From: Promethearchaeota archaeon
GTDB taxonomy: Archaea; Asgardarchaeota; Hermodarchaeia; Hermodarchaeales; Hermodarchaeaceae
Reading direction: 5' to 3'
Length of the DNA stretch: 52,230 nucleotides
NCBI GenBank assembly: GCA_048938385.1
Contig: JBHLMG010000016.1
Location: forward strand, 1 to 52,230
This document shows positions 1-52,230 of this stretch, piece by piece. The notes under the pieces are model-generated. The model worked only from the letters and a program-made list of their open reading frames with translations, was not told the origin of the DNA and made no database searches. Each line of letters starts with the position of its first letter. Within the stretch, counting starts at the first letter, position 1. A program made the position numbers and the translations under genes.

Positions 1-60
1 GACCAACAAGAGTCCATCCTTCACGTACACTTTTCCTGAATCTTTAGGTATTCGTGCCAT
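1..60 (-). CDS. N-terminal fragment of a gene running off the window (MARIPKDSGKVYVKDGLLLV...), product unknown
   Basis: ATG at 60 on the minus strand, open to the window edge; lies downstream of apgM in the same orientation. Confidence 0.45.
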   Translation of the reverse strand, partial: MARIPKDSGKVYVKDGLLLV

Positions 61-193
61 TGCTATCCCTATGAGGGTTGAGCCGTTCGGCAAAATATGA
101 AGCTTACCAAAAAGATGCGGAAATTTCATCCGTTAGCTTAAAGCCTTATGCTCTGTAAATGAAACCCGTTTCCAAAAAAAGCGGGGTCAATTC

Positions 194-1453
194 TTACGCA
201 CCGTACATTGGGGTCTTATCTAGGAAACTCAGTAGCAAGGGCATCAGGGCAACACCGTGTAGATGCCCTAAACCGCCTTCTGCACAGGCGCGTTCATGGA
301 ATTCCTTGACGCGATCATTTCGTACTGCCGGACCAACGAGTAAGAGCGGTACCGGGTCACCAGTATGTTTACCTATCGTACTCGCCGTTGTGTGGTCACT
401 AGTAAGAGCAATGTGGGTATGGTCAGGGTCAATGAGTTCAAGGAGTGTGGTGACCATGTGGTCGAGCTTTTCGACCATGGCCTTCTTCTTCTCTGGGTTT
501 TTATCATGAGCAGCGCTATCTGTGGGCTTGAAATGCAGGAACACAAAGTCGTGGCTCTCTAAAGCCTTGCCAGTAGCCCGTGCTTTGGCTTCCACATCAG
601 TGTCATAACTCGCTGTAGCACCAGGGACCGAAAGGACCTTCATACCCACGCTACGGGCAACCCCTTTGTATAGGGCACCTCCAGCGACACAGGCCGCAGA
701 GACATCGAAAATATCGCTAAGCGATGGGATAACGGGTAGGACGCCAGCCCCGCGGAGGAGCAGAATGTTCGCTTCAGGTTGTCCTGCTTCTTGGCGTTGA
801 GTGTTAAGTGGACTACGGGAGAGCGTTGAATGGAATTGCCGAGTCATCTCGTTGACGACAGCAGCAGTTTTTAGGGCTTCAGGTGTTTCGTCAAGGGGTA
901 AGGCATCCAGCATAGAGTCTCCATGACCATGTGGATCTGTATCTGTAATTGCAGGAGAGAGTCCTTTACCTCGTAATACGATGGCACAACGATGCTCAAC
1001 AGTATGACCGACGATGACTTTGACATCTGGATGCTTTGGAATTTTGATTCCATTGATGAGTTGAGCGAGCTGGTCACCTTCGGGCAGTTGTCTGCCAGCC
1101 CGCCGATCAATAACGCGGAAGCTGGTCCCTGTGCTCGGTTTGACCGTGGCGAAGTTGCCACGAAACGCTACATCAGTGGGTAGGAGTTCAAGCCCTGCAC
1201 CGAGGGCTTCAAAGGGGCCACGGCCCGTGTAGCAATTATGAGGATTGTACCCAAAGAGGGCTAGATGTCCGGTATCACTGCCAGGGGGGATGCCGGGTGA
1301 AAGGACATGTAGTAAACCAGTGGCTCCTTTCTTAGCAAGAGCGTCTAAGGTGGGTTTGGTCGCCGCTTCTAAGGGTGTTTTGCCCTTGAAAGCGGAGATG
1401 GGTCGATCGCCTAGCCCATCGCTTACAATGAGGATTGCTTTTTCTGATGGCAT
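194..1453 (-). CDS. apgM: 2,3-bisphosphoglycerate-independent phosphoglycerate mutase, archaeal type
   Basis: DGLGDRP, TPLEAA, PGSDTGHL, YTGRGPFEALG, AFRGNFAT, D-x3-HD and TSDH alkaline-phosphatase-fold metal motifs; start placed at MPSEK. Confidence 0.93.
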   Translation of the reverse strand: MPSEKAILIVSDGLGDRPISAFKGKTPLEAATKPTLDALAKKGATGLLHVLSPGIPPGSDTGHLALFGYNPHNCYTGRGPFEALGAGLELLPTDVAFRGNFATVKPSTGTSFRVIDRRAGRQLPEGDQLAQLINGIKIPKHPDVKVIVGHTVEHRCAIVLRGKGLSPAITDTDPHGHGDSMLDALPLDETPEALKTAAVVNEMTRQFHSTLSRSPLNTQRQEAGQPEANILLLRGAGVLPVIPSLSDIFDVSAACVAGGALYKGVARSVGMKVLSVPGATASYDTDVEAKARATGKALESHDFVFLHFKPTDSAAHDKNPEKKKAMVEKLDHMVTTLLELIDPDHTHIALTSDHTTASTIGKHTGDPVPLLLVGPAVRNDRVKEFHERACAEGGLGHLHGVALMPLLLSFLDKTPMYGA

Positions 1454-1564
1454 CGCTGAGTCGAGCCCCTGGGTGGAGGTCTCTCCTCCAGCCATAAAAA
1501 CCTACGGTTATTACCGAAACAGCAAAAAAGAGGAAAGGGGAACAAAGAGATGGCCCCTTTTCGT

Positions 1565-1639
1565 GCCGAGGTGGCGGAGTGGCCACGCGACAGCCTGCAG
1601 AGCTGTTCTATGTGGGTTCAAATCCCACCCTCGGCTCCA
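1565..1639 (+). tRNA. tRNA-Cys(GCA), intronless, CCA encoded
   Basis: Acceptor stem GCCGAGG/CCTCGGC; anticodon stem ACAGC/GCTGT with loop CT-GCA-GA; T arm GTGGG-TTCAAAT-CCCAC; U73 discriminator followed by CCA; T-run shortly downstream. Confidence 0.96.
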
Positions 1640-1703
1640 CTTCTAATTATCACTCTGTTTTTTGAAGCGAACCGCGAAGAACTCTTCGAGCAGTTGGATG
1701 AAG

Positions 1704-4700
1704 CTAACCAGCTTTTTGATCTGGTGACACGATAGGAGCAAGGTGAATAGGTTCAAAGAGGCCCTTCATGCGGAGTTGATAAATTGCCATCAAGGCTTCG
1801 AGTTTACTAGCCTTGCCTGCAGCGAGGTATGTGCTCAGGATTTGCCCAAGGAACACATATTCTCGGTCTTTCGTGAGTTCTTGAGAGAGCGTGTAGATAT
1901 CAGATTCTAGTGAGGTAAGTTGAGTGCCACGTGGTTTGCTCGCTGCGACAGTGTGAGGATGGCGGAGCGAAATCAAAAAGATTTCTTCAACTAAATCTGC
2001 CGCGCTGTTGAATTGATCCACGCGCCCTTCCCAGTGTTCAAAATCGCCATGATAACGGGCTTCGAAGGCCTTGGTGAAGTTTTCGAGGCGTTCACGGAGT
2101 TGGTCACTAGGAGTGCCACCGAGAACGATGGCGTTGCGGACGAACTGGCCATCGTGGATGAGGATGCGGAAGCCTTCGTATTGGAGCTCACGGAGCGCTG
2201 TGGCTTCCCCTTTTTCACCGTTGGTTAACCCAGGGCTGTCAGCGAGGTCATGTCCGAAGGTGGAAATCGCTTGGAGGAAGCCTGCCACGAGGGTTGCGTC
2301 TTGACTTTCTTCAGCAAAGGGATCAAAGACGCATATACCGCTTTCCTTGTGGAGAACCAGTAGTCGATTAAGATTGGCAACATCACTGAAAGTATCAGCG
2401 ATAACTTGGTATTTCGCTAGACGGCGTCGGCGTTTCGGAAGAACTACGCGTTGTCGGAAAAAGAAAACGCTTCCAATGATGATGAAAAGAATGATAGCTA
2501 CCCAGGGAAGAGACGAGATTAGCGTAGTCATGGGATGAATATAGGTCCATTGATGATAGACACCTGGCCCATCTAAAAGAGGAGCTTCATCAAGTCCCCA
2601 GTAATACTCGGCTCCATCAATGGTTACGAAAAATGTGTAGGTATCATCGTGGTTGACATCAACAACGAAGGTGGCACGCCCATCTTCAATATACTGTGAA
2701 TCAGAGGGGAGATTGCCCGCGAGTCCGCGAGCTTCGAGGGTGACCTTCGTTCCATCAGGGAGAGGATTGTTCATCGAGGCGCTCGTAGATTTCTGCTGAG
2801 TAATATCATTGCTTAAACTAAATTCAATTGTGACATATAATGGACCATAGAACTGCTGTGGATAGGATTGTTCGATTAATTGGCAACTAATGGTTTGTTT
2901 TTCCAAAATTGTGAGGGTACCAGTTATAGTTGAAGACTGGTAATCGCTGGCTTCAGCATAGATGGTTACGGTGTGGTTCCCGGGAGGAATCCCTCCTGTA
3001 TCGAGCTCCGTAATTTCGTAAAGCCCAATTCCGGGAGTAGCCAAGACTAAGGTGATGTTTTCTCCATTATTAAGGTAAGGGATGAAGGCTTTAACTGTGC
3101 CATGGTGTACATCCTGTCCGGTTAAGCTATCACGAAGAACAACTCGGAGAGGATTAAGATAGGTCCAATTAGGATAGAGGGCAGCAGGCGGATTGGGTAC
3201 ATCGATGTAGGAGGGGCGTGCCCGGGGATGGATATATAGGAGATCAGAAGCCCCTGGTTTGTACCCGAACCGTTCAGCAAAAATTTGAATGACAGGTATG
3301 TCTCCCACATGGAAACTGATTCCATGAATCGGTGTCATATCAATACTAACATTGTAATGCCCAGGTAGTCCTGGAACTATTTCCCAGAGTAACAACTTAG
3401 AGCGACCTAACCACGAAAGAATTGGATATAGCTTTGCGTCCGTGATCGGTGTGTTATTTCTCCCTAATACCTGAATGGTGAATTCTACACCACTCTGGTT
3501 GATGTAGGGATCAGGGGATGTGCGCCATTGATGCGCAGAACTATCCCACCTCGTTCCTTGCCCAGAAACGAATTTGATAATTAGTTCAGGAGCTACAACG
3601 ATGATGAAGTTAGTGGTGTAACTCTGTGCAGGGTACAAGCCTTCAAAGACGGTTAGCGTAATTTGATGGAGCACATCAATTGCGGATTCGTTAGTGTGTG
3701 CCCATATGACATAATATCCTGCCCAAGTATCGTTCTGATACGCTTCTTTCAAGTTCACATAGCTCCAAGGGTGCCATGTAGTATTGGTTAAATCGTTACG
3801 TAAAGAAAGCGTCGCATTGCCCAACCCGTTCCAAGCGTGGTCGCAGTAAAAGACCACGATTTGGAAGTCAGATCCTTGAATGACTTCGGAACCAGGTTCG
3901 GTGGTTCCCCCTAAAACAAACATTTGACTCCCTGGATTAATCGTGAGAAGCGTTTGATTCATTCCGGCTGCGGTTCCATTTGACCAGAAAACCTGGAGAG
4001 TAAACACGCTGGGTATTTCACAAAGTTGTACAGACCACCAAAAGTCCCAGGTGAATTGAACATACCCCACATTGATGTAATTCCAATCGGTCCAATTTAG
4101 CACATCGTTTGGATCATAGGCGGAGAAATTACCGATCCCTGTTACCACTGGACTGCCCCCCGGGTTTTGCAAGTAGCCACGCACATACACCCAATCCGTG
4201 GCATTAGCTTCGGTAATTGGCGTCCACATGGTATCTAAGACCTCAACATCGACGACGAGATTCGCCGATTGGAGAAGAACTGTCCAGTCGGCATCATCGG
4301 CGTGGTTTATTTGCACATAACTAATAGTTGAGAAATCAATGCGCGTCCAGTCTGGGTAGCCGATGCCATCCCGGAGTACATCAATGATGGTCCAACCCTT
4401 CTCTATCGAAATGTAGAGAACAGCATCATAAGCGCGGCTTGGATAGGTTACAAACGCATCAATGGACCAATCGACATAGGTTTCGTTCGCATACGCTGTG
4501 TAGATTGGGAAAGGCCATTGGCGTTCGTAGAACCAGCCCGTCCAACTGACATCAAAGGTAAGGCTCAGTTCCGTGGATGTGACATTGAAGAAGCGGTCTG
4601 TTTTGGTGCAGTTGATGCCAGGGAAGGTTCCCGCGTCAAGGAAACCTGTTCCGGGATAGTAGTTGACATTTTGTACATTGGTCGAGTTCACTTGCAGGTT

Positions 4701-5639
4701 GATTTCGGTAGGATAGGGGTGACGTATGACTGATACATTGAGATGGATATCAATTGGCTGAAAATAGAGGGGGGGACCTCCAACCGCAAACCAGACATCT
4801 GCTTCATCTTCTAAGTCAGGATAAACCAAGTCATCAACAATATTCAAATTGCACTTTCCTGAAGGCATCCCGTAAATAGCCAGATAAAATGTATTACCAT
4901 AAGTTCTCGAAGGATCGAGGATCACTGGCTCGATGGGGAGAAAATCAAAATACACCCACTCCTCAGTTGATTTGTTAGTTGGACCAAAGTCAAAAACCAA
5001 TGATTGGGAAATTTTGTTGTTCAAATCTGGTGCCGTGTTGAAACCGGATGTTGCGTTATATTTTGCTCCGAAAACCGTCAGCTGAACTGGTCCATTAGAC
5101 GCATCCCAAAAGTTCAGCCAGAACCCTTGTAGAATCGTGGGTGTGAACCAAGTAGCGTTAAAGGACACAAAAAGAATTTCATCCACTCCAATTGAATAGA
5201 AAAACAGGGTTTCGTCTGGTGGTAAATCTTCACCCCAAATCATGGTGGGGATGCTCGGAGCACCAAACCGAGTGAAAGTTAAGAATTCGCTATACAGGAA
5301 CCCTCTTTCAATGGCCACTGAAAAGTCATCATCTTGATTTGCGCCGAGGATGGTTTCATTGAGGTGCCATTGTGGTTGGACGAGGCGTTCATAACCAAGT
5401 CCTTGAGATTTTGGATCGAGCTCGGGAATGGGTACATCAGGAGTTGGAACCGAACCGAGTAGATGTTCATAGGGATTTGGTGAACGAGCTTCATCCGAGG
5501 TAGAGGCCTTCGAGGTCCATGAAGAAGAAGCGGAAGTCGCTTCTTTAGTTACCAAGAGCGGTACTTGGGTTGGGAAAGGGAGAAGGGGGAAGAACAAGAC
5601 AGCGAGCAATAATAATGCGAAGACACCTTTCTGCTTCAT
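1704..5639 (-). CDS. Large single-pass membrane protein: signal peptide, ~1000-aa extracellular beta-rich region, TM helix, cytoplasmic longin-like domain and probable C-terminal winged helix
   Basis: MKQKGVFALLLLAVLFFPLLP signal; many NxS/T sequons; TM LPWVAIILFIIIGSVFFF followed by basic RRRR; LLVLHKESGICVF...LVAGFLQAISTFG...LQYEGFRILIHDG pattern typical of Asgard longin-like domains. Confidence 0.7.
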   Translation of the reverse strand: MKQKGVFALLLLAVLFFPLLPFPTQVPLLVTKEATSASSSWTSKASTSDEARSPNPYEHLLGSVPTPDVPIPELDPKSQGLGYERLVQPQWHLNETILGANQDDDFSVAIERGFLYSEFLTFTRFGAPSIPTMIWGEDLPPDETLFFYSIGVDEILFVSFNATWFTPTILQGFWLNFWDASNGPVQLTVFGAKYNATSGFNTAPDLNNKISQSLVFDFGPTNKSTEEWVYFDFLPIEPVILDPSRTYGNTFYLAIYGMPSGKCNLNIVDDLVYPDLEDEADVWFAVGGPPLYFQPIDIHLNVSVIRHPYPTEINLQVNSTNVQNVNYYPGTGFLDAGTFPGINCTKTDRFFNVTSTELSLTFDVSWTGWFYERQWPFPIYTAYANETYVDWSIDAFVTYPSRAYDAVLYISIEKGWTIIDVLRDGIGYPDWTRIDFSTISYVQINHADDADWTVLLQSANLVVDVEVLDTMWTPITEANATDWVYVRGYLQNPGGSPVVTGIGNFSAYDPNDVLNWTDWNYINVGYVQFTWDFWWSVQLCEIPSVFTLQVFWSNGTAAGMNQTLLTINPGSQMFVLGGTTEPGSEVIQGSDFQIVVFYCDHAWNGLGNATLSLRNDLTNTTWHPWSYVNLKEAYQNDTWAGYYVIWAHTNESAIDVLHQITLTVFEGLYPAQSYTTNFIIVVAPELIIKFVSGQGTRWDSSAHQWRTSPDPYINQSGVEFTIQVLGRNNTPITDAKLYPILSWLGRSKLLLWEIVPGLPGHYNVSIDMTPIHGISFHVGDIPVIQIFAERFGYKPGASDLLYIHPRARPSYIDVPNPPAALYPNWTYLNPLRVVLRDSLTGQDVHHGTVKAFIPYLNNGENITLVLATPGIGLYEITELDTGGIPPGNHTVTIYAEASDYQSSTITGTLTILEKQTISCQLIEQSYPQQFYGPLYVTIEFSLSNDITQQKSTSASMNNPLPDGTKVTLEARGLAGNLPSDSQYIEDGRATFVVDVNHDDTYTFFVTIDGAEYYWGLDEAPLLDGPGVYHQWTYIHPMTTLISSLPWVAIILFIIIGSVFFFRQRVVLPKRRRRLAKYQVIADTFSDVANLNRLLVLHKESGICVFDPFAEESQDATLVAGFLQAISTFGHDLADSPGLTNGEKGEATALRELQYEGFRILIHDGQFVRNAIVLGGTPSDQLRERLENFTKAFEARYHGDFEHWEGRVDQFNSAADLVEEIFLISLRHPHTVAASKPRGTQLTSLESDIYTLSQELTKDREYVFLGQILSTYLAAGKASKLEALMAIYQLRMKGLFEPIHLAPIVSPDQKAG

Positions 5640-5857
5640 GATGACCACCTGAGCGTAGACGAATATGGAGCCGCAATTGCATACTCGAGGTTCCTGGAGA
5701 GGGCTGGTTCCTCCCAGGAGTCTACATAGTGCCGCGGAATTCACGCTAAAAAGCATTTGCCTAGATAGGATGTAGAAGAAAAAGGATTGAATATTAAGCA
5801 ACCGCATGGGGAGAAGGCTATAAGGCGATTAGAGGGTAAGTGTGCGTGTTGGTGTGA

Positions 5858-6493
5858 ATGCCGTTGCAAGAGTTTTACGATGTGCTCATGAATCGGCGTA
5901 GCATCCGGTGCTATCGAAGGAAAGAAATTCCAGAGGAGAAGCTGAAGCGCGTGTTGGATGCGGGAAGATGGGCGCCCTCTGCGCATAATAGTCAACCGTG
6001 GCGGTTCCTGGTGTTACAATCAAGGGCTGCTAAGTTGAAGTTGGCTAAAACGATGGGTGAAGCCTTGCGACAGGATAGGGAAAAGGATGGGGGGGATCCT
6101 GAAGACATTGCTAGGGAGGTCAGGGCATCGATTAACCGGTTTACTGATTCACCGGTTATTGTGCTGGTTAGTTTGACGATGCAGGAGATGGATGTGTATC
6201 CTGATAAGGGTCGGCAACAGGCAGAACAGACCATGGCCGTGCAGAGCGTGGCAGCAGCGATACAGAGCATTTTGTTAGCTACGCAGGCCGAGGGATTAGC
6301 GAGTTGTTGGTTTTGTGCTCCGTTATTCTGCCAGGCAGAGGTTCGAGATGTTGTGTCTTTACCTAAAGACTGGATTCCTCAAGCGGTAATCACAATGGGC
6401 TATCCTGCTGAGACTCCACCGCCTCCAGAGAGGTTAGCACTCCAAGAAGTTGTAAAATTCTTTGAGGAGGAACCAGGAGGGTGGATGGGATGA
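5858..6493 (+). CDS. Nitroreductase-family protein resembling the FbiB C-terminal domain (candidate dehydro-F420-0 reductase)
   Basis: RRSIR, APSAHNSQPWRF, YPD-x2-R-x2-AE-x-TM and LP-x-DW-x-P motifs; ATGA overlap with cofD. Confidence 0.8.
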   Translation: MPLQEFYDVLMNRRSIRCYRRKEIPEEKLKRVLDAGRWAPSAHNSQPWRFLVLQSRAAKLKLAKTMGEALRQDREKDGGDPEDIAREVRASINRFTDSPVIVLVSLTMQEMDVYPDKGRQQAEQTMAVQSVAAAIQSILLATQAEGLASCWFCAPLFCQAEVRDVVSLPKDWIPQAVITMGYPAETPPPPERLALQEVVKFFEEEPGGWMG

Positions 6494-7437
6494 CGATTGT
6501 GGCGTTGGCTGGTGGTGTGGGCGCGGCACGGTTTCTACAAGGATTAGTCCAAGTGGTTGTTCCCGAAGAAGTGACGGTCATCGTAAACACGGGTGATGAC
6601 ATGGCGAATTTCATGGGTCTGTACATCTCACCAGACCTAGACATCATCACCTATACCTTGGCCGGTATTGTCAACCCGAAGAAAGGTTGGGGGATTCGCA
6701 ACGATACCTTCTATGGACTCGAGATGTTACAACAACTGGGCTTTGAGACTTGGTTTCAACTTGGTGATCGGGACTTGGGTACGCATCTAGCACGAACAGC
6801 GATGCTCCAACAAGGATGGTCCCTTACAAAAGCGACGAAGGCGATTAGCCAGTCGCTAGGGGTGCGTTGTCACCTTCTGCCCATGACAGATCGATGGGTG
6901 CCGACACGGATTTTGACGGAGGTGGGGTTGATCCATTTCGAAGAATACATGGTGAAACGAAGGTGCCAGGATGCCGTGGAGGATGTAATTTTTGATGGTA
7001 TCGACCAAGCTGAGCCTGCTCCAGGTGTGTTAGAAGCCATTGAAGCGGCTGAGATCCTGATTGTATGCCCAAGTAACCCTATTGTAAGCATTGGTCCGAT
7101 TTTGGCTGTCCCTGGGATCCGTGATGCAGTGAAGAAGATGAAGGCGCCTTGCGTAGGGATCTCACCGATTATTGGGGGAAAGCCGGTCAAAGGACCTGCA
7201 GATAAGCTCATGGAGGGCAAGGGGGTTGAAGTGTCAGCTAAAGGCGTGGCAGAGCTGTATCAAGATTTTCTTGATGCTTTGATTATTGATCAGAAGGATG
7301 TTAAACTGAGATCCGGCATCGAAAAGCTGGGAATTCATGTAGTGGTGGACAACACGCTGATGACCTCGCAGGACCGAAAGCGACAGCTAGCCCAGACCGT
7401 ATTTGAAGCAGCGACGCAGGTAAAGGATTCTTCGTAG
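6490..7437 (+). CDS. cofD: 2-phospho-L-lactate / phosphoenolpyruvate transferase (F420 biosynthesis)
   Basis: LAGGVGAARF, VNTGDD, SPDLD, WFQLGDRD, PSNPIVSIGPIL, VKGPADKLM. Confidence 0.95.
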   Translation: MTIVALAGGVGAARFLQGLVQVVVPEEVTVIVNTGDDMANFMGLYISPDLDIITYTLAGIVNPKKGWGIRNDTFYGLEMLQQLGFETWFQLGDRDLGTHLARTAMLQQGWSLTKATKAISQSLGVRCHLLPMTDRWVPTRILTEVGLIHFEEYMVKRRCQDAVEDVIFDGIDQAEPAPGVLEAIEAAEILIVCPSNPIVSIGPILAVPGIRDAVKKMKAPCVGISPIIGGKPVKGPADKLMEGKGVEVSAKGVAELYQDFLDALIIDQKDVKLRSGIEKLGIHVVVDNTLMTSQDRKRQLAQTVFEAATQVKDSS

Positions 7438-7489
7438 AAAGAAACGCATTTTTATAGTGGACAAACGGCTGATTCAGGCGGGATGTACG

Positions 7490-8947
7490 ATGCTGGAGAT
7501 CTATAACACACTGTCACGCAAAAAGGAGCCATTCAAACCCTTACATGAGGGGAAAGTCCGGATGTATGTCTGTGGTCCCACCGTTTACGATTCCAGCCAT
7601 CTCGGGCACGCTCGTTCCATCGTGGCGTTCGATGTCATTCGTCGTTATCTAGAGTATAAGGACTTGGATGTGCGGTTCATTCAAAATTTTACAGATATTG
7701 ACGATAAAATGATTCAACGTGCACATGAACAAGGCGTGTCTGTGTCGGAATTAGCAACAAAATACATCCAAGAATACTTCGAAGATTTCGATAAACTCGG
7801 GGTGAAACGAGCTACAGCTTTTCCTAAGGCGACGCAACACATCGACGATATGATCGAATACATTCAGAAACTCGTTAAGAAAGGCTTCGCGTATGAAGCA
7901 GAAGGTAGCGTCTATTTTCGAGTGCCTAAGTTTAGGGGCTATGGGAAATTATCACGACAGGAACCTCAAGAACAGGCAGCAATGGATGCAGATGAAGCCA
8001 AAACTAGCGAAAAGGAGAATCCTGCTGATTTTGCCCTGTGGAAGGCGATGAAGCCCCAAGAACCTTATTGGGAATCTCCCTGGGGGAAAGGACGACCAGG
8101 TTGGCACATTGAATGCTCCGTTATGGCAGCGAAGTATCTGGGTGAGCCCATTGATATCCATGGTGGCGGGTTAGACTTGGTATTTCCTCATCACGAAAAT
8201 GAAATCGCTCAGTCAGAAGCGCTGAGCGGGAAGCCCTTTGTGCGATATTGGATGCACAATGGATTTCTTACAGTGAATAAAGAGAAAATGTCCAAGTCGC
8301 TGGGTAACTTCTTCACAATTCAAGAAATTACTGCACGGTACGATCCTGAGGTTGTGCGGCTCTTTTTGATTTCATCCCATTATCGTAGTCCCATTGATTT
8401 CAGCGATGCGCAGCTTGAGGAAGCTCAAGCCCGGCTCACGCGGATTCATAATTCAATTGATTTACTGCTGCGACGACTGCGTGATGCTCTAACAGAGGAG
8501 GCCCAGGACCCAGTGAAGCCGTCAGAGGCGGATACCAAATTATGGCAAGCTCTAGAAGTTCTTCGGAGTGAGTTTGAAACCGCAATGGATGAGGATTTCA
8601 ACACGCCCGTTGCGTTGGCTAGTTTGAGCACCTTTCTTTCTACCCTAAATACTCAGCTTGCCACAGCCCAGACAATCACTGCAGGAACCCTACAGAAAAC
8701 CGTAGAACTCCTCGACGAAATTGGCGAAGTCTTTGGATTGTATCGGAATCGGATGGCAACGATGATCTCTGATGCGGCGGCATCCTCGCGAGTTGATGAC
8801 CTTGTACAACTCCTCATTGATTTGCGCAATAGTGCACGAAAACACAAGGATTTTGCGACCGCCGATCGCATCCGGGATAACCTGAAAACCCTCGGTATCC
8901 TCCTTGAGGATGGAAAAACCGGCACTACCTGGAAGGTGACCAAGTAA
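7490..8947 (+). CDS. cysS: Cysteine--tRNA ligase
   Basis: [14 protein letters not shown] (HIGH), [36 protein letters not shown]. Confidence 0.97.
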
Positions 8948-10224
8948 TGAAGGCCTTGATTCTTGCAGCGGGATATGGTACTCGATTACATCCCTTGACG
9001 CAATTTCGTCCCAAAGCCATGCTTCCCCTCCTGGGAAAGCCTATGCTCGATCATGTTATTGACACTATCAAAGCCGCGGGAATAACAGAGATTGTACTGG
9101 TTGTAGGACATTATCGTGACCAAATCGAGGCCTATTTCGGCGATGGAGAGAACTTTGGCGTTCAGCTCTCCTATGCCGTGCAAGCAGAACCTAAGGGCGA
9201 ATATGATGCCGTCTTAGCTGCAGAGAAAGCCTTAGAGGGTGTAGACCGGTTTTTGATGACGGATTGTGACATCATCACGACGGCCAATCGATTCAAAGAT
9301 ACCATGAAAGCTGCAAGAACCAGCGATATGGCCTTATCCCTCTTCGCCGTACCGAATCCTTCGCAGTTCGGCGTGGTGGAACTGGATGGTAATACCATAA
9401 CCACGATTGTTGAAAAGCCCGCACCCGGGACCGAACCAAGCGACCTTGCTGTAGCGGGCGTGTACATCTTTACTCCGGCGATATTTGATGCACTCCGAAA
9501 AACGAGAGATCTAGAAGTAGGCATACAACATCTCATCGATGCTGGCCACACCTTCCATGGAAGCCACTCAAAAGATCCCTGGGTGGATGTGGGGCGTACT
9601 TGGAACATCTTGGAAGCCTCCCCTTTATTGTTTGAACGACTTCGCCAATCGAAGGAGAAAAGGATCGATTCCTCCGCTACGGTGAGCGAGGCAGCTCATC
9701 TCCTCGGAGATGTGTGGATTGGTGCGCGTGCACGAATATTTCCAGGCGCCACCCTAGTTGGTCCAGTGTTCCTAGGTCCTGAAGCGATTGTAGGAAATAA
9801 CTGCCTAATTCGTGACCATACTGTTTTGGAGGCAAACGTGAGCGTGGGATTCTCGTGTGAAGTCCGCAATACGGTAATGATGCCTCGCAGCCGAATTGGT
9901 CACCTAGCCTTTGTCGGAGACAGTATTTTAGGCTATGATGCGGATCTTGGGGCAAGCGTGGTGTTATCGAATTACCGGTTTGATGGAGAGGCGGTGCATG
10001 TAATGCTCCGTGGGAACCTCGTCTCGACGCATACTGACAAGTTTGGTGCGGTTCTGGGTGACCAAGTGAAGATTGGCTGTGGTGCTGTTGTGTTGCCGGG
10101 ACGAACGATTGGCTACAATTCATGGATCGATCCAGGTATTGTGGTGAATCGGGATGTACCCGATAACACCCATCTGAAATTACAGCAATCTTTTCGCGAG
10201 GAGACACGGCGTCCCTCTACTTAA
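8947..10224 (+). CDS. glmU: Archaeal bifunctional sugar-1-phosphate nucleotidyltransferase/acetyltransferase (GlmU-like)
   Basis: LAAGYGTRLHPLT..PK, VEKP, C-terminal hexapeptide repeats, HLAFVGDSILG, KFGAVLGD. Confidence 0.82.
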   Translation: MKALILAAGYGTRLHPLTQFRPKAMLPLLGKPMLDHVIDTIKAAGITEIVLVVGHYRDQIEAYFGDGENFGVQLSYAVQAEPKGEYDAVLAAEKALEGVDRFLMTDCDIITTANRFKDTMKAARTSDMALSLFAVPNPSQFGVVELDGNTITTIVEKPAPGTEPSDLAVAGVYIFTPAIFDALRKTRDLEVGIQHLIDAGHTFHGSHSKDPWVDVGRTWNILEASPLLFERLRQSKEKRIDSSATVSEAAHLLGDVWIGARARIFPGATLVGPVFLGPEAIVGNNCLIRDHTVLEANVSVGFSCEVRNTVMMPRSRIGHLAFVGDSILGYDADLGASVVLSNYRFDGEAVHVMLRGNLVSTHTDKFGAVLGDQVKIGCGAVVLPGRTIGYNSWIDPGIVVNRDVPDNTHLKLQQSFREETRRPST

Positions 10225-11629
10225 CCGCACTGGCAACTGTGTTTTTTGCTTGGTTGAGTAGTGCTTTGGCTCGGTTTGCTGAGAGGGCTTCAACTGTGAC
10301 GCGAATGACGGCTTCGGTGCCTGAGGGGCGAATTAATACCCAGCTCGAGTCGTGAAAACTTGCTCGCAATCCATCTAAGCGGTTCAAGGATTCGATATCT
10401 GCCCATCCTTGGACAGAATCTGTAATCTTACTCATCGCTTGAATTTTGTGTGCGTTTGGACACCTTACTGAGGCGCGTAGTAGATAGGTAGAGGGGAGCG
10501 CATCTACGAGGGCACTTAGGGGTTGTTTTGCCCAGTCGAGTAATTCGAGAATTTTACAGGCTGCCAGTGGGCCATCCGGGCAGAGATGGACTTCGGGAAA
10601 GATGAAAGGGCCTGAAGGTTCTGCCCCTAACAAGGCATCATGCGCTTTGACCAGATTTGAGACAAACACATCTCCGACTTGGCAGCGTTCAACCCGTGCA
10701 TTGTGTTTTTGCGCGATGTGATCGATGGCACTTGAGCTAGAAACTGTTGTGGCAATTACTTTGCCGCCACGGGTTGCTAGATAGTAGTCTGCGATAAGGG
10801 CTAGGAGCACATCCCCTGCGAGTACGCGCCCTTTATCATCGACTGCTAAGACCCGATCCGCGTCGCCATCGTGGGCAAGACCTACTTCAGCTTTGGTAGA
10901 TTGCACTATTGCGCTCAGGTTGTCTAGACCGACGAAGTGTTGCCATTCAGCGGCAGCGGCACTTTGAATTTTAGAAGGACCACAGTGTCGTGCATAATTT
11001 TGCCCATCTGGGGGAATGTTTAGGGTCGTTAGATCAGCATTGAGTTGGCGCAAGGCAATTGGCGTCACGAGACCACCAACACCAAGTGCAGCATCTAGGA
11101 CTACTCGATGAGCCGCGTGTACCTCGGAGGCATCAAGCAAAGCAGCGATATGCACAGGGATCGGTTCAGCCTCACTGGATTGAGTAAAATCCTGCCAGGA
11201 AGCGGGTATTGATTCTTTAAGTAAGCGCGCGATTTCTTTTTGTTGTTCTGTCGCGAACCCAGCCCCATCGGGATTATGGAACTTAAAGCCGTTGTCTTCA
11301 GGGGGATTGTGGCTCGCCGTAACGATAATTGATGCGTTCATCCTGCTTTTACCAGCTGCAAAGGCAATAGTCGGCGTAGGTGCCATGCCTGTTTTCACTA
11401 CGGGGATTCCACCCTGAAGGAGTCCTGCTATCAGGGCGGATGTTAACATAGGTCCTGTGGTGCGGTGATCGTGTCCCACCATGATTTGTGGCGATTTGTG
11501 AAGGTTTCGCAGGTAGTGAGCGGTGGCTAACCCTATACGGATAGCCAAAGGTGCTGTGATGAGCTCGTTGACGCGTCCGCGTATTCCTGAACTGCCAAAG
11601 AGTGATTGGGGGGATTGGTGTTTAGGCAT
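10217..11629 (-). CDS. glmM: Phosphohexomutase, probably phosphoglucosamine mutase
   Basis: LFGSSGIRG, TASHNPPEDNG, DGDADR, VGDVFV, GAEPSG, IRPSGTE; adjacent to the GlmU-like gene. Confidence 0.75.
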   Translation of the reverse strand: MPKHQSPQSLFGSSGIRGRVNELITAPLAIRIGLATAHYLRNLHKSPQIMVGHDHRTTGPMLTSALIAGLLQGGIPVVKTGMAPTPTIAFAAGKSRMNASIIVTASHNPPEDNGFKFHNPDGAGFATEQQKEIARLLKESIPASWQDFTQSSEAEPIPVHIAALLDASEVHAAHRVVLDAALGVGGLVTPIALRQLNADLTTLNIPPDGQNYARHCGPSKIQSAAAAEWQHFVGLDNLSAIVQSTKAEVGLAHDGDADRVLAVDDKGRVLAGDVLLALIADYYLATRGGKVIATTVSSSSAIDHIAQKHNARVERCQVGDVFVSNLVKAHDALLGAEPSGPFIFPEVHLCPDGPLAACKILELLDWAKQPLSALVDALPSTYLLRASVRCPNAHKIQAMSKITDSVQGWADIESLNRLDGLRASFHDSSWVLIRPSGTEAVIRVTVEALSANRAKALLNQAKNTVASAVK

Positions 11630-11639
11630 TTTATTCGAC

Positions 11640-13037
11640 CTACGCTTTTTCTTCAGGTGAGGTGGTGAGGATGTCGTCGATCCAGTCAAGACCTAGGGAG
11701 AGAAGCTCTTGGGCTCGTTTTTTCTTGCGGGATTCAGCAAAGCACCGAAAGACGGGTTCTGTTCCCGAGGGACGAAGCAGCAGCCAGCCATCATCAAAGA
11801 TGATTTTTACACCATCTTGGATATTGACCTTGGCTTGGGGATAATGGGCTTTCACCGATTCAAGGGCGTGATTCGTTATAGCTTCTTTGAGTTCATTTGG
11901 ACAATCGATCGCGCGCTTAAATTGATAGTATTTGGGAAAAGCATCGATAATTTTACTCAGTTTGATCCCTTGTTGTGCGAGGTATTCGAGAAGATGAGCT
12001 GAGGCAAGTCCACTATCGGATAAAAAATTGAGGGTTGGATAGATGGCTTTCCCAGATTCTTCAAAAGCAAACAGGGCTTTGTGCTGTTTAACTGCCGCCA
12101 CAATTGCTGGGGGTCCAACTCGACTATACACTAACTTACCGTTGTATTGAGAAACGACATCTTCTACGAGGTTACTTGAGTTGATGGGTGTGACAATAGT
12201 GCCGTGACCATGTTGTTCCAACTCAATGAGTGCCAGGAGGGTTCCTGAGATATCACCCATTAGAGCACGCCCTTTATCATCAATGAAGAAGGCACGATCC
12301 GCATCACCGTCAACTGCTATTCCAAGATCTGCCCCAGTATCCCTCACGAGTTGTGCAGCTTTATCGAGAAGATTCACACGGAGATTCGGTGACCGCCCAG
12401 GGAAAAACGGGCTAGGACGGGCATTTAAGCCTGTTACTGTGCAGTCTAGCTGATTGAGAATGGTAAAAAGCCAGGGGATAGCAGTTCCATTCGCGGCGTC
12501 GAGGACAACCCGAAAGCTCTGTTTTCGAATCGAACCCTGATCCGCATGCTCTAAGACCTGGCTGACCCAGAAGGTCCCAACATTTGAGACCGTCTGCAAT
12601 GAGCCATGCTGTTGCCATTCTATAGGCTTTGGTGCCCGCAAGGTAATCTGCTCTATGCTCTCTTCAACTGCACGATCAACCGGAGCACCATCAGGACCTA
12701 ATACTTCGATACCTGACATATGGGCAGGAATATGACTCCCAGTAATTAAGACCGCTCCTGGGACCTGGCGGTGACGAGTGTAGTAACTCACAGCCGGAGT
12801 ACTCACTTCTCCACCGTATAACGCAGTTGAACCGCCTGCCATTAAACCACTCGCTATCGCATGAGAAAGGAGTGGACTGCTGGTTCTGTTATCATGACAA
12901 AGAAGGATTGGTTGTCGACCAAAGGTTGTGGCAACACTCAACCCGAGCCGCCAAGCGATGTGGGGATTTAATTCAGTCGATACATTACCACGAATACCAC
13001 TGGTCCCAAAACAGGGAGTCCACGCCATACTCTGCAT
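11640..13037 (-). CDS. Phosphohexomutase (PMM/PGM family) paralog with variant catalytic loop
   Basis: FGTSGIRG, TGSHIP (variant of TASHNP), DGDADR, AFEESG, LRPSGTEP; start may be at 13028-13052. Confidence 0.85.
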   Translation of the reverse strand: MQSMAWTPCFGTSGIRGNVSTELNPHIAWRLGLSVATTFGRQPILLCHDNRTSSPLLSHAIASGLMAGGSTALYGGEVSTPAVSYYTRHRQVPGAVLITGSHIPAHMSGIEVLGPDGAPVDRAVEESIEQITLRAPKPIEWQQHGSLQTVSNVGTFWVSQVLEHADQGSIRKQSFRVVLDAANGTAIPWLFTILNQLDCTVTGLNARPSPFFPGRSPNLRVNLLDKAAQLVRDTGADLGIAVDGDADRAFFIDDKGRALMGDISGTLLALIELEQHGHGTIVTPINSSNLVEDVVSQYNGKLVYSRVGPPAIVAAVKQHKALFAFEESGKAIYPTLNFLSDSGLASAHLLEYLAQQGIKLSKIIDAFPKYYQFKRAIDCPNELKEAITNHALESVKAHYPQAKVNIQDGVKIIFDDGWLLLRPSGTEPVFRCFAESRKKKRAQELLSLGLDWIDDILTTSPEEKA

Positions 13038-13151
13038 GACTCCTCCGAGCATTTTAAAGGTCGCGCTTTTTAAACAGATTTCGCCAACTGGTTTTTTCTA
13101 CAATGCATAAAGCGGAGAAGTTAAATTCCCAGACTACACTTAGGAGAATAG

Positions 13152-13862
13152 ATGCGGGTTATGAAAACAGCAAGCACTCTCGGGAATTCAGTCACAATGG
13201 ACGAAGATCATCTAGCAGCAGTCATTCGTGAATTCGGTCGATCAATGCGAGAAGTGACTGGCGGGTTAGATGATGCTATGAACCGATGGGAATCAGCTCA
13301 CCGTAGTTCCCTTCGACCAATCCGCGTCATTTTAGGTTCGTTGTCAAAAATCAACTATCTTCGAAATATTGAGGATCTCGGTAAACTCAACTCCTTTGAA
13401 GGGATCATCGATCGAGCCCTCACCAAGAACCTCGGACTACTCGATAAGGTCTTACCCAAGTTACTGGTGCTCGCTTCTGATTTTGAAAGTGCCATTCAAA
13501 AAATGCGACTCATGGAAAACCGAGTTTCGAAATTACAGCGGCGGGGTGCAGGCCTCCTCACCCCAGAAGGTTCGGCAGAGCCACGCATCCACCAATTAGT
13601 AGAAAATGTTGATGCACTGAGCCGGAAACTCCGTGAAATCGTCTGCATGTACGAGGATGAGTATTTATTCAGATTGAAAACGATACGAAACATCGAGGAA
13701 CTAATCGATCCCAAAGAACTGTATACCAGCCTACTGTTATGGACGATGGAACCCTATTTAGAATCTGAGCGAATCGAAGCAATTCGCAAAGAAATAGGCA
13801 CTCATATCGAAGAAACCCGTTCACTGGTCTCCCGAACCAACATCACTGCTAATATGTTTTAG
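13152..13862 (+). CDS. Helical protein resembling eukaryotic CINP / C1orf109
   Basis: C-terminal MY-x2-E...DP...LLLWTMEPYLES resembles the CINP C-terminus as I recall it (EMYRKE...DPD...MWLHQPYVES); central LNSFEGIIDRALTK resembles C1orf109 LRAFPDLKERLRRK. Confidence 0.6.
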   Translation: MRVMKTASTLGNSVTMDEDHLAAVIREFGRSMREVTGGLDDAMNRWESAHRSSLRPIRVILGSLSKINYLRNIEDLGKLNSFEGIIDRALTKNLGLLDKVLPKLLVLASDFESAIQKMRLMENRVSKLQRRGAGLLTPEGSAEPRIHQLVENVDALSRKLREIVCMYEDEYLFRLKTIRNIEELIDPKELYTSLLLWTMEPYLESERIEAIRKEIGTHIEETRSLVSRTNITANMF

Positions 13863-13938
13863 TCCCCGTCCATTGAACCAACGAATCATACATATTAATA
13901 CCTCTTCACTTCATCTTGAATCTACTGAGGACTCTTCC

Positions 13939-15336
13939 ATGGGCCGACTTTTTGGTACGCAGGGATTTCGTGGAATAGTCAACGAAGAATTAACAACAAC
14001 AATCGCACACGATCTTGGCCAAGCTATGGCATTCTACCTCGGACCAGGAAAAACAGTCGGAATTGGGTGGGATACGCGCATTTCCAGCGAGATGCTGTCT
14101 CTTGCCTTTAGTGCTGGATTAATGAAAGGAGGATGTGACACTCACCAATTAGGTCTTGTACCCACTCCCCTGCTATCCTTTGCGATTCCCCGTTTAGGTC
14201 TAGATGGTGGTGTTATGGTCACAGCCAGCCATAACCCCCCACAATTCAATGGGTTTAAACTATGGGCAGCGGACGGCGCATCCTACACAGAAGATATGAC
14301 GCAGCAAGTAGAAGAACACTATTTTGCCCCTGAGCAGCCTGGGGTATCATGGCAATCTTGTGGACAACAGGTTACTTCAGAGGATTTTCGTCCACAATAC
14401 ATAGAACATCTTGTAAACCAAATTGATATTGCTCGCGTAAAAAAACAGCAATTTCGAATAGTTGCAGATTGTGGGGGAGGTGCAGCATCAGTGGTTGTAC
14501 CCTCCCTATTAGAATACCTCGGAACCCAATCTGAGCTACTATTTTGTGAACCTGACGGATTTTTTCAGAACCGCCTCCCCGAACCCAAGGCGAAAAATCT
14601 AACTCAACTGGTTTCAAAGGTTTCAGAGTGTGACGCCGATATTGGAATGGCCTGGGACGGAGATGCAGATCGAATTGTGCTAGTGACGGAAACCGGGCGT
14701 TGCCTCATGGGTGATCGAACCTTTGCCTTAGCAGCATATCATCACTTACGACACTTAGAAACGAAAAATAAATGCATTGTCACTCAAGTAGCCACCAGCG
14801 ATGTACTTTACAATGTTGCGTCGGAAGTCGATGCTCGACTAATCACGACTAGTGTTGGTGAACCAAATATCGTAGCGAAAATGAAAGAAAGCAAGGCACA
14901 GATTGGTGGTGAAGAAAATGGAGGTGTGGTGTACCAGGGATGGTCCTGGACACGCGAAGGTATGCTGACAGCACTGTTCATTCTTGAGTTAATGGCACAG
15001 GAGGATCAAACCCTTGAACAACTCGATAACCGTTTTCCTAACTACTTTCAAATTAAAGAAAGCGTCGCTTGCAAAAATGAACTGAAAAAACCCTTACTTG
15101 AGATGCTATCACTGCTGGTTCCAAGTGATGCTGAGTGTGAGCTGCTTGACGGAGTGAAACTACGATACTCTGAAGGGTGGATACTCCTCCGTCCCTCAGG
15201 AACTGAGCCTATTTTTCGCATTTTCGCTGAAGCTAGCACGCAGAACCAAGCAAAGAACCTGGCAAACAAAGGGTTAAGAGTAGTAAAGGACGCACTTGAA
15301 GATGTAAAAAAGCAGTATAGACACCGGAGTGAGTAA
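13939..15336 (+). CDS. Phosphohexomutase (phosphomannomutase/phosphoglucomutase family)
   Basis: MGRLFGTQGFRG, TASHNPPQFNGFK, DGDADR, VGEP, GGEENGG, LRPSGTEP. Confidence 0.9.
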   Translation: MGRLFGTQGFRGIVNEELTTTIAHDLGQAMAFYLGPGKTVGIGWDTRISSEMLSLAFSAGLMKGGCDTHQLGLVPTPLLSFAIPRLGLDGGVMVTASHNPPQFNGFKLWAADGASYTEDMTQQVEEHYFAPEQPGVSWQSCGQQVTSEDFRPQYIEHLVNQIDIARVKKQQFRIVADCGGGAASVVVPSLLEYLGTQSELLFCEPDGFFQNRLPEPKAKNLTQLVSKVSECDADIGMAWDGDADRIVLVTETGRCLMGDRTFALAAYHHLRHLETKNKCIVTQVATSDVLYNVASEVDARLITTSVGEPNIVAKMKESKAQIGGEENGGVVYQGWSWTREGMLTALFILELMAQEDQTLEQLDNRFPNYFQIKESVACKNELKKPLLEMLSLLVPSDAECELLDGVKLRYSEGWILLRPSGTEPIFRIFAEASTQNQAKNLANKGLRVVKDALEDVKKQYRHRSE

Positions 15337-15761
15337 TGATGCGGTTGCTTATTTTTCATGGAAATCTAGCTTATATGGCAACAGAGCCAGTCAAAATCAG
15401 CGTGCGTGAAGATGCTGAGGAAGGCATTTGGAAAACCTTCGAAAATGTAATGACAGTGTTTTGCGCGATCGAAGCCACAGACGAAGAACAACCATCAGAA
15501 ATCGTGCAGAAAGCTGCTGATGAAATACAAACCGTAGCAGATCGAGTGAAGGTCAAACACATCATTTTGTATCCTCACGCACACATTTTTCCGCGCAAAC
15601 TGGGTCGACCAAAATTTGCTGTTCAAACGCTACAAGCGCTCTCAAATGAATTACAGAAACGAGAATTCACAGTAGACCGAACACCATTTGGATGGTATAA
15701 AGCATTTAAACTAGAATGCCTTGGGCACCCTCTTTCGGAGTCAGGGAGAACAATTGACTAG
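15336..15761 (+). CDS. Free-standing archaeal threonyl-tRNA synthetase editing domain (Ser-tRNA(Thr) deacylase-like)
   Basis: MRLLIFH start, YPHAH, PFGWYKAF-x3-C-x-GHPLSE signature of the archaeal ThrRS N-terminal editing domain; stops at 141 aa. Confidence 0.88.
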   Translation: MMRLLIFHGNLAYMATEPVKISVREDAEEGIWKTFENVMTVFCAIEATDEEQPSEIVQKAADEIQTVADRVKVKHIILYPHAHIFPRKLGRPKFAVQTLQALSNELQKREFTVDRTPFGWYKAFKLECLGHPLSESGRTID

Positions 15762-15878
15762 CCCTCCGTGAGAGCATAAGATTTTTGTAGCAACGATGCA
15801 TGCTCCAGACAGGCTTCCGTGGACTCAGCTCACTGAAAGTTGACAACGGAACCCGTGATACTTCGAGATGATTGTAAT

Positions 15879-16154
15879 TTGCCATCCAAACGGAAAAGTG
15901 GTGGTCGGACTAAAGGTGCGACCGGTCGTGGAGCGACAGTCCAGTGTTCACAGTGTGGAAAGCTAGTCCCTCGTGACAAAGCGAAAAAACGAACATCGCG
16001 TGCTTCTTTTGTTGACCCGCAGATGGCGCGGGAACTCCGCCGTTCAGGTACATATTTGCCCAGTCGGAGAGTAACAAAGTGGTTTTGTATTAGTTGTGCC
16101 GTACACAGAGGAGTGGTCAACATCCGGAGCCGAAAAGACCGGAAAAAGGGCTAG
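15879..16154 (+). CDS. rps26e: 30S ribosomal protein eS26
   Basis: PSKRKSGGR, VQCSQCGKLVPRDKAKK, CISCAVH, VVNIRS; probable TTG start. Confidence 0.95.
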   Translation: MPSKRKSGGRTKGATGRGATVQCSQCGKLVPRDKAKKRTSRASFVDPQMARELRRSGTYLPSRRVTKWFCISCAVHRGVVNIRSRKDRKKG

Positions 16155-16213
16155 AACACTAGCGTATCAAGGGGTCTCCTTTCAACCTTGTTCTAGCGTA
16201 TGGAAGGACGAAT

Positions 16214-16858
16214 ATGCAACTTACGGTTTTACTTGACGCTCCCCGCGCACGAACCAGTGACGAGTTCCTTATTCGCGATCTTCCAGGCACTAGTGGTCGA
16301 CTGGATGTCGTTTGCCGTGTACTCATTTCCACTTATCGCTCAGTTCCGAGATTGGCTCCTTTCATCCAGTTTTATGCGGTTTTAGGTGGATCACCAAACC
16401 CACCACTTCAGCTTCATGTTAATAATCTCCAAGTTGAGTATGTTCCTGAGAGCGAGCTAGCCTGTGCACTCATTATGAAAACACTCCTGTTCTTATACCG
16501 TACAAAAAAGGTGAGCCAGGTGTCCCCATGGCCAGAATTCAGCCTTCATCCTAAAAACTTTGAAGATACCTTAAAAGAGATTTGGCCTTCTTCACCTCAA
16601 TGTCTATATTTAGTCGAAGAAGGAGACCCACTAGATCAGGTAATCCTAGATTTAAGCCGTCCCATCTTGCTGATTTTAGGAGATGACAAGGGTCTTCGAT
16701 CCGACCATGAAGCTGTAATTCTTCAACACCCTGTCCAACGGGTAAGTATGGGAACACGAAGTCTTTTGGGAAGTCAAGTCATTAGTTTATTTCTACTCGA
16801 GTTCGCGAATCGATTGGAACAAGATGTCTCCCCCCAAGGAATGATGCCTAATAGATAG
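16214..16858 (+). CDS. trmY: tRNA (pseudouridine54-N1)-methyltransferase, SPOUT family
   Basis: DLPGTSGRLDVVCR, ILGDDKG, VSMG-x2-SL. Confidence 0.82.
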   Translation: MQLTVLLDAPRARTSDEFLIRDLPGTSGRLDVVCRVLISTYRSVPRLAPFIQFYAVLGGSPNPPLQLHVNNLQVEYVPESELACALIMKTLLFLYRTKKVSQVSPWPEFSLHPKNFEDTLKEIWPSSPQCLYLVEEGDPLDQVILDLSRPILLILGDDKGLRSDHEAVILQHPVQRVSMGTRSLLGSQVISLFLLEFANRLEQDVSPQGMMPNR

Positions 16859-16870
16859 GAGCAACACACT

Positions 16871-17257
16871 ATGCCAAAACATGCCGATTTTATAAAATCA
16901 CTTCAAACCAACACCCAACATTCTGCAAAAGCAATGAGACGCTTAGTCAGAAGGACAACAACCGAAAATCTTTGGTTGTATGTGTTGACTTTGCTAGAAG
17001 AACGCAACTATTTTGCCTATGAACTTCGAAATGCTGTGAAGGAACGCTTTGGGGTGGAAATGGCATCAGTTACAGGGTATGTTCTCTTCTATAAGTTACA
17101 GCGAGATGGTTTGGTTGAACTAAGTGAAAAGCGCCGAGAAGGGAATCGCCCAACTCGTAAGTATTACCGTATCACCGATATGGGACGGCGAAGCCTTGCT
17201 GACGCTAAGGAGTTTCTTCAGCTTCTTGTAAAGGTCCTTGCGGCACCACCAACTTAG
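16871..17257 (+). CDS. PadR-family winged-helix transcriptional regulator
   Basis: LWLYVLTLL, YAYEL-like FAYEL, LYKL-x2-DGLV-like segment, RKYYRITDMG. Confidence 0.88.
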   Translation: MPKHADFIKSLQTNTQHSAKAMRRLVRRTTTENLWLYVLTLLEERNYFAYELRNAVKERFGVEMASVTGYVLFYKLQRDGLVELSEKRREGNRPTRKYYRITDMGRRSLADAKEFLQLLVKVLAAPPT

Positions 17258-17873
17258 CTAATTGGCGATAGGCTACAATAGTTCGTTGAATCACCGTTAC
17301 ATGGGCCAGAATCGCAACGAGGATCACCCCATAAGCTAGCCAATTAGTTAGGTCTAACAGCACAGGAGGACTAATGAGGAGGCCAAGAACTGTTAGGTAT
17401 TGGAGTAGCGTTGCGACCATGATGATGATCAATCGTTCGGGACGTTCAGCCAGACCGATGCCTAGTTGGGTTACCCCAGCTGCTTCAGCTCTTGCCCGGG
17501 CATAACTGACAAGTAAACTTCCCACAATTGCGAGGATGCCCCAAAACGGAGATATCCATCCCCCTAATACTATCCCAAAGAGCAGAATAGCGTCACTATA
17601 CCGGTCACAAATACTATCAAGAACGCCGCCAAACGCGCTCGTTTTTCCAGTCGCACGAGCTATTGCTCCATCGAGAGCATCCACGAAACCTGAAAGAAAC
17701 AAAAGAAGTAACGCTACGAACAACTGTTGTTGGTAATACATCCAGGCCGCGAAGGTTGCGATTAGAGGACCCAAAAGGGTAACAGCGTTGGGTGAAATTT
17801 TACTACGAGCGAAGAATCGTGCAATAGGAGCGAAAGCTCGTTGAAACTGCTTTTTAATTCGACCAATAACCAT
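17205..17873 (-). CDS. CDP-alcohol phosphatidyltransferase, probably archaetidylinositol-phosphate synthase
   Basis: SPNAVT, DALDGAIAR-x8-G-x2-LDSICDRYSD, VSYARARAE, GLAERPER. Confidence 0.88.
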   Translation of the reverse strand: MVIGRIKKQFQRAFAPIARFFARSKISPNAVTLLGPLIATFAAWMYYQQQLFVALLLLFLSGFVDALDGAIARATGKTSAFGGVLDSICDRYSDAILLFGIVLGGWISPFWGILAIVGSLLVSYARARAEAAGVTQLGIGLAERPERLIIIMVATLLQYLTVLGLLISPPVLLDLTNWLAYGVILVAILAHVTVIQRTIVAYRQLAKLVVPQGPLQEAEETP

Positions 17874-18034
17874 GAGCCATCCCAGGACACTACGAGTAGG
17901 TAGTCAGTGTATAGCTACACCTAATAAGTATCATCACTCTTGCACAACTCGAAAGACTGAAAAGTAAGTATTTGTGAAAATACCCTACAGGAAGTGATGG
18001 TACTCCGCTTTTTCTGGGAGCCTGTGACACCGTT

Positions 18035-18643
18035 ATGCAAGAGGACCTCCGTGAAATCGAATATCAACCAATTCCCGTCCGTAGTTTGCTAGTCGAAATG
18101 AAAGACCTTAGTGAACTCATGATTGACTTAGCCTACTCAGCCGTCATGTTTAACGATAAGGATCTTGCAGAAGAAGTGATGGAGATGGAGAAACGGGTCG
18201 ACTACCTCGGGTACCTACTCCTCATGAACGCTTCTCTGGCAGTCCGGGACAAAGACGATGCTGAGCAGATTGTTAGTATTATGAAAACCGCATCATCTGC
18301 TAACAAAATCAGCGACGCTGCAGCAGATATCGCAGGACTTGTTCTTCACGATATTGGTATACCCGGAATTCTATGGCTAGCAGTAAGTCAAGCCGATGAA
18401 ATCGTAGGTCGAGCAACCCTCCTTGGAAAATCCATGTTACTAGAAAAGACCTTAGCTGATGTTAATCTAGAAGAAGAAATTGGTTGTGACATCATCGCTG
18501 TTCAGCGTAAAAATACTTGGACCATACACCCTCCAGACACCTTCAAATTGCATAAAGGAGACCGAATCATTGTACGGGGCTCCAGCGAAGGCGTAAGAAA
18601 ACTACAGAGGCTAGCAGCCGGTGAGCTTAAAGAGATTGCTTAA
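18035..18643 (+). CDS. PhoU-like domain plus TrkA_C (RCK-C) domain protein
   Basis: EMKDLSELMIDLAYSA, ISDAAADIA, C-terminal IIAVQR...GDRIIVRG. Confidence 0.85.
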   Translation: MQEDLREIEYQPIPVRSLLVEMKDLSELMIDLAYSAVMFNDKDLAEEVMEMEKRVDYLGYLLLMNASLAVRDKDDAEQIVSIMKTASSANKISDAAADIAGLVLHDIGIPGILWLAVSQADEIVGRATLLGKSMLLEKTLADVNLEEEIGCDIIAVQRKNTWTIHPPDTFKLHKGDRIIVRGSSEGVRKLQRLAAGELKEIA

Positions 18644-19238
18644 AAAACCTGCAGGGGAGCAAACGCTAGAAGAACGCATTCTAGCAATGCTCATTCAGTT
18701 AAAGGACACCTCCGAACTCCAGATCAACTTAGCCTATACAGCACTACTCACCAATAATAAAGAGATTGCTGAAGACATCTTTGAATTAGAAGAGAAATTC
18801 GACCAATTCCATACCGAATTTGAACTTGAAGTACTAAAAATGGAGTTACCAGATGGAGAAGAAAAACGCCGTTTAGGATTAATCCGCCTAGGTGTGGCTG
18901 CAGAAAACCTCTCTGATGCCGCAGCCCAAATGGCCGAAATCGTCCTTCGTGGCGTAGAAGTCCACCCCTTAATGAAAATCGCACTTCAAGAAGCGGATGA
19001 ACGGGTTAGTCGGGAGACTATCGAATCAACCTCAATTCTCGCAAATAAAACCCTAAGCCAGCTCCGATTAGAGGACCATGGAACCCGTATCTTTGCAGTC
19101 AAGCGTAACGATCAATGGACCTATGATCCCCGTGGCCGGTTCAAATTACTTCCCGGAGATATCATCTATGCCGGCGGATACAAGGAAGCTGTCGAACGCT
19201 TAGAAGATGTTGCACGCGGCAAACTCGATGAGCTTTAA
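18621..19238 (+). CDS. Second PhoU-like plus TrkA_C domain protein (tandem paralog)
   Basis: LKDTSELQINLAYTA, ENLSDAAAQMA, IFAVKR...PGDIIYAGG; start may be the TTG at 18636. Confidence 0.85.
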   Translation: MSLKRLLKKPAGEQTLEERILAMLIQLKDTSELQINLAYTALLTNNKEIAEDIFELEEKFDQFHTEFELEVLKMELPDGEEKRRLGLIRLGVAAENLSDAAAQMAEIVLRGVEVHPLMKIALQEADERVSRETIESTSILANKTLSQLRLEDHGTRIFAVKRNDQWTYDPRGRFKLLPGDIIYAGGYKEAVERLEDVARGKLDEL

Positions 19239-19319
19239 ACCACTCGCTTCTCTATTACCTACCAGAAAGGCAAAATGTAGATATAGCGGACGGCATGTTT
19301 CACGAAGACAGAGGCGAAC

Positions 19320-20249
19320 TTGTCAATGGTTGAAAAACGCGATTTAATCGTCGTAGGATGTGGACCAGGCGGCATGACCGCGGGACTCTACGCTGCGCGC
19401 ATGGGCTTAAAGGCAGTCATACTAGAAAGTGGCATTTGTGGTGGTCGTATGATGAATGCCTGGCAAATTGAAAACTATCCTGGGTATGAGAATATCAGCG
19501 GTGGAGAACTTAGCATGAAAATGAAAGCCCAAGCAGAGAAGGCAGGAGTAGAAATTCACGAGATGACTCGCGTGGAGAGCTTCCGATTTACTGATTCTGA
19601 AAAAGTAGCAGTCACGAGCGGTGGGGAAGAATTTCAGGCACCAGCCATGATCCTAGCAATGGGAGCATGTGATGTTGAACTAGGTGTTCCAGGAGAGGTC
19701 GAGTATCACGGTAGAGGTATTAGTTATTGTGCTACCTGTGATGGCCCCCTATTTCGGGGAAAAACCGTAGTTGTTATCGGAGGGGGAAATACAGCGGCAA
19801 TGGATACGCTCTTTCTCGCCAATCTCGTGGATAAAGTCTATCTTGTTCACCGTCGTGATCAACTCAGAGCCGATAAAATTTATGCCGACCGTCTAAAAGC
19901 CCTTCCAAATGTCGAAATCCTTTGGGACACCATCTTACTCGAGGTGTTGGGTGAAGAAGTCGTTACTAGTGTCAAGCTGCGTAACAAAAAAACAGAGCGT
20001 GAATGGACGCAAAAAGTTGATGGTGTTTTTATCGCAGTGGGTTGCTCCCCTAATAGCACTTTTTGTGAACCTGTGGGAATAGAACTAGATGCGGGAGGCA
20101 ATATCGTTGTGGATCAACATCAGCAAACCAATGTCCCAGGTGTTTATGCGATAGGAGATATCACGGGTGAACCCCGGCAAATTGTTCGTGCTTGTGGTGA
20201 CGCCGTAAGAGCCGTAACTCATTGGCTCAGTGTGCGACCTATCCAATGA
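19320..20249 (+). CDS. trxB: Thioredoxin-disulfide reductase
   Basis: GCGPGG FAD motif, IENYPG, GISYCATCDG redox CxxC, GGGNTA, HRRD NADPH motif, TNVPGVYAIGD. Confidence 0.93.
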   Translation: MSMVEKRDLIVVGCGPGGMTAGLYAARMGLKAVILESGICGGRMMNAWQIENYPGYENISGGELSMKMKAQAEKAGVEIHEMTRVESFRFTDSEKVAVTSGGEEFQAPAMILAMGACDVELGVPGEVEYHGRGISYCATCDGPLFRGKTVVVIGGGNTAAMDTLFLANLVDKVYLVHRRDQLRADKIYADRLKALPNVEILWDTILLEVLGEEVVTSVKLRNKKTEREWTQKVDGVFIAVGCSPNSTFCEPVGIELDAGGNIVVDQHQQTNVPGVYAIGDITGEPRQIVRACGDAVRAVTHWLSVRPIQ

Positions 20250-20325
20250 AGAAGCATCGAACCACAAGGTTTTAAGGGATTTCATGCCGTGAAGGTCCGT
20301 ACACCCGACACTGGAGGAACATTGC

Positions 20326-21519
20326 GTGCGTAGGTTAAAATCCGCTCTGATCCTTGGCGCATTCGTACTTGTAATGCTGAGTCCGTTGACAGCAATGGCT
20401 GCATCCTCCCGACAAGACTCGATTGTCCTATTCTCGATTAGCTGCCTTGATGACACAGGTGGCGGCCTACTCCACCCTGGAGCGAGCACCATTGGTGCTA
20501 CTATGTCGTATTCATTCGCCATCGCTAATGTCTTTGAAACAATGGGTGTTTGGGAGGGAGCAGACCTCCTCCTGCCCGATCGCGTTCTCAAGGACAATAT
20601 GACAGCATGGATAGAGCAACTCCAAGTTACCGATAGTGATGCCCTTGATTATGGTGGGATCTTAGCATACTCAAGTGCATCAAACGCCACATTAATGAGT
20701 AGTTTTTACGCCGTTCTAGCCTTGACAGCTCTGGCTCAAACCGATGCCCTTGATGACACAAGTCTTCTTAATTTCATTATAAATCTTCAACTAACCAACG
20801 CTACCGAACATCCTGAAACTGTAGGCGGATTTACCGATAGAGCGTTTAACAGCTCAGCGACGGTTGCAGCGACCTACTATGCCCTTGAAATCCTGAACAC
20901 TTACGACCAACTTACTCTCATCAACCAGTCCCTAGCCATCAGCTGGCTGAACTCCAGTCAGCTTCTAGGCTCGCCGTCTTCAACGAGTTATGGGGGATTC
21001 GCTAACGGTCGTAATAGTACCACAGCAGATTTGCAGTCCACTTTTATGGCTATTCGAAGTCTTGAGCTCCTCAACGCCCTGTCTGTTATTAATCAAACAG
21101 CGACAATCAGCTATATTCTTCCCCACTACCGATCTGATTTGAATTATCCACAGTTTATTGGTGGCTTTAGTACAACACCCGATGATCCCGTAGCAACTCA
21201 TTGGGCAACATATTATGCTGTAGCAACCTTACTACTCCTCGGAGCGGAAGCACAGCTTACACCTGATGCAATTATCACATGGGTTCTGAGCACTCAGAAC
21301 ACGGATGGCGGTTTTGCTGATACCCCTGGATCAAGTGGCTTTTCACCCCAGACAAATTTAGCGATATCTACCTTGGCACTACTTGATGCCCTCGCCCGAC
21401 TTCAAGAGCCGTTTGGTAATGAGCCATATGTTTTTCCTTGGTGGATTTTAGCCATCGCCATCATTATTATCGTGGTCGTCCTCTTCATCTACATCGCACG
21501 ACGCGCTGAGTGGTTCTAG
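20326..21519 (+). CDS. Exported, C-terminally anchored prenyltransferase/squalene-cyclase-repeat (alpha/alpha barrel) protein
   Basis: Signal peptide; repeated Q-x-x-D/Y-GGF...T-Y-Y-A-L motifs; C-terminal TM WWILAIAIIIIVVVLFIYIA followed by RR. Confidence 0.75.
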   Translation: MRRLKSALILGAFVLVMLSPLTAMAASSRQDSIVLFSISCLDDTGGGLLHPGASTIGATMSYSFAIANVFETMGVWEGADLLLPDRVLKDNMTAWIEQLQVTDSDALDYGGILAYSSASNATLMSSFYAVLALTALAQTDALDDTSLLNFIINLQLTNATEHPETVGGFTDRAFNSSATVAATYYALEILNTYDQLTLINQSLAISWLNSSQLLGSPSSTSYGGFANGRNSTTADLQSTFMAIRSLELLNALSVINQTATISYILPHYRSDLNYPQFIGGFSTTPDDPVATHWATYYAVATLLLLGAEAQLTPDAIITWVLSTQNTDGGFADTPGSSGFSPQTNLAISTLALLDALARLQEPFGNEPYVFPWWILAIAIIIIVVVLFIYIARRAEWF

Positions 21520-21595
21520 CCCTATTTTCCCTCCTAGATCGCCTGGAAGCAAGCACAACTAGTTGAAGGAAGGTTTTTAATGGGTCAACGATTGA

Positions 21596-22996
21596 GTGCT
21601 TCCAGAGGTATCAAAATTGAGTACATGGTCCATACTTGCAGCGGTTCGTGAAGACCCCGAAAGTCTCCGGAAATCCCAACTCCGTCGGGGACTGAATACT
21701 ACTATAGTCAACGACGCTGTCAAATTAGACACAGAATGGCGGAAAAATCGTACAGACCTTGCGGAGCTACAACAACAACGCAATCAAATCGCTCAACAAA
21801 TCGGAAAAACGAGAGACAAGGCAAAGAAAGCAGACCTTATTCGCAAGTCCAAAGAGCTTTCTGAACAGGTTTCAAAGGGAGAACAAAGACTTTCTGAATT
21901 AGAAAAGAACCGGTCAGATGCGTTGCGTAATATTGCTAATATTGTTCACGAATCAGTTCCTGATGGAATGGATGAAGCTGATGCCCGTCCTGTCAAGTAT
22001 GTTGGCAAGCCGCGAGTGTGGAAGAACTATGTTGACCAGTTTCTCAACGCGGCTAAAGGAATGAAGGTCGAATATGAAGTGGTTGAAGAACAAACAATGA
22101 GCCATTATGACATCTCCGAACAATTAGGACTTATTGAGACAACGCGCGCCGCGAAGGTTGCTGGATCCCGTTTTTATTACCTTATAGATGACATTGTATG
22201 GTTGGATTTGGCTTTAGCCCTATATGCGTTAGATAACATCAGTAAGCACGGCTTCAAACCCATAATTCCTCCTCACATGCTCAACTACGCAGCCTATAGC
22301 GGAGTCATCGACATAACCGCCTTCGAGGACTCGCTCTACAAACTAGAAGACCAAGATTTGTACCTGATCGCGACCTCTGAACACCCAATTGCTGCACAAT
22401 TCATGAACGAAGTGCTAGAAATCGATGAACTTCCCCTTCAGATTGCAGGATACAGTCCTTGTTACCGGAAGGAGGCGGGAGCCCATGGAAAAGATACTAA
22501 GGGAATCTTTCGCGTTCATCAGTTCTCCAAGGTGGAAATGTTCGTCTTCTGCCTACCAGAGGACTCTTGGACATGGATCGATAAAATGATCGCCATCGAA
22601 GAAGCAATTTGGACTCCCTTAGGTATTCCATTCCGCATCGTCACATTACCCAGCGGAGACTTTAGCCGCGTAGCGGCCAAAACCTACGATCTAGAGCTCT
22701 GGATGCCTTCTCAAGGCACCTACCGAGAATTCGTCTCTTGCAGCAACTGCACCGACTACCAATCTTACCGACTGAACACACGGTACGCTGAAAAACGGGG
22801 ACACCCCACACAAGGATTCGTTCATACCCTGAACTCTACTGTTATTGCGACCACACGCTCCATTACTGCAGTACTCGAAAACAACCTCCAACCAGATGGA
22901 CGCATCCTCATTCCTAAACCCCTCCTAGCCTACCTAAAACCGATTGAGACCGCTCCAGACAAATACATCATTCCTGCAGATATGAAAAAGAAATGA
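21596..22996 (+). CDS. serS: Serine--tRNA ligase (type 1)
   Basis: N-terminal coiled coil, GSRFYYL, YLIATSEHP, CYRKEAG, GIFRVHQFSKVE, SCSNCTDYQS, HTLNST. Confidence 0.97.
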   Translation: MLPEVSKLSTWSILAAVREDPESLRKSQLRRGLNTTIVNDAVKLDTEWRKNRTDLAELQQQRNQIAQQIGKTRDKAKKADLIRKSKELSEQVSKGEQRLSELEKNRSDALRNIANIVHESVPDGMDEADARPVKYVGKPRVWKNYVDQFLNAAKGMKVEYEVVEEQTMSHYDISEQLGLIETTRAAKVAGSRFYYLIDDIVWLDLALALYALDNISKHGFKPIIPPHMLNYAAYSGVIDITAFEDSLYKLEDQDLYLIATSEHPIAAQFMNEVLEIDELPLQIAGYSPCYRKEAGAHGKDTKGIFRVHQFSKVEMFVFCLPEDSWTWIDKMIAIEEAIWTPLGIPFRIVTLPSGDFSRVAAKTYDLELWMPSQGTYREFVSCSNCTDYQSYRLNTRYAEKRGHPTQGFVHTLNSTVIATTRSITAVLENNLQPDGRILIPKPLLAYLKPIETAPDKYIIPADMKKK

Positions 22997-23106
22997 TGAG
23001 CAAGTTGTTGTTGAGCTTAAATGCGGTGCTTCGACAGCATTAATAACTCTGAAAAAAACACAATATTTCCTTCTCCCTCCAAAAAGAATTATTAACACTC
23101 AGCAAT

Positions 23107-23985
23107 ATGTTACCCTGTCCGATGGAGTTGGTGACCTGCGTGCCCAATAAATTAGTCATGCTCCGTATCGTTGATACCGGTGAAACAGTGCAAATAACTG
23201 ACGGGGCTCCAGCGAAGACTCATATGAAAGCAGATGAAGTCCTGATAATCATTGACGATGACGCACGCCTCATCTGGATATGGAAAGGCAGTGATGCACC
23301 CGTTCGTCGAAAATTCATTGCGGCTCGACGCGCCTCTGGAATTCGTGACCAACGCGGTCTCGTGTACAAGATCATGTCTGAAGATGAAGGGCAAGAAGAT
23401 TCAACCTTCCTTGAAGCTATGGGGCAACCCTTGTCTACAAAGCCCGATGAAGTCGCCGCCGCCGTTCATCAACCACCTTCGCCCCCGCCTTCCCCTATAC
23501 ACGCAGCCGAGCCCACCCAACCAACTTCGATGCCTGAACCTACGCCTCAAGATTACACGGAGGCTGTGGTAGCAGCGAGAAGAAGACCCGAACGCCAACC
23601 CGTTCAAGCGCCTCGACCACCTTCAGAGATTATAGAACAAGTTCAGCAACTAGAAGCCGTTCCGGGCTTTCGTCGGGAATTCGTGCTAATTGGGTTTGAT
23701 GCCTTTGGCACTACAGAAGAAATCACCACTGTGTTAGGTAAAAAAACCATCACCCGAAAACTCCAGCGAATTGATAAACTTCCAGAGGGCACAATCTTTG
23801 CCCAAGGATATACTCCTCGAGTAGTAATCAAAGACGGACAAGTTCTCGCAATTGAATTCCTTAAAAAACTAGAAGAAGAGGAATACCTCCATGAAACGCC
23901 CTCAATGCGAGAGCAAATGGCACAACAGATTACGGATCTCATTGAGGCATCTAGAAGCGAAAAAAGTTCCCGAAAAGCGAAATGA
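23107..23985 (+). CDS. Single gelsolin-domain protein with Pro-rich linker and extra C-terminal domain (Asgard 1DGelX-like)
   Basis: VLIIIDD..RLIWIWKGSDAPVRRKF.A...A...EDEGQEDSTFL gelsolin-repeat pattern; PPSPPPSP linker; start uncertain (23107-23158). Confidence 0.82.
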   Translation: MLPCPMELVTCVPNKLVMLRIVDTGETVQITDGAPAKTHMKADEVLIIIDDDARLIWIWKGSDAPVRRKFIAARRASGIRDQRGLVYKIMSEDEGQEDSTFLEAMGQPLSTKPDEVAAAVHQPPSPPPSPIHAAEPTQPTSMPEPTPQDYTEAVVAARRRPERQPVQAPRPPSEIIEQVQQLEAVPGFRREFVLIGFDAFGTTEEITTVLGKKTITRKLQRIDKLPEGTIFAQGYTPRVVIKDGQVLAIEFLKKLEEEEYLHETPSMREQMAQQITDLIEASRSEKSSRKAK

Positions 23986-24015
23986 GAACTAACAACAGAA
24001 TCATGAGGGGATCTT

Positions 24016-24408
24016 ATGCAACAATTTGCGATGAGCGAAGAAGAAGCAAAGCAATTGGCAATGTATTTACGCGAAATTACACTGTATACAGAACTAGAAA
24101 CTCTTGCGGTTGTCACTAAGGCGGGCCGTCGGGTCGCTTTCAGCTCAACCAAGGGCGTCGATATTGATCCTGACTTACTATCCGCCATTTCAGCAGTCTT
24201 ACTGCAAACGGGAATTGAAGCCGTTACCAAACTCGAGTTTAATCCCTTGTTTGAATTAATCGTTCGAGGCGAAAAGGGTATCATCGTTGTAACTGATGCG
24301 GGACCACTCGTTTTGATTGGTGCAGGGGTGAAAATCGAGTCACTAGGTCATGTTGTATCCGTATTTCGCCACTTTGGACGAGAAATTGCAGCTTTATTTG
24401 CAAAATAG
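24016..24408 (+). CDS. Roadblock/LC7 (MglB-like) domain protein
   Basis: AVVTKAG..VA, LLSAISAVL, LIVRGEKGIIVV..AG, SLG; 130 aa. Confidence 0.85.
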   Translation: MQQFAMSEEEAKQLAMYLREITLYTELETLAVVTKAGRRVAFSSTKGVDIDPDLLSAISAVLLQTGIEAVTKLEFNPLFELIVRGEKGIIVVTDAGPLVLIGAGVKIESLGHVVSVFRHFGREIAALFAK

Positions 24409-24444
24409 TGAGGATTTTTCCTCTCTGTCCCCATAAAAAGCGGG

Positions 24445-25032
24445 ATGACAGTTTTCAAATTTCTTTCTATTTGTGATACATTAAAACGTGTACCTCGAAC
24501 AGGCTGGCTCATGCGAGGAGTCCCAGCCTCTACGGCAGAAGATGTAGCAAGCCATTCCCACTCCACCGCTATTCTTACTCTTCTGTTAGCAACACAAGCT
24601 GAAATGAACCAAGATTTAGGACGCCTTCTCACAATGGCGCTCATCCATGATTTACCTGAAGCCCTTATCGGTGATATTCCGCGAAGCGCCCAAGTTGCCA
24701 ACTCAGCCCTCCGAATTGCCAAAAACAAAGCCGAAGATGAGGCAATGCTACAAATTCTTAACAATCTACCCAGGGTGCATCGTGAATATCTTACCAAGAT
24801 ATGGAAAGAATATCACGAGGGGAACTCTCTGAGCGCGAGGATAGTAGAAGCCGCAGACCAACTTGCCACCTTAATACACGCAGCCCTATTAGTGAAGAGC
24901 GGGTACCCAGTAGAGCTCTTTTCGCCATTTCTTGTAAACGCTGAAGGTATGTTGCAAACCCTCGAATTGCCTGTCATTGATGAGTTACTCACCCACTTAC
25001 GCCAAATCCTATCACACAGAAACCAGGACTAA
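24445..25032 (+). CDS. HD-domain hydrolase (YfbR/HDDC2-like 5'-deoxynucleotidase)
   Basis: LKRVPRTGW, EDVASHS, MALIHDLPEALIGDIP, AAD. Confidence 0.88.
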   Translation: MTVFKFLSICDTLKRVPRTGWLMRGVPASTAEDVASHSHSTAILTLLLATQAEMNQDLGRLLTMALIHDLPEALIGDIPRSAQVANSALRIAKNKAEDEAMLQILNNLPRVHREYLTKIWKEYHEGNSLSARIVEAADQLATLIHAALLVKSGYPVELFSPFLVNAEGMLQTLELPVIDELLTHLRQILSHRNQD

Positions 25033-25118
25033 TCTACACTTTATGCTACAAGTAGCATGTAGAAGAAATCTTTAAGACGAGTCCTTGCTGAGGAACCGGC
25101 AGGAGGTTCATCACAATC

Positions 25119-26477
25119 GTGCCAAAATCCAAACCACCCACAGACAAAGGAACTGCTACCCTTTTTCGAACCCATTACTCAAATGAATTAGGACCAGAGC
25201 TAGCAGGGCAACAAGTGACGATTACTGGGTGGGTGCAGCGGATTCGTCGGTTGGGTAAAATAAGCTTCTTACTCGTTCGCGACCGTGAAGGAATCACCCA
25301 ATGTACCTTTCCCCATGCTAGTACAGCCCCCGCACTATTGAAGAAGCTGGATCAATTGGACAACGAGTATGCAGTTGTTGTCAGGGGACATGTGAAAGCG
25401 GAAAAACAAGCCCGCCAAGGAGTTGAAGTTATTCCCGAAAAGATTATCCTAGTAAATACCGCTCCAACTACTCTGCCTCTAGATACCTCAGGGAAGGTGG
25501 AGGCAGATATCGGAACCCGATTTGATAACCGAGTAATGGATTTACGACGCAGTGAAGTCCAACGCTTGTTTAAGATTCAACATTTCACAGTTTCTCAGAT
25601 GCGACGATTCCTTGAAGCACACAACTTCCGTGAAATTCACACACCAAAAATCGTCGCTACCGCTACAGAAGGGGGAGCAGATTTGTTTGAAGTAAAGTAC
25701 TTCGAACGGAAGGCCTTCCTTGCACAAAGCCCACAATTTTATAAACAGCTTTGTTTAGTGGGTGGCTTCGATCGTGTGTACGAAGTTGCCCCAGTGTATC
25801 GTGCAGAGAAGCATAACACGCCTCGCCACCTAAATGAGTACACGAGTTTTGATTTTGAGATGGCGTGGATACAAAGTGAAGAAGATGTAATGCGGCTTGA
25901 GGAGCAGATGCTCCACGAAGTGTTCACAAGCGTGCGAAAAACCTGTGCTCAGGAGCTAAAGGAACTAAAAGCTGAAATCAAAGTGCCTAAGCTTCCTATT
26001 AAGCGGATCGAAGTGCGTGATGCTATTAGGATACTGCAGAAAGAAGGGTTCGATATACCTCAAGACTCTGATATCCCCAGTGAAGGCGAAGAAAAACTCT
26101 TTCAACTCGTCTTCAAGGAAACTGGAGAAGAGTTCTTCTTTCTCACACAGTATCCTACAGCAATTCGCCCGTTCTATACGATGCCATTAGAAAGCGATCC
26201 TACCTTAACACATGGCTTTGACCTTGTGTACCGTGGAATGGAAGTAACTACTGGGAGTCAACGCATCCACCAATACGATTCGCTTGTTAACCAAATCAAG
26301 AAGACAGGACTGAATCCGAGTACCTTTGCGTTCTACATTGAGCCATTCAAGTACGGTGCACCACCACACGGCGGATTAGCCATAGGTATCGAGCGGTTAA
26401 CGATGCAAATGCTTGGATATCAAAACATTCGTGAAGCCGTCCTGTTTCCTCGCGACCGTACCAGGCTTGTTCCTTAA
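25119..26477 (+). CDS. aspS: Aspartate--tRNA ligase, archaeal type
   Basis: RTHYS, GWV OB-fold start, [47 protein letters not shown]. Confidence 0.95.
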
Positions 26478-26553
26478 ACACCAAAGTCTGAGAAACTTGT
26501 TCGCAGGTAAAGTTCAAGAGGACATTCATGTAATATTTAGAATGGTGAACTAG

Positions 26554-26754
26554 ATGTCATCACCTAGTGACCAGATGACGGCCTATTTCCTCAAAAAAGG
26601 ACAGAACTTAGAAGAACTAGCAGATCACCATGCTGCAATTGGAGAAACTCCTCAAGCCAAAGAGCTCTACGCGCAGGCCCGAGCGATGTATGAACGCTTG
26701 GGTAACGCTGAACTTGTTGGTCGAATTGATGAAAAGGCTGCAAAGCTTGGATGA
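26554..26754 (+). CDS. Small helical-hairpin (TPR-like) hypothetical protein
   Basis: 66-aa ORF with A...G...A...Y..A...YE.LG pattern; fills the intergenic space. Confidence 0.55.
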   Translation: MSSPSDQMTAYFLKKGQNLEELADHHAAIGETPQAKELYAQARAMYERLGNAELVGRIDEKAAKLG

Positions 26755-26764
26755 GTAACGACTG

Positions 26765-27754
26765 CTAGAAAATATTGATGATTCGAGTCGTTGGTTCACT
26801 CAGCAGTCGGACCGCTATGTGGTCAGAATTTTGATTTAAGAGCTCTTGTTCCTCCGGGGTTAATTGTTGCCACAGGTCTGTACTATTGGAACCTTGACTA
26901 TTGGTGAGAATGTAATTGAATTGAGTGGAAGATTGGGGGGTGGGAATGGCATCATGGGTATCGATGATGACCAAGGGGCTCTTAGTGAGGGAATAGCAAG
27001 TACAGAGCCAGTGAAAGAGCTGAGGATTCAAGGGTGGAGGGTCAACGAGGAAGAGGGGCGGAAGTTGTTTTTCGCTCTTTGCTAAGAGTTTAAGCAATAA
27101 GAGATTGAATATAAAGGTTGATTCAGGAAGAGAGGATCCAGTGATTAGCGTGGGGAGATGTTGGAGTCGGGTAAGAGAGATATTATCGTAGTTGGTTGTG
27201 AAGAGTTGATGGGGTAAAGCTTCAAGAAGCTGATGAATCTCCTGGTAAGCTGAACCGTAGCTATGGTATTCAGGCAGAACGCTTTGAAGATACTTCACAG
27301 TAGGGTTCGTAGTAGTGAGGATCACATTCCAAAGAATTACTTGCAGCAGATCTCGTGCTAGTGGAGACAGAGGTGTGAATTCTTCAAAGAGACCAATGAG
27401 AATTGAAATATGTTTGAATGGGTGTAACCCTTGGGCTAGGTCAAAGATATTGAAGGTCACACGGTCTGTTGATAGGTCAAGGTGCCAAAGGGGGCATTCA
27501 CAAACTTGTTCTTCAAATCCCGGAGTCCTTCGTCCTGTTAGAACTAGAACTGGAATCCGGTGGTCGTCACAGAGTTGGATGAAGAGATTATAGTAAATAT
27601 CTTCAGCCCGTGTTCCAATGATGAAGAGGTTGGACAAGTCGTGGAAAGTCAGGGAGAAAGGGTGAGCCCGGGTGTTTTGAATCAGGTACCCAAGTCGAAG
27701 GAGACCCTGAGGTCGTGAAGACTCATCATTGAAGTGTGCACTTTCATCCGACAA
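26765..27754 (-). CDS. Hypothetical protein, possibly a degenerate HerA/FtsK-like ATPase
   Basis: LRLG...F.L....L.NLFIIG lead-in typical of HerA-like domains but no GxxGxGK(T/S); LFLVD at the Walker B position. Confidence 0.45.
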   Translation of the reverse strand: MSDESAHFNDESSRPQGLLRLGYLIQNTRAHPFSLTFHDLSNLFIIGTRAEDIYYNLFIQLCDDHRIPVLVLTGRRTPGFEEQVCECPLWHLDLSTDRVTFNIFDLAQGLHPFKHISILIGLFEEFTPLSPLARDLLQVILWNVILTTTNPTVKYLQSVLPEYHSYGSAYQEIHQLLEALPHQLFTTNYDNISLTRLQHLPTLITGSSLPESTFIFNLLLLKLLAKSEKQLPPLFLVDPPPLNPQLFHWLCTCYSLTKSPLVIIDTHDAIPTPQSSTQFNYILTNSQGSNSTDLWQQLTPEEQELLNQNSDHIAVRLLSEPTTRIINIF

Positions 27755-27936
27755 GTCGTTAACCTAGCTTCTAAGCGTTTATTGACCTTTTTTTAGATAT
27801 TCGTGATAGTCTGTTTGAACAGACAGACATGGAACAGAGAGGTCACTGAAAGTAATCCACAATGAATTTACTATTTGCCGTTTCCTATTTAAACAAGAAG
27901 CGTGCAATGCCCCCCTTGTCAACGAGGCAAAAGCCA

Positions 27937-28851
27937 ATGAACCTTAAAGCATTCATCACTATTACTCGACCTGCAAATCCTTTGTTCGGAAGCCTAACCA
28001 CAATCATAGGTGTTCTCACCACAAACCGGTTCATACTTACTAATCTGATGATAACCCAGTGGACTCTCCTGGATTTAGTCATCGTGCTTCTTTTAACGGC
28101 GCTCACCTACATCTTCATTGCAGCTGCAGGAAATGTTGTAAACGATATCTTTGACATCGAAGTCGATAAAATCAACCGACCCGATCGCCCCCTCCCTAGC
28201 GGTCAGATTAGCATTGGTCAAGCCAAGGCTTGGACAGCGATCCTTGTGGTTATTGGAGTGATATTTTCAATTCTGACTATCCCCTACTCTGCGATTGGTA
28301 TTTGGACGGTGGCAATTGTGGGGCTATTTGCCCTGATTGGGCTCGTGTATGCAGCCAAGGGTAAAGTGATGGGAATTTGGGGTAATTTCACTGTAGCCAT
28401 CAGTTTTGCCTTTGGCCTCTTTTATGGCTCCCTCATCGTTTTTCCAGTTATTCTACCAATCATCTTCGTCTATTTCATCACTGCTGCTAGCGTCCTGCAA
28501 GGACGAGAAGCAATTAAGGGAATTGAAGATATCGAAGGGGATGCAGTTCGGAATGTTCAAACAATTGCTCGCAAGTACGGTATCCGGAAAGCCGCTATGT
28601 TTGCCACCATCTGTAATGTAATCGGGATTATTGGATTCGTGTTCCCTTGGATTGCAAACATACTCGGATGGAACTGGACGGGGTTTCTGTACTTCATTCT
28701 ACTTATTCCCGCTGCATCGTGTGTGGCTTACTCCGCTGTAGTGATTGTCCAAAACCCAGTAAAAAGGGCTACTCGGGCAAGTTTTGCTGACAAAATAGGG
28801 GCATACCTTGGTCTCGTTAACTTCTTGCTTGGAACTATTGTAATTGCCTGA
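27937..28851 (+). CDS. UbiA-family prenyltransferase, probably digeranylgeranylglyceryl-phosphate (DGGGP) synthase
   Basis: ITRPAN, NDIFDIEVDKINRPDRPLPSG, GN, REAIKGIEDIEGD; multiple TM helices. Confidence 0.88.
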   Translation: MNLKAFITITRPANPLFGSLTTIIGVLTTNRFILTNLMITQWTLLDLVIVLLLTALTYIFIAAAGNVVNDIFDIEVDKINRPDRPLPSGQISIGQAKAWTAILVVIGVIFSILTIPYSAIGIWTVAIVGLFALIGLVYAAKGKVMGIWGNFTVAISFAFGLFYGSLIVFPVILPIIFVYFITAASVLQGREAIKGIEDIEGDAVRNVQTIARKYGIRKAAMFATICNVIGIIGFVFPWIANILGWNWTGFLYFILLIPAASCVAYSAVVIVQNPVKRATRASFADKIGAYLGLVNFLLGTIVIA

Positions 28852-28853
28852 TC

Positions 28854-29570
28854 TTGGAGGAAAAAGGACTGCGAATAGCTGCCACCAGCGACATTCACTG
28901 GCCCCACTACCAGGGACTTTTCATCAAAGGACTTCGTCAACTACCTGCAAAACTTGATCTCATGTTAATAGCAGGAGACCTTGTTAACCGTGGCAGCTAC
29001 CGCGGGTTGGCAGCGATTATTCAAAAGCTTGTGGAACATAAAATTTCATGTCCAGTTGTTGCTTGCTTCGGAAACGACGACTATGATTCTGTGAAGGAGT
29101 CCTTACGAGCCAGCGCTCGTGACGCTATTATCTTCCTTGATGATGAGATGACCACTCTGACTATCCGAGGCAATGATGTAGCCGTGGTGGGTAGTCGGGG
29201 TGTGTTAGACCAGCCAACCTATTGGCAAGCACGCAATGTAGCAGGTATCCGCGAAGCGTATACTCAACGAGTAACAAAAATTGATGCGTTACTAGCGTCT
29301 GCTAAAGCCCAAACCCCCCAGACTATTCTACTCACACATTATACGCCTACTTTTAGAACTCTTAAAGGGGAAACGCGACGGGTCTATGGCCAAATGGGAA
29401 GTAAACGAGTTGAAGAGCTGCTCATTAAACATACGCCAATGTTCGCTATTCATGGTCATGCTCACCGAGGGGTCCGGAGAGTGATGGTCAATGAAGTTCC
29501 TGTCTACAATGTTTCGCTTCCCCTCAATCGCACCATTGTTCTACTAAAGACACCTGTAAAGAGATTTTAA
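28854..29570 (+). CDS. Calcineurin-like metallophosphoesterase
   Basis: SDIH, AGDL, FGNDD, THY, HGHAH. Confidence 0.88.
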   Translation: MEEKGLRIAATSDIHWPHYQGLFIKGLRQLPAKLDLMLIAGDLVNRGSYRGLAAIIQKLVEHKISCPVVACFGNDDYDSVKESLRASARDAIIFLDDEMTTLTIRGNDVAVVGSRGVLDQPTYWQARNVAGIREAYTQRVTKIDALLASAKAQTPQTILLTHYTPTFRTLKGETRRVYGQMGSKRVEELLIKHTPMFAIHGHAHRGVRRVMVNEVPVYNVSLPLNRTIVLLKTPVKRF

Positions 29571-29664
29571 ACATGGTGACTGCGCGCGTATCTAAGAATA
29601 AAGTCGGTTGGAAATCCCCATCTAACAGCAGTTAAGCCCGTTAAAGCAAATTCACGAAAAGTAT

Positions 29665-31191
29665 ATGTGTAGTCAAATCGACGAAAAGGTCATGTCCCAG
29701 CCAGCGGTGGATACAAAAAGCAGTGGTTTTTGCCCATCCTGTCATATCAATATGGCTGAACGGTATTGCAAGGAATGCGGTCAAGTTTTTTGTTTACCAT
29801 GTGCACGTCAAGAGCTCGTTGAGTTTCTGACCTGCGCTCGTTGTGGCCCTGAACACATCGAAGAACAAGAAGATGGCGAGTGGAAATGTACCGAGTGTGA
29901 AGAAGAAGCCCAGAGTGCCACTCGGCGTGTTTACCTATGTCCAAATTGTGGATCTGAAGCAATCGTGCCCATCCACAATATGCGACAAGACTTAGTTGGA
30001 CAGTATCGAACGACTTACTATCGGCTACGAACAGGCCATGAACTCCTGGCAGGATTTGCTGCACGCTTACGCATCCTACGCTGGCGAATCCGTGAACTTC
30101 GAATGGCTAGTTTCCTTCATGACCCAGAAGTTGAAAAGGAACTCTTGGAGTTAATGAGGACGGAGTTACCAAGTGTTCAAGAACGCATCCTCTTTCGGGC
30201 ACGGAATGTGGTGGAACGCCACCAAGCCAGTAAAACCCGATTTATGCAGCCTGAACGGTGGACCATCACGGATTTTCCACTACTCGCAGGACTTATTGAG
30301 GCGATCCAAGAAGATGTCGCCGATTATCAAGCGTATTGTCGTGATCTCGTTAATGGATTAGATGTGAAACTTGCCACTATTGAAGATCGGTTAACACAAA
30401 TGGCAGAATGGCACAAACTCTTCAATGATCACATCGAATATCTTCCCATTCTTGAAAACGAACGCCCGGTTGCGGCCATTCAACCCGTCAATTTGACTAA
30501 ATCCGAAAGGAGCGAGGGAATGAGTAATGGCATCCTATTCATTACGACGCAACGGCTCCTATTCCTGGGACGGAAGGGATTCTTTACTAAGGAAACTCGT
30601 GTCGTACACACGATCCGTTTAGAAAATGTCACTCATGTTGAACTACAAGGACGGCTTCGTCGACGCGTGCAAGTCATCGCTGACGAAGAGGAAATTAAAA
30701 TTGGTGGACCCTCCAAGACACTAGAAGCGATTCCCGACGCAATCGCGCTAGCTGAAACTTTTTCACAGCATAGTTTAGTTACCAAGAGTGGTTCGCTTCG
30801 TATATTGAATGAGAAAGTCGATGTTTCCTCGCTGCGCGACGAAGTTGACAAGCTCATCAATTATGCCATGGCTTCTGAAAACGGTCTGAAGGCAGATCAG
30901 TTTGATCCACGACGATCCCACCCGGGGTATGAGGGATATTACCCTGATTCGTTTTTTTCAAAGGAGTTGCGGGAAGATGCTCTAGAACATAACCCCCTCT
31001 TCCAACTGGAGCAACGGAAATTCAGTATTGAGTCAACGATGGAGGTATTGAAAACGCAATTCGAAGAGGGGAAACTGTCTGATGAGAAATTCTTCAAACA
31101 ATACCGTGCACTAACTCAAGAACTCTACCTAGTAGAGGCACAGATAAGGAAGCGACGAACTCGAAGCGGTCTTGAGGAGCCGCGATTTTAG
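29665..31191 (+). CDS. Multidomain putative ESCRT adaptor: B-box-like and zinc-ribbon Cys clusters, helical region, PH/GRAM-like domain, C-terminal steadiness box (Vps23-like)
   Basis: Six CxxC pairs; GILFITTQRLLF...IRLENV PH-like pattern; SIESTMEVLKTQFEEGKLSDEKFFKQYRALTQELY steadiness-box-like; convergent with the ESCRT-III pair. Confidence 0.7.
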   Translation: MCSQIDEKVMSQPAVDTKSSGFCPSCHINMAERYCKECGQVFCLPCARQELVEFLTCARCGPEHIEEQEDGEWKCTECEEEAQSATRRVYLCPNCGSEAIVPIHNMRQDLVGQYRTTYYRLRTGHELLAGFAARLRILRWRIRELRMASFLHDPEVEKELLELMRTELPSVQERILFRARNVVERHQASKTRFMQPERWTITDFPLLAGLIEAIQEDVADYQAYCRDLVNGLDVKLATIEDRLTQMAEWHKLFNDHIEYLPILENERPVAAIQPVNLTKSERSEGMSNGILFITTQRLLFLGRKGFFTKETRVVHTIRLENVTHVELQGRLRRRVQVIADEEEIKIGGPSKTLEAIPDAIALAETFSQHSLVTKSGSLRILNEKVDVSSLRDEVDKLINYAMASENGLKADQFDPRRSHPGYEGYYPDSFFSKELREDALEHNPLFQLEQRKFSIESTMEVLKTQFEEGKLSDEKFFKQYRALTQELYLVEAQIRKRRTRSGLEEPRF

Positions 31192-31218
31192 CTTATCTGT
31201 TGTAGGGGTTCATCCCAG

Positions 31219-31851
31219 CTACTCTTGCACTTCTTTCTTCATTCGTTCGAGTTCACGACGAGTGCGTTCACGACGCTCCTCAGAAGTTTCTAACACTTCA
31301 GCTTCGCCTTCTGGGACAGAGGGAAGCTGACCAGCTTCTTCGAGAGCGATCATCGTTTCGATATCTTCGAGTTCAGCATCAACTTCAGCATCAAGTTCTT
31401 CATCTTCAAGACCTAATCCGAGAATTTCTTCAGTAGCTTCAGCCTCTTCGATGAGTGCTTGTGTTTCGAGGATGACTTCTCGGGCGACCTCCGGTGAAGC
31501 CGTCTCGCGGAGATTATTGAGCTCATTGCCAATTCCCTTCAGTGCAGAAATCACTTCTGTTTCACTGCGGGCCTGGTTAATGGCCTCAACGCCGCGTTCC
31601 ATCAGGTCGATTTCTTGTTCAAGCAATCGAGCCTTACGTAAGTATCGTTGGCGCCGCCGGAGTTGCATTTTAGCAGCTTTTCTGTCACCTCGACGAACAT
31701 TTCGGACAGCTTTGATTCTTGAATCACTCGCCTTGGTCTCGTATTGGCGACTACGGACCTCTAATTTGTCCGTGACCTTGTGAATCCGAGCAATGGTGTC
31801 TTCTTTTGGTTCAGGTTTTTTTGGAAAGAGTTTTTCCCAGAACTTTACCAT
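31219..31851 (-). CDS. ESCRT-III subunit, Snf7/Vps20/32/60 (CHMP4-7) class
   Basis: N-terminal amphipathic FWEKLF, basic helices with KAAKMQLRRRQRY, acidic tail ELDAEVDAELEDI, MIM2-like LPSVP. Confidence 0.88.
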   Translation of the reverse strand: MVKFWEKLFPKKPEPKEDTIARIHKVTDKLEVRSRQYETKASDSRIKAVRNVRRGDRKAAKMQLRRRQRYLRKARLLEQEIDLMERGVEAINQARSETEVISALKGIGNELNNLRETASPEVAREVILETQALIEEAEATEEILGLGLEDEELDAEVDAELEDIETMIALEEAGQLPSVPEGEAEVLETSEERRERTRRELERMKKEVQE

Positions 31852-31854
31852 GGA

Positions 31855-32466
31855 CTAACCCTCCTCCTTTAATCGTTGAATTTCTTTTTCGAGCTCAGAG
31901 ACTCGTTTTTCAGGTTCTGGCAGGGAGGTACCGGTTTCGATTTCGATTTCGGAGTCTAATTCCTTCAACGCGTCTTTGACTTCACCATCGGTGACCTCGG
32001 TGGAGACCGCCATTCGTTCAATGCCAGCCTCAGCTACTTCTTGGGTCATTTCGAAGTGTCGCAGGTTTCCTTCAATCTGGTCAACCAGTTGGGCAACTTC
32101 GGGTACCTTGACTTGGTTCTTTAGCCCGCCTAATGCGGCATTCAGTTGTCCCAAGATTTTTGCAACATCGCCGATTGCCTGGCTCTGTCGTAATTGAGCT
32201 TGAAGACCTTCAATGCGTAATCGATAAGCATCCACACTTAACGCCCATTTCTGGAAGCGTAATTGGTGTTGTAGATACATTCGAGTGGCATCCATGTTAC
32301 CGGAAAGCCGGTACTTCTTTGCGCGTTGACGGCTTGAACTAGCTTCCTTTTCTAACATCTTTCGCTGTAAATCGAGTTTTCGACAAAAAACATCCAGACG
32401 GAAAATCAGCTTGTTTAAGTCAGGACCGCCACCTAGCCAATTCATAAATCGGCGAATAGCAGACAT
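31855..32466 (-). CDS. ESCRT-III subunit, Vps2/24/46 (CHMP1-3) class
   Basis: LIFRL...KL...LEKE, GNMDATRMY, CHMP1-like helix pattern, C-terminal MIM1-like ELEKEIQRLK; amphipathic N-terminus RRFMNWL. Confidence 0.88.
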   Translation of the reverse strand: MSAIRRFMNWLGGGPDLNKLIFRLDVFCRKLDLQRKMLEKEASSSRQRAKKYRLSGNMDATRMYLQHQLRFQKWALSVDAYRLRIEGLQAQLRQSQAIGDVAKILGQLNAALGGLKNQVKVPEVAQLVDQIEGNLRHFEMTQEVAEAGIERMAVSTEVTDGEVKDALKELDSEIEIETGTSLPEPEKRVSELEKEIQRLKEEG

Positions 32467-32588
32467 TGTCGTTACACCTATCACTGGAATCCTTCTAAGC
32501 CAAACTTATTATCTTTTCGACTTTCTCCGGCTATCCATCTTTTCATCGAGTGAAACCTATAACCTGTCGAGAGAGTAAACCCAAGAAT

Positions 32589-33431
32589 TTAGGTCTTGTA
32601 GGCGTAGATGTGGTTGTGTTGTAACCAGGCACACTCGTATCCGTGCGAGGTAAACCAGGTTTCTAGTTGTTCTTTTTGACCTTCTTCTTCCCAATTGTGC
32701 AGTTCTACACACCAGCTCTGAACCTGGTCCAGGACAGGTTCTGCGCCTTCAAGAACAAGCCATTCTGCCCCCTCAACATCTACTTTCACCAAGTCAGCAG
32801 AGCGGTCTTTCAAAATAGACGCAAGAGTTTGGGTTTGAACCTTAATTTTTTTTCCTGTGAGCGCGCCAACAATTCGATCAGTGCCGGGTAATCGATGGCC
32901 CTTGGCATGTGTATCAACGAGAGAGTGACTCTCAGCACTTACCGCTAGATGTAGATAGGCGGATCCATCCTGATCAGAAATCGCGCATTGAAGGCATTGA
33001 ACATTCGGAAGCTTAGCTTGGGTGACATTAGCTTTCAAATAAGCGAAGGTTCCCGGCGCGGGTTCAATAGAGATAACATGTTCATACCTTTTGCCTAGAA
33101 GCACGGTATACCTACCAACATTAGCCCCGATATCTACAAAGAGGTTGCCACTAGTTTTGGCAAGGAAGGTGGCTAATTCACCCTCATAGGTTCCTGGGAA
33201 CCTGAATAAGGTGGATTCGATTTTTGGCAGCAACCCTTCTAAATGAAGCCGCTTACAAATATAGTAGAGGTATTCATGAAACGAAACTTCATCTGCGAAT
33301 TTTCGAAGGGCTTGGGAAACCCGAACGGGTACGAGCAGAAGGATAAGACTTAACACTAGAATGGGGAGCTCCCGCAAAGTCGGAGGAGACACGAAAATGT
33401 GAGATTTTATTGGAGTACGAGAATCCACCAA
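32589..33431 (-). CDS. FkbM-family SAM-dependent methyltransferase
   Basis: FVDIGANVG, SIEP, VKVDVEGAE, VELH; start uncertain. Confidence 0.88.
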   Translation of the reverse strand: MVDSRTPIKSHIFVSPPTLRELPILVLSLILLLVPVRVSQALRKFADEVSFHEYLYYICKRLHLEGLLPKIESTLFRFPGTYEGELATFLAKTSGNLFVDIGANVGRYTVLLGKRYEHVISIEPAPGTFAYLKANVTQAKLPNVQCLQCAISDQDGSAYLHLAVSAESHSLVDTHAKGHRLPGTDRIVGALTGKKIKVQTQTLASILKDRSADLVKVDVEGAEWLVLEGAEPVLDQVQSWCVELHNWEEEGQKEQLETWFTSHGYECAWLQHNHIYAYKT

Positions 33432-33664
33432 TAGATTTCACCTCTGTTGCGAAAAGACAACTACCTTGCACCTTCATAACTAGCTCATTTGGGCAACTAA
33501 TTTTAGCAGAACTCCTGGTTCTTAGAGGTTATATTATTTCTGCGCATCACAAGGGTTATAAGAATTCTAGAGTGTTGCTTGTTAATTAAGCTCATTAGCT
33601 TCTGGGTTCTCAACTGACACTCAAACCCATGTTCCGCTCAGAATGCCGTTGGGAGAAGTCCTAT

Positions 33665-35296
33665 ATGACCCAAAAATCCCCTATAGTTCAACGGTTGAGC
33701 TTTTCCAAGGAGTGGTTGTGGGTTCTTGTTCCCATCAGCGTATTTTTAATTTTTCTCACTTTGCTTCCGTGCTGGATATTAGAAGATGGCTACATCATGT
33801 TGAGGTATGCCCGAAATATTGCATACGGATTTGGTGTGGTGTATAATCCGGGAGATGCACCTGTTTGGGGATGTACTTCCATGCTTACCACTGTCACCCT
33901 TGCAGCGATGATACGAGCGGGATTGGTCCCTGAAATGGCTTCGGCGGTGTTGGGTATTATAACAGGGATCTCATTGATTGTTCTGGTTTTTTGTATTGAA
34001 CGAAAGATCCTCGGATTAGGAACTTTTCCTTCGGTCGCCTCCTGTTGTATCCTAGCCATAAGCCAACTCGTAAGTCTAGCGTTAATGGGATTTGATGTGC
34101 TCTTGTTCACATTTATGATGACGCTCCTTTTCGGTGTTAGCCTATGGGCGGTGCTGGGTTCCAGGTCGAAGAATCCTGGAGTTCCTTTACCTGCGTTATC
34201 CGTCGTTGCGATTTTGCTTTCACTAACAAGACCCGAAGGTGCGCTTGTCAGCGTTTCAACGCTGGTTGTGGTGATGTGGCTCCGTAGAGACCTTAGTCGC
34301 CTGATGTTTTTCCTGCGCGTTATTCTTCCCTATATTGTTGTAATTGCACTCTTTTACACTTGGACAATTTTCTATTTTGGCTGGCCGCTTCCCAATCCCT
34401 TCTATGTAAAAACCGGCGACCTCCTCATCTACCCCAGTGCGATTTTAGTTCTCGGATTTTTCATGTTGCATTACATCGCCCCAATTACCATCGTGGCATT
34501 GTGGATCCATTCAGTTGACCGCCAAGTGTATCGAAGCCTTTTCATCCTGACCATTCCTGCGTTATTGTATACCCTAGCGTATTTCGCGATCAATCAGATT
34601 CAGAACATCGAATTACGCTTTCAATTCCCTACCCTTCCAATCTTACTCATCTACTTTGCACAAGCCCTTGCGTTTTTCCAGCCCCAACTATTTGTAAAAA
34701 CTGAGTCATTAATCAAATTTGGCAAGCGGGATAGGCTAACGATCGCAGTCGTGGTCCTGCTCATTATTGCTTTTGTGCAACCAGCAGTATATCGTGGCCT
34801 GACCTTACCATGGGGTGAACACCCCGATGCCTTATATGTTGGACAGAGCCTACACGCTTACAGAAACAACGGTTACACCATGGTAGTTTCAGAAGCCGGA
34901 GGCATTCCCTTTTACGCAGACTGGCACACCATTGATGCCTTTGGTCTCAACGACCCCGTAATTGCACATTATGGATTGACGAATGATTACCTCGCCGTGT
35001 TGGATCCTGAAATTATTATGTTTAACCAGCCCTGGTACACTGAGGATACCCCCGAATGGGCATCAAGTACGGATCCTTGGGATGTCATGTGCCGAACCCT
35101 ATACCTGTATGCTGAATCTCATAACTACACCCTTGCTTGCATTTACCGTGTATATTTACAGATGGATGGCGTGCACTATCCCTATGGTAATCACTGGTAT
35201 TATGTACGCAACAATTTCACCGATAGCGTCGCCATCATCAGTTTGTTACAATCCTTTGATGGACTCGTCTATGTCTATCCGACATCGGTAAGTTAA
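33665..35296 (+). CDS. GT-C-fold membrane glycosyltransferase (AftB/ArnT-like)
   Basis: EDGYIMLRYARN..G.G.VYNPG, TRPEG, PLPNPFYVK, many TM helices, extracellular C-terminal domain with AGGIPF and DAFGLND. Confidence 0.72.
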   Translation: MTQKSPIVQRLSFSKEWLWVLVPISVFLIFLTLLPCWILEDGYIMLRYARNIAYGFGVVYNPGDAPVWGCTSMLTTVTLAAMIRAGLVPEMASAVLGIITGISLIVLVFCIERKILGLGTFPSVASCCILAISQLVSLALMGFDVLLFTFMMTLLFGVSLWAVLGSRSKNPGVPLPALSVVAILLSLTRPEGALVSVSTLVVVMWLRRDLSRLMFFLRVILPYIVVIALFYTWTIFYFGWPLPNPFYVKTGDLLIYPSAILVLGFFMLHYIAPITIVALWIHSVDRQVYRSLFILTIPALLYTLAYFAINQIQNIELRFQFPTLPILLIYFAQALAFFQPQLFVKTESLIKFGKRDRLTIAVVVLLIIAFVQPAVYRGLTLPWGEHPDALYVGQSLHAYRNNGYTMVVSEAGGIPFYADWHTIDAFGLNDPVIAHYGLTNDYLAVLDPEIIMFNQPWYTEDTPEWASSTDPWDVMCRTLYLYAESHNYTLACIYRVYLQMDGVHYPYGNHWYYVRNNFTDSVAIISLLQSFDGLVYVYPTSVS

Positions 35297-35533
35297 AGCC
35301 GTGAAATGTGCCTTGGCATCGACTTGGTGGTTATTGCGAGTTGCCGCTAGATTCTAACGATGTTGTAGCGATTTGAACAATAAACGACACCCCCTGTCAA
35401 ACTGGTGCCTGTAAGCATCGAGGTTAACCGTAGCATCATACAAGATGAAAAAGCGAAAAACCCCTTTATTTGACTAAACTCAGCATAGTTCTTGAGAATT
35501 GGAAAGGGGTTGTTAAGTCGGTTATCTTAGAGG

Positions 35534-36088
35534 CTAGAATAGTCCAAGGTAGCGTAATAGCCCGATGAAATGGTAGATAATAGCAATAACAGTACCAAGA
35601 AGCCCAATCCATTGAAGGCTCGTTGCGAATCGTTGATGAGAACTAATTCGTGTGGCATCTTCAGGTTGGTAGGCCTCGGGAACGGATTCAGGGTGTTTTA
35701 TTCCCTTTGGTCCGAAGGCATCGACCTCCGGGAAAATGTCAACTTCGATAACCCCCCTGGTGATTAGCTTGCTGAGATTGTGAACAAAGTCATATTTTTT
35801 CAAATTGAGCATAAGTGCTGTGCTAGTTATGCGTGTAAGGCGGGTAATCGAAGAGACGAAACCAGCGACGATTCGGAGTCGTCTTAATTCATTCCATTGA
35901 CTAGCAGCAATCCACACGCCTAAGAAGACAAAAATAAGTGGAACAGAAAACCATGGTACATTAAATGCTAACAGAAATCCAAAGGCAATCATGCTTATTA
36001 TCGTGATGGCAACCCCAACTCCTATAACGATGAGGTAGCCTTCAGTAAGCCGTCCGAAGTTCTTTTGGTCTAGTCTCAATGGTATCAC
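35534..36088 (-). CDS. Hypothetical membrane protein with central winged-helix/PCI-like segment
   Basis: Two N-terminal TMs, LSKLITRGVI helix-wing-like segment, C-terminal TM. Confidence 0.5.
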   Translation of the reverse strand: MIPLRLDQKNFGRLTEGYLIVIGVGVAITIISMIAFGFLLAFNVPWFSVPLIFVFLGVWIAASQWNELRRLRIVAGFVSSITRLTRITSTALMLNLKKYDFVHNLSKLITRGVIEVDIFPEVDAFGPKGIKHPESVPEAYQPEDATRISSHQRFATSLQWIGLLGTVIAIIYHFIGLLRYLGLF

Positions 36089-36233
36089 GGTAATTACAAC
36101 AGTTACTGAGTCGGATTCATATAACGCATTTATTTATATTTTATCTATAGTTATAGCCGTTTACTGCTAAAAAGGAGAACAGACCTAGAAAGCAATACCG
36201 CTGAAAGCTAAAAAACAAAACAGGATTTCACCA

Positions 36234-37568
36234 GTGATTTCAATGATTCAAGTAAATCTAATCCCCCACCCGCTCTTAGTAATCGGTTTGATCATCGTTT
36301 TAGCAGTGATAAGCGGGGAAGTTCAGCGTCGGTTGGGGATTCCACAAGTACTCGGTTTCATCATTATCGGGATAATATTAGGACCTGTTTTTTTCGGGTT
36401 AATTGATGAAACCCTCCTTACGCTTTCCCCAATCATCACTGCGATTGCGCTAGGTTTCATTGGATATAACATTGGAAACGAATTCAGAATTTCAACGGTT
36501 AAAAAAGAAGCCCGTAAACTCCTTCCAATCCTGGTAGCGGAGACCATCGGGACTTATTTCCTTGTATTTTTTGTTATTTTATTTTGGCTGCGTGATCCCT
36601 TACTAGCAATACTTTTAGGGAGTTTAGCTGCCGCGACGGCGCCTGCTGCCACAGCCGACATTATCTGGGAGTTCAAAAGCAAGGGACCTGTCACAGATTC
36701 GCTCATGTTTATTCTCATCATGGATGATGTTATCGCAATAATCCTAACCAGTATAGCCATCAGCGTTGTCGTATTGTTCCTCAATCCGCTGAGTGTCACT
36801 CTGTTTCAAATAATCGCCACCCCAGCCATCGATATTGGGGTTTCGCTTCTTATTGGTGCAGGATTTGGTTTTCTTCTCGCTCATTTTTTACAGAATGTGA
36901 AGGACCATGGTCGTTACATTCTGCTTCTGATTAGCGTCATTCTCTTAATCATTGGGATTGCAGAATTGTTGCAGGCAAGTTATCTACTTACATGCATGGT
37001 GTTTGGAATTGTTCTCAGCAATCGTGTTCCCAAAGAATCAATAGAATTAGGCAACGAAGCAGAAAAAATATTGAGCCCATTCATCCTCCTCTTCTTCGTA
37101 TTTTTTGGAGCAGGCATGATTGATCCCACGCTTTTCATCACTGGAGGCATCCTAGTGGTTACTACTGCGATTCTGTATGTGATTGCGCGCACTGTTGGCA
37201 AGTATTTTAGTACGCGGCTGGCAGCTAAAGCCAGTGAGAACCCACCTACTGTCGTCCGATATCTGGGATTGTGTTTATTTAGCCAAGCCGGTGTAGCTGT
37301 TGGATTAAGCGTCGTGATAGCAGACTACATGGCGCAATTAGGAGCCCCACAATATGCCACAATCATCGTTGGAGTGATTGGCCTCTCAACCTTAATCTTT
37401 CAACTCTTTGGACCATTAGCCGTTAAAACTGCCATCCATAGAGCAGGTGAAGTAAACAGCGAGAACAATCATGAAGTCCAAGAATCCTCTGAAACCGTTG
37501 ACACAAGAGCCAGACAAGAAGATCTCAGTTTTGATGAGAATACTGAACCCACTTCTAGGTCAGAATAG
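36234..37568 (+). CDS. Cation:proton antiporter (Na+/H+ exchanger family)
   Basis: IPQVLGFIIIGIILGP, AATAPAAT, MDD, FFVFFGA, ARTVGK, QAGVAVGL. Confidence 0.9.
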   Translation: MISMIQVNLIPHPLLVIGLIIVLAVISGEVQRRLGIPQVLGFIIIGIILGPVFFGLIDETLLTLSPIITAIALGFIGYNIGNEFRISTVKKEARKLLPILVAETIGTYFLVFFVILFWLRDPLLAILLGSLAAATAPAATADIIWEFKSKGPVTDSLMFILIMDDVIAIILTSIAISVVVLFLNPLSVTLFQIIATPAIDIGVSLLIGAGFGFLLAHFLQNVKDHGRYILLLISVILLIIGIAELLQASYLLTCMVFGIVLSNRVPKESIELGNEAEKILSPFILLFFVFFGAGMIDPTLFITGGILVVTTAILYVIARTVGKYFSTRLAAKASENPPTVVRYLGLCLFSQAGVAVGLSVVIADYMAQLGAPQYATIIVGVIGLSTLIFQLFGPLAVKTAIHRAGEVNSENNHEVQESSETVDTRARQEDLSFDENTEPTSRSE

Positions 37569-37704
37569 TTCAACAATGAACCTTCAACACCGATCACCCG
37601 CCGATGAGACTAACCGAAGCATTTAGCCTAAAGTGAATGGCAGGAAGCTTATCATTAACACCAGTACCTCATTTATAGGTTGGAATAGGAGAAGGTTCTA
37701 CTTA

Positions 37705-39237
37705 ATGGCCGTCTCCGAACCTCTTTCCTCTTCAACCTATGACGACCGGGTGCCTGTGAAGGCAAAACTAGGGTTTAGTGTAGCCAATACCTCGAATGTG
37801 CTCTTGTCGGGTTTGGTTCTAGGGAGTATTGATATTTTTTATCTCAAATTTTTTAGTTTGGACCCCCGACTCATCGCAATCTCTTGGATCATATTCATGG
37901 TATGGAACGCGGTCAATGATCCCTTAATTGGTATTATCCAAGATAAAACGAGATCCAAGCTTGGGCGACGGATTCCCTATTTACGCTATGGGGCGGTTTT
38001 GTATACACTCTCTTTTCTTTTGGTCTGGTTTCCTTTCATTTATAATTCCCAATTCGGTTATTCTTTGTTTGTCCAATGGTTTCCGGGCATCGACACTATC
38101 GATATGGGTCTGTTTTGGAACCATTTGATGGTGTTGTTTATTTTCGACACCTTGTTTAGCATGATTGGCTTGATTTGTAACATTCTTCCTGCGGAGATGG
38201 CTGTCACCGCACAAGAACGGACAAATGTTGTAGTCTTCAGTACGGTTGTGGGGATACCTGGCTCAATCCTTCCGATGATTCTTCCGATTATGCTGCTCAC
38301 TGGAGACAGCCCCAATAAAACTAGCTTTTTGATCGTGATGGTAGTAATCGCAATTCTTGCTGGACTATTACTGTATGGAGGAAGCTACTTCATCAAGGAA
38401 AATCGCTACGCGGTGATCGAAGAAACACTGGGCTTTAAAGAGAGCTTTATTGAAACTTTCAAGAACAAACCGTTTCTTGTCATGGAGGTCACCATCTTTT
38501 CCTTCGTGGTACTCCAAGAATCGGTGTTTAGCGGATTGGTTTACTTGATAGATTATGTTTTGATCATCAACGGTTGGATCTCAATCGTATCCATCGTCCC
38601 AGTCGTGATCGTGTTTGGTTGGGTGCTATGGAAAATATTTAGCAAGATCTCCATTCTTGGGCTCCGTAAGACCATGTTGAGGGCGTCTTACTTTGCGCTA
38701 ACCGGGTTTGCCCTTCTCTTGGTGATCGGGTGGTTCTGGGGCCCCAGAGTCTCCGTGGAGATCGTCGGAGTTGCGCTCGGGTTAATGTTCGTTGGATTAC
38801 TGACATTCGTGATGACCAACCAACCCTTGATAGGGGAAGCTATTGATTATGATGAGATACGCACCGGGAAACGGCGTGAAACTACTTATTCGGGAGTTAA
38901 TGCGTTAATTACTAAACCCGCGGTGTCGATTGCTCATTTTGTCACCTTATCGATTATGGTAGCATATGGCTATAATGCAAACCTCCCGGTGTCAGCCCAA
39001 CCCATATCTGTGTCATATGGGGTCTTCCTCGCGTTTACGGTTGTGCCCATATGTTTCCTCCTTGTTAGCATCCTCGCAATGACGAAGTTCCCTCTTCACG
39101 GTGAAAGGTGGAGAGAACAAAAACACCAGTTGCAGGAGATACACATTCGGAAGGAACGGGAGTACCTGGCTTATTTGGAAGCGGAGATGTCTAACAGCGG
39201 AAAGAATGACAACGAGGAAACCCATTCTGTTAGATAA
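37705..39237 (+). CDS. MFS transporter, glycoside-pentoside-hexuronide (MelB-like) family
   Basis: WNAVNDPLIGIIQDKTRSKLGRRIPY, ERT, IDYDEIRTGKRRE. Confidence 0.9.
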   Translation: MAVSEPLSSSTYDDRVPVKAKLGFSVANTSNVLLSGLVLGSIDIFYLKFFSLDPRLIAISWIIFMVWNAVNDPLIGIIQDKTRSKLGRRIPYLRYGAVLYTLSFLLVWFPFIYNSQFGYSLFVQWFPGIDTIDMGLFWNHLMVLFIFDTLFSMIGLICNILPAEMAVTAQERTNVVVFSTVVGIPGSILPMILPIMLLTGDSPNKTSFLIVMVVIAILAGLLLYGGSYFIKENRYAVIEETLGFKESFIETFKNKPFLVMEVTIFSFVVLQESVFSGLVYLIDYVLIINGWISIVSIVPVVIVFGWVLWKIFSKISILGLRKTMLRASYFALTGFALLLVIGWFWGPRVSVEIVGVALGLMFVGLLTFVMTNQPLIGEAIDYDEIRTGKRRETTYSGVNALITKPAVSIAHFVTLSIMVAYGYNANLPVSAQPISVSYGVFLAFTVVPICFLLVSILAMTKFPLHGERWREQKHQLQEIHIRKEREYLAYLEAEMSNSGKNDNEETHSVR

Positions 39238-39454
39238 AAGGATGCAAATTGTCATCACACCATTGAAGCCACCAAAGCTCGACAACAATAATGGCTATCC
39301 ACCAATTACTACTCAAAGGATACAGTAACAAGTTTCCATATTTGCAATGCAACTAAACGATAGGATTAAATCGCCTTCGGATTGAATTATAAATGCAATT
39401 AAGCATTCTCACTGAGCTAGGAAATTCAGGTTAAACCTTAAGGAGTTAAGAAGG

Positions 39455-39721
39455 ATGACTGCCAAGAAATCTTTTACAGCAAAGGAGGCGAAAGAGATAG
39501 GGGAGAAACTAGGCATTAAATGGGATAAGTTCGATATCGAGCAATTTAGAAAAGGAATGGATGTAGAGTTGGAGCATGGCCGCCGTGATCCGCGGACTAA
39601 TGTCACTGATGATGATCCAATTCTAACTGGAAAGATTGCATGGGCGCATCTAATTGAGTTTCCAGACTATTATGAAAGACTTGAAAAGCTTGAGGAAGAA
39701 GCAAAGGCGTATTGGGAATAG
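39455..39721 (+). CDS. DUF5661-family small protein
   Basis: QFRKGMDVELEHG, TNVTDDD, KIAWAHL.EFPDYY.RL. Confidence 0.82.
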   Translation: MTAKKSFTAKEAKEIGEKLGIKWDKFDIEQFRKGMDVELEHGRRDPRTNVTDDDPILTGKIAWAHLIEFPDYYERLEKLEEEAKAYWE

Positions 39722-39825
39722 TTTCGATTTTTCTTTGCAGATCCTCACTCAGAATTTTTAGGATAACCGCTAGGTCTAATGAAGAACTGTTGAGTGAAGA
39801 TAACCATCTTGACTTAACTACATCC

Positions 39826-39930
39826 AAGAAGGCGTTCTTGCGGGCGATACCAAATAAACTTTCTAAAGGGTTTGCGAGGAATAATTAGTAAAATCAACCT
39901 CCTTGTTTTGGTGTCATCTCACCAGAAAAA
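39826..39930 (+). repeat. Intergenic structured repeat, copy 1
   Basis: Starts AAGAAGGCGTTCTTGCGGGCGATA (24 nt identical to copies 4 and 5), ends GTCATCTCACCAGAAAAA. Confidence 0.85.
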
Positions 39931-40060
39931 CAGTTGTTTAACTGCATTCGCTGTCCATTCACATGACAGGATATACATAAAAGCGGATAACGCTCAACGG
40001 CATGGAAAAGATACAGGGAACAACCCACATCATTATACTAACAAGTTAGCCGGTGGAAAT

Positions 40061-40600
40061 GTGACTCTAGACACGGGGTTATTCATTGCAATAGCTGAAA
40101 TCGCGGGTGTCTTTGTCGGCTTCGGCGCTCTTATCAGCCTCATTCGCCCGGATGAAGTCGAGGCGACCCAACTCGCGCGGATCCGAGGCCTTGTCACAGT
40201 CGGGCTCACCATAATTATCGCAGCCCTCATACCAATCGCTATTAACCTCTACGGCGTCAGTGATCACCCCCTCTGGCTTATTTCGAGTCTCATCTTCTAT
40301 TCTCTCAACTGGTTCGTGATGATCTTGTCTTTTCGAGATCCCGTGAATAGAGAACTCATGAAGACCCAAACAAAGACCAGCCCCATTATATCAGTGCTTT
40401 TTTGGGCCTTGCTCGAGGTCCCACTTCATTTCCTATTGATTCTAACCATCCTGGGCTTGTTTCCACATCTAGACCTCGCCTTCTACACAACAGCCCTCTT
40501 GTTCTTCCTATTTGAAGCCGCATTTGCACTTGTGCAAGTCGTCCATTCACAAACAGAACCACAGAGTAAGCCTGCATCAAAACCTGATCTAAAGTTATGA
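40061..40600 (+). CDS. Hypothetical multi-pass membrane protein
   Basis: AEIAGVFVGFGALI N-terminal motif, about 5 TM helices; start moved to GTG 40061 because the upstream ORF extension overlaps repeat copy 1. Confidence 0.7.
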   Translation: MTLDTGLFIAIAEIAGVFVGFGALISLIRPDEVEATQLARIRGLVTVGLTIIIAALIPIAINLYGVSDHPLWLISSLIFYSLNWFVMILSFRDPVNRELMKTQTKTSPIISVLFWALLEVPLHFLLILTILGLFPHLDLAFYTTALLFFLFEAAFALVQVVHSQTEPQSKPASKPDLKL

Positions 40601-40873
40601 CTCTCAGTTGGCAACGATACTAGTATCATCTACTGGAGGAGCGCTCATTGGTGTGGAAACGAATGGTCGATACCACGCCCTAAAAACCACTCGTTAAGTC
40701 GTCTCCAATAGCGATTAGTCATGAAAAAGTGGACAAGCAAGCGTTTTTGCTTATATGCTTCCTTAATTTCGCCTTCAACGGCTCTTGCAGTTGTTATGTA
40801 AAAACCATAATTTTTTAGAATAGAAAGTCATTGAAGAGACCTTCAAAGACATTTAGTGTAGGAAAGGACCAGT

Positions 40874-43456
40874 ATGGAAATTCCCTTAAAACCGAAAACC
40901 AAGCGTGCGCCTCGAATCGTGAAAATTATTGCGGGCATCGATATTATCGTTATGGTGTTATTTGTTTTTCTTGGCATATATCGTTTCTTTGAAACGAATG
41001 CCGTTGTTGAAACTATTAATACGATTCAGATAACCAATCCTACATTATATGCGCTATTTGTGGATTATTTGGCCAGTATTAGACTAACCATCCCAATGTT
41101 TGTAAATGGTCTTTATGCCTTATCGGTCATAATTATTGCCGTTTCGTTTGTGGGTATGATACTGGCATATGGAACTGCAACCAAGAAACGCTGGGCTATT
41201 CCTGTGGGGGTGGGAGTATCCATACTTGCGATTATTGGAGGAATAATCAGCTATACATTTCACTATCTAACACCATTTGAAGCCGTTGGTCCAGCTCTCG
41301 TTTTACTTGATGCCTTAAGCTGGTTCTTTGCAATCCTAATGTTTAATGTCTTGTTCGTGGGTGCTTTCCTTATCTGGCAACTCGATGAACAACCCTACCA
41401 AACAATTCAGGTTGCTCGCTATATCCTCACTTGGAACTTGAACGCCATATGCCTATTAGTCACAGCTTTGCTCTATCGTGGAATTATAATAGAAGGTCTC
41501 TTTACGAGTGGAATACTCACTGCATTGGGAACTAGTTTCATAATCGTCGCTCTAATCGCTCTGATTAATATTCTCATCCGCCCCATTTTTACTAAAATCG
41601 CAGCTCTGATAGCACGATGGTGGATGGGCTTTGCAGTATCCTTTGTTATAATGTTCATTATCAATGGTTTCATAATATGGGTTCTAGCTCTTTTTATGCC
41701 TGGTTTCTTTGTTATCAATATCTTTGCAGCCCTTCTTGCAGGCCTCATTCTCTCGGCTCTTAACGCGATTGTAGTCAATGTCGTAGGGTTAGACGATGAT
41801 AGTACTTTCTTCAATCAATACATAGCAAAACAAATCAAGAAAGAAGTTGAAGCAGAAGACATCCCACAAACCCCAGGTATTATTGCCTTAGAAATAGATG
41901 GACTTAGTTACCCTGTAATACAGGAAGCACTCAAACGCGAATACATGCCCACTCTCCAACACTTAATCGACCGAGGTAGCCATCAATTAACGGGTTATAA
42001 TTGCGGTATTCCCTCTATGACATCGTCCTGTCAAGCGGGTATTATGTATGGAAATAACCATGACATCCCTGCATTCCGTTGGTTTGTTAAAGATGAGGAT
42101 CGTATGTTGACATCAAATAGACATTCAGACGCGCGTTTCATTGATAAACGCGCATCCGATGGTCAGGGAATTCTTCGCAATGGTGGGTCGAGTGTGAGCA
42201 ACCTTACCAGCGGAGATGCTACCTACTCCTTCTTCACTATGTCAACACTAACTGACATGGACGCAGAAGCAGGTCGACGTCGTAGCAAAGACCTCTACTA
42301 CTATCTCCTAAATCCCTGGGCTATGAACCGAAGCATCATCTATACTATCTGGGATCTATTCGTTGAAATTGGTCAAATAATCAAACAAACCATTACTCGC
42401 CGGAAACCTCGAATGAATCGCTTCCACAAATTCTACCCTGGAACACGTGCTGCTACAAATATTTTCATGCGAGACATTGCCACATCTATGGTTATCCAAA
42501 ATATCGCTCGTGGTGTACCGGGAGTCTATACCACATATTTAGGATACGATGAAATTGCCCATCATTCAGGTCCAATGAGCACTGATGCTCTCAAGGCGCT
42601 AAGAGGACTGGATAAACAAATCCGCCGAGTACTCCATGCTATCCAACATATTGCCCCACGACCTTACAATCTTTTTGTGCTCTCTGATCATGGTCAATCT
42701 GTGGGTTGGACCTTTAAACAACGCTATAATAAATCCATTAAGGACTTGATCGCAGACTTCCTGGAAGGAAAACTCTCTGTTGGCGAAATCGAGTCTATTG
42801 ACGCTCATGTAGGTTATGTTGGTGGGCTCATCGATGACTTAAATGCAGGTCAAACTGAAATAGAAGGAAAAACAGAGAAAAGGGCGCTGAGTAGTTTCTA
42901 TCGTTACAAAGATGAGAAAGGGCGAGTGGATACACAAGAAGTTTCAACAGACGATGTCATTGTGTGTGCATCAGGAAATCTAGCACAAATCTACTTCAAA
43001 ACCCAGAAAGGGCGATTAACATTACAGGACTTTGAACAGCAATTTCCAGGATTCATAACTAAATTAGTTGCTCATGAAGGTGTAGGTTTTGCCATTGTTA
43101 CGGATGCAACACGAGGCCCCATCATCTTTGGCAAAGAAGGCGCTGTTGAACTGCGTACTGGAAAAATTGACGGAAAAAACCCCCTTGCCACTTATGGAAC
43201 CCCGGAGGTCCTTATCAAACAGCTGCTGAGGCTTGCTGAATTTCCCAATAACGGAGACATTACGCTGATCAGTCCAGTCTATTCTGATAACTCAGTAGCA
43301 GCCTATGAGGAATTAATCGGCAACCATGGCGGTGTGGGTGGGGATCAAACCCATGCAATCCTCATCCATCCAGTGAACATCAAGGTTGATGGTAACAGCA
43401 TCACGAACTCCGAACAGATCTACCCCATTCTGAATAAAGCCCGTTCCAAGAAATAG
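40874..43456 (+). CDS. Membrane protein fusing a 4-TM phage-holin-family (YvlD/DUF360-like) domain to an alkaline-phosphatase-superfamily phosphodiesterase
   Basis: ALINILIRP...INGF..W holin_4-like segment; EIDGL, PSMTSSCQAGI, YDEIAHH, SDHGQ, NHGG metal and nucleophile motifs. Confidence 0.82.
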   Translation: MEIPLKPKTKRAPRIVKIIAGIDIIVMVLFVFLGIYRFFETNAVVETINTIQITNPTLYALFVDYLASIRLTIPMFVNGLYALSVIIIAVSFVGMILAYGTATKKRWAIPVGVGVSILAIIGGIISYTFHYLTPFEAVGPALVLLDALSWFFAILMFNVLFVGAFLIWQLDEQPYQTIQVARYILTWNLNAICLLVTALLYRGIIIEGLFTSGILTALGTSFIIVALIALINILIRPIFTKIAALIARWWMGFAVSFVIMFIINGFIIWVLALFMPGFFVINIFAALLAGLILSALNAIVVNVVGLDDDSTFFNQYIAKQIKKEVEAEDIPQTPGIIALEIDGLSYPVIQEALKREYMPTLQHLIDRGSHQLTGYNCGIPSMTSSCQAGIMYGNNHDIPAFRWFVKDEDRMLTSNRHSDARFIDKRASDGQGILRNGGSSVSNLTSGDATYSFFTMSTLTDMDAEAGRRRSKDLYYYLLNPWAMNRSIIYTIWDLFVEIGQIIKQTITRRKPRMNRFHKFYPGTRAATNIFMRDIATSMVIQNIARGVPGVYTTYLGYDEIAHHSGPMSTDALKALRGLDKQIRRVLHAIQHIAPRPYNLFVLSDHGQSVGWTFKQRYNKSIKDLIADFLEGKLSVGEIESIDAHVGYVGGLIDDLNAGQTEIEGKTEKRALSSFYRYKDEKGRVDTQEVSTDDVIVCASGNLAQIYFKTQKGRLTLQDFEQQFPGFITKLVAHEGVGFAIVTDATRGPIIFGKEGAVELRTGKIDGKNPLATYGTPEVLIKQLLRLAEFPNNGDITLISPVYSDNSVAAYEELIGNHGGVGGDQTHAILIHPVNIKVDGNSITNSEQIYPILNKARSKK

Positions 43457-43595
43457 TATAATCTACTAAAGTTGGGAAATGGACATAACAGACAAGAAAC
43501 ACTAATTCTTAGTTATGCGAAATGTCGAAGACTTCACAAACCTAATAAAACTCTTGTAAGGTTTTTTGTGGTGTTATTTTTCTACTTATAAAACC

Positions 43596-43642
43596 AAAAA
43601 AGGGTAAAAAAGAAAAAAGAAATGGTGGTGCATACGCACCAC
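43596..43642 (-). terminator. Hairpin plus T-tract terminator candidate for the DUF308 gene
   Basis: GTGGTGC-ATAC-GCACCAC perfect stem at 43625-43642 with a long A-rich run on the + strand (T-rich on -) immediately to its left. Confidence 0.5.
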
Positions 43643-43693
43643 TTTCTTCGTTTATACTATTCGGATCGATCGCTTGGCCAGTTATTTATCTGT

Positions 43694-44242
43694 TTATTGA
43701 TGACCAGCGATTCCTTTGATGAGGGCATTAAATCCAAACATCATGAAGCCAAGGGCCACATAGATGAGAATAATAAGGTACCCCAGTCCAGGGAAAGCGA
43801 CGACTGCAAAGGATAAGATAATCCCAATTATACCAATGATGATAAGCCATCCACGATACCAACCTGGAAGCTCCGTTATCATCGCTCCAAAAGCAATGGA
43901 ATTGAAGCCATTCATGAGAAGGCCAATGACTAATAACCAGATCAACAGGAGTTCACCAAAAGCAGGGAGGGCAATTACAGGGATGGTTAACACCAGCATT
44001 AGAATTCCAAAGACTATTGCAAGGATCCTAAGCCACGAAGGTAGTTCTTTAGATACAAGTCCTCCGATTAGATTACTAAGGCCCAAGATCAGAAGAATAA
44101 CTCCGAGAAAGGCAATTAAGATGAGGAAGGTTAGGGTCTGCACCCAATCGAACCAAATCACGGCAAAAGCGACGCTGATGGCGATGAGGCCAACGATGAT
44201 GTTGAGAAAACGTAACCAAGTAGGGAGTGTTGTTTCGCTCAT
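43694..44242 (-). CDS. HdeD/DUF308-family membrane protein
   Basis: Three repeats of LP-x-W-x-R followed by paired TM helices. Confidence 0.78.
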   Translation of the reverse strand: MSETTLPTWLRFLNIIVGLIAISVAFAVIWFDWVQTLTFLILIAFLGVILLILGLSNLIGGLVSKELPSWLRILAIVFGILMLVLTIPVIALPAFGELLLIWLLVIGLLMNGFNSIAFGAMITELPGWYRGWLIIIGIIGIILSFAVVAFPGLGYLIILIYVALGFMMFGFNALIKGIAGHQ

Positions 44243-44451
44243 AGGAATGCACTGAGCGAGTCAACGCCAAAACTTCTTTAAACATTTATGGCTTTTACCA
44301 AATCTGTTTTGTACAATATGAATTGGCTATGTGCTGATTAAAAGAAGTTCAACTAAGAAACAATTGTTTGGCTTGTTTTTTGATGGATTAAGTATTGTAA
44401 ATACTTAAAGCTTATAACAAATATGAGCAGAGAGGTCAAAACCAATTCTCT

Positions 44452-44820
44452 TTGGTGAAATGGAAAATGGTAGTCGGACTTATTGGCACGGCCTTAGTCT
44501 TGATCGTGAATTGGATCGTTGTATCTTTTGTCATTATGCTTGCCGGTAAACTCGTCGCTGGTATGGAAGCAACATTCGTAAAATCACTCTTGGTCAGTTT
44601 AGTCGCATCAATCATTGGGACGATAGCCTATTATGTTATAGAAATGTTCTTCCCGATGCTTGGATGGCTTTCAGGAATCATCGTCTTTCTCCTTTATCTA
44701 GCAGTTATCAAATATTACTTCCAGACTGGATGGATCGGCGCCTTACTGGTGGCCATCATAGCAATTATCATATGGGTAGTTCTCGCTTATGTGATGGCGG
44801 CCTTCTTCCCCGGCCTTTAG
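44452..44820 (+). CDS. Small 4-TM hypothetical membrane protein
   Basis: Hydrophobic; IKYYFQTGWIGALLVAIIA motif common in small archaeal membrane proteins. Confidence 0.7.
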   Translation: MVKWKMVVGLIGTALVLIVNWIVVSFVIMLAGKLVAGMEATFVKSLLVSLVASIIGTIAYYVIEMFFPMLGWLSGIIVFLLYLAVIKYYFQTGWIGALLVAIIAIIIWVVLAYVMAAFFPGL

Positions 44821-44838
44821 GCACCAACACAAAAAAAT

Positions 44839-44872
44839 CGGAGCCTTTTTTAGCTCCGTCTTCTCCTTTTTC
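44839..44872 (+). terminator. Hairpin plus pyrimidine tract downstream of the 44452-44820 gene
   Basis: CGGAGC...GCTCCG stem (44839-44858) preceded by A7 and followed by a T-rich tract. Confidence 0.45.
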
Positions 44873-45224
44873 ATTGGATAGCACTGAGAAGCCAAGAGAA
44901 TTGAAAAGTAACCGTTGAATAGATATTCATCCACATGGTGTTTTGTAGGTGTCATCAAATCTGGTGAGACCAGTATTCAGAATTACCGTGGAATGGTTGT
45001 TCATTTGAGCATTGAGTAGTGAATGGAAAATTCCTCAAGGAACATTCTGAAGTTAAACAAGAACAGAAGAAGAAAATGAAGTGAAAATGCCAAAGCCAAA
45101 AGATGTTGATTCTTACACCTCCTTTTTTAAGGCTGAGTATTTGTAAACCCAGTCTTTATAGAATCATTCTGTCGTTTCTTGAGAAATAGTATTTGAGCTT
45201 CGCATCTTCTGAGGAGTAAGTACT

Positions 45225-46292
45225 ATGAAAATGAGTGAACGTCCTCATGGAGTGAAAATCCTTGTTGTGATTTGGTCACTGAATGCAATTTTTAATCTAG
45301 GGATTGCTTTCTTTCGCGTTTTAACTGGAATTGGAATGATGGAAGGAATTTACCCATCTGACCCAAGCCTTCCGAATTTCATTGAGACCATTATTAACAC
45401 ACTTAGGGTTCTAGGCATCTCAGAAAACGCTATAGTCATCGTAGATAGCGTAAAGGGCCTCTTAGTAGGGATCGAGGGCAGCTTCTACATAATTTCCGGG
45501 GTCATATATTTAGCCCTAGCAACTATCTATGCTTACATCAGTATCAATATTTGGTATATGAACCGCCCAGCCATCTGGAAAGCTATTCTCATTAACATTT
45601 TAGAAATCATCTTTTTCATCAGTGTCTTTCAAACCATACCCAACCTCATCATTCAATTCCTGTGCATACTATCAATTGGGGTAATTATCGTTATGAGCGG
45701 TTATCTCATCTTGAGACGAAATCTCTTCATTAATCGAAGAAAAGTCCAGGAAGAAGAACTCTTGGAAGGTGAAACAGTTCCTAATCAACGACCTATGATT
45801 TTTGGCATAATCGGGGGGGTAATTCTAATCCTTGTCCAGCGTAGTGGACGAATACCCATTGTAACCTGGCTGCCACTCCTTCTTGGTCTGGTTTTTGTTC
45901 CAGAAATGACTCCTGAATTAATCACCTTGCTGATATTCCTAGACATTCTCGCATGGTGTGGTGGCTTCATCGTCATTGCGGGTGTGGTGCTCCTCTGGAG
46001 GGAGAATTACAAGGGAGCAAAATTCCTAATGGGAATAGGTTCAGGATTTGGAATTGTTGGTCTCTTAACATGGTTTATCATTGATTATGTCTTCAGCGGG
46101 ATTTACCCTATCCAGTACACAACCATCCAATATGTTGAATTTCTTGGACTTTTACTCGTTCTTTTAGCTCGTGTAACTATTCGCGCTCCCAAGCAGTGGA
46201 AGAGAATCCTCGAACATCGGGCAAAGGAAGAAGCCGCCAAAGAGCGGTGGAAGTCCCGTTGGAGAAGGTTTACAAGTTGGCTTAGGAAGTAG
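45225..46292 (+). CDS. Hypothetical multi-pass membrane protein
   Basis: ERPHGVKIL N-terminus, about 8 TM helices in two blocks, basic C-terminal tail. Confidence 0.7.
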   Translation: MKMSERPHGVKILVVIWSLNAIFNLGIAFFRVLTGIGMMEGIYPSDPSLPNFIETIINTLRVLGISENAIVIVDSVKGLLVGIEGSFYIISGVIYLALATIYAYISINIWYMNRPAIWKAILINILEIIFFISVFQTIPNLIIQFLCILSIGVIIVMSGYLILRRNLFINRRKVQEEELLEGETVPNQRPMIFGIIGGVILILVQRSGRIPIVTWLPLLLGLVFVPEMTPELITLLIFLDILAWCGGFIVIAGVVLLWRENYKGAKFLMGIGSGFGIVGLLTWFIIDYVFSGIYPIQYTTIQYVEFLGLLLVLLARVTIRAPKQWKRILEHRAKEEAAKERWKSRWRRFTSWLRK

Positions 46293-46353
46293 CTATCTGC
46301 AGAATATTAGCCTGCAAAATTTGCTCTCGGCTAGTGCACGCCTGCAAAGACGA

Positions 46354-46450
46354 AAGAAGGCTTTTCTGAGGGCGATTACCGGATAATCTTTTCAGAGGTT
46401 TTTCCGAGCGATGACTGGAAAAGTCAATCTCCGTCTTATGCTATCATCTG
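46354..46450 (+). repeat. Intergenic structured repeat, copy 2 (diverged)
   Basis: AAGAAGGCTTTTCTGAGGGCGATTACC...TTTCAGAGGTTTTTCCGAGCGATGACTGGAAAAGTCAATCTCC...TCATC aligns collinearly with the other copies. Confidence 0.8.
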
Positions 46451-46470
46451 TAGCGAGTAGCTGCTTTTCT

Positions 46471-47796
46471 CTAGCTTTGGTGGGTGCGCGGTATGAACAG
46501 GGCCACGATTACTGCAAGTGTAATGCCAGCGACGAAGACATATCCTGCTGTGATGGCAATAGCTGCTATGATGGCCGCACCAACCGCTGCGCCTAGCTCT
46601 TGTATGCTCATGTACATACCTGAGGCTTCACCGACATTGGTCGTGTCAACGGAGGACAAGGCAATATTCTGCACATAGGGTAGGATTAAGCCTGCACCAA
46701 CACCAATCAGCAGAAGAATGCCTATGATTGCAAAAATTGGCAGCCCTGGAACAATGAACAAAGCACTCAGACCCACGATGATGAACACGGTTCCGATGAT
46801 AATGAGATATTTTGGTTGGAAGCGTTCGCCAAGATTACCGGCAACGAAGGCGACAAAGAAGACTGGCAGGGTATAGGCCAGCGTTATCAGGGCAGTGTCG
46901 AAGGCAGGAAATCCCAGTCCTTGGAGAATCTGTGGGAACAAGTATATTGTCCCTCCTGCAGCGAAGGTGTACACAAAAACATAGATGACCATAATTGTGA
47001 ATACCCGATTGCGAAAGATTTGTACCCGAAAAATCGGATTACGGTCGGCTTTGTCGAGGCGAGTGGACCACCACCAAAATACGCCGAAGAAGAGGGCGCC
47101 TACAACGATGAGGATACTGTATAGCAGATTCACTGAGAGGAGGGCAAGCCCTAGTATGAGGGGAGCAAAGGCGAGTATGATGAAGAGTGTGCCAATCCAA
47201 TCAATGGTTCCTGGATACTTTTTGGTTTCTGTGAATGTGCGTAATAGAAGCATTATGATGACGGCGAGGAGAATCTGATAAGCAAACATCAGCCGCCAAT
47301 CAATGAATGAAGCGAAAGTACCCATCAGGAGTGGGGCCAAGGCGGATGTGAGTCCAATGAAGCCAGCATAAATCCCGAAGGCAATGTTTCGTTGTTTTCC
47401 TTCATACTTCGCGATGAGTAGGGATCCGGTGGCCGGAAAAGCCAAGATAAACCCCAGGGGCATGATTAGGGCAAAGCCTACTAAAAACATGAGACTGTTC
47501 AAGCTCAGCCCAGCTACAATGTTGCCAACGATGAAAATGATTAGCCCTATGAGGAGGGCTCGCCTGAGTCCGTTCATGTAGCCGATTTTCCCACCAGTTA
47601 TTATCAAGCTGGCATTCACAAGTCCCGCGATTGCGAGCGCCACGGATACAAGAAGCGGATCACCGAAGACCGCCGTAATTGCAGTTGTGGCTAATGTTAA
47701 CATGGAGACATTACCAATGAGAAGAAACGCACCGAGGGCGGCAGTAATTGCTGGCATCCAACTACTTTGATTGGAATTTTGTTCATTCATTTCCAA
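46471..47796 (-). CDS. MFS transporter, DHA2/drug-resistance-like
   Basis: GGKIG...G.RR, APLLMG, DWR..F, IDWIG, GEASG; about 14 TM segments. Confidence 0.85.
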   Translation of the reverse strand: MEMNEQNSNQSSWMPAITAALGAFLLIGNVSMLTLATTAITAVFGDPLLVSVALAIAGLVNASLIITGGKIGYMNGLRRALLIGLIIFIVGNIVAGLSLNSLMFLVGFALIMPLGFILAFPATGSLLIAKYEGKQRNIAFGIYAGFIGLTSALAPLLMGTFASFIDWRLMFAYQILLAVIIMLLLRTFTETKKYPGTIDWIGTLFIILAFAPLILGLALLSVNLLYSILIVVGALFFGVFWWWSTRLDKADRNPIFRVQIFRNRVFTIMVIYVFVYTFAAGGTIYLFPQILQGLGFPAFDTALITLAYTLPVFFVAFVAGNLGERFQPKYLIIIGTVFIIVGLSALFIVPGLPIFAIIGILLLIGVGAGLILPYVQNIALSSVDTTNVGEASGMYMSIQELGAAVGAAIIAAIAITAGYVFVAGITLAVIVALFIPRTHQS

Positions 47797-47947
47797 AAAC
47801 CTTTCAAGTCATATCGAGCAGTGGCACACCAGGGAATGTTGAATAAAAAAAATGTAAGGATTTACTAAACGGACTATAGGATGTTCGTGCGTTGGCGCCC
47901 TCAACCCGCAACCATTTCTGAACAACCAAGAATTCCCGCAAAGACCA

Positions 47948-48050
47948 AAGAGGGTGTTTCTGGGGGCGATGACCACATAAGGTTTTCAGGGATTTTTTTG
48001 AGTGATGATTGGAAAAGTAGACTTCTTTTATTGTCATCGCACCTGTAAAG
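47948..48050 (+). repeat. Intergenic structured repeat, copy 3 (diverged)
   Basis: AAGAGGGTGTTTCTGGGGGCGATGACC...GAGTGATGATTGGAAAAGTAG...GTCATCGCACCTGTAAAG. Confidence 0.82.
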
Positions 48051-48235
48051 CACTTGTTTCGTTGCATATATCCAAGATTCGTTTCATCAATGTTCCCCCG
48101 TTATGACTACATTACCCTTTCTACGCCTTTTCTCAAATTAGCGATGAACTTCGACAACTTGTTCAAATGAGTAAGCCTTTGTTATTTCACTACTCTACTC
48201 CAATTCGCTCTGCTTGACATAGTCATCGGATCTTC

Positions 48236-49699
48236 TTAGTTTCCACCCCTAAAATCAGGGAACTGGTTTCCAGTGAATAATCGTGGAGCTACTTCCGAAT
48301 ATCCTGCCGCGATTCGGTGTGCTTTGAGATCATCATAGGACTGGGCCACGATTTGAAGACCGGTTGGCATACCCTCTGAGGACCGCCCTGTGGGGGCATT
48401 GATGACTGGATACCAGTTGACAATATTAAACAGGGGCGTTAAGATCCAGCCAGCAAGCGAATTAACCTCGACGCCATTAATGACCGTCGTGTCCTGGGTG
48501 TAATCGAGATCCGCTGGGATGTGACTGGTTGCTAGCGTGGGCATGACCATGGCATCATATCCTTTGAGGAAGATTTGGTTTTGGAGATGGTTGTTGGCGG
48601 CTTTGATGTTGTTTTCGTATTGGAGCGCTTCTTTCGCACCGTACCCGCCTGCTGCCGCTTTCTCTACAACATCCCGACCATAAGTCGTCATTTGAGCCTT
48701 TTGAGAAGCGAGCCTCCCGAGCGTAGCCCCTTGTGGCCCATACAGTGCCGCTTCAATCAGGGCAAATCTTAGATCATCTGCAGTAACACCAAGGTCGAGG
48801 TCCACCTCATCAACAACGGCACCAGCCTGCCGTAACAGATCGACAGCTTTGGCAGTATTTTTCGCAGTGTCAGTATCAATCTGCGCCCAACTTTGATCCG
48901 GGCTAAAGGCGATACGCACCCCTTTGAGGTCGGAATATTCTAACGGGAGTTCCAACTTCGGGCGAATGGTTGAAGGACTATAAGGGTGCGGACCAGAAAT
49001 GGTGTTCTGCATATGGATGATATCAGGCAGCGTCCGAGCCATCGGACCATTGGAAGCGATGACTAACAAGGTGTCCGTAGTAGGCACACGCCCATAAGGG
49101 GGCTTGTATCCGTAAAGCCCATTGAACGCACAGGGAATGCGAATCGACCCACCCATGTCAGAACCCGTTGCAAGGGTGCAAAATCCCGCCGCTAATGCCG
49201 CTCCAGACCCACCAGATGATCCGCCAACAGCGTATTTGAGGTTCCAAGGGTTCCGAGTAACACCCCATAGATCTGTCCAAGTGACCCCAGAAAAGCAAAA
49301 CTCAGGTACTGTGGTTTGGATGTGTAGGATCGCCCCAGCTTCTAGTAATTTATCCGTAACCGGATCGGTTGCTTCAAGTTTGGCATCTTTATACAGCTTC
49401 GAGCCTTGGGTGATTATCCAACCTGCCATTCCGTGTTCGTCTTTCATTCCAACTGTAATTCCTTCGAGGGGTCGCGGATTCCCTTGCTTATACCGCTTTT
49501 CAGATTCTTTTGCAGCTTTTCGGGCGGAATCAAAGTGGGTGTAGGTGATAGCGTTAACTTTCTCATTCTCTGCTTCGATGCGAGATATTTGGGCTTCCAG
49601 AACATCAACAGGCGAAATCTCCTGAACCTTGAAAAGCTCGAGAAGCCGGTAAGCAGGGGCGTAAACAAGTTCCAAATCAGAATTACCCATAGATATCAC
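48236..49699 (-). CDS. Amidase-signature family hydrolase
   Basis: PLEGITVGMKD (Lys), TRNPWN, GGSSGGSGAALAAG, GSDMGGSIRIP (Ser-cisSer-Lys triad). Confidence 0.92.
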   Translation of the reverse strand: MISMGNSDLELVYAPAYRLLELFKVQEISPVDVLEAQISRIEAENEKVNAITYTHFDSARKAAKESEKRYKQGNPRPLEGITVGMKDEHGMAGWIITQGSKLYKDAKLEATDPVTDKLLEAGAILHIQTTVPEFCFSGVTWTDLWGVTRNPWNLKYAVGGSSGGSGAALAAGFCTLATGSDMGGSIRIPCAFNGLYGYKPPYGRVPTTDTLLVIASNGPMARTLPDIIHMQNTISGPHPYSPSTIRPKLELPLEYSDLKGVRIAFSPDQSWAQIDTDTAKNTAKAVDLLRQAGAVVDEVDLDLGVTADDLRFALIEAALYGPQGATLGRLASQKAQMTTYGRDVVEKAAAGGYGAKEALQYENNIKAANNHLQNQIFLKGYDAMVMPTLATSHIPADLDYTQDTTVINGVEVNSLAGWILTPLFNIVNWYPVINAPTGRSSEGMPTGLQIVAQSYDDLKAHRIAAGYSEVAPRLFTGNQFPDFRGGN

Positions 49700-49818
49700 C
49701 AGTAGGAATTTCTTAGGAAAATGTCAGCAATTAAATATCTACTGGTATTTCGAATGACTTGAATTAGGATAAACCTATAGATTGATATCTCCTCAAAAAA
49801 CTTGATGCCGAGGAGTCA

Positions 49819-50382
49819 ATGGCGTTGAGTAAACCCTGCGAAATCACATTAGAACTTAAAGAGATAAATCACCTTTTCGCAGCTCCTGTGCTAGATCCAT
49901 TCTCAGAGTATTATAAACCGTACACAGCTACTGCAGGTATCGAATTCATCTATCATGAACTTCGAGGTCATGTAAATCGGAAAGAAGTTGTTACAACGAT
50001 CATTCTTCCTGAAGACCAAGTGAGAACCCGGTTAGAAGAGGATACTAAGGAAGCTGTACAAAGGTATACTAAGAGCAAACTCCGTGAGGTGTCTCAAGAT
50101 ATACGTGCATCTTGGTATAAGGGAATTCGGCTATTGATATTGGCCCTCATTGCATTTTTCCTATCACAGATCGGGTTCCTGACTATCAAAGAAGTAATTT
50201 ATCCTCTAACAGCAAATCCTTTCATTCGAATTCTTAGTGAAGGGGTTCTGGTTTTTGGATGGGTTATGCTCTGGGTGCCACTAGACCTGCTGGTATTTGA
50301 AATGTGGGGACACAGACTCGAACGAACAATATTTCGAAATATGGCCAACATGGTAATTGTGATAAGAAGCGTAACACCTTAA
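49819..50382 (+). other.  Confidence 0.
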
Positions 50383-50459
50383 CAATCCGCATTCCTGTGG
50401 AATGCAAATTGGGATTTGATGATTTGAAGCGACTGCGTTTTATGGAGTTGACCATGTTT

Positions 50460-50570
50460 AAGAAGGCGTTCTTGCGGGCGATAATGTATTTAATTTTTTC
50501 CGGAGTTTTCTTGACAGATAATGGGAAAAAAGTCAGCTGCAGCCTTACCCTGTCATCGCTCGAGAAAAGT
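50460..50570 (+). repeat. Intergenic structured repeat, copy 4 (similarity to copy 5 extends over about 50409-50621)
   Basis: GACCATGTTTAAGAAGGCGTTCTTGCGGGCGATAA...ATTTAATTTTT..CGGAGTTTTCT...GATAATGGGAAAA...GTCATCGC. Confidence 0.88.
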
Positions 50571-50756
50571 CTGCCAAAGCCGAAAGTCGAAGATTAAATT
50601 AATACTGCCCAACCAAGGGTGCCCCAAGATAAAGTGTGTCACCTTTGCCGTGTTAGCTTATCTACCACCGGACTAAAGACGACAATGGTATCCGTTCTTG
50701 TTGAATACATTTTTCAGTAAATTCCTTGAGTGATTAGAGATAAAGAGAGGTAGCCC

Positions 50757-51620
50757 ATGAAAATTACAATCATTGGAGTTCCGTTTAATGGAGATGGAAC
50801 GCCTCCTGAAGTTGAAAACCCAGCCCAATCCCTTAGAGACGAAGGGGTGATTTCCTTACTTCAGAACAAAGGACATCACCTAACTGATTTTGGCGATTTG
50901 CACATTCCTATGTTTTCAAATAAGAAAGATCTAATTACAAATGTTCTGAATTTTGATGCGTGGCGAGAGGTATCTCTGAGTTTATCCAGAACCCTAGGTG
51001 GTGAATTAGCTCAAGATAGTTTCCCGATTGTACTGGGCGGAGACTGTGCCATTCTAATGGGGATTTTTGATGCGTTCAATGTAATGAATCAACCTTTGAA
51101 CCTCTTCTTTCTCGACGGACACGCTGATTTTCACACTCTTGATACCTCAACAACTGGTGAACCTGCTGACTTGGAATTAGCCGCCTTGACAGGGCATTTG
51201 TCTAAGGAAATCGTCTACATGACGGGACGAGGTCCGTTACTGCATGAGAAAAATGTCATTGCATACGGAATAGGTGAACTCGACTCTATTGAAAGGTCGA
51301 ATATCATGTTTGTTGATCGCAGATCAATCTTAAAAGATGGGATTGAATCCACCTTTCGTCGAAGCCTTGGATCATTCCAGAATCCGGATTTGCCACTTTG
51401 GCTCCATTTTGATGTTGATGTCTTGGACAAAGAAATCATGCCAGCTATACAGTATCCTGTTGAGGGCGGTCTCTCATACAACGAAATCCAAGAATTGCTT
51501 ACTCTCATAAAGGAAAGAAACCAACTAATCGGAATGAGTATTACTTGTTACCATCCAAAGCTGGATTATGATAAAAAAGGAGTCAAAACGCTTCTTTTAC
51601 TTTTCAAGGAAATTTTCTAA
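50757..51620 (+). CDS. Arginase/ureohydrolase-family protein
   Basis: LGGDC, DGHADF, HFDVDVLD, P..GGLS. Confidence 0.88.
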   Translation: MKITIIGVPFNGDGTPPEVENPAQSLRDEGVISLLQNKGHHLTDFGDLHIPMFSNKKDLITNVLNFDAWREVSLSLSRTLGGELAQDSFPIVLGGDCAILMGIFDAFNVMNQPLNLFFLDGHADFHTLDTSTTGEPADLELAALTGHLSKEIVYMTGRGPLLHEKNVIAYGIGELDSIERSNIMFVDRRSILKDGIESTFRRSLGSFQNPDLPLWLHFDVDVLDKEIMPAIQYPVEGGLSYNEIQELLTLIKERNQLIGMSITCYHPKLDYDKKGVKTLLLLFKEIF

Positions 51621-51744
51621 GACAAGAATTTACGAAAAATTTACAAAAATGATGGAATGTGTCTTTAATAGCCTTACTAATAATCTTGACTTTTGGGATT
51701 TAATGGAGAGAAAGTCTGGAAGCTTTGTGGAGTAGACCATATTT

Positions 51745-51852
51745 AAGAAGGCGTTCTTGCGGGCGATAACCGATTTAATTTTTCACGGAGTTTTCTCGAG
51801 TGATAACGGGAAAAGTTAGTCCTCTTCTTATGCGGTTATCGCACCAGTAAAG
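51745..51852 (+). repeat. Intergenic structured repeat, copy 5 (similarity to copy 4 extends over about 51693-51896)
   Basis: GACCATATTTAAGAAGGCGTTCTTGCGGGCGATAACCG...CGGTTATCGCACCAGTAAAG; perfect 10-bp inverted repeat GCGATAACCG/CGGTTATCGC. Confidence 0.88.
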
Positions 51853-51993
51853 TTGCCAAGGCATAACACCGAAGATACATAATCTACCGAAGGGTGTAAC
51901 ACTCCTCAAGAGAAGCAAGTCATTAATTTAATCAATGGATGAATTTTAAACCAAAGGTGTTATACTACATTTGGTTCTTGTGAGAAGAAGAAG

Positions 51994-52230
51994 ATGGGAA
52001 TAAAGTTCAGGTTCATGAAAGCTTTCGTCATGAGATTCGGTATACCAAGAATCAAACGAATGATAGCAAAGCAGAGATCGCTACTTGAGAGACCTGAGAT
52101 TCTTCATCCGACACCAGACTCTCCGACAAGGTTCGAAATACCTCTGGAGATGCTGAATCTCCTTCAAGAGCGAGATGATATTGAAATGAGGCACTTGTTT
52201 CCCATTAGACGCCTTCTTTCGATTATGAAG
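51994..52230 (+). CDS. 5' part of a gene running off the window (MGIKFRFMKAFVMRFG...), product unknown
   Basis: 79 open codons from ATG 51994 to the window edge. Confidence 0.6.
   Translation, partial: MGIKFRFMKAFVMRFGIPRIKRMIAKQRSLLERPEILHPTPDSPTRFEIPLEMLNLLQERDDIEMRHLFPIRRLLSIMK

What the first reader, a model, noticed from the sequence alone, without database searches (positions are those of the whole stretch)
29665..32466. Minimal ESCRT locus: ESCRT-III pair convergent on a single-chain Zn-finger/PH/steadiness-box adaptor
Seen in sequence: a CHMP1-3-like and a CHMP4-7-like gene lie 3 bp apart in one operon and end 27 bp from the stop of a 508-aa protein. That protein has six CxxC pairs (29731-29949, first cluster B-box-like), a long helical region, a PH/GRAM-like domain (~30460-30760) and a C-terminal segment matching the Vps23/TSG101 steadiness-box pattern (~30997-31150). 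Established: the steadiness box assembles ESCRT-I, and Vps36 of ESCRT-II uses a PH-fold GLUE domain, with zinc fingers in yeast, to bind lipid and ubiquitin. Described Asgard ESCRT clusters usually include Vps4, Vps22/36, Vps25 and often ubiquitin genes; none is in this window. Inference: one polypeptide may combine ESCRT-I-like and ESCRT-II-like targeting functions for a dedicated or secondary ESCRT-III system. Diverse steadiness-box fusions in Asgards may already be catalogued, so novelty rests on this architecture and its linkage.
Basis: partly seen in the sequence, partly recalled or inferred. Interest (0 to 1): 0.8.

Follow-up and report, generated by a model that had tools for sequence, protein, structure and literature searches.

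The report
Known Asgard ESCRT adaptor beside ESCRT-III
This is a Hermodarchaeial copy of an already catalogued Asgard protein (zinc ribbons, coiled coil, PH domain, steadiness box) sitting next to the two ordinary ESCRT-III genes, a piece split off the usual ESCRT gene cluster rather than a new minimal system.

Summary
A 508-aa ORF (29665-31191, +) ends 27 bp from a convergent pair of Snf7-family genes that lie 3 bp apart. It has six conserved CxxC pairs, a three-helix coiled coil, a PH domain and a C-terminal helical hairpin. A family profile matches the yeast Vps23 ESCRT-I core at E=7e-8.

The architecture and the linkage are both in print. Makarova et al. 2024 (mBio, PMC10936438) name the family Znr_CC_PH_SB (asCOG cog.011556) and call it a likely ESCRT-I component. 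Their Table S2 lists, for a Hermodarchaeota genome, the window's gene order: AsnS, HerA-like, UbiA, CpdA, Znr_CC_PH_SB, Vps20, Vps24.

The 'dedicated or secondary minimal system' reading is not supported. In more divergent Hermodarchaeota (L012, L015) the same three genes are directly followed by Vps4, Vps25, Vps22, Vps28 and UEV-Vps23. Two of three published Hermodarchaeota gene lists read through list only this one ESCRT-III pair; the third adds a second pair on a small contig.

So the window holds a fragment of the canonical ubiquitin-ESCRT cluster. Function is inferred and untested.

Novelty: already known. Interest is low.

The parts
29665..31191 (+). Znr_CC_PH_SB gene (508 aa from ATG 29665; 499 aa if translation starts at ATG 29692, where most homologues begin)
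   Evidence: ORF. The homologue alignment shows most sequences starting at MSQPAV. It is 73% identical to the L005 protein, which by coordinates is the Table S2 entry labelled cog.011556.
29731..29949 (+). Zn-binding region: six CxxC pairs (residues 23-95), enough for three Zn sites
   Evidence: All 12 Cys are invariant or >=90% conserved in 34 sequences. Family members hit zf-B_box (10 of 34), DZR (6 of 34) and ANCHR-like B-box (5 of 34). The family profile hits the RNF4 RING (1e-5) and TRIM2 (2e-4). The window's own protein has no B-box hit at E<=1.
29971..30429 (+). Three long helices (residues 103-147, 154-194, 203-255): coiled-coil / stalk-like bundle
   Evidence: AlphaFold2 models, pLDDT mostly >90.
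30466..30756 (+). PH-fold domain (residues 268-364), with a conserved basic stretch G329-R-L-R-R-R
   Evidence: Seven strands plus a C-terminal helix in the model. bPH_3 hits in 18 of 34 and GRAM in 5 of 34 family members. Foldseek finds the Vps36 PH domain 2cay_B (TMt 0.59) and Lam6 PH-like 5yqr. Conserved residues.
30760..30978 (+). Two helices (366-402) followed by a disordered, poorly conserved linker (410-438)
   Evidence: pLDDT <50 for residues 410-438. The alignment is variable and gapped in this stretch.
30994..31164 (+). Steadiness-box helical hairpin (residues 444-467 and 473-500)
   Evidence: Family profile against PDB sequences: yeast Vps23 core 2p22_A E=7.2e-8, 2f66_A 1.2e-6, 2caz_A 1.7e-6, TSG101 6vme_B 6.5e-3. 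Vps23_core hits in 14 of 34 members. The L015 and L012 orthologues score 27.5 and 26.8 bits against a cut-off of 26.8.
31192..31218 (.). 27-bp spacer between the two convergent stop codons
31219..31851 (-). ESCRT-III, Vps20/32/60 class (ESCRT-IIIB), 210 aa; conserved QLP(S/T)VP near the C-terminus (nt 31312-31326)
   Evidence: Snf7 9.7e-17. Best solved relatives are Asgard ESCRT-IIIB chains. 76-92% identical across 6 loci with L176 P177 V179 P180 invariant. The resemblance to a MIM2 motif is recalled, not tested.
31855..32484 (-). ESCRT-III, Vps2/24/46 class (ESCRT-IIIA), 203 aa from ATG 32466; conserved C-terminal LExEIxRLK (nt 31867-31893)
   Evidence: Snf7 2.3e-15. Best solved relatives are CHMP1B, CHMP1A and CHMP2A. 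81-93% identical across 5 loci. The resemblance to a MIM1 motif is recalled, not tested.

Best explanation
What it is:
- The window comes from a Hermodarchaeota-type Asgard archaeon.
- The 508-aa gene is that lineage's copy of the Asgard-specific Znr_CC_PH_SB family (asCOG cog.011556; Makarova et al. 2024).
- The two convergent genes are the ordinary Asgard ESCRT-III pair: an ESCRT-IIIB (Vps20/32/60 class) next to the adaptor and an ESCRT-IIIA (Vps2/24/46 class) upstream of it.
- The three genes are one edge of the canonical Asgard ubiquitin-ESCRT cluster. In the window's clade a rearrangement has separated them from Vps4, Vps25, Vps22, Vps28 and UEV-Vps23. The more divergent Hermodarchaeota still have all of them side by side.

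Likely mechanism (every step here is inferred):
- The C-terminal steadiness-box hairpin docks the protein into the hairpin-based ESCRT-I headpiece, with Vps28 and UEV-Vps23 or with the steadiness-box-bearing Asgard Vps22.
- The PH domain, with its conserved basic stretch, holds the complex on the membrane.
- The three-helix coiled coil acts as a stalk.
- The N-terminal Zn modules bind a further ligand, either ubiquitin or a partner protein.
- ESCRT-II (Vps25) then nucleates ESCRT-IIIB, ESCRT-IIIA co-polymerises, and Vps4 recycles both through their conserved C-terminal motifs.

Shown here: gene structure, domain architecture, family membership, ESCRT-III classes, synteny.
For: Architecture:
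- 12 conserved Cys.
- A confident model with three long helices, a PH fold and a terminal hairpin (pLDDT 87.3 and 91.4).
- Steadiness box: the family profile hits the yeast Vps23 core at 7.2e-8 as the best of all PDB sequences.
- Other proteins that match only residues ~430-497 mostly carry Vps23_core. Of 9 such proteins scanned, 7 have a Vps23_core hit at E<=0.01 and one of these is above the cut-off.

Family identity:
- Locus L005 (73% identical protein) coincides in gene coordinates with As_022 contig n_00039. There the gene is labelled cog.011556 and is followed by Vps20 and Vps24.

Fragment of the canonical cluster:
- In L012, and in L015 as far as its stretch reaches (it stops within Vps28), the order is adaptor(+), IIIB(-), IIIA(-), Vps4(+), Vps25(+), EAP30/Vps22(-), a 98-aa ORF(-), Vps28(-), UQ_con+Vps23_core(-).
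- Table S2 gives the same order for As_097.
- A Thorarchaeota genome (As_021) has Znr_CC_PH_SB, Vps24, Vps4, Vps25, Vps22 in a row.

One ESCRT-III pair per genome:
- The As_022 and As_097 lists were read through.
- The As_022 Vps4 cluster lacks ESCRT-III genes.

Selection: the ESCRT-III proteins are 76-93% identical across loci in which the adaptor is 49-78% identical.
Against: - No binding, lipid or ubiquitin data exist for this family in the literature I could search. Every functional step is by analogy.
- All eight genes of the neighbourhood, including an aspartyl-tRNA synthetase, are syntenic within Hermodarchaeota. Conservation inside this group therefore says little about function.
- The two Lokiarchaeota cog.011556 genes seen have no ESCRT neighbour in the passages shown (ribosomal protein L35Ae and MetE; a Zn-ribbon protein).
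- L011 has lost the linkage.
- As_168 lists a second Vps24-Vps20 pair on another small contig. This is either a real second pair or bin redundancy.
- The window's own protein scores below the Pfam cut-offs for every domain.
- The window's own genome was not available. Its separate Vps4 cluster and its single ESCRT-III pair are inferred from relatives.
[quoted passage not shown] The published family boundary is therefore not clean.
Confidence: 0.85

Rival explanations
1. This is a self-contained minimal or secondary ESCRT system, in which one polypeptide replaces ESCRT-I and ESCRT-II and serves its own dedicated ESCRT-III pair, alongside a separate canonical cluster.
For: No Vps4, ESCRT-II or ubiquitin gene lies in the 52-kb window. 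The protein combines an ESCRT-I-type hairpin with PH and Zn modules, as Vps36 has. As_168 lists a second Vps24-Vps20 pair on another contig.
Against: As_022 and As_097 list only one Vps20 and one Vps24 each, the pair next to this gene. The As_022 Vps4 cluster has no ESCRT-III of its own. In L012 and L015 the three genes are physically continuous with Vps4, Vps25, Vps22 and Vps28, and in L012 also UEV-Vps23, where the L015 stretch ends. Both ESCRT-III proteins keep conserved C-terminal motifs of the kind that recruit Vps4 (the motif identity is recalled).
Confidence: 0.07
2. The adjacency is inherited synteny without functional meaning. The protein uses its hairpin, PH and Zn modules in some process unrelated to ESCRT-III.
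For: The whole block (HD hydrolase, AspRS, HerA-like, UbiA, phosphoesterase, adaptor, ESCRT-III pair) is conserved within Hermodarchaeota. AspRS is seen in 10 of 15 loci and the phosphoesterase in 14 of 15. The genes are convergent, not co-transcribed. The Lokiarchaeota members seen are not next to ESCRT genes. L011 lacks the pair.
Against: The hairpin is most similar to the ESCRT-I assembly module of Vps23. The gene also sits beside Vps24 and Vps4 in a Thorarchaeota genome. In L012 and L015 it borders the full ESCRT cluster.
Confidence: 0.1
3. The helical bundle plus PH domain is a DH/PH-type guanine-nucleotide exchange module, so the protein regulates a small GTPase.
For: Foldseek ranks DH/PH RhoGEF structures first for both models, with E about 2e-6 to 1e-4 and probability 1.00.
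Against: TM-scores are only 0.15-0.33 with rmsd 17-25 A over about 300-380 columns, which is not a shared fold. The helical part is three long helices, not a DH domain. No RhoGEF Pfam hit appears in the window protein or among the 25 families listed for the 34 family members (28 matched).
Confidence: 0.02

Closest known systems
Znr_CC_PH_SB / Znr_PH_CC_SB, asCOG cog.011556 (Makarova et al. 2024, mBio, PMC10936438; main-text passages, section 6 and five parts of Table S2 read)
   Same: The domain order is identical: three Zn sites, coiled coil, PH, steadiness box. An orthologue at 73% identity carries this label. The flanking genes in the published Hermodarchaeota entry are the same as in the window.
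   Different: Nothing of substance. At 499-508 aa it is shorter than the Lokiarchaeota members listed (609 and 650 aa). Some Hermodarchaeota orthologues are filed under cog.002441 in the same table.
Vps23/TSG101 (ESCRT-I)
   Same: A C-terminal steadiness-box hairpin preceded by helical stalk-like segments. It is the best sequence-profile match in the PDB.
   Different: There is no UEV or E2-like domain. Zn modules and a PH domain take its place. A separate UEV-Vps23 gene exists in related genomes.
Vps37 (ESCRT-I; Mod_r)
   Same: A membrane-contacting part, a coiled coil and a steadiness-box hairpin, in a lineage reported to lack Vps37 (Hatano et al. 2022, PMC9192718, passages read).
   Different: No Mod_r match for this protein. 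The analogy is architectural only.
Vps36 (ESCRT-II) GLUE domain
   Same: A PH fold combined with zinc fingers. Foldseek gives TMt 0.59 to 2cay_B.
   Different: There are no winged-helix (EAP30) domains. The Zn modules are N-terminal, not inserted in the PH domain. The sequence signal is marginal (Pfam 0.08; profile 0.017). Lam6/GRAM-type PH domains match about as well.
CdvA of TACK archaea
   Same: A membrane-binding protein encoded beside ESCRT-III, with a hairpin that two papers relate to the steadiness box (passages). One of 34 family members has a weak CdvA hit (5.9e-3).
   Different: There is no PRC-barrel. No ESCRT-III-binding peptide was identified, and the ESCRT-III proteins here were not examined for a winged-helix extension.

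Membership tests
Znr_CC_PH_SB (asCOG cog.011556) | Three N-terminal zinc-binding modules | tested here: met
   Six CxxC pairs; all 12 Cys are invariant or >=90% conserved in 34 sequences.
Znr_CC_PH_SB (asCOG cog.011556) | Coiled-coil region between the Zn modules and the PH domain | tested here: met
   Helices 103-147, 154-194 and 203-255 at pLDDT >90.
Znr_CC_PH_SB (asCOG cog.011556) | PH domain | tested here: met
   Model residues 268-364. bPH_3 hits in 18 of 34 members. Foldseek hits to Vps36 and Lam6 PH domains. The window protein alone is sub-threshold.
Znr_CC_PH_SB (asCOG cog.011556) | C-terminal steadiness box | tested here: met
   Family profile against the yeast Vps23 core, E=7.2e-8. 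Orthologues score at or above the Pfam cut-off. The window protein alone scores 21.1 bits against a cut-off of 26.8.
Znr_CC_PH_SB (asCOG cog.011556) | Orthology to a protein assigned to the asCOG by its authors | tested here: met
   The gene ends of L005 map exactly onto As_022-p_00914..00918 of Table S2. p_00914 is labelled cog.011556 and is 73% identical to the window protein. Caveat: the As_097 and As_168 orthologues are labelled cog.002441.
ESCRT-I subunit Vps23/TSG101 | N-terminal UEV domain | tested here: not met
   No UEV or UQ_con hit at E<=1. The N-terminus consists of Zn modules.
ESCRT-I subunit Vps23/TSG101 | Steadiness-box hairpin that assembles with Vps28 and Vps37 | not testable with these tools
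   The hairpin is present. Assembly with partners needs an experiment.
ESCRT-II subunit Vps36 | Two winged-helix domains (EAP30 family) | tested here: not met
   No EAP30 or ESCRT-II hit in the window protein, in the 25 families listed for the 34 members (28 matched) or in 19 further proteins: 17 longer relatives and the L012 and L015 orthologues. The model has no winged-helix fold.
ESCRT-II subunit Vps36 | GLUE-type split PH domain with inserted zinc fingers | tested here: inconclusive
   A PH fold is present. Vps36_ESCRT-II scores E=0.08, 2cay_A E=0.017 and 2cay_B TMt 0.59. The Zn modules are not inserted in the PH domain.
ESCRT-III (Snf7, PF03357) | Snf7 core domain; assignment to the Vps20/32/60 or Vps2/24/46 class | tested here: met
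   Both genes are above the Pfam cut-off. The 210-aa protein matches Asgard ESCRT-IIIB chains. The 209-aa protein matches CHMP1 and CHMP2. Table S2 labels the orthologues Vps20 and Vps24.
B-box zinc finger | Cross-brace binuclear Zn module matching zf-B_box | tested here: inconclusive
   10 of 34 family members hit zf-B_box (best E 1.2e-4) and 5 of 34 hit ANCHR-like_BBOX. The window protein has no such hit at E<=1. Zn ligand geometry was not examined.

The most novel reading that the evidence does not exclude
Znr_CC_PH_SB is the missing bridging subunit of Asgard ESCRT. It acts as a functional stand-in for both Vps37 (third headpiece hairpin plus stalk) and the Vps36 GLUE module (membrane and ubiquitin binding). 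Its persistent position directly against the ESCRT-III genes in Hermodarchaeota and Thorarchaeota reflects direct, CdvA-like nucleation of ESCRT-III on membranes. That would link the TACK Cdv system and eukaryotic ESCRT-I/II through one protein.
Probability: 0.15. Interest if true: 0.6.

Novelty: already known. Interest (0 to 1): 0.15.

Why it matters
Asgard archaea are reported to lack Vps37 and Vps36. Hatano et al. 2022 state that an undetermined factor probably bridges ESCRT-I and ESCRT-II (passages read). Znr_CC_PH_SB is a published candidate for such a role, and it remains untested in the literature I could search.

This window adds one more member. Together with L012 and L015 it gives a clear picture: in Hermodarchaeota the gene marks the ESCRT-III end of the canonical cluster, and that cluster was split in one clade. 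This is useful for annotation and for choosing a compact set of genes to reconstitute. It is not a new kind of system.

Tried and rejected
1. Complex prediction. I submitted the steadiness-box part of UEV-Vps23, the whole Vps28 and the C-terminal 149 residues of the adaptor, all from L012 and each with an alignment. The job returned 'no answer' (score 0.00, mark 0.32, controls not run). It counts neither for nor against binding.
2. DH/PH RhoGEF resemblance. These structures top the Foldseek list for the full model and for residues 100-410, but TM is 0.15-0.33 and rmsd 17-25 A. Rejected as a fold match. No BAR-PH structure appeared in the rows shown.
3. Winged-helix domains in longer relatives. 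I looked for them because some orthologues are labelled 'wH'. There is no EAP30 or ESCRT-II hit in 19 proteins.
4. The search for related loci with the diverse alignment A2 failed for lack of a conserved stretch. It was repeated with the close alignment A1. That search can only find near relatives, so linkage outside Hermodarchaeota rests on the paper's table, not on my own loci.
5. The listing of cluster members for ten distant relatives was switched off. The lineages of the distant family members (98 cluster representatives at E<=1e-3) were therefore not checked by me.
6. Of Table S2 I read 5 of 300 parts plus search passages, so I have no full tally of the 48-50 cog.011556 rows. Figures 2, 3C and 6 were not visible; I saw legends only.


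Full report
**Observation**

- A 508-aa ORF lies at 29665-31191 on the plus strand.
- Two minus-strand ORFs lie at 31219-31851 (210 aa) and 31855-32484 (209 aa from GTG, 203 aa from the ATG at 32466).
- The convergent stop codons are 27 bp apart. The two minus-strand genes are 3 bp apart.
- Base composition around the locus is unremarkable (GC 0.45-0.47).

Both minus-strand genes are Snf7-family ESCRT-III genes (E=9.7e-17 and 2.3e-15).
- The 210-aa protein's only solved relatives at E<=0.01 are two Asgard 'Vps20/32/60-like / ESCRT-IIIB' chains.
- The 209-aa protein's five relatives are CHMP1B, CHMP1A and CHMP2A.

**The 508-aa protein**

On its own it gives only sub-threshold Pfam hits: Vps23_core 3.1e-4, bPH_3 2.4e-3, GRAM 0.048, Vps36_ESCRT-II 0.08, FYVE 0.17.

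It has many relatives.
- The word-indexed search found 33 proteins at E<=1e-3. Where sources name them, the names are 'B-box zinc finger protein', 'PH domain-containing protein' or 'Zn-ribbon protein', from Thor- or Hermodarchaeota MAGs.
- The exhaustive search found 98 cluster representatives at E<=1e-3, of which 71 are at E<=1e-10.

In a 34-sequence alignment reaching 17% identity, all twelve cysteines of the six CxxC pairs are invariant or >=90% conserved. Scanning the 34 members one by one gives bPH_3 in 18, Vps23_core in 14, zf-B_box in 10, DZR in 6, and ANCHR-like B-box and GRAM in 5 each.

A profile of the alignment, searched against all PDB sequences, gives these matches:
- yeast Vps23 ESCRT-I core as the top three hits (7.2e-8, 1.2e-6, 1.7e-6), aligned over the C-terminal hairpin;
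- TSG101 headpiece, 6.5e-3;
- Vps36 PH domain, 0.017;
- RNF4 RING (1e-5) and TRIM2 (2e-4) for the Zn region.

AlphaFold2 with this alignment gives a confident model (mean pLDDT 87.3). Its parts are:
- small beta elements around the Zn sites (21-102);
- three long helices (103-147, 154-194, 203-255);
- a seven-stranded PH-type domain with its C-terminal helix (268-364);
- two more helices (366-402);
- a disordered linker (410-438);
- a helical hairpin (444-467 and 473-500).

A second model of residues 100-410 has pLDDT 91.4. Foldseek finds PH domains, including Vps36 2cay_B (TMt 0.59) and Lam6. The top-ranked DH/PH RhoGEFs have TM 0.15-0.33 and rmsd about 20 A, so I do not take them as a fold match.

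**Already described**

Makarova et al. [quoted passage not shown] I read text passages, section 6 in full and five parts of Table S2. [quoted passage not shown] They compare its PH and Zn modules with those of Vps36. It is asCOG cog.011556.

Table S2 lists a Hermodarchaeota genome (As_022) with this order: AsnS, small ORF, HerA-like(-), UbiA, CpdA, Znr_CC_PH_SB(+), Vps20(-), Vps24(-). That is the window's gene order from 25119 to 32484.

My locus L005 is that very contig. All five gene ends coincide after adding the contig offset. Its protein is 73% identical to the window's. Membership in the published family is therefore established.

Apart from that paper and its preprint, the only mention I found is a methods line in a 2023 preprint that uses cog.011556 as a steadiness-box model. 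I found no experimental work on the protein.

**Linkage**

The genome scan used patterns from close relatives only. It returned 15 loci, all Hermodarchaeota-type MAGs.
- Both ESCRT-III genes lie convergent and downstream in 13 of 15 loci.
- In L007 the contig ends inside the first ESCRT-III gene.
- In L011 the 2 kb downstream hold a 379-aa ORF without a Pfam hit and a DUF362 gene instead.

The whole neighbourhood is syntenic in these loci: HD hydrolase, AspRS, HerA-like, UbiA, phosphoesterase. This conservation alone is therefore weak evidence for function.

More telling is what lies beyond the pair in the divergent clade, where the adaptor is about 50% identical. In L012, and in L015 as far as its stretch reaches (it stops within Vps28), the pair is followed at once by:
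- Vps4 (AAA 4e-42, Vps4_C, MIT);
- Vps25 (ESCRT-II, 3e-12);
- Vps22 (EAP30, 3e-25);
- a 98-aa ORF;
- Vps28 (1e-12);
- a UQ_con+Vps23_core protein.

Table S2 shows the same order for As_097. In the Thorarchaeota genome As_021 the order is Znr_CC_PH_SB, Vps24(-), Vps4, Vps25, Vps22.

In As_022, from the window's clade, the ubiquitin / UEV-Vps23 / Vps28 / Vps22 / Vps25 / Vps4 cluster is on another contig and has no ESCRT-III gene. No other Vps20 or Vps24 is listed for that genome or for As_097. As_168 lists a second Vps24-Vps20 pair on a small contig, which may be bin redundancy.

The two Lokiarchaeota entries seen are not next to ESCRT genes.

**Interpretation**

The window holds the ESCRT-III end of the canonical Asgard ubiquitin-ESCRT cluster. 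A rearrangement in one Hermodarchaeota clade detached it from the Vps4 end. It is not a minimal or secondary system.

The ESCRT-III proteins are strongly conserved: 76-93% identity where the adaptor has 49-78%. They keep C-terminal QLP(S/T)VP and LExEIxRLK stretches. From memory these resemble the MIM2 and MIM1 Vps4-binding motifs. I did not test this.

For the adaptor the most likely mechanism is an ESCRT-I-type accessory subunit. All of these steps are inferred by analogy with Vps23, Vps37 and Vps36.
- The hairpin joins the steadiness-box headpiece.
- The PH domain, with its conserved GRLRRR stretch, contacts the membrane.
- The coiled coil acts as a stalk.
- The Zn modules bind a further ligand.

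Hatano et al. 2022 report that Asgards lack Vps37 and Vps36 and that an unknown factor may bridge ESCRT-I and ESCRT-II (passages). That leaves room for this protein.

**Verdict**

The feature is already known and interest is low.

The boldest reading still open is a Vps37/Vps36 stand-in that nucleates ESCRT-III directly, as CdvA does. I put it at about 15%.

Noticed in passing
L015:8004-9500; Table S2 rows As_097-p_01480 and As_168-p_01241: [quoted passage not shown] The As_022 orthologue is labelled cog.011556 (PH). The PH region is well conserved in these sequences, and no EAP30 or ESCRT-II hit was found. The asCOG boundary looks inconsistent here.
   Followed up: partly
L011:6544-8434: One divergent Hermodarchaeota MAG keeps the upstream synteny but has a 379-aa helical ORF without a Pfam hit and a DUF362 gene where the ESCRT-III pair should be.
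   Followed up: partly
window 26765-27754 (-): A 329-aa ORF with no Pfam hit at E<=1, conserved at 34-56% identity in 13 of 15 loci. The published table labels its orthologue 'HerA helicase' (cog.007772, arCOG00280).
   Followed up: no
window 1704-5807 (-): A 1367-aa ORF with no Pfam family at E<=0.01.
   Followed up: no
window 24016-24408 (+) and 23107-23985 (+): A Roadblock/LC7-domain protein (6.3e-6) lies directly after a 292-aa ORF with no Pfam hit. This is the kind of small-GTPase-associated pair often noted in Asgard genomes (recalled).
   Followed up: no
window 13152-13862 (+): A 236-aa ORF with a sub-threshold hit to the eukaryotic C1orf109-like ribosome-biogenesis family (PF15011, 8.4e-5, 22.9 bits against 27). 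It is set between three paralogous phosphogluco/phosphomannomutase genes (10217-11689, 11640-13052, 13873-15336).
   Followed up: no
window 15840-16151 (+) and 39455-39718 (+): Two small genes missed by the 120-aa ORF list: ribosomal protein S26e (9.7e-21) and a DUF5661 protein (6.4e-23). There is also one tRNA-Cys at 1565-1639.
   Followed up: no
proteins P0003 and P0150: An 80%-identical adaptor homologue and a Vps28 homologue both report a longest contig of 87,762 nt from the same source type. In one close relative the two halves of the cluster may lie on one contig. This could not be checked because the metagenome contigs are closed.
   Followed up: no
L012:13765-14061 (-) and L012:15587-16114 (-): A 98-aa ORF and a 175-aa ORF inside the ESCRT cluster have no Pfam hit. 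The table labels their counterparts 'Vps28 protein, C-terminal region' (cog.004126) and an uncharacterised protein (cog.005522).
   Followed up: no

What the first reader, a model, noticed from the sequence alone, without database searches (positions are those of the whole stretch)
39826..51896. Family of co-oriented ~105-bp intergenic repeats dividing the accessory region into gene modules (possible cassette-capture array)
Seen in sequence: five homologous elements start at 39826, 46354, 47948, 50460 and 51745. All are intergenic and on the same strand, and I saw none in the housekeeping half of the window. Copies 1, 4 and 5 share the exact 24-mer AAGAAGGCGTTCTTGCGGGCGATA; copies 2 and 3 are diverged but collinear. 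Orientation does not follow the neighbouring genes: copy 2 lies between convergent genes and copy 3 between two minus-strand genes, which argues against a promoter, riboswitch or terminator. Consecutive copies enclose a lone MFS gene (2-3), amidase plus hypothetical (3-4) and a lone arginase (4-5). Inference: uniformly oriented foldable sites flanking unrelated accessory genes resemble integron attC arrays or pdif modules, but the elements lack canonical attC boxes. They could be the recombination sites of an undescribed gene-capture system. Alternatives are a non-autonomous mobile element or a repeated ncRNA. No recombinase is encoded in this window.
Basis: partly seen in the sequence, partly recalled or inferred. 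Interest (0 to 1): 0.85.

Follow-up and report, generated by a model that had tools for sequence, protein, structure and literature searches.

The report
Gene-cassette island inside Asgard ESCRT cluster
In one genus of Asgard archaea, the gap between two cell-division genes has become a docking site where unrelated gene modules, each bounded by the same roughly 200-base repeat, are inserted, reshuffled and passed between species.

Summary
The five co-oriented repeats are real. The same assembly holds three more copies on contig C30, which continues the window.

The organism is an Asgard archaeon of the Hermodarchaeota. The repeats lie in an island of about 25 kb wedged between the ESCRT-III (Snf7) genes and vps4. 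These genes are adjacent in the sister genus.

Each repeat is about 150-200 nt and tripartite:
- a 5' arm of about 60 nt;
- a core, AAGAAGGCGTT, native to the vps4 upstream region in both genera;
- a 3' arm of about 130 nt.

5' arms travel with the upstream module and 3' arms with the downstream module. Arm types assort freely, so exchange happens in the core.

Repeat-flanked modules are 91-97% identical between species whose ESCRT genes are 71-80% identical. This indicates recent inter-species transfer.

The element was found only in this genus and only at this locus.

It is not an integron attC site, a MITE, or a supported structured RNA. No recombinase lies in any island. The genome's only site-specific recombinase found is a Xer-like tyrosine recombinase.

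Best reading: att-like junctions of a new cassette-capture island. Whether a dedicated recombinase or homologous recombination drives it is unresolved.

The parts
31219..32484 (-). Two Snf7/ESCRT-III genes (31219-31851, 31855-32484). They form the conserved left anchor of the island and are transcribed away from it.
   Evidence: Pfam Snf7, E 1e-16 and 2e-15. Families F3/F4 flank the island in window, L033, L034, L036, L038, L040 and L044. They are adjacent to vps4 in the sister genus.
32485..39801 (.). Repeat-free, older part of the island: FkbM methyltransferase, a 555-aa ORF, membrane protein F17, Na/H exchanger, MFS_2 transporter and DUF5661.
   Evidence: Pfam. No repeat hits here. F17, F36 and F21 are 66-82% identical in nucleotides to their counterparts in other species, which is the core-gene level.
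39802..39947 (+). Repeat copy 1. It has an atypical 5' flank; the core starts at 39826.
   Evidence: (106 bits).
39948..46306 (.). Module(s) between copies 1 and 2: membrane protein F10, an 860-aa phosphodiesterase/holin-domain protein, and membrane proteins F38 (minus strand), F39 and F40.
   Evidence: F38-F39-F40 recur in the same order before a repeat in G012 (L033).
46307..46455 (+). Repeat copy 2, with a type-A 5' arm; the core starts at 46354.
   Evidence: (108.6 bits). Its left half plus flank matches L033_12925 at 93% up to core position +15.
46456..47899 (-). One-gene module: MFS_1 transporter (46471-47796). It is absent from the corresponding site in G012.
   Evidence: Pfam MFS_1. 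The single repeat L033_12925 equals the left half of copy 2 plus the right half of copy 3.
47900..48068 (+). Repeat copy 3, with a type-B 5' arm; the core starts at 47948.
   Evidence: (116 bits). Its right half plus flank matches L033_12925 at 85%.
48090..48185 (-). Remnant of the C-terminus of a zinc alcohol dehydrogenase, with an in-frame stop.
   Evidence: tblastn with the intact G012 gene (L033 17344-18288): residues 278-309 of 314, 56% identity, E 1e-5. The same remnant follows this 3'-arm type in other genomes.
48236..50382 (.). Module with the amidase (48236-49699, minus strand) and a 187-aa ORF (49819-50382, plus strand).
   Evidence: Pfam Amidase, E 1e-77. The amidase is 95.4% identical in nucleotides to G012 and 93.3% to G003.
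50411..50610 (+). Repeat copy 4, with a type-C 5' arm; the core starts at 50460.
   Evidence: (109.8 bits). Its 3' arm and right flank match the arginase-upstream copies of G012 (0.99) and G008 (0.93), although the three 5' arms are of types C, A and B.
50611..51694 (+). One-gene module: arginase-family gene (50757-51620).
   Evidence: Pfam Arginase, E 6e-29. It is 95.6% identical in nucleotides to G012 and 96.6% to G008, against 71-80% for ESCRT genes.
51695..51888 (+). Repeat copy 5, with a type-C 5' arm; the core starts at 51745.
   Evidence: (129.7 bits). Its left flank and 5' arm are identical to G008 copy L034_3495 up to core position +13, after which the two differ.
51994..52230 (+). 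Start of a 4Fe-4S-domain gene (F41), cut by the contig end. Its C-terminal end is on contig C30, which carries the rest of the array and vps4.
   Evidence: (Fer4 domains in the full-length homologue L035 429-1406).

Best explanation
The repeats are att-like junction sites of a genus-specific gene-cassette island that grew inside the promoter-proximal region of vps4 in Hermodarchaeum.

The ancestral Snf7-vps4 intergenic region already contained a short core (AAGAAGGCGTT, about 60 nt upstream of vps4). Gene modules that carry a roughly 200-nt site with the same core entered there. That site consists of a 5' arm, the core, a 6-8-nt variable spacer and a 3' arm. The modules most simply entered as circles by a single crossover in the core.

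Each entry duplicates the site. The result is an array of the form: core-plus-3'-arm, module, 5'-arm-plus-core, and so on. The array ends in a half site (5' arm plus core) fused to the native vps4 leader. Loop-out between neighbouring direct sites releases a module carrying one hybrid site, and this module can re-enter any copy in the same or another species.

I think it slightly more likely than not that the crossover is made by a recombinase acting in trans. The only candidate seen is the genus-wide Xer-like tyrosine recombinase. The conserved arm motifs (CCYGCAAA repeated, GYGATRAC repeated) would then be protein-binding sites.

Shown:
- the single locus and the co-orientation;
- the terminal half site;
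- the native core in the sister genus;
- linkage of each arm to its module, with an exchange point in the core;
- free assortment of arm types;
- inter-species transfer of modules.

Inferred:
- circular intermediates;
- the enzyme;
- any role of the arm motifs.

My odds: the repeats are the module-exchange junctions, about 0.8. The exchange is site-specific rather than homologous, about 0.45 overall.
For: 1. One locus and one orientation.
- All 28 strong copies (E <= 1e-9) in 11 genomes lie on one strand within each contig.
- They run in the same direction as vps4 in 7 of 7 contigs that hold both, and away from Snf7 in 7 of 7 (my reading of the map).

2. Ancestral state.
- In 3 of 3 sister-genus contigs, Snf7 and vps4 are adjacent and divergent, 113-226 nt apart. 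The intergenic region holds AAAGAAGGCGTTTT.

3. Terminal half site.
- In 13 of 13 genus genomes whose vps4 upstream is assembled, a 5' arm plus core lies just upstream of vps4 (about 18 nt by the ORF calls), and similarity to the repeat stops just after the core.

4. Mosaic structure, from 496 pairs of copies.
- 6 pairs share the left flank (0.89-0.99) but not the right. In the 5 of these I displayed, identity ends at core position +10 to +16.
- 6 pairs share the right flank (0.81-0.99) but not the left.
- One 3'-arm subtype occurs with 5' arms C, A, A, A and B; another with B, C-like, A, A and C.

5. Empty versus occupied site.
- The single repeat of G012 equals the left half of window copy 2 plus the right half of copy 3, which flank the MFS module.

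6. Mobility.
- Nucleotide identities of repeat-flanked genes between species: arginase 94.6-96.6%, amidase 92.3-95.4%, F41 95.4%, F37 93.3%, ADH 91%, GNAT 92.7%, F40 90.7%.
- In the same genome pairs vps4, snf7, vps25 and EAP30 are 71-86% identical.

7. Polarity.
- The repeat-free Snf7-side genes diverge like core genes, at 66-82%.
- The Snf7-proximal copy is low-scoring in several arrays: 51.7, 41.7 and 42.6 bits in L033, L034 and L038.

8. Little homogenisation within a genome.
- Copy 5 is identical to a G008 copy through its 5' arm, while copies 4 and 5 are 87% alike over 91 nt.

9. Recombinase census.
- A 313-315-aa Xer-type recombinase is present in own plus 11 of 14 genus genomes at 131-175 bits, and in a twelfth at 115 bits. 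It is in 0 of 4 sister-genus genomes.
- It passes the XerA_Arch cut-off, 269.7 against 220 bits.

10. Independent assemblies.
- Contigs from other samples span copies 2-3 and 3-4 without change.
- One contig joins 51757, inside the core of copy 5, to 48011, in the 3' arm of copy 3.
- Metagenome contigs reproduce the G006 and G014 arrays.
Against: - No recombinase, transposase or integrase family was found in any island ORF scanned. That covers 15 of 17 window ORFs, 5 of 6 ORFs on C30 and 52 from relatives.
- The own genome (90% complete) has no serine recombinase, Y1/HUH transposase or Cas1.
- The core lacks the dyad symmetry of tyrosine-recombinase sites. The best inverted arms reach only 63% over 8 nt.
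- The link to the Xer-like gene rests on a single genus-versus-genus contrast. Such genes are patchy across Asgard archaea, in 48 of 121 genomes, and may simply resolve chromosome dimers.
- Breakpoints necessarily map to the only segment that all arm types share, so their position does not separate site-specific from homologous exchange.
- In one pair (copy 4 against L033_18372) perfect identity starts only at +66, with 81% identity between +13 and +66. That looks like a second crossover or a conversion tract.
- No extrachromosomal or viral copy of the site was found.
- No circular junction was seen, although only contigs, not reads, were available.
Confidence: 0.45

Rival explanations
1. The cassette island is the same, but no dedicated enzyme is involved. 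The roughly 200-nt repeats act as portable homology. General homologous recombination loops modules out, re-inserts circles, or swaps rep-module-rep segments taken up from related species. The rest of those genomes (about 75% identical) is too diverged to recombine.
For: - No recombinase lies in or beside any island, and there is no dyad-symmetric core.
- The unit is long enough for homologous recombination, with an exact 24-28-nt core shared by copies.
- One pair shows a second transition at +66.
- Partial and decayed copies occur.
- ESCRT genes are only 71-80% identical between species, so the repeats are the best homology available.
Against: - Copies within one genome are not homogenised.
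- Different arm families keep the same short motifs at the same places, and a 6-8-nt hypervariable spacer sits exactly at the exchange point. This suggests protein recognition.
- The first entry would have had only the short core shared with the vps4 upstream region.
Confidence: 0.33
2. The repeats are primarily regulatory: a copy of the vps4 promoter-proximal element plus a conserved leader or small RNA carried by each module. Module exchange at them is incidental.
For: - The core is a conserved part of the vps4 upstream region in two genera.
- 5' arm types end in A/T-rich TAAAG or TTTAAG just before the core, which could be an archaeal TATA-like box. This reading comes from general knowledge of archaeal promoters and was not tested.
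- By my count from the map, 22 of 34 first downstream genes point the same way as the repeat.
Against: - 12 of those 34 first downstream genes are antisense to the repeat.
- There is no Rfam match.
- Consensus folding energy is -2.9 kcal/mol, and the long-range pair is unpaired in 20 of 28 copies.
- The core 11-mer occurs elsewhere in the genome only inside long ORFs, 5 of 5, so there is no wider regulon.
- This reading does not explain arm-module linkage or inter-species transfer.
Confidence: 0.12
3. It is an archaeal integron fragment: a cluster of attC sites lacking an integrase (CALIN), as reported for Asgard genomes.
For: - Integrons and CALINs are reported in about 8% of Asgard genomes (PMC9668308, passages read).
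- This is a co-oriented array of small accessory genes such as GNATs, hydrolases and a nitroreductase.
Against: - The inverted motif pair reads GATAAC...GTCATC in most copies. GTT is present in only 4 of 28.
- Single-strand DNA folds are no better than shuffles, except for copy 5.
- The exchange point lies about 95 nt upstream of the 3' inverted motif, so the site is split between neighbouring modules.
- About a third of the first downstream genes are reversed relative to the repeat.
- The only tyrosine recombinase scores 154 bits against the 265-bit cut-off of the integron-integrase model.
Confidence: 0.04
4. It is a non-autonomous transposable element (MITE) or a dispersed repeat.
For: It is a short, non-coding, multi-copy sequence.
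Against: - It occupies a single locus and a single orientation in every genome.
- No terminal inverted repeats or target duplications are evident in the alignments.
- No transposase family was searched for apart from the Y1/HUH type, which gave no match.
Confidence: 0.02

Closest known systems
Integron cassette arrays and CALINs, including those reported in Asgard archaea (PMC9668308; passages read)
   Same: - Co-oriented recombination-site repeats separate small, unrelated accessory genes at one chromosomal platform.
- The sites are more alike within a lineage.
- The cassettes lack their own recombinase.
   Different: - There are no attC hallmarks and no hairpin.
- The site is about 200 nt and is split in its middle between neighbouring modules.
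- There is no IntI and no attI beside an integrase.
- Modules often hold several genes, in either orientation.
Tycheposon-driven genomic islands of Prochlorococcus (bioRxiv 10.1101/2020.12.28.424599; passages read)
   Same: - Repeated integration at one fixed chromosomal attachment site pushes older material further into the island.
- Partial attachment-site copies are scattered through the island.
- Cargo consists of niche genes shared between strains.
   Different: - There, the site is a tRNA gene and active elements carry their own tyrosine recombinase and replication genes.
- Here, the site is the upstream region of vps4, no element-borne integrase was seen in 14 genomes, and the repeated unit has long conserved arms.
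IMEX arrays at dif, meaning elements that exploit host Xer recombinases (recalled; no paper read)
   Same: - Integrase-less elements stack in tandem at one chromosomal site using a host-encoded Xer recombinase.
- A Xer-like gene is the only site-specific recombinase found in this genome.
   Different: - The core shows no dif-like 11-6-11 dyad.
- The site is a promoter region, and no link to Xer is shown.
pdif modules of Acinetobacter plasmids (recalled; no paper read)
   Same: Accessory-gene modules are bounded by short recombination sites without a nearby recombinase.
   Different: As I recall, pdif sites flank modules in inverted pairs and are 28-bp Xer sites. Here all sites are direct and about 200 nt long.
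Minimal mobile elements of Neisseria, exchanged by homologous recombination between conserved flanks (recalled; no paper read)
   Same: Alternative gene cassettes occupy the same chromosomal slot in different strains and are exchanged through conserved flanking homology.
   Different: There the homology is the flanking core genes. Here a dedicated repeat travels with every module and builds multi-module arrays.

Membership tests
Integron attC site / CALIN | Conserved R'' (RYYYAAC) and R' (GTTRRRY) boxes at the two ends. The consensus is recalled, not taken from a call. | tested here: not met
   The only conserved inverted pair reads GCGATAAC...GTCATCGC. GTT occurs in 4 of 28 aligned copies. 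The purine/pyrimidine pattern fits on neither side.
Integron attC site / CALIN | One strand folds into a long imperfect hairpin. | tested here: not met
   DNA folds of 6 copies on both strands give z-scores from -2.1 to +0.6. Only copy 5 falls below -2. RNA-parameter folds are similar.
Integron attC site / CALIN | The crossover is at the 3' end of the site, so the whole site travels with the upstream gene. | tested here: not met
   Identity with the upstream module ends at core position +10 to +16. The following roughly 130 nt travel with the downstream module.
Integron attC site / CALIN | An IntI integrase with its specific extra domain, in the array or in the genome. | tested here: not met
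   The single PF00589 hit in the own genome scores 154.4 bits on TIGR02249, whose cut-off is 265, in two separate stretches. The genome is 90% complete.
Integron attC site / CALIN | Detection by IntegronFinder or HattCI models. | not testable with these tools
   Neither program nor an attC model is available here.
Tandem site-specific integration at a chromosomal att site (lambda-type or tycheposon-like) | A short identity segment shared by the element site and a native chromosomal site. | tested here: met
   The core AAAGAAGGCGTT(T/C)T lies upstream of vps4 in 13 of 13 genus genomes and in 3 of 3 sister-genus contigs without an island.
Tandem site-specific integration at a chromosomal att site (lambda-type or tycheposon-like) | Direct, hybrid sites flank each inserted unit, and the terminal site is fused to native sequence. 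| tested here: met
.
Tandem site-specific integration at a chromosomal att site (lambda-type or tycheposon-like) | An integrase encoded by the inserted element. | tested here: not met
   No recombinase family was found in the island ORFs scanned.
Tandem site-specific integration at a chromosomal att site (lambda-type or tycheposon-like) | Inverted core-type binding sites around a 6-8-bp overlap region. | tested here: inconclusive
   A 6-8-nt hypervariable spacer lies between two conserved blocks. However, those blocks are not inverted repeats of each other; the best dyad reaches 63% over 8 nt.
IMEX / Xer-dif exploitation | The host encodes a Xer recombinase. | tested here: met
   L046 1432-2376 (minus strand) scores 269.7 bits on XerA_Arch (cut-off 220) and 287 bits on PRK00283 (cut-off 279).
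IMEX / Xer-dif exploitation | The site resembles dif, with two roughly 11-bp inverted arms and a 6-bp spacer. This architecture is recalled. | tested here: not met
   The dyad scan over positions -70 to +120, with arms of 7-11 nt and spacers of 3-11 nt, peaks at 0.63.
MITE / dispersed repeat | Many loci, either orientation, with terminal inverted repeats and target duplications. | tested here: not met
   The element occupies one locus and one orientation.
Structured non-coding RNA or riboswitch | A match to a known family, or a covarying consensus structure. | tested here: not met
   No Rfam match at gathering score or at E <= 10. On 28 copies the consensus energy is -2.88 kcal/mol. My trial structure has 4 pairs with double changes against 3.4 in shuffles, and pair 36-112 is unpaired in 20 of 28.

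The most novel reading that the evidence does not exclude
The array is a previously undescribed, integron-analogous gene-capture platform of Asgard archaea.
- Circular, integrase-less cassettes carry a roughly 200-nt tripartite att site.
- A chromosomally encoded recombinase acting in trans inserts them into the promoter region of vps4. The candidate is the Xer-like enzyme, or a protein not yet recognisable as a recombinase.
- This would let Hermodarchaeum species trade accessory metabolism genes across about 25% genome divergence.
Probability: 0.3. Interest if true: 0.88.

Novelty: new variant of a known kind. Interest (0 to 1): 0.72.

Why it matters
Asgard archaea are the closest known relatives of eukaryotes, and little is known about how they exchange genes.

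What this locus shows:
- It is a concrete, genus-wide platform where accessory genes are demonstrably swapped between species that are otherwise only about 75% identical.
- The cargo includes amidase, arginase-family, hydrolase, acetyltransferase and transporter genes.
- It uses a site unlike integron attC sites.
- It sits in the middle of the ESCRT cell-division gene cluster.

If a dedicated recombinase serves it, this would be a new cassette-capture system. If homologous recombination serves it, this would be a clear natural case of 'portable homology' sustaining gene flow across deep divergence.

A practical consequence is that the repeats break MAG assemblies next to vps4. In 4 of the 6 further genus genomes fetched, the contig ends 64-800 nt upstream of vps4.

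Tried and rejected
- Rfam found nothing at the repeats, either at gathering threshold over the whole window or at E <= 10 over 39000-52230.
- My three-helix structure and RNAalifold gave no convincing covariation on 6 or on 28 copies. An extended inner helix was inspected by eye only and dropped.
- A short in-frame peptide reading (KKAFLRAI) is rejected. There is no conserved start codon, stops fall at varying places, and one copy (L034_3495) has an in-frame TAA in the spacer. This is my reading of the alignment.
- C/D-box, terminator and T-box ideas were considered by eye and dropped for lack of conserved boxes.
- Expression could not be assessed: no RNA holder is listed among the 19 runs found.
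- Circular junctions could not be tested. Only Logan contigs were available, and they showed two joints, neither a module circle.
- The viral collection holds no exact match to the pattern. The metagenome scan returned only the same chromosomal locus. No donor plasmid or virus was therefore found.
- A local DNA-binding protein or recombinase was sought among the recurrent island families. F10, F17, F38, F39 and F40 are multi-pass membrane proteins by their sequences.
- Neighbouring copies share the same spacer in about 4 of 17 adjacent pairs, by my count. That is too few to argue for or against a requirement for identical overlaps.
- The core as a wider promoter motif is rejected. All five extra-island 11-mers lie inside long ORFs.
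- Single-linkage clustering of the 3' arms merged most subtypes into one cluster, so I defined the subtypes by eye from that listing.
- Literature searches found no description of this island or repeat:
  - 'Asgard + integron + attC';
  - 'Asgard + ESCRT + gene cluster + variable region', 0 papers;
  - 'Asgard archaea + mobile genetic elements + integrase + direct repeats';
  - 'Hermodarchaeota', with passages of PMC8163825 holding no ESCRT, vps4 or integron term;
  - 'aloposon', with passages of PMC8813620 and PMC11529989.
- Supplements were closed, so the list of archaeal genomes with CALINs in PMC9668308 could not be checked for Hermodarchaeota.
Full report
**Observation**

The five regions align with 70% mean column identity.

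A profile of them hits only those five places in the window, plus one full and one partial copy on contig C30, in the whole 2.48-Mb assembly. A covariance model (R1) gives the same six full copies.

The window is the entire contig C9. The gene neighbourhoods are as described: MFS_1, amidase plus a 187-aa ORF, and an arginase-family gene, with copy 2 between convergent genes and copy 3 between two minus-strand genes.

Rfam has no match at the repeats.

**What the organism and the locus are**

The window encodes a Vps23-core protein and two Snf7 proteins. Contig C30 encodes Vps4, an ESCRT-II subunit and an EAP30-family protein. This is an Asgard ESCRT cluster.

An exact-pattern scan of one genome per 185,579 species returned 8 loci.

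The end of C30 carries the C-terminal end of the gene whose start closes the window. The array therefore runs from C9 into C30 and ends at vps4. The island is about 25 kb and holds eight copies: five in the window, one full copy on C30 and two half copies on C30.

**Distribution**

- R1 finds the element in 10 of 14 other species-level genomes of the genus. It finds it in 0 of 4 genomes of the only sister genus of the order.
- Among 22 further Asgard genomes there is only one weak hit, at E 0.0045.
- In the four genus genomes without R1 hits, three have a contig that ends 64-434 nt upstream of vps4 (G007, G009, G011) and in G005 vps4 starts about 500 nt from the contig start; in a fifth genome (G004) its vps4 contig ends 800 nt upstream. 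All of these still carry a half copy there. The arrays were probably just not assembled.
- IMG/VR holds no exact match to the pattern.
- Seven metagenome contigs with the pattern are the same chromosomal locus.

**Fixed position and ancestral state**

A synteny map shows that in every contig the repeats lie between the Snf7 pair and vps4. They all lie on one strand: the same direction as vps4 in 7 of 7 contigs and away from Snf7 in 7 of 7.

The region is contiguous in G014 (7.4 kb) and in G006 (7.9 kb). Independent metagenome contigs repeat both arrangements.

In the sister genus, Snf7 and vps4 are adjacent and divergent, 113-226 nt apart, in 3 of 3 contigs. That intergenic region already holds AAAGAAGGCGTTTT about 60 nt upstream of vps4.

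In the genus itself, the copy next to vps4 is always a half site. A 5' arm plus the core lies just upstream of vps4 (about 18 nt by the ORF calls), and similarity to the repeat stops right after the core. This holds in 13 of 13 genomes with that region assembled.

**Anatomy of the repeat**

Alignments with flanks show a tripartite unit.

- A 5' arm of about 60 nt comes in three families. Types A and B each carry two direct CCYGCAA motifs about 33 nt apart. Type C ends in TTTAAG.
- A core, AAGAAGGCGTT, follows.
- A 6-8-nt spacer after the core differs between copies.
- A conserved GCGATAAC block comes next.
- A 3' arm reaches to about +140. It repeats a GYGATRAC motif once more directly and once inverted, and it comes in several subtypes.

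There is no dyad symmetry of the kind seen at tyrosine-recombinase cores; the best is 63% over 8-nt arms.

**Exchange at the core**

Among 496 pairs of copies, 6 share the left flank (0.89-0.99) but not the right, and 6 share the right flank (0.81-0.99) but not the left.

In the five left-sharing pairs I displayed, near-perfect identity runs through the 5' arm to core position +10 to +16 and then drops. Right-sharing pairs begin to agree between about -22 and +28. One exception reaches 100% only from +66.

So the 5' arm belongs to the upstream module and the 3' arm to the downstream one. For example, the arginase gene is preceded by the same 3' arm in three species, but that arm is joined to 5' arms of types C, A and B. 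It is followed by the same type-C arm, which is joined to two different 3' arms.

The single repeat after F40 in G012 equals the left half of window copy 2 plus the right half of copy 3. The MFS module between them is thus a one-module difference with duplication of the site.

A contig from another sample joins 51757, inside the core of copy 5, to 48011, in the 3' arm of copy 3. Contigs from two other samples span copies 2-3 and 3-4 unchanged.

**Mobility between species**

Repeat-flanked genes are far more alike between species than the surrounding genes.

| Gene or region | Genome pair(s) | Nucleotide identity |
|---|---|---|
| Arginase | G000-G012, G000-G008, G008-G012 | 95.6%, 96.6%, 94.6% |
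| Amidase | three pairs | 92.3-95.4% |
| F41 | G000-G003 | 95.4% |
| F37 | G000-G013 | 93.3% |
| Zn-ADH | G012-G013 | 91% |
| GNAT | G010-G014 | 92.7% |
| F40 | G000-G012 | 90.7% |
| vps4 | G000-G012 | 75.6% |
| snf7 genes | G000-G012 | about 76% |
| vps25 | G000-G012 | 71% |
| Repeat-free Snf7-side genes (F17, F36, F21, F10) | various | 66-82% |

This points to recent transfer of the repeat-bounded modules and vertical descent of the rest. F38 and F39, which lie in the repeat-bounded module between copies 1 and 2, are only 79% and 75% identical between G000 and G012, so not every repeat-bounded gene shows this.

Together with the low R1 scores of the Snf7-proximal copies in several arrays, it fits growth from the vps4 side with older material pushed away and decaying. 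A remnant of a zinc-ADH C-terminus at 48090-48185 shows such decay.

**Enzymes**

No recombinase, integrase or transposase family matched any island ORF scanned. That covers 15 of 17 ORFs in the window part, 5 of 6 on C30, and 52 from relatives. The remaining ORFs of the 113 listed belong to BLAST families with a scanned member.

The cargo is accessory metabolism and membrane proteins: GNATs, alpha/beta hydrolases, nitroreductase, NUDIX, alkyl sulfatase, flavodoxin, a P-type ATPase and ABC transporter parts.

The own genome is 90% complete. It has no serine recombinase, Y1/HUH transposase or Cas1 and exactly one tyrosine recombinase.

That protein is Xer-type. It scores 269.7 bits on XerA_Arch (cut-off 220) and 287 bits on PRK00283. 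On the integron-integrase model it scores only 154 bits against a cut-off of 265.

A close homologue is present in own plus 11 of 14 genus genomes at 131-175 bits, and in a twelfth at 115 bits. It is in 0 of 4 sister-genus genomes. However, related genes are patchy across Asgard archaea, in 48 of 121 genomes. This is a single contrast and only a lead.

**What it is not**

- It is not an integron attC site. GTT occurs at the inverted motif in 4 of 28 copies. Single-strand folds are no better than shuffles except for copy 5. The exchange point is in the middle of the unit. No IntI is present.
- It is not a MITE, because it has one locus and one orientation.
- It is not a supported structured RNA.
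- It is not a peptide gene, because it has no conserved start and has varying stops (my reading).
- The core is not a wider promoter motif. The five other exact 11-mers in the genome are all inside long ORFs.

**Interpretation**

The data fit serial, Campbell-type entry of modules through a short core that is native to the vps4 upstream region. This gives direct hybrid sites and a terminal half site, followed by loop-out and re-entry.

The closest analogue in outcome is an integron cassette array. The closest in logic is an island built by repeated integration at one att site, as described for tycheposons (passages of bioRxiv 10.1101/2020.12.28.424599).

What differs:
- the Asgard host;
- the site in a cell-division gene's promoter region;
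- the long tripartite site, split in its middle between neighbouring modules;
- the absence of any element-borne integrase.

I cannot separate a trans-acting site-specific recombinase from plain homologous recombination through the repeats. The conserved arm motifs, the variable spacer at the exchange point, the short native core and the lack of within-genome homogenisation lean to the former. The missing enzyme, the missing dyad and one extra transition at +66 lean to the latter.

**Literature**

Asgard integrons and CALINs are reported in PMC9668308 (abstract and passages). The main text does not mention Hermodarchaeota, and its supplements were closed.

None of the following describes this island or repeat in what I read:
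- the Hermodarchaeota description (PMC8163825, passages);
- two Asgard mobile-element papers (PMC8813620 and PMC11529989, passages);
- four further keyword searches.

Noticed in passing
window 28854-32484 and L001 (contig C30) 13-2662: An Asgard ESCRT gene cluster: a Vps23-core protein, two Snf7 genes, Vps4, an ESCRT-II/Vps25-like protein and an EAP30 protein. In this genus the island splits it; in the sister genus it is contiguous.
   Followed up: yes
window 48090-48185 (minus strand): Pseudogene remnant of a zinc alcohol dehydrogenase C-terminus with an in-frame stop. The same remnant follows this 3'-arm type in several species, ahead of different genes.
   Followed up: partly
L051 and L053 (sister genus), upstream of vps4: A direct repeat of about 22 nt brackets the roughly 60-nt segment that holds the core, immediately before the vps4 start codon. 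A third sister-genus contig (L052) has only the downstream copy.
   Followed up: no
L046 1432-2376 (own genome contig C26) and L056-L067: A Xer-type tyrosine recombinase is conserved across the genus at 71-76% protein identity. It scores slightly higher on the bacterial XerC/XerD models than on the archaeal XerA model. It was not found in the sister genus, and related genes are patchy across Asgard archaea.
   Followed up: partly
G004, G007, G009, G011 (L047-L050): Contigs end 64-800 nt upstream of vps4, inside or next to the half repeat. The repeats seem to break MAG assemblies at this locus.
   Followed up: partly
window 50634-52230 in run X2: Summed contig depth over the arginase and F41 modules is 32-59, against about 12-16 over the rest of the stretch. 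Variant contigs are also laid there. This may mean that co-occurring relatives share these modules, but depth from contigs is a weak measure.
   Followed up: no
window 39872-40600: The listed 242-aa ORF overlaps repeat copy 1. Its homologues in other species (127-182 aa) begin near residue 65, so the true start is probably about 190 nt further downstream. The product is a multi-pass membrane protein with no Pfam family.
   Followed up: partly
window 32485-32600 against other genus genomes: Six other genus genomes share a conserved stretch of about 90 nt upstream of Snf7. It ends in a CGCAAAA motif and is followed by unrelated sequence. The window's own Snf7 upstream region differs from it.
   Followed up: no
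window 1565-1636: A tRNA gene (Rfam RF00005, 61.6 bits), far from the island and unrelated to it.
   Followed up: no
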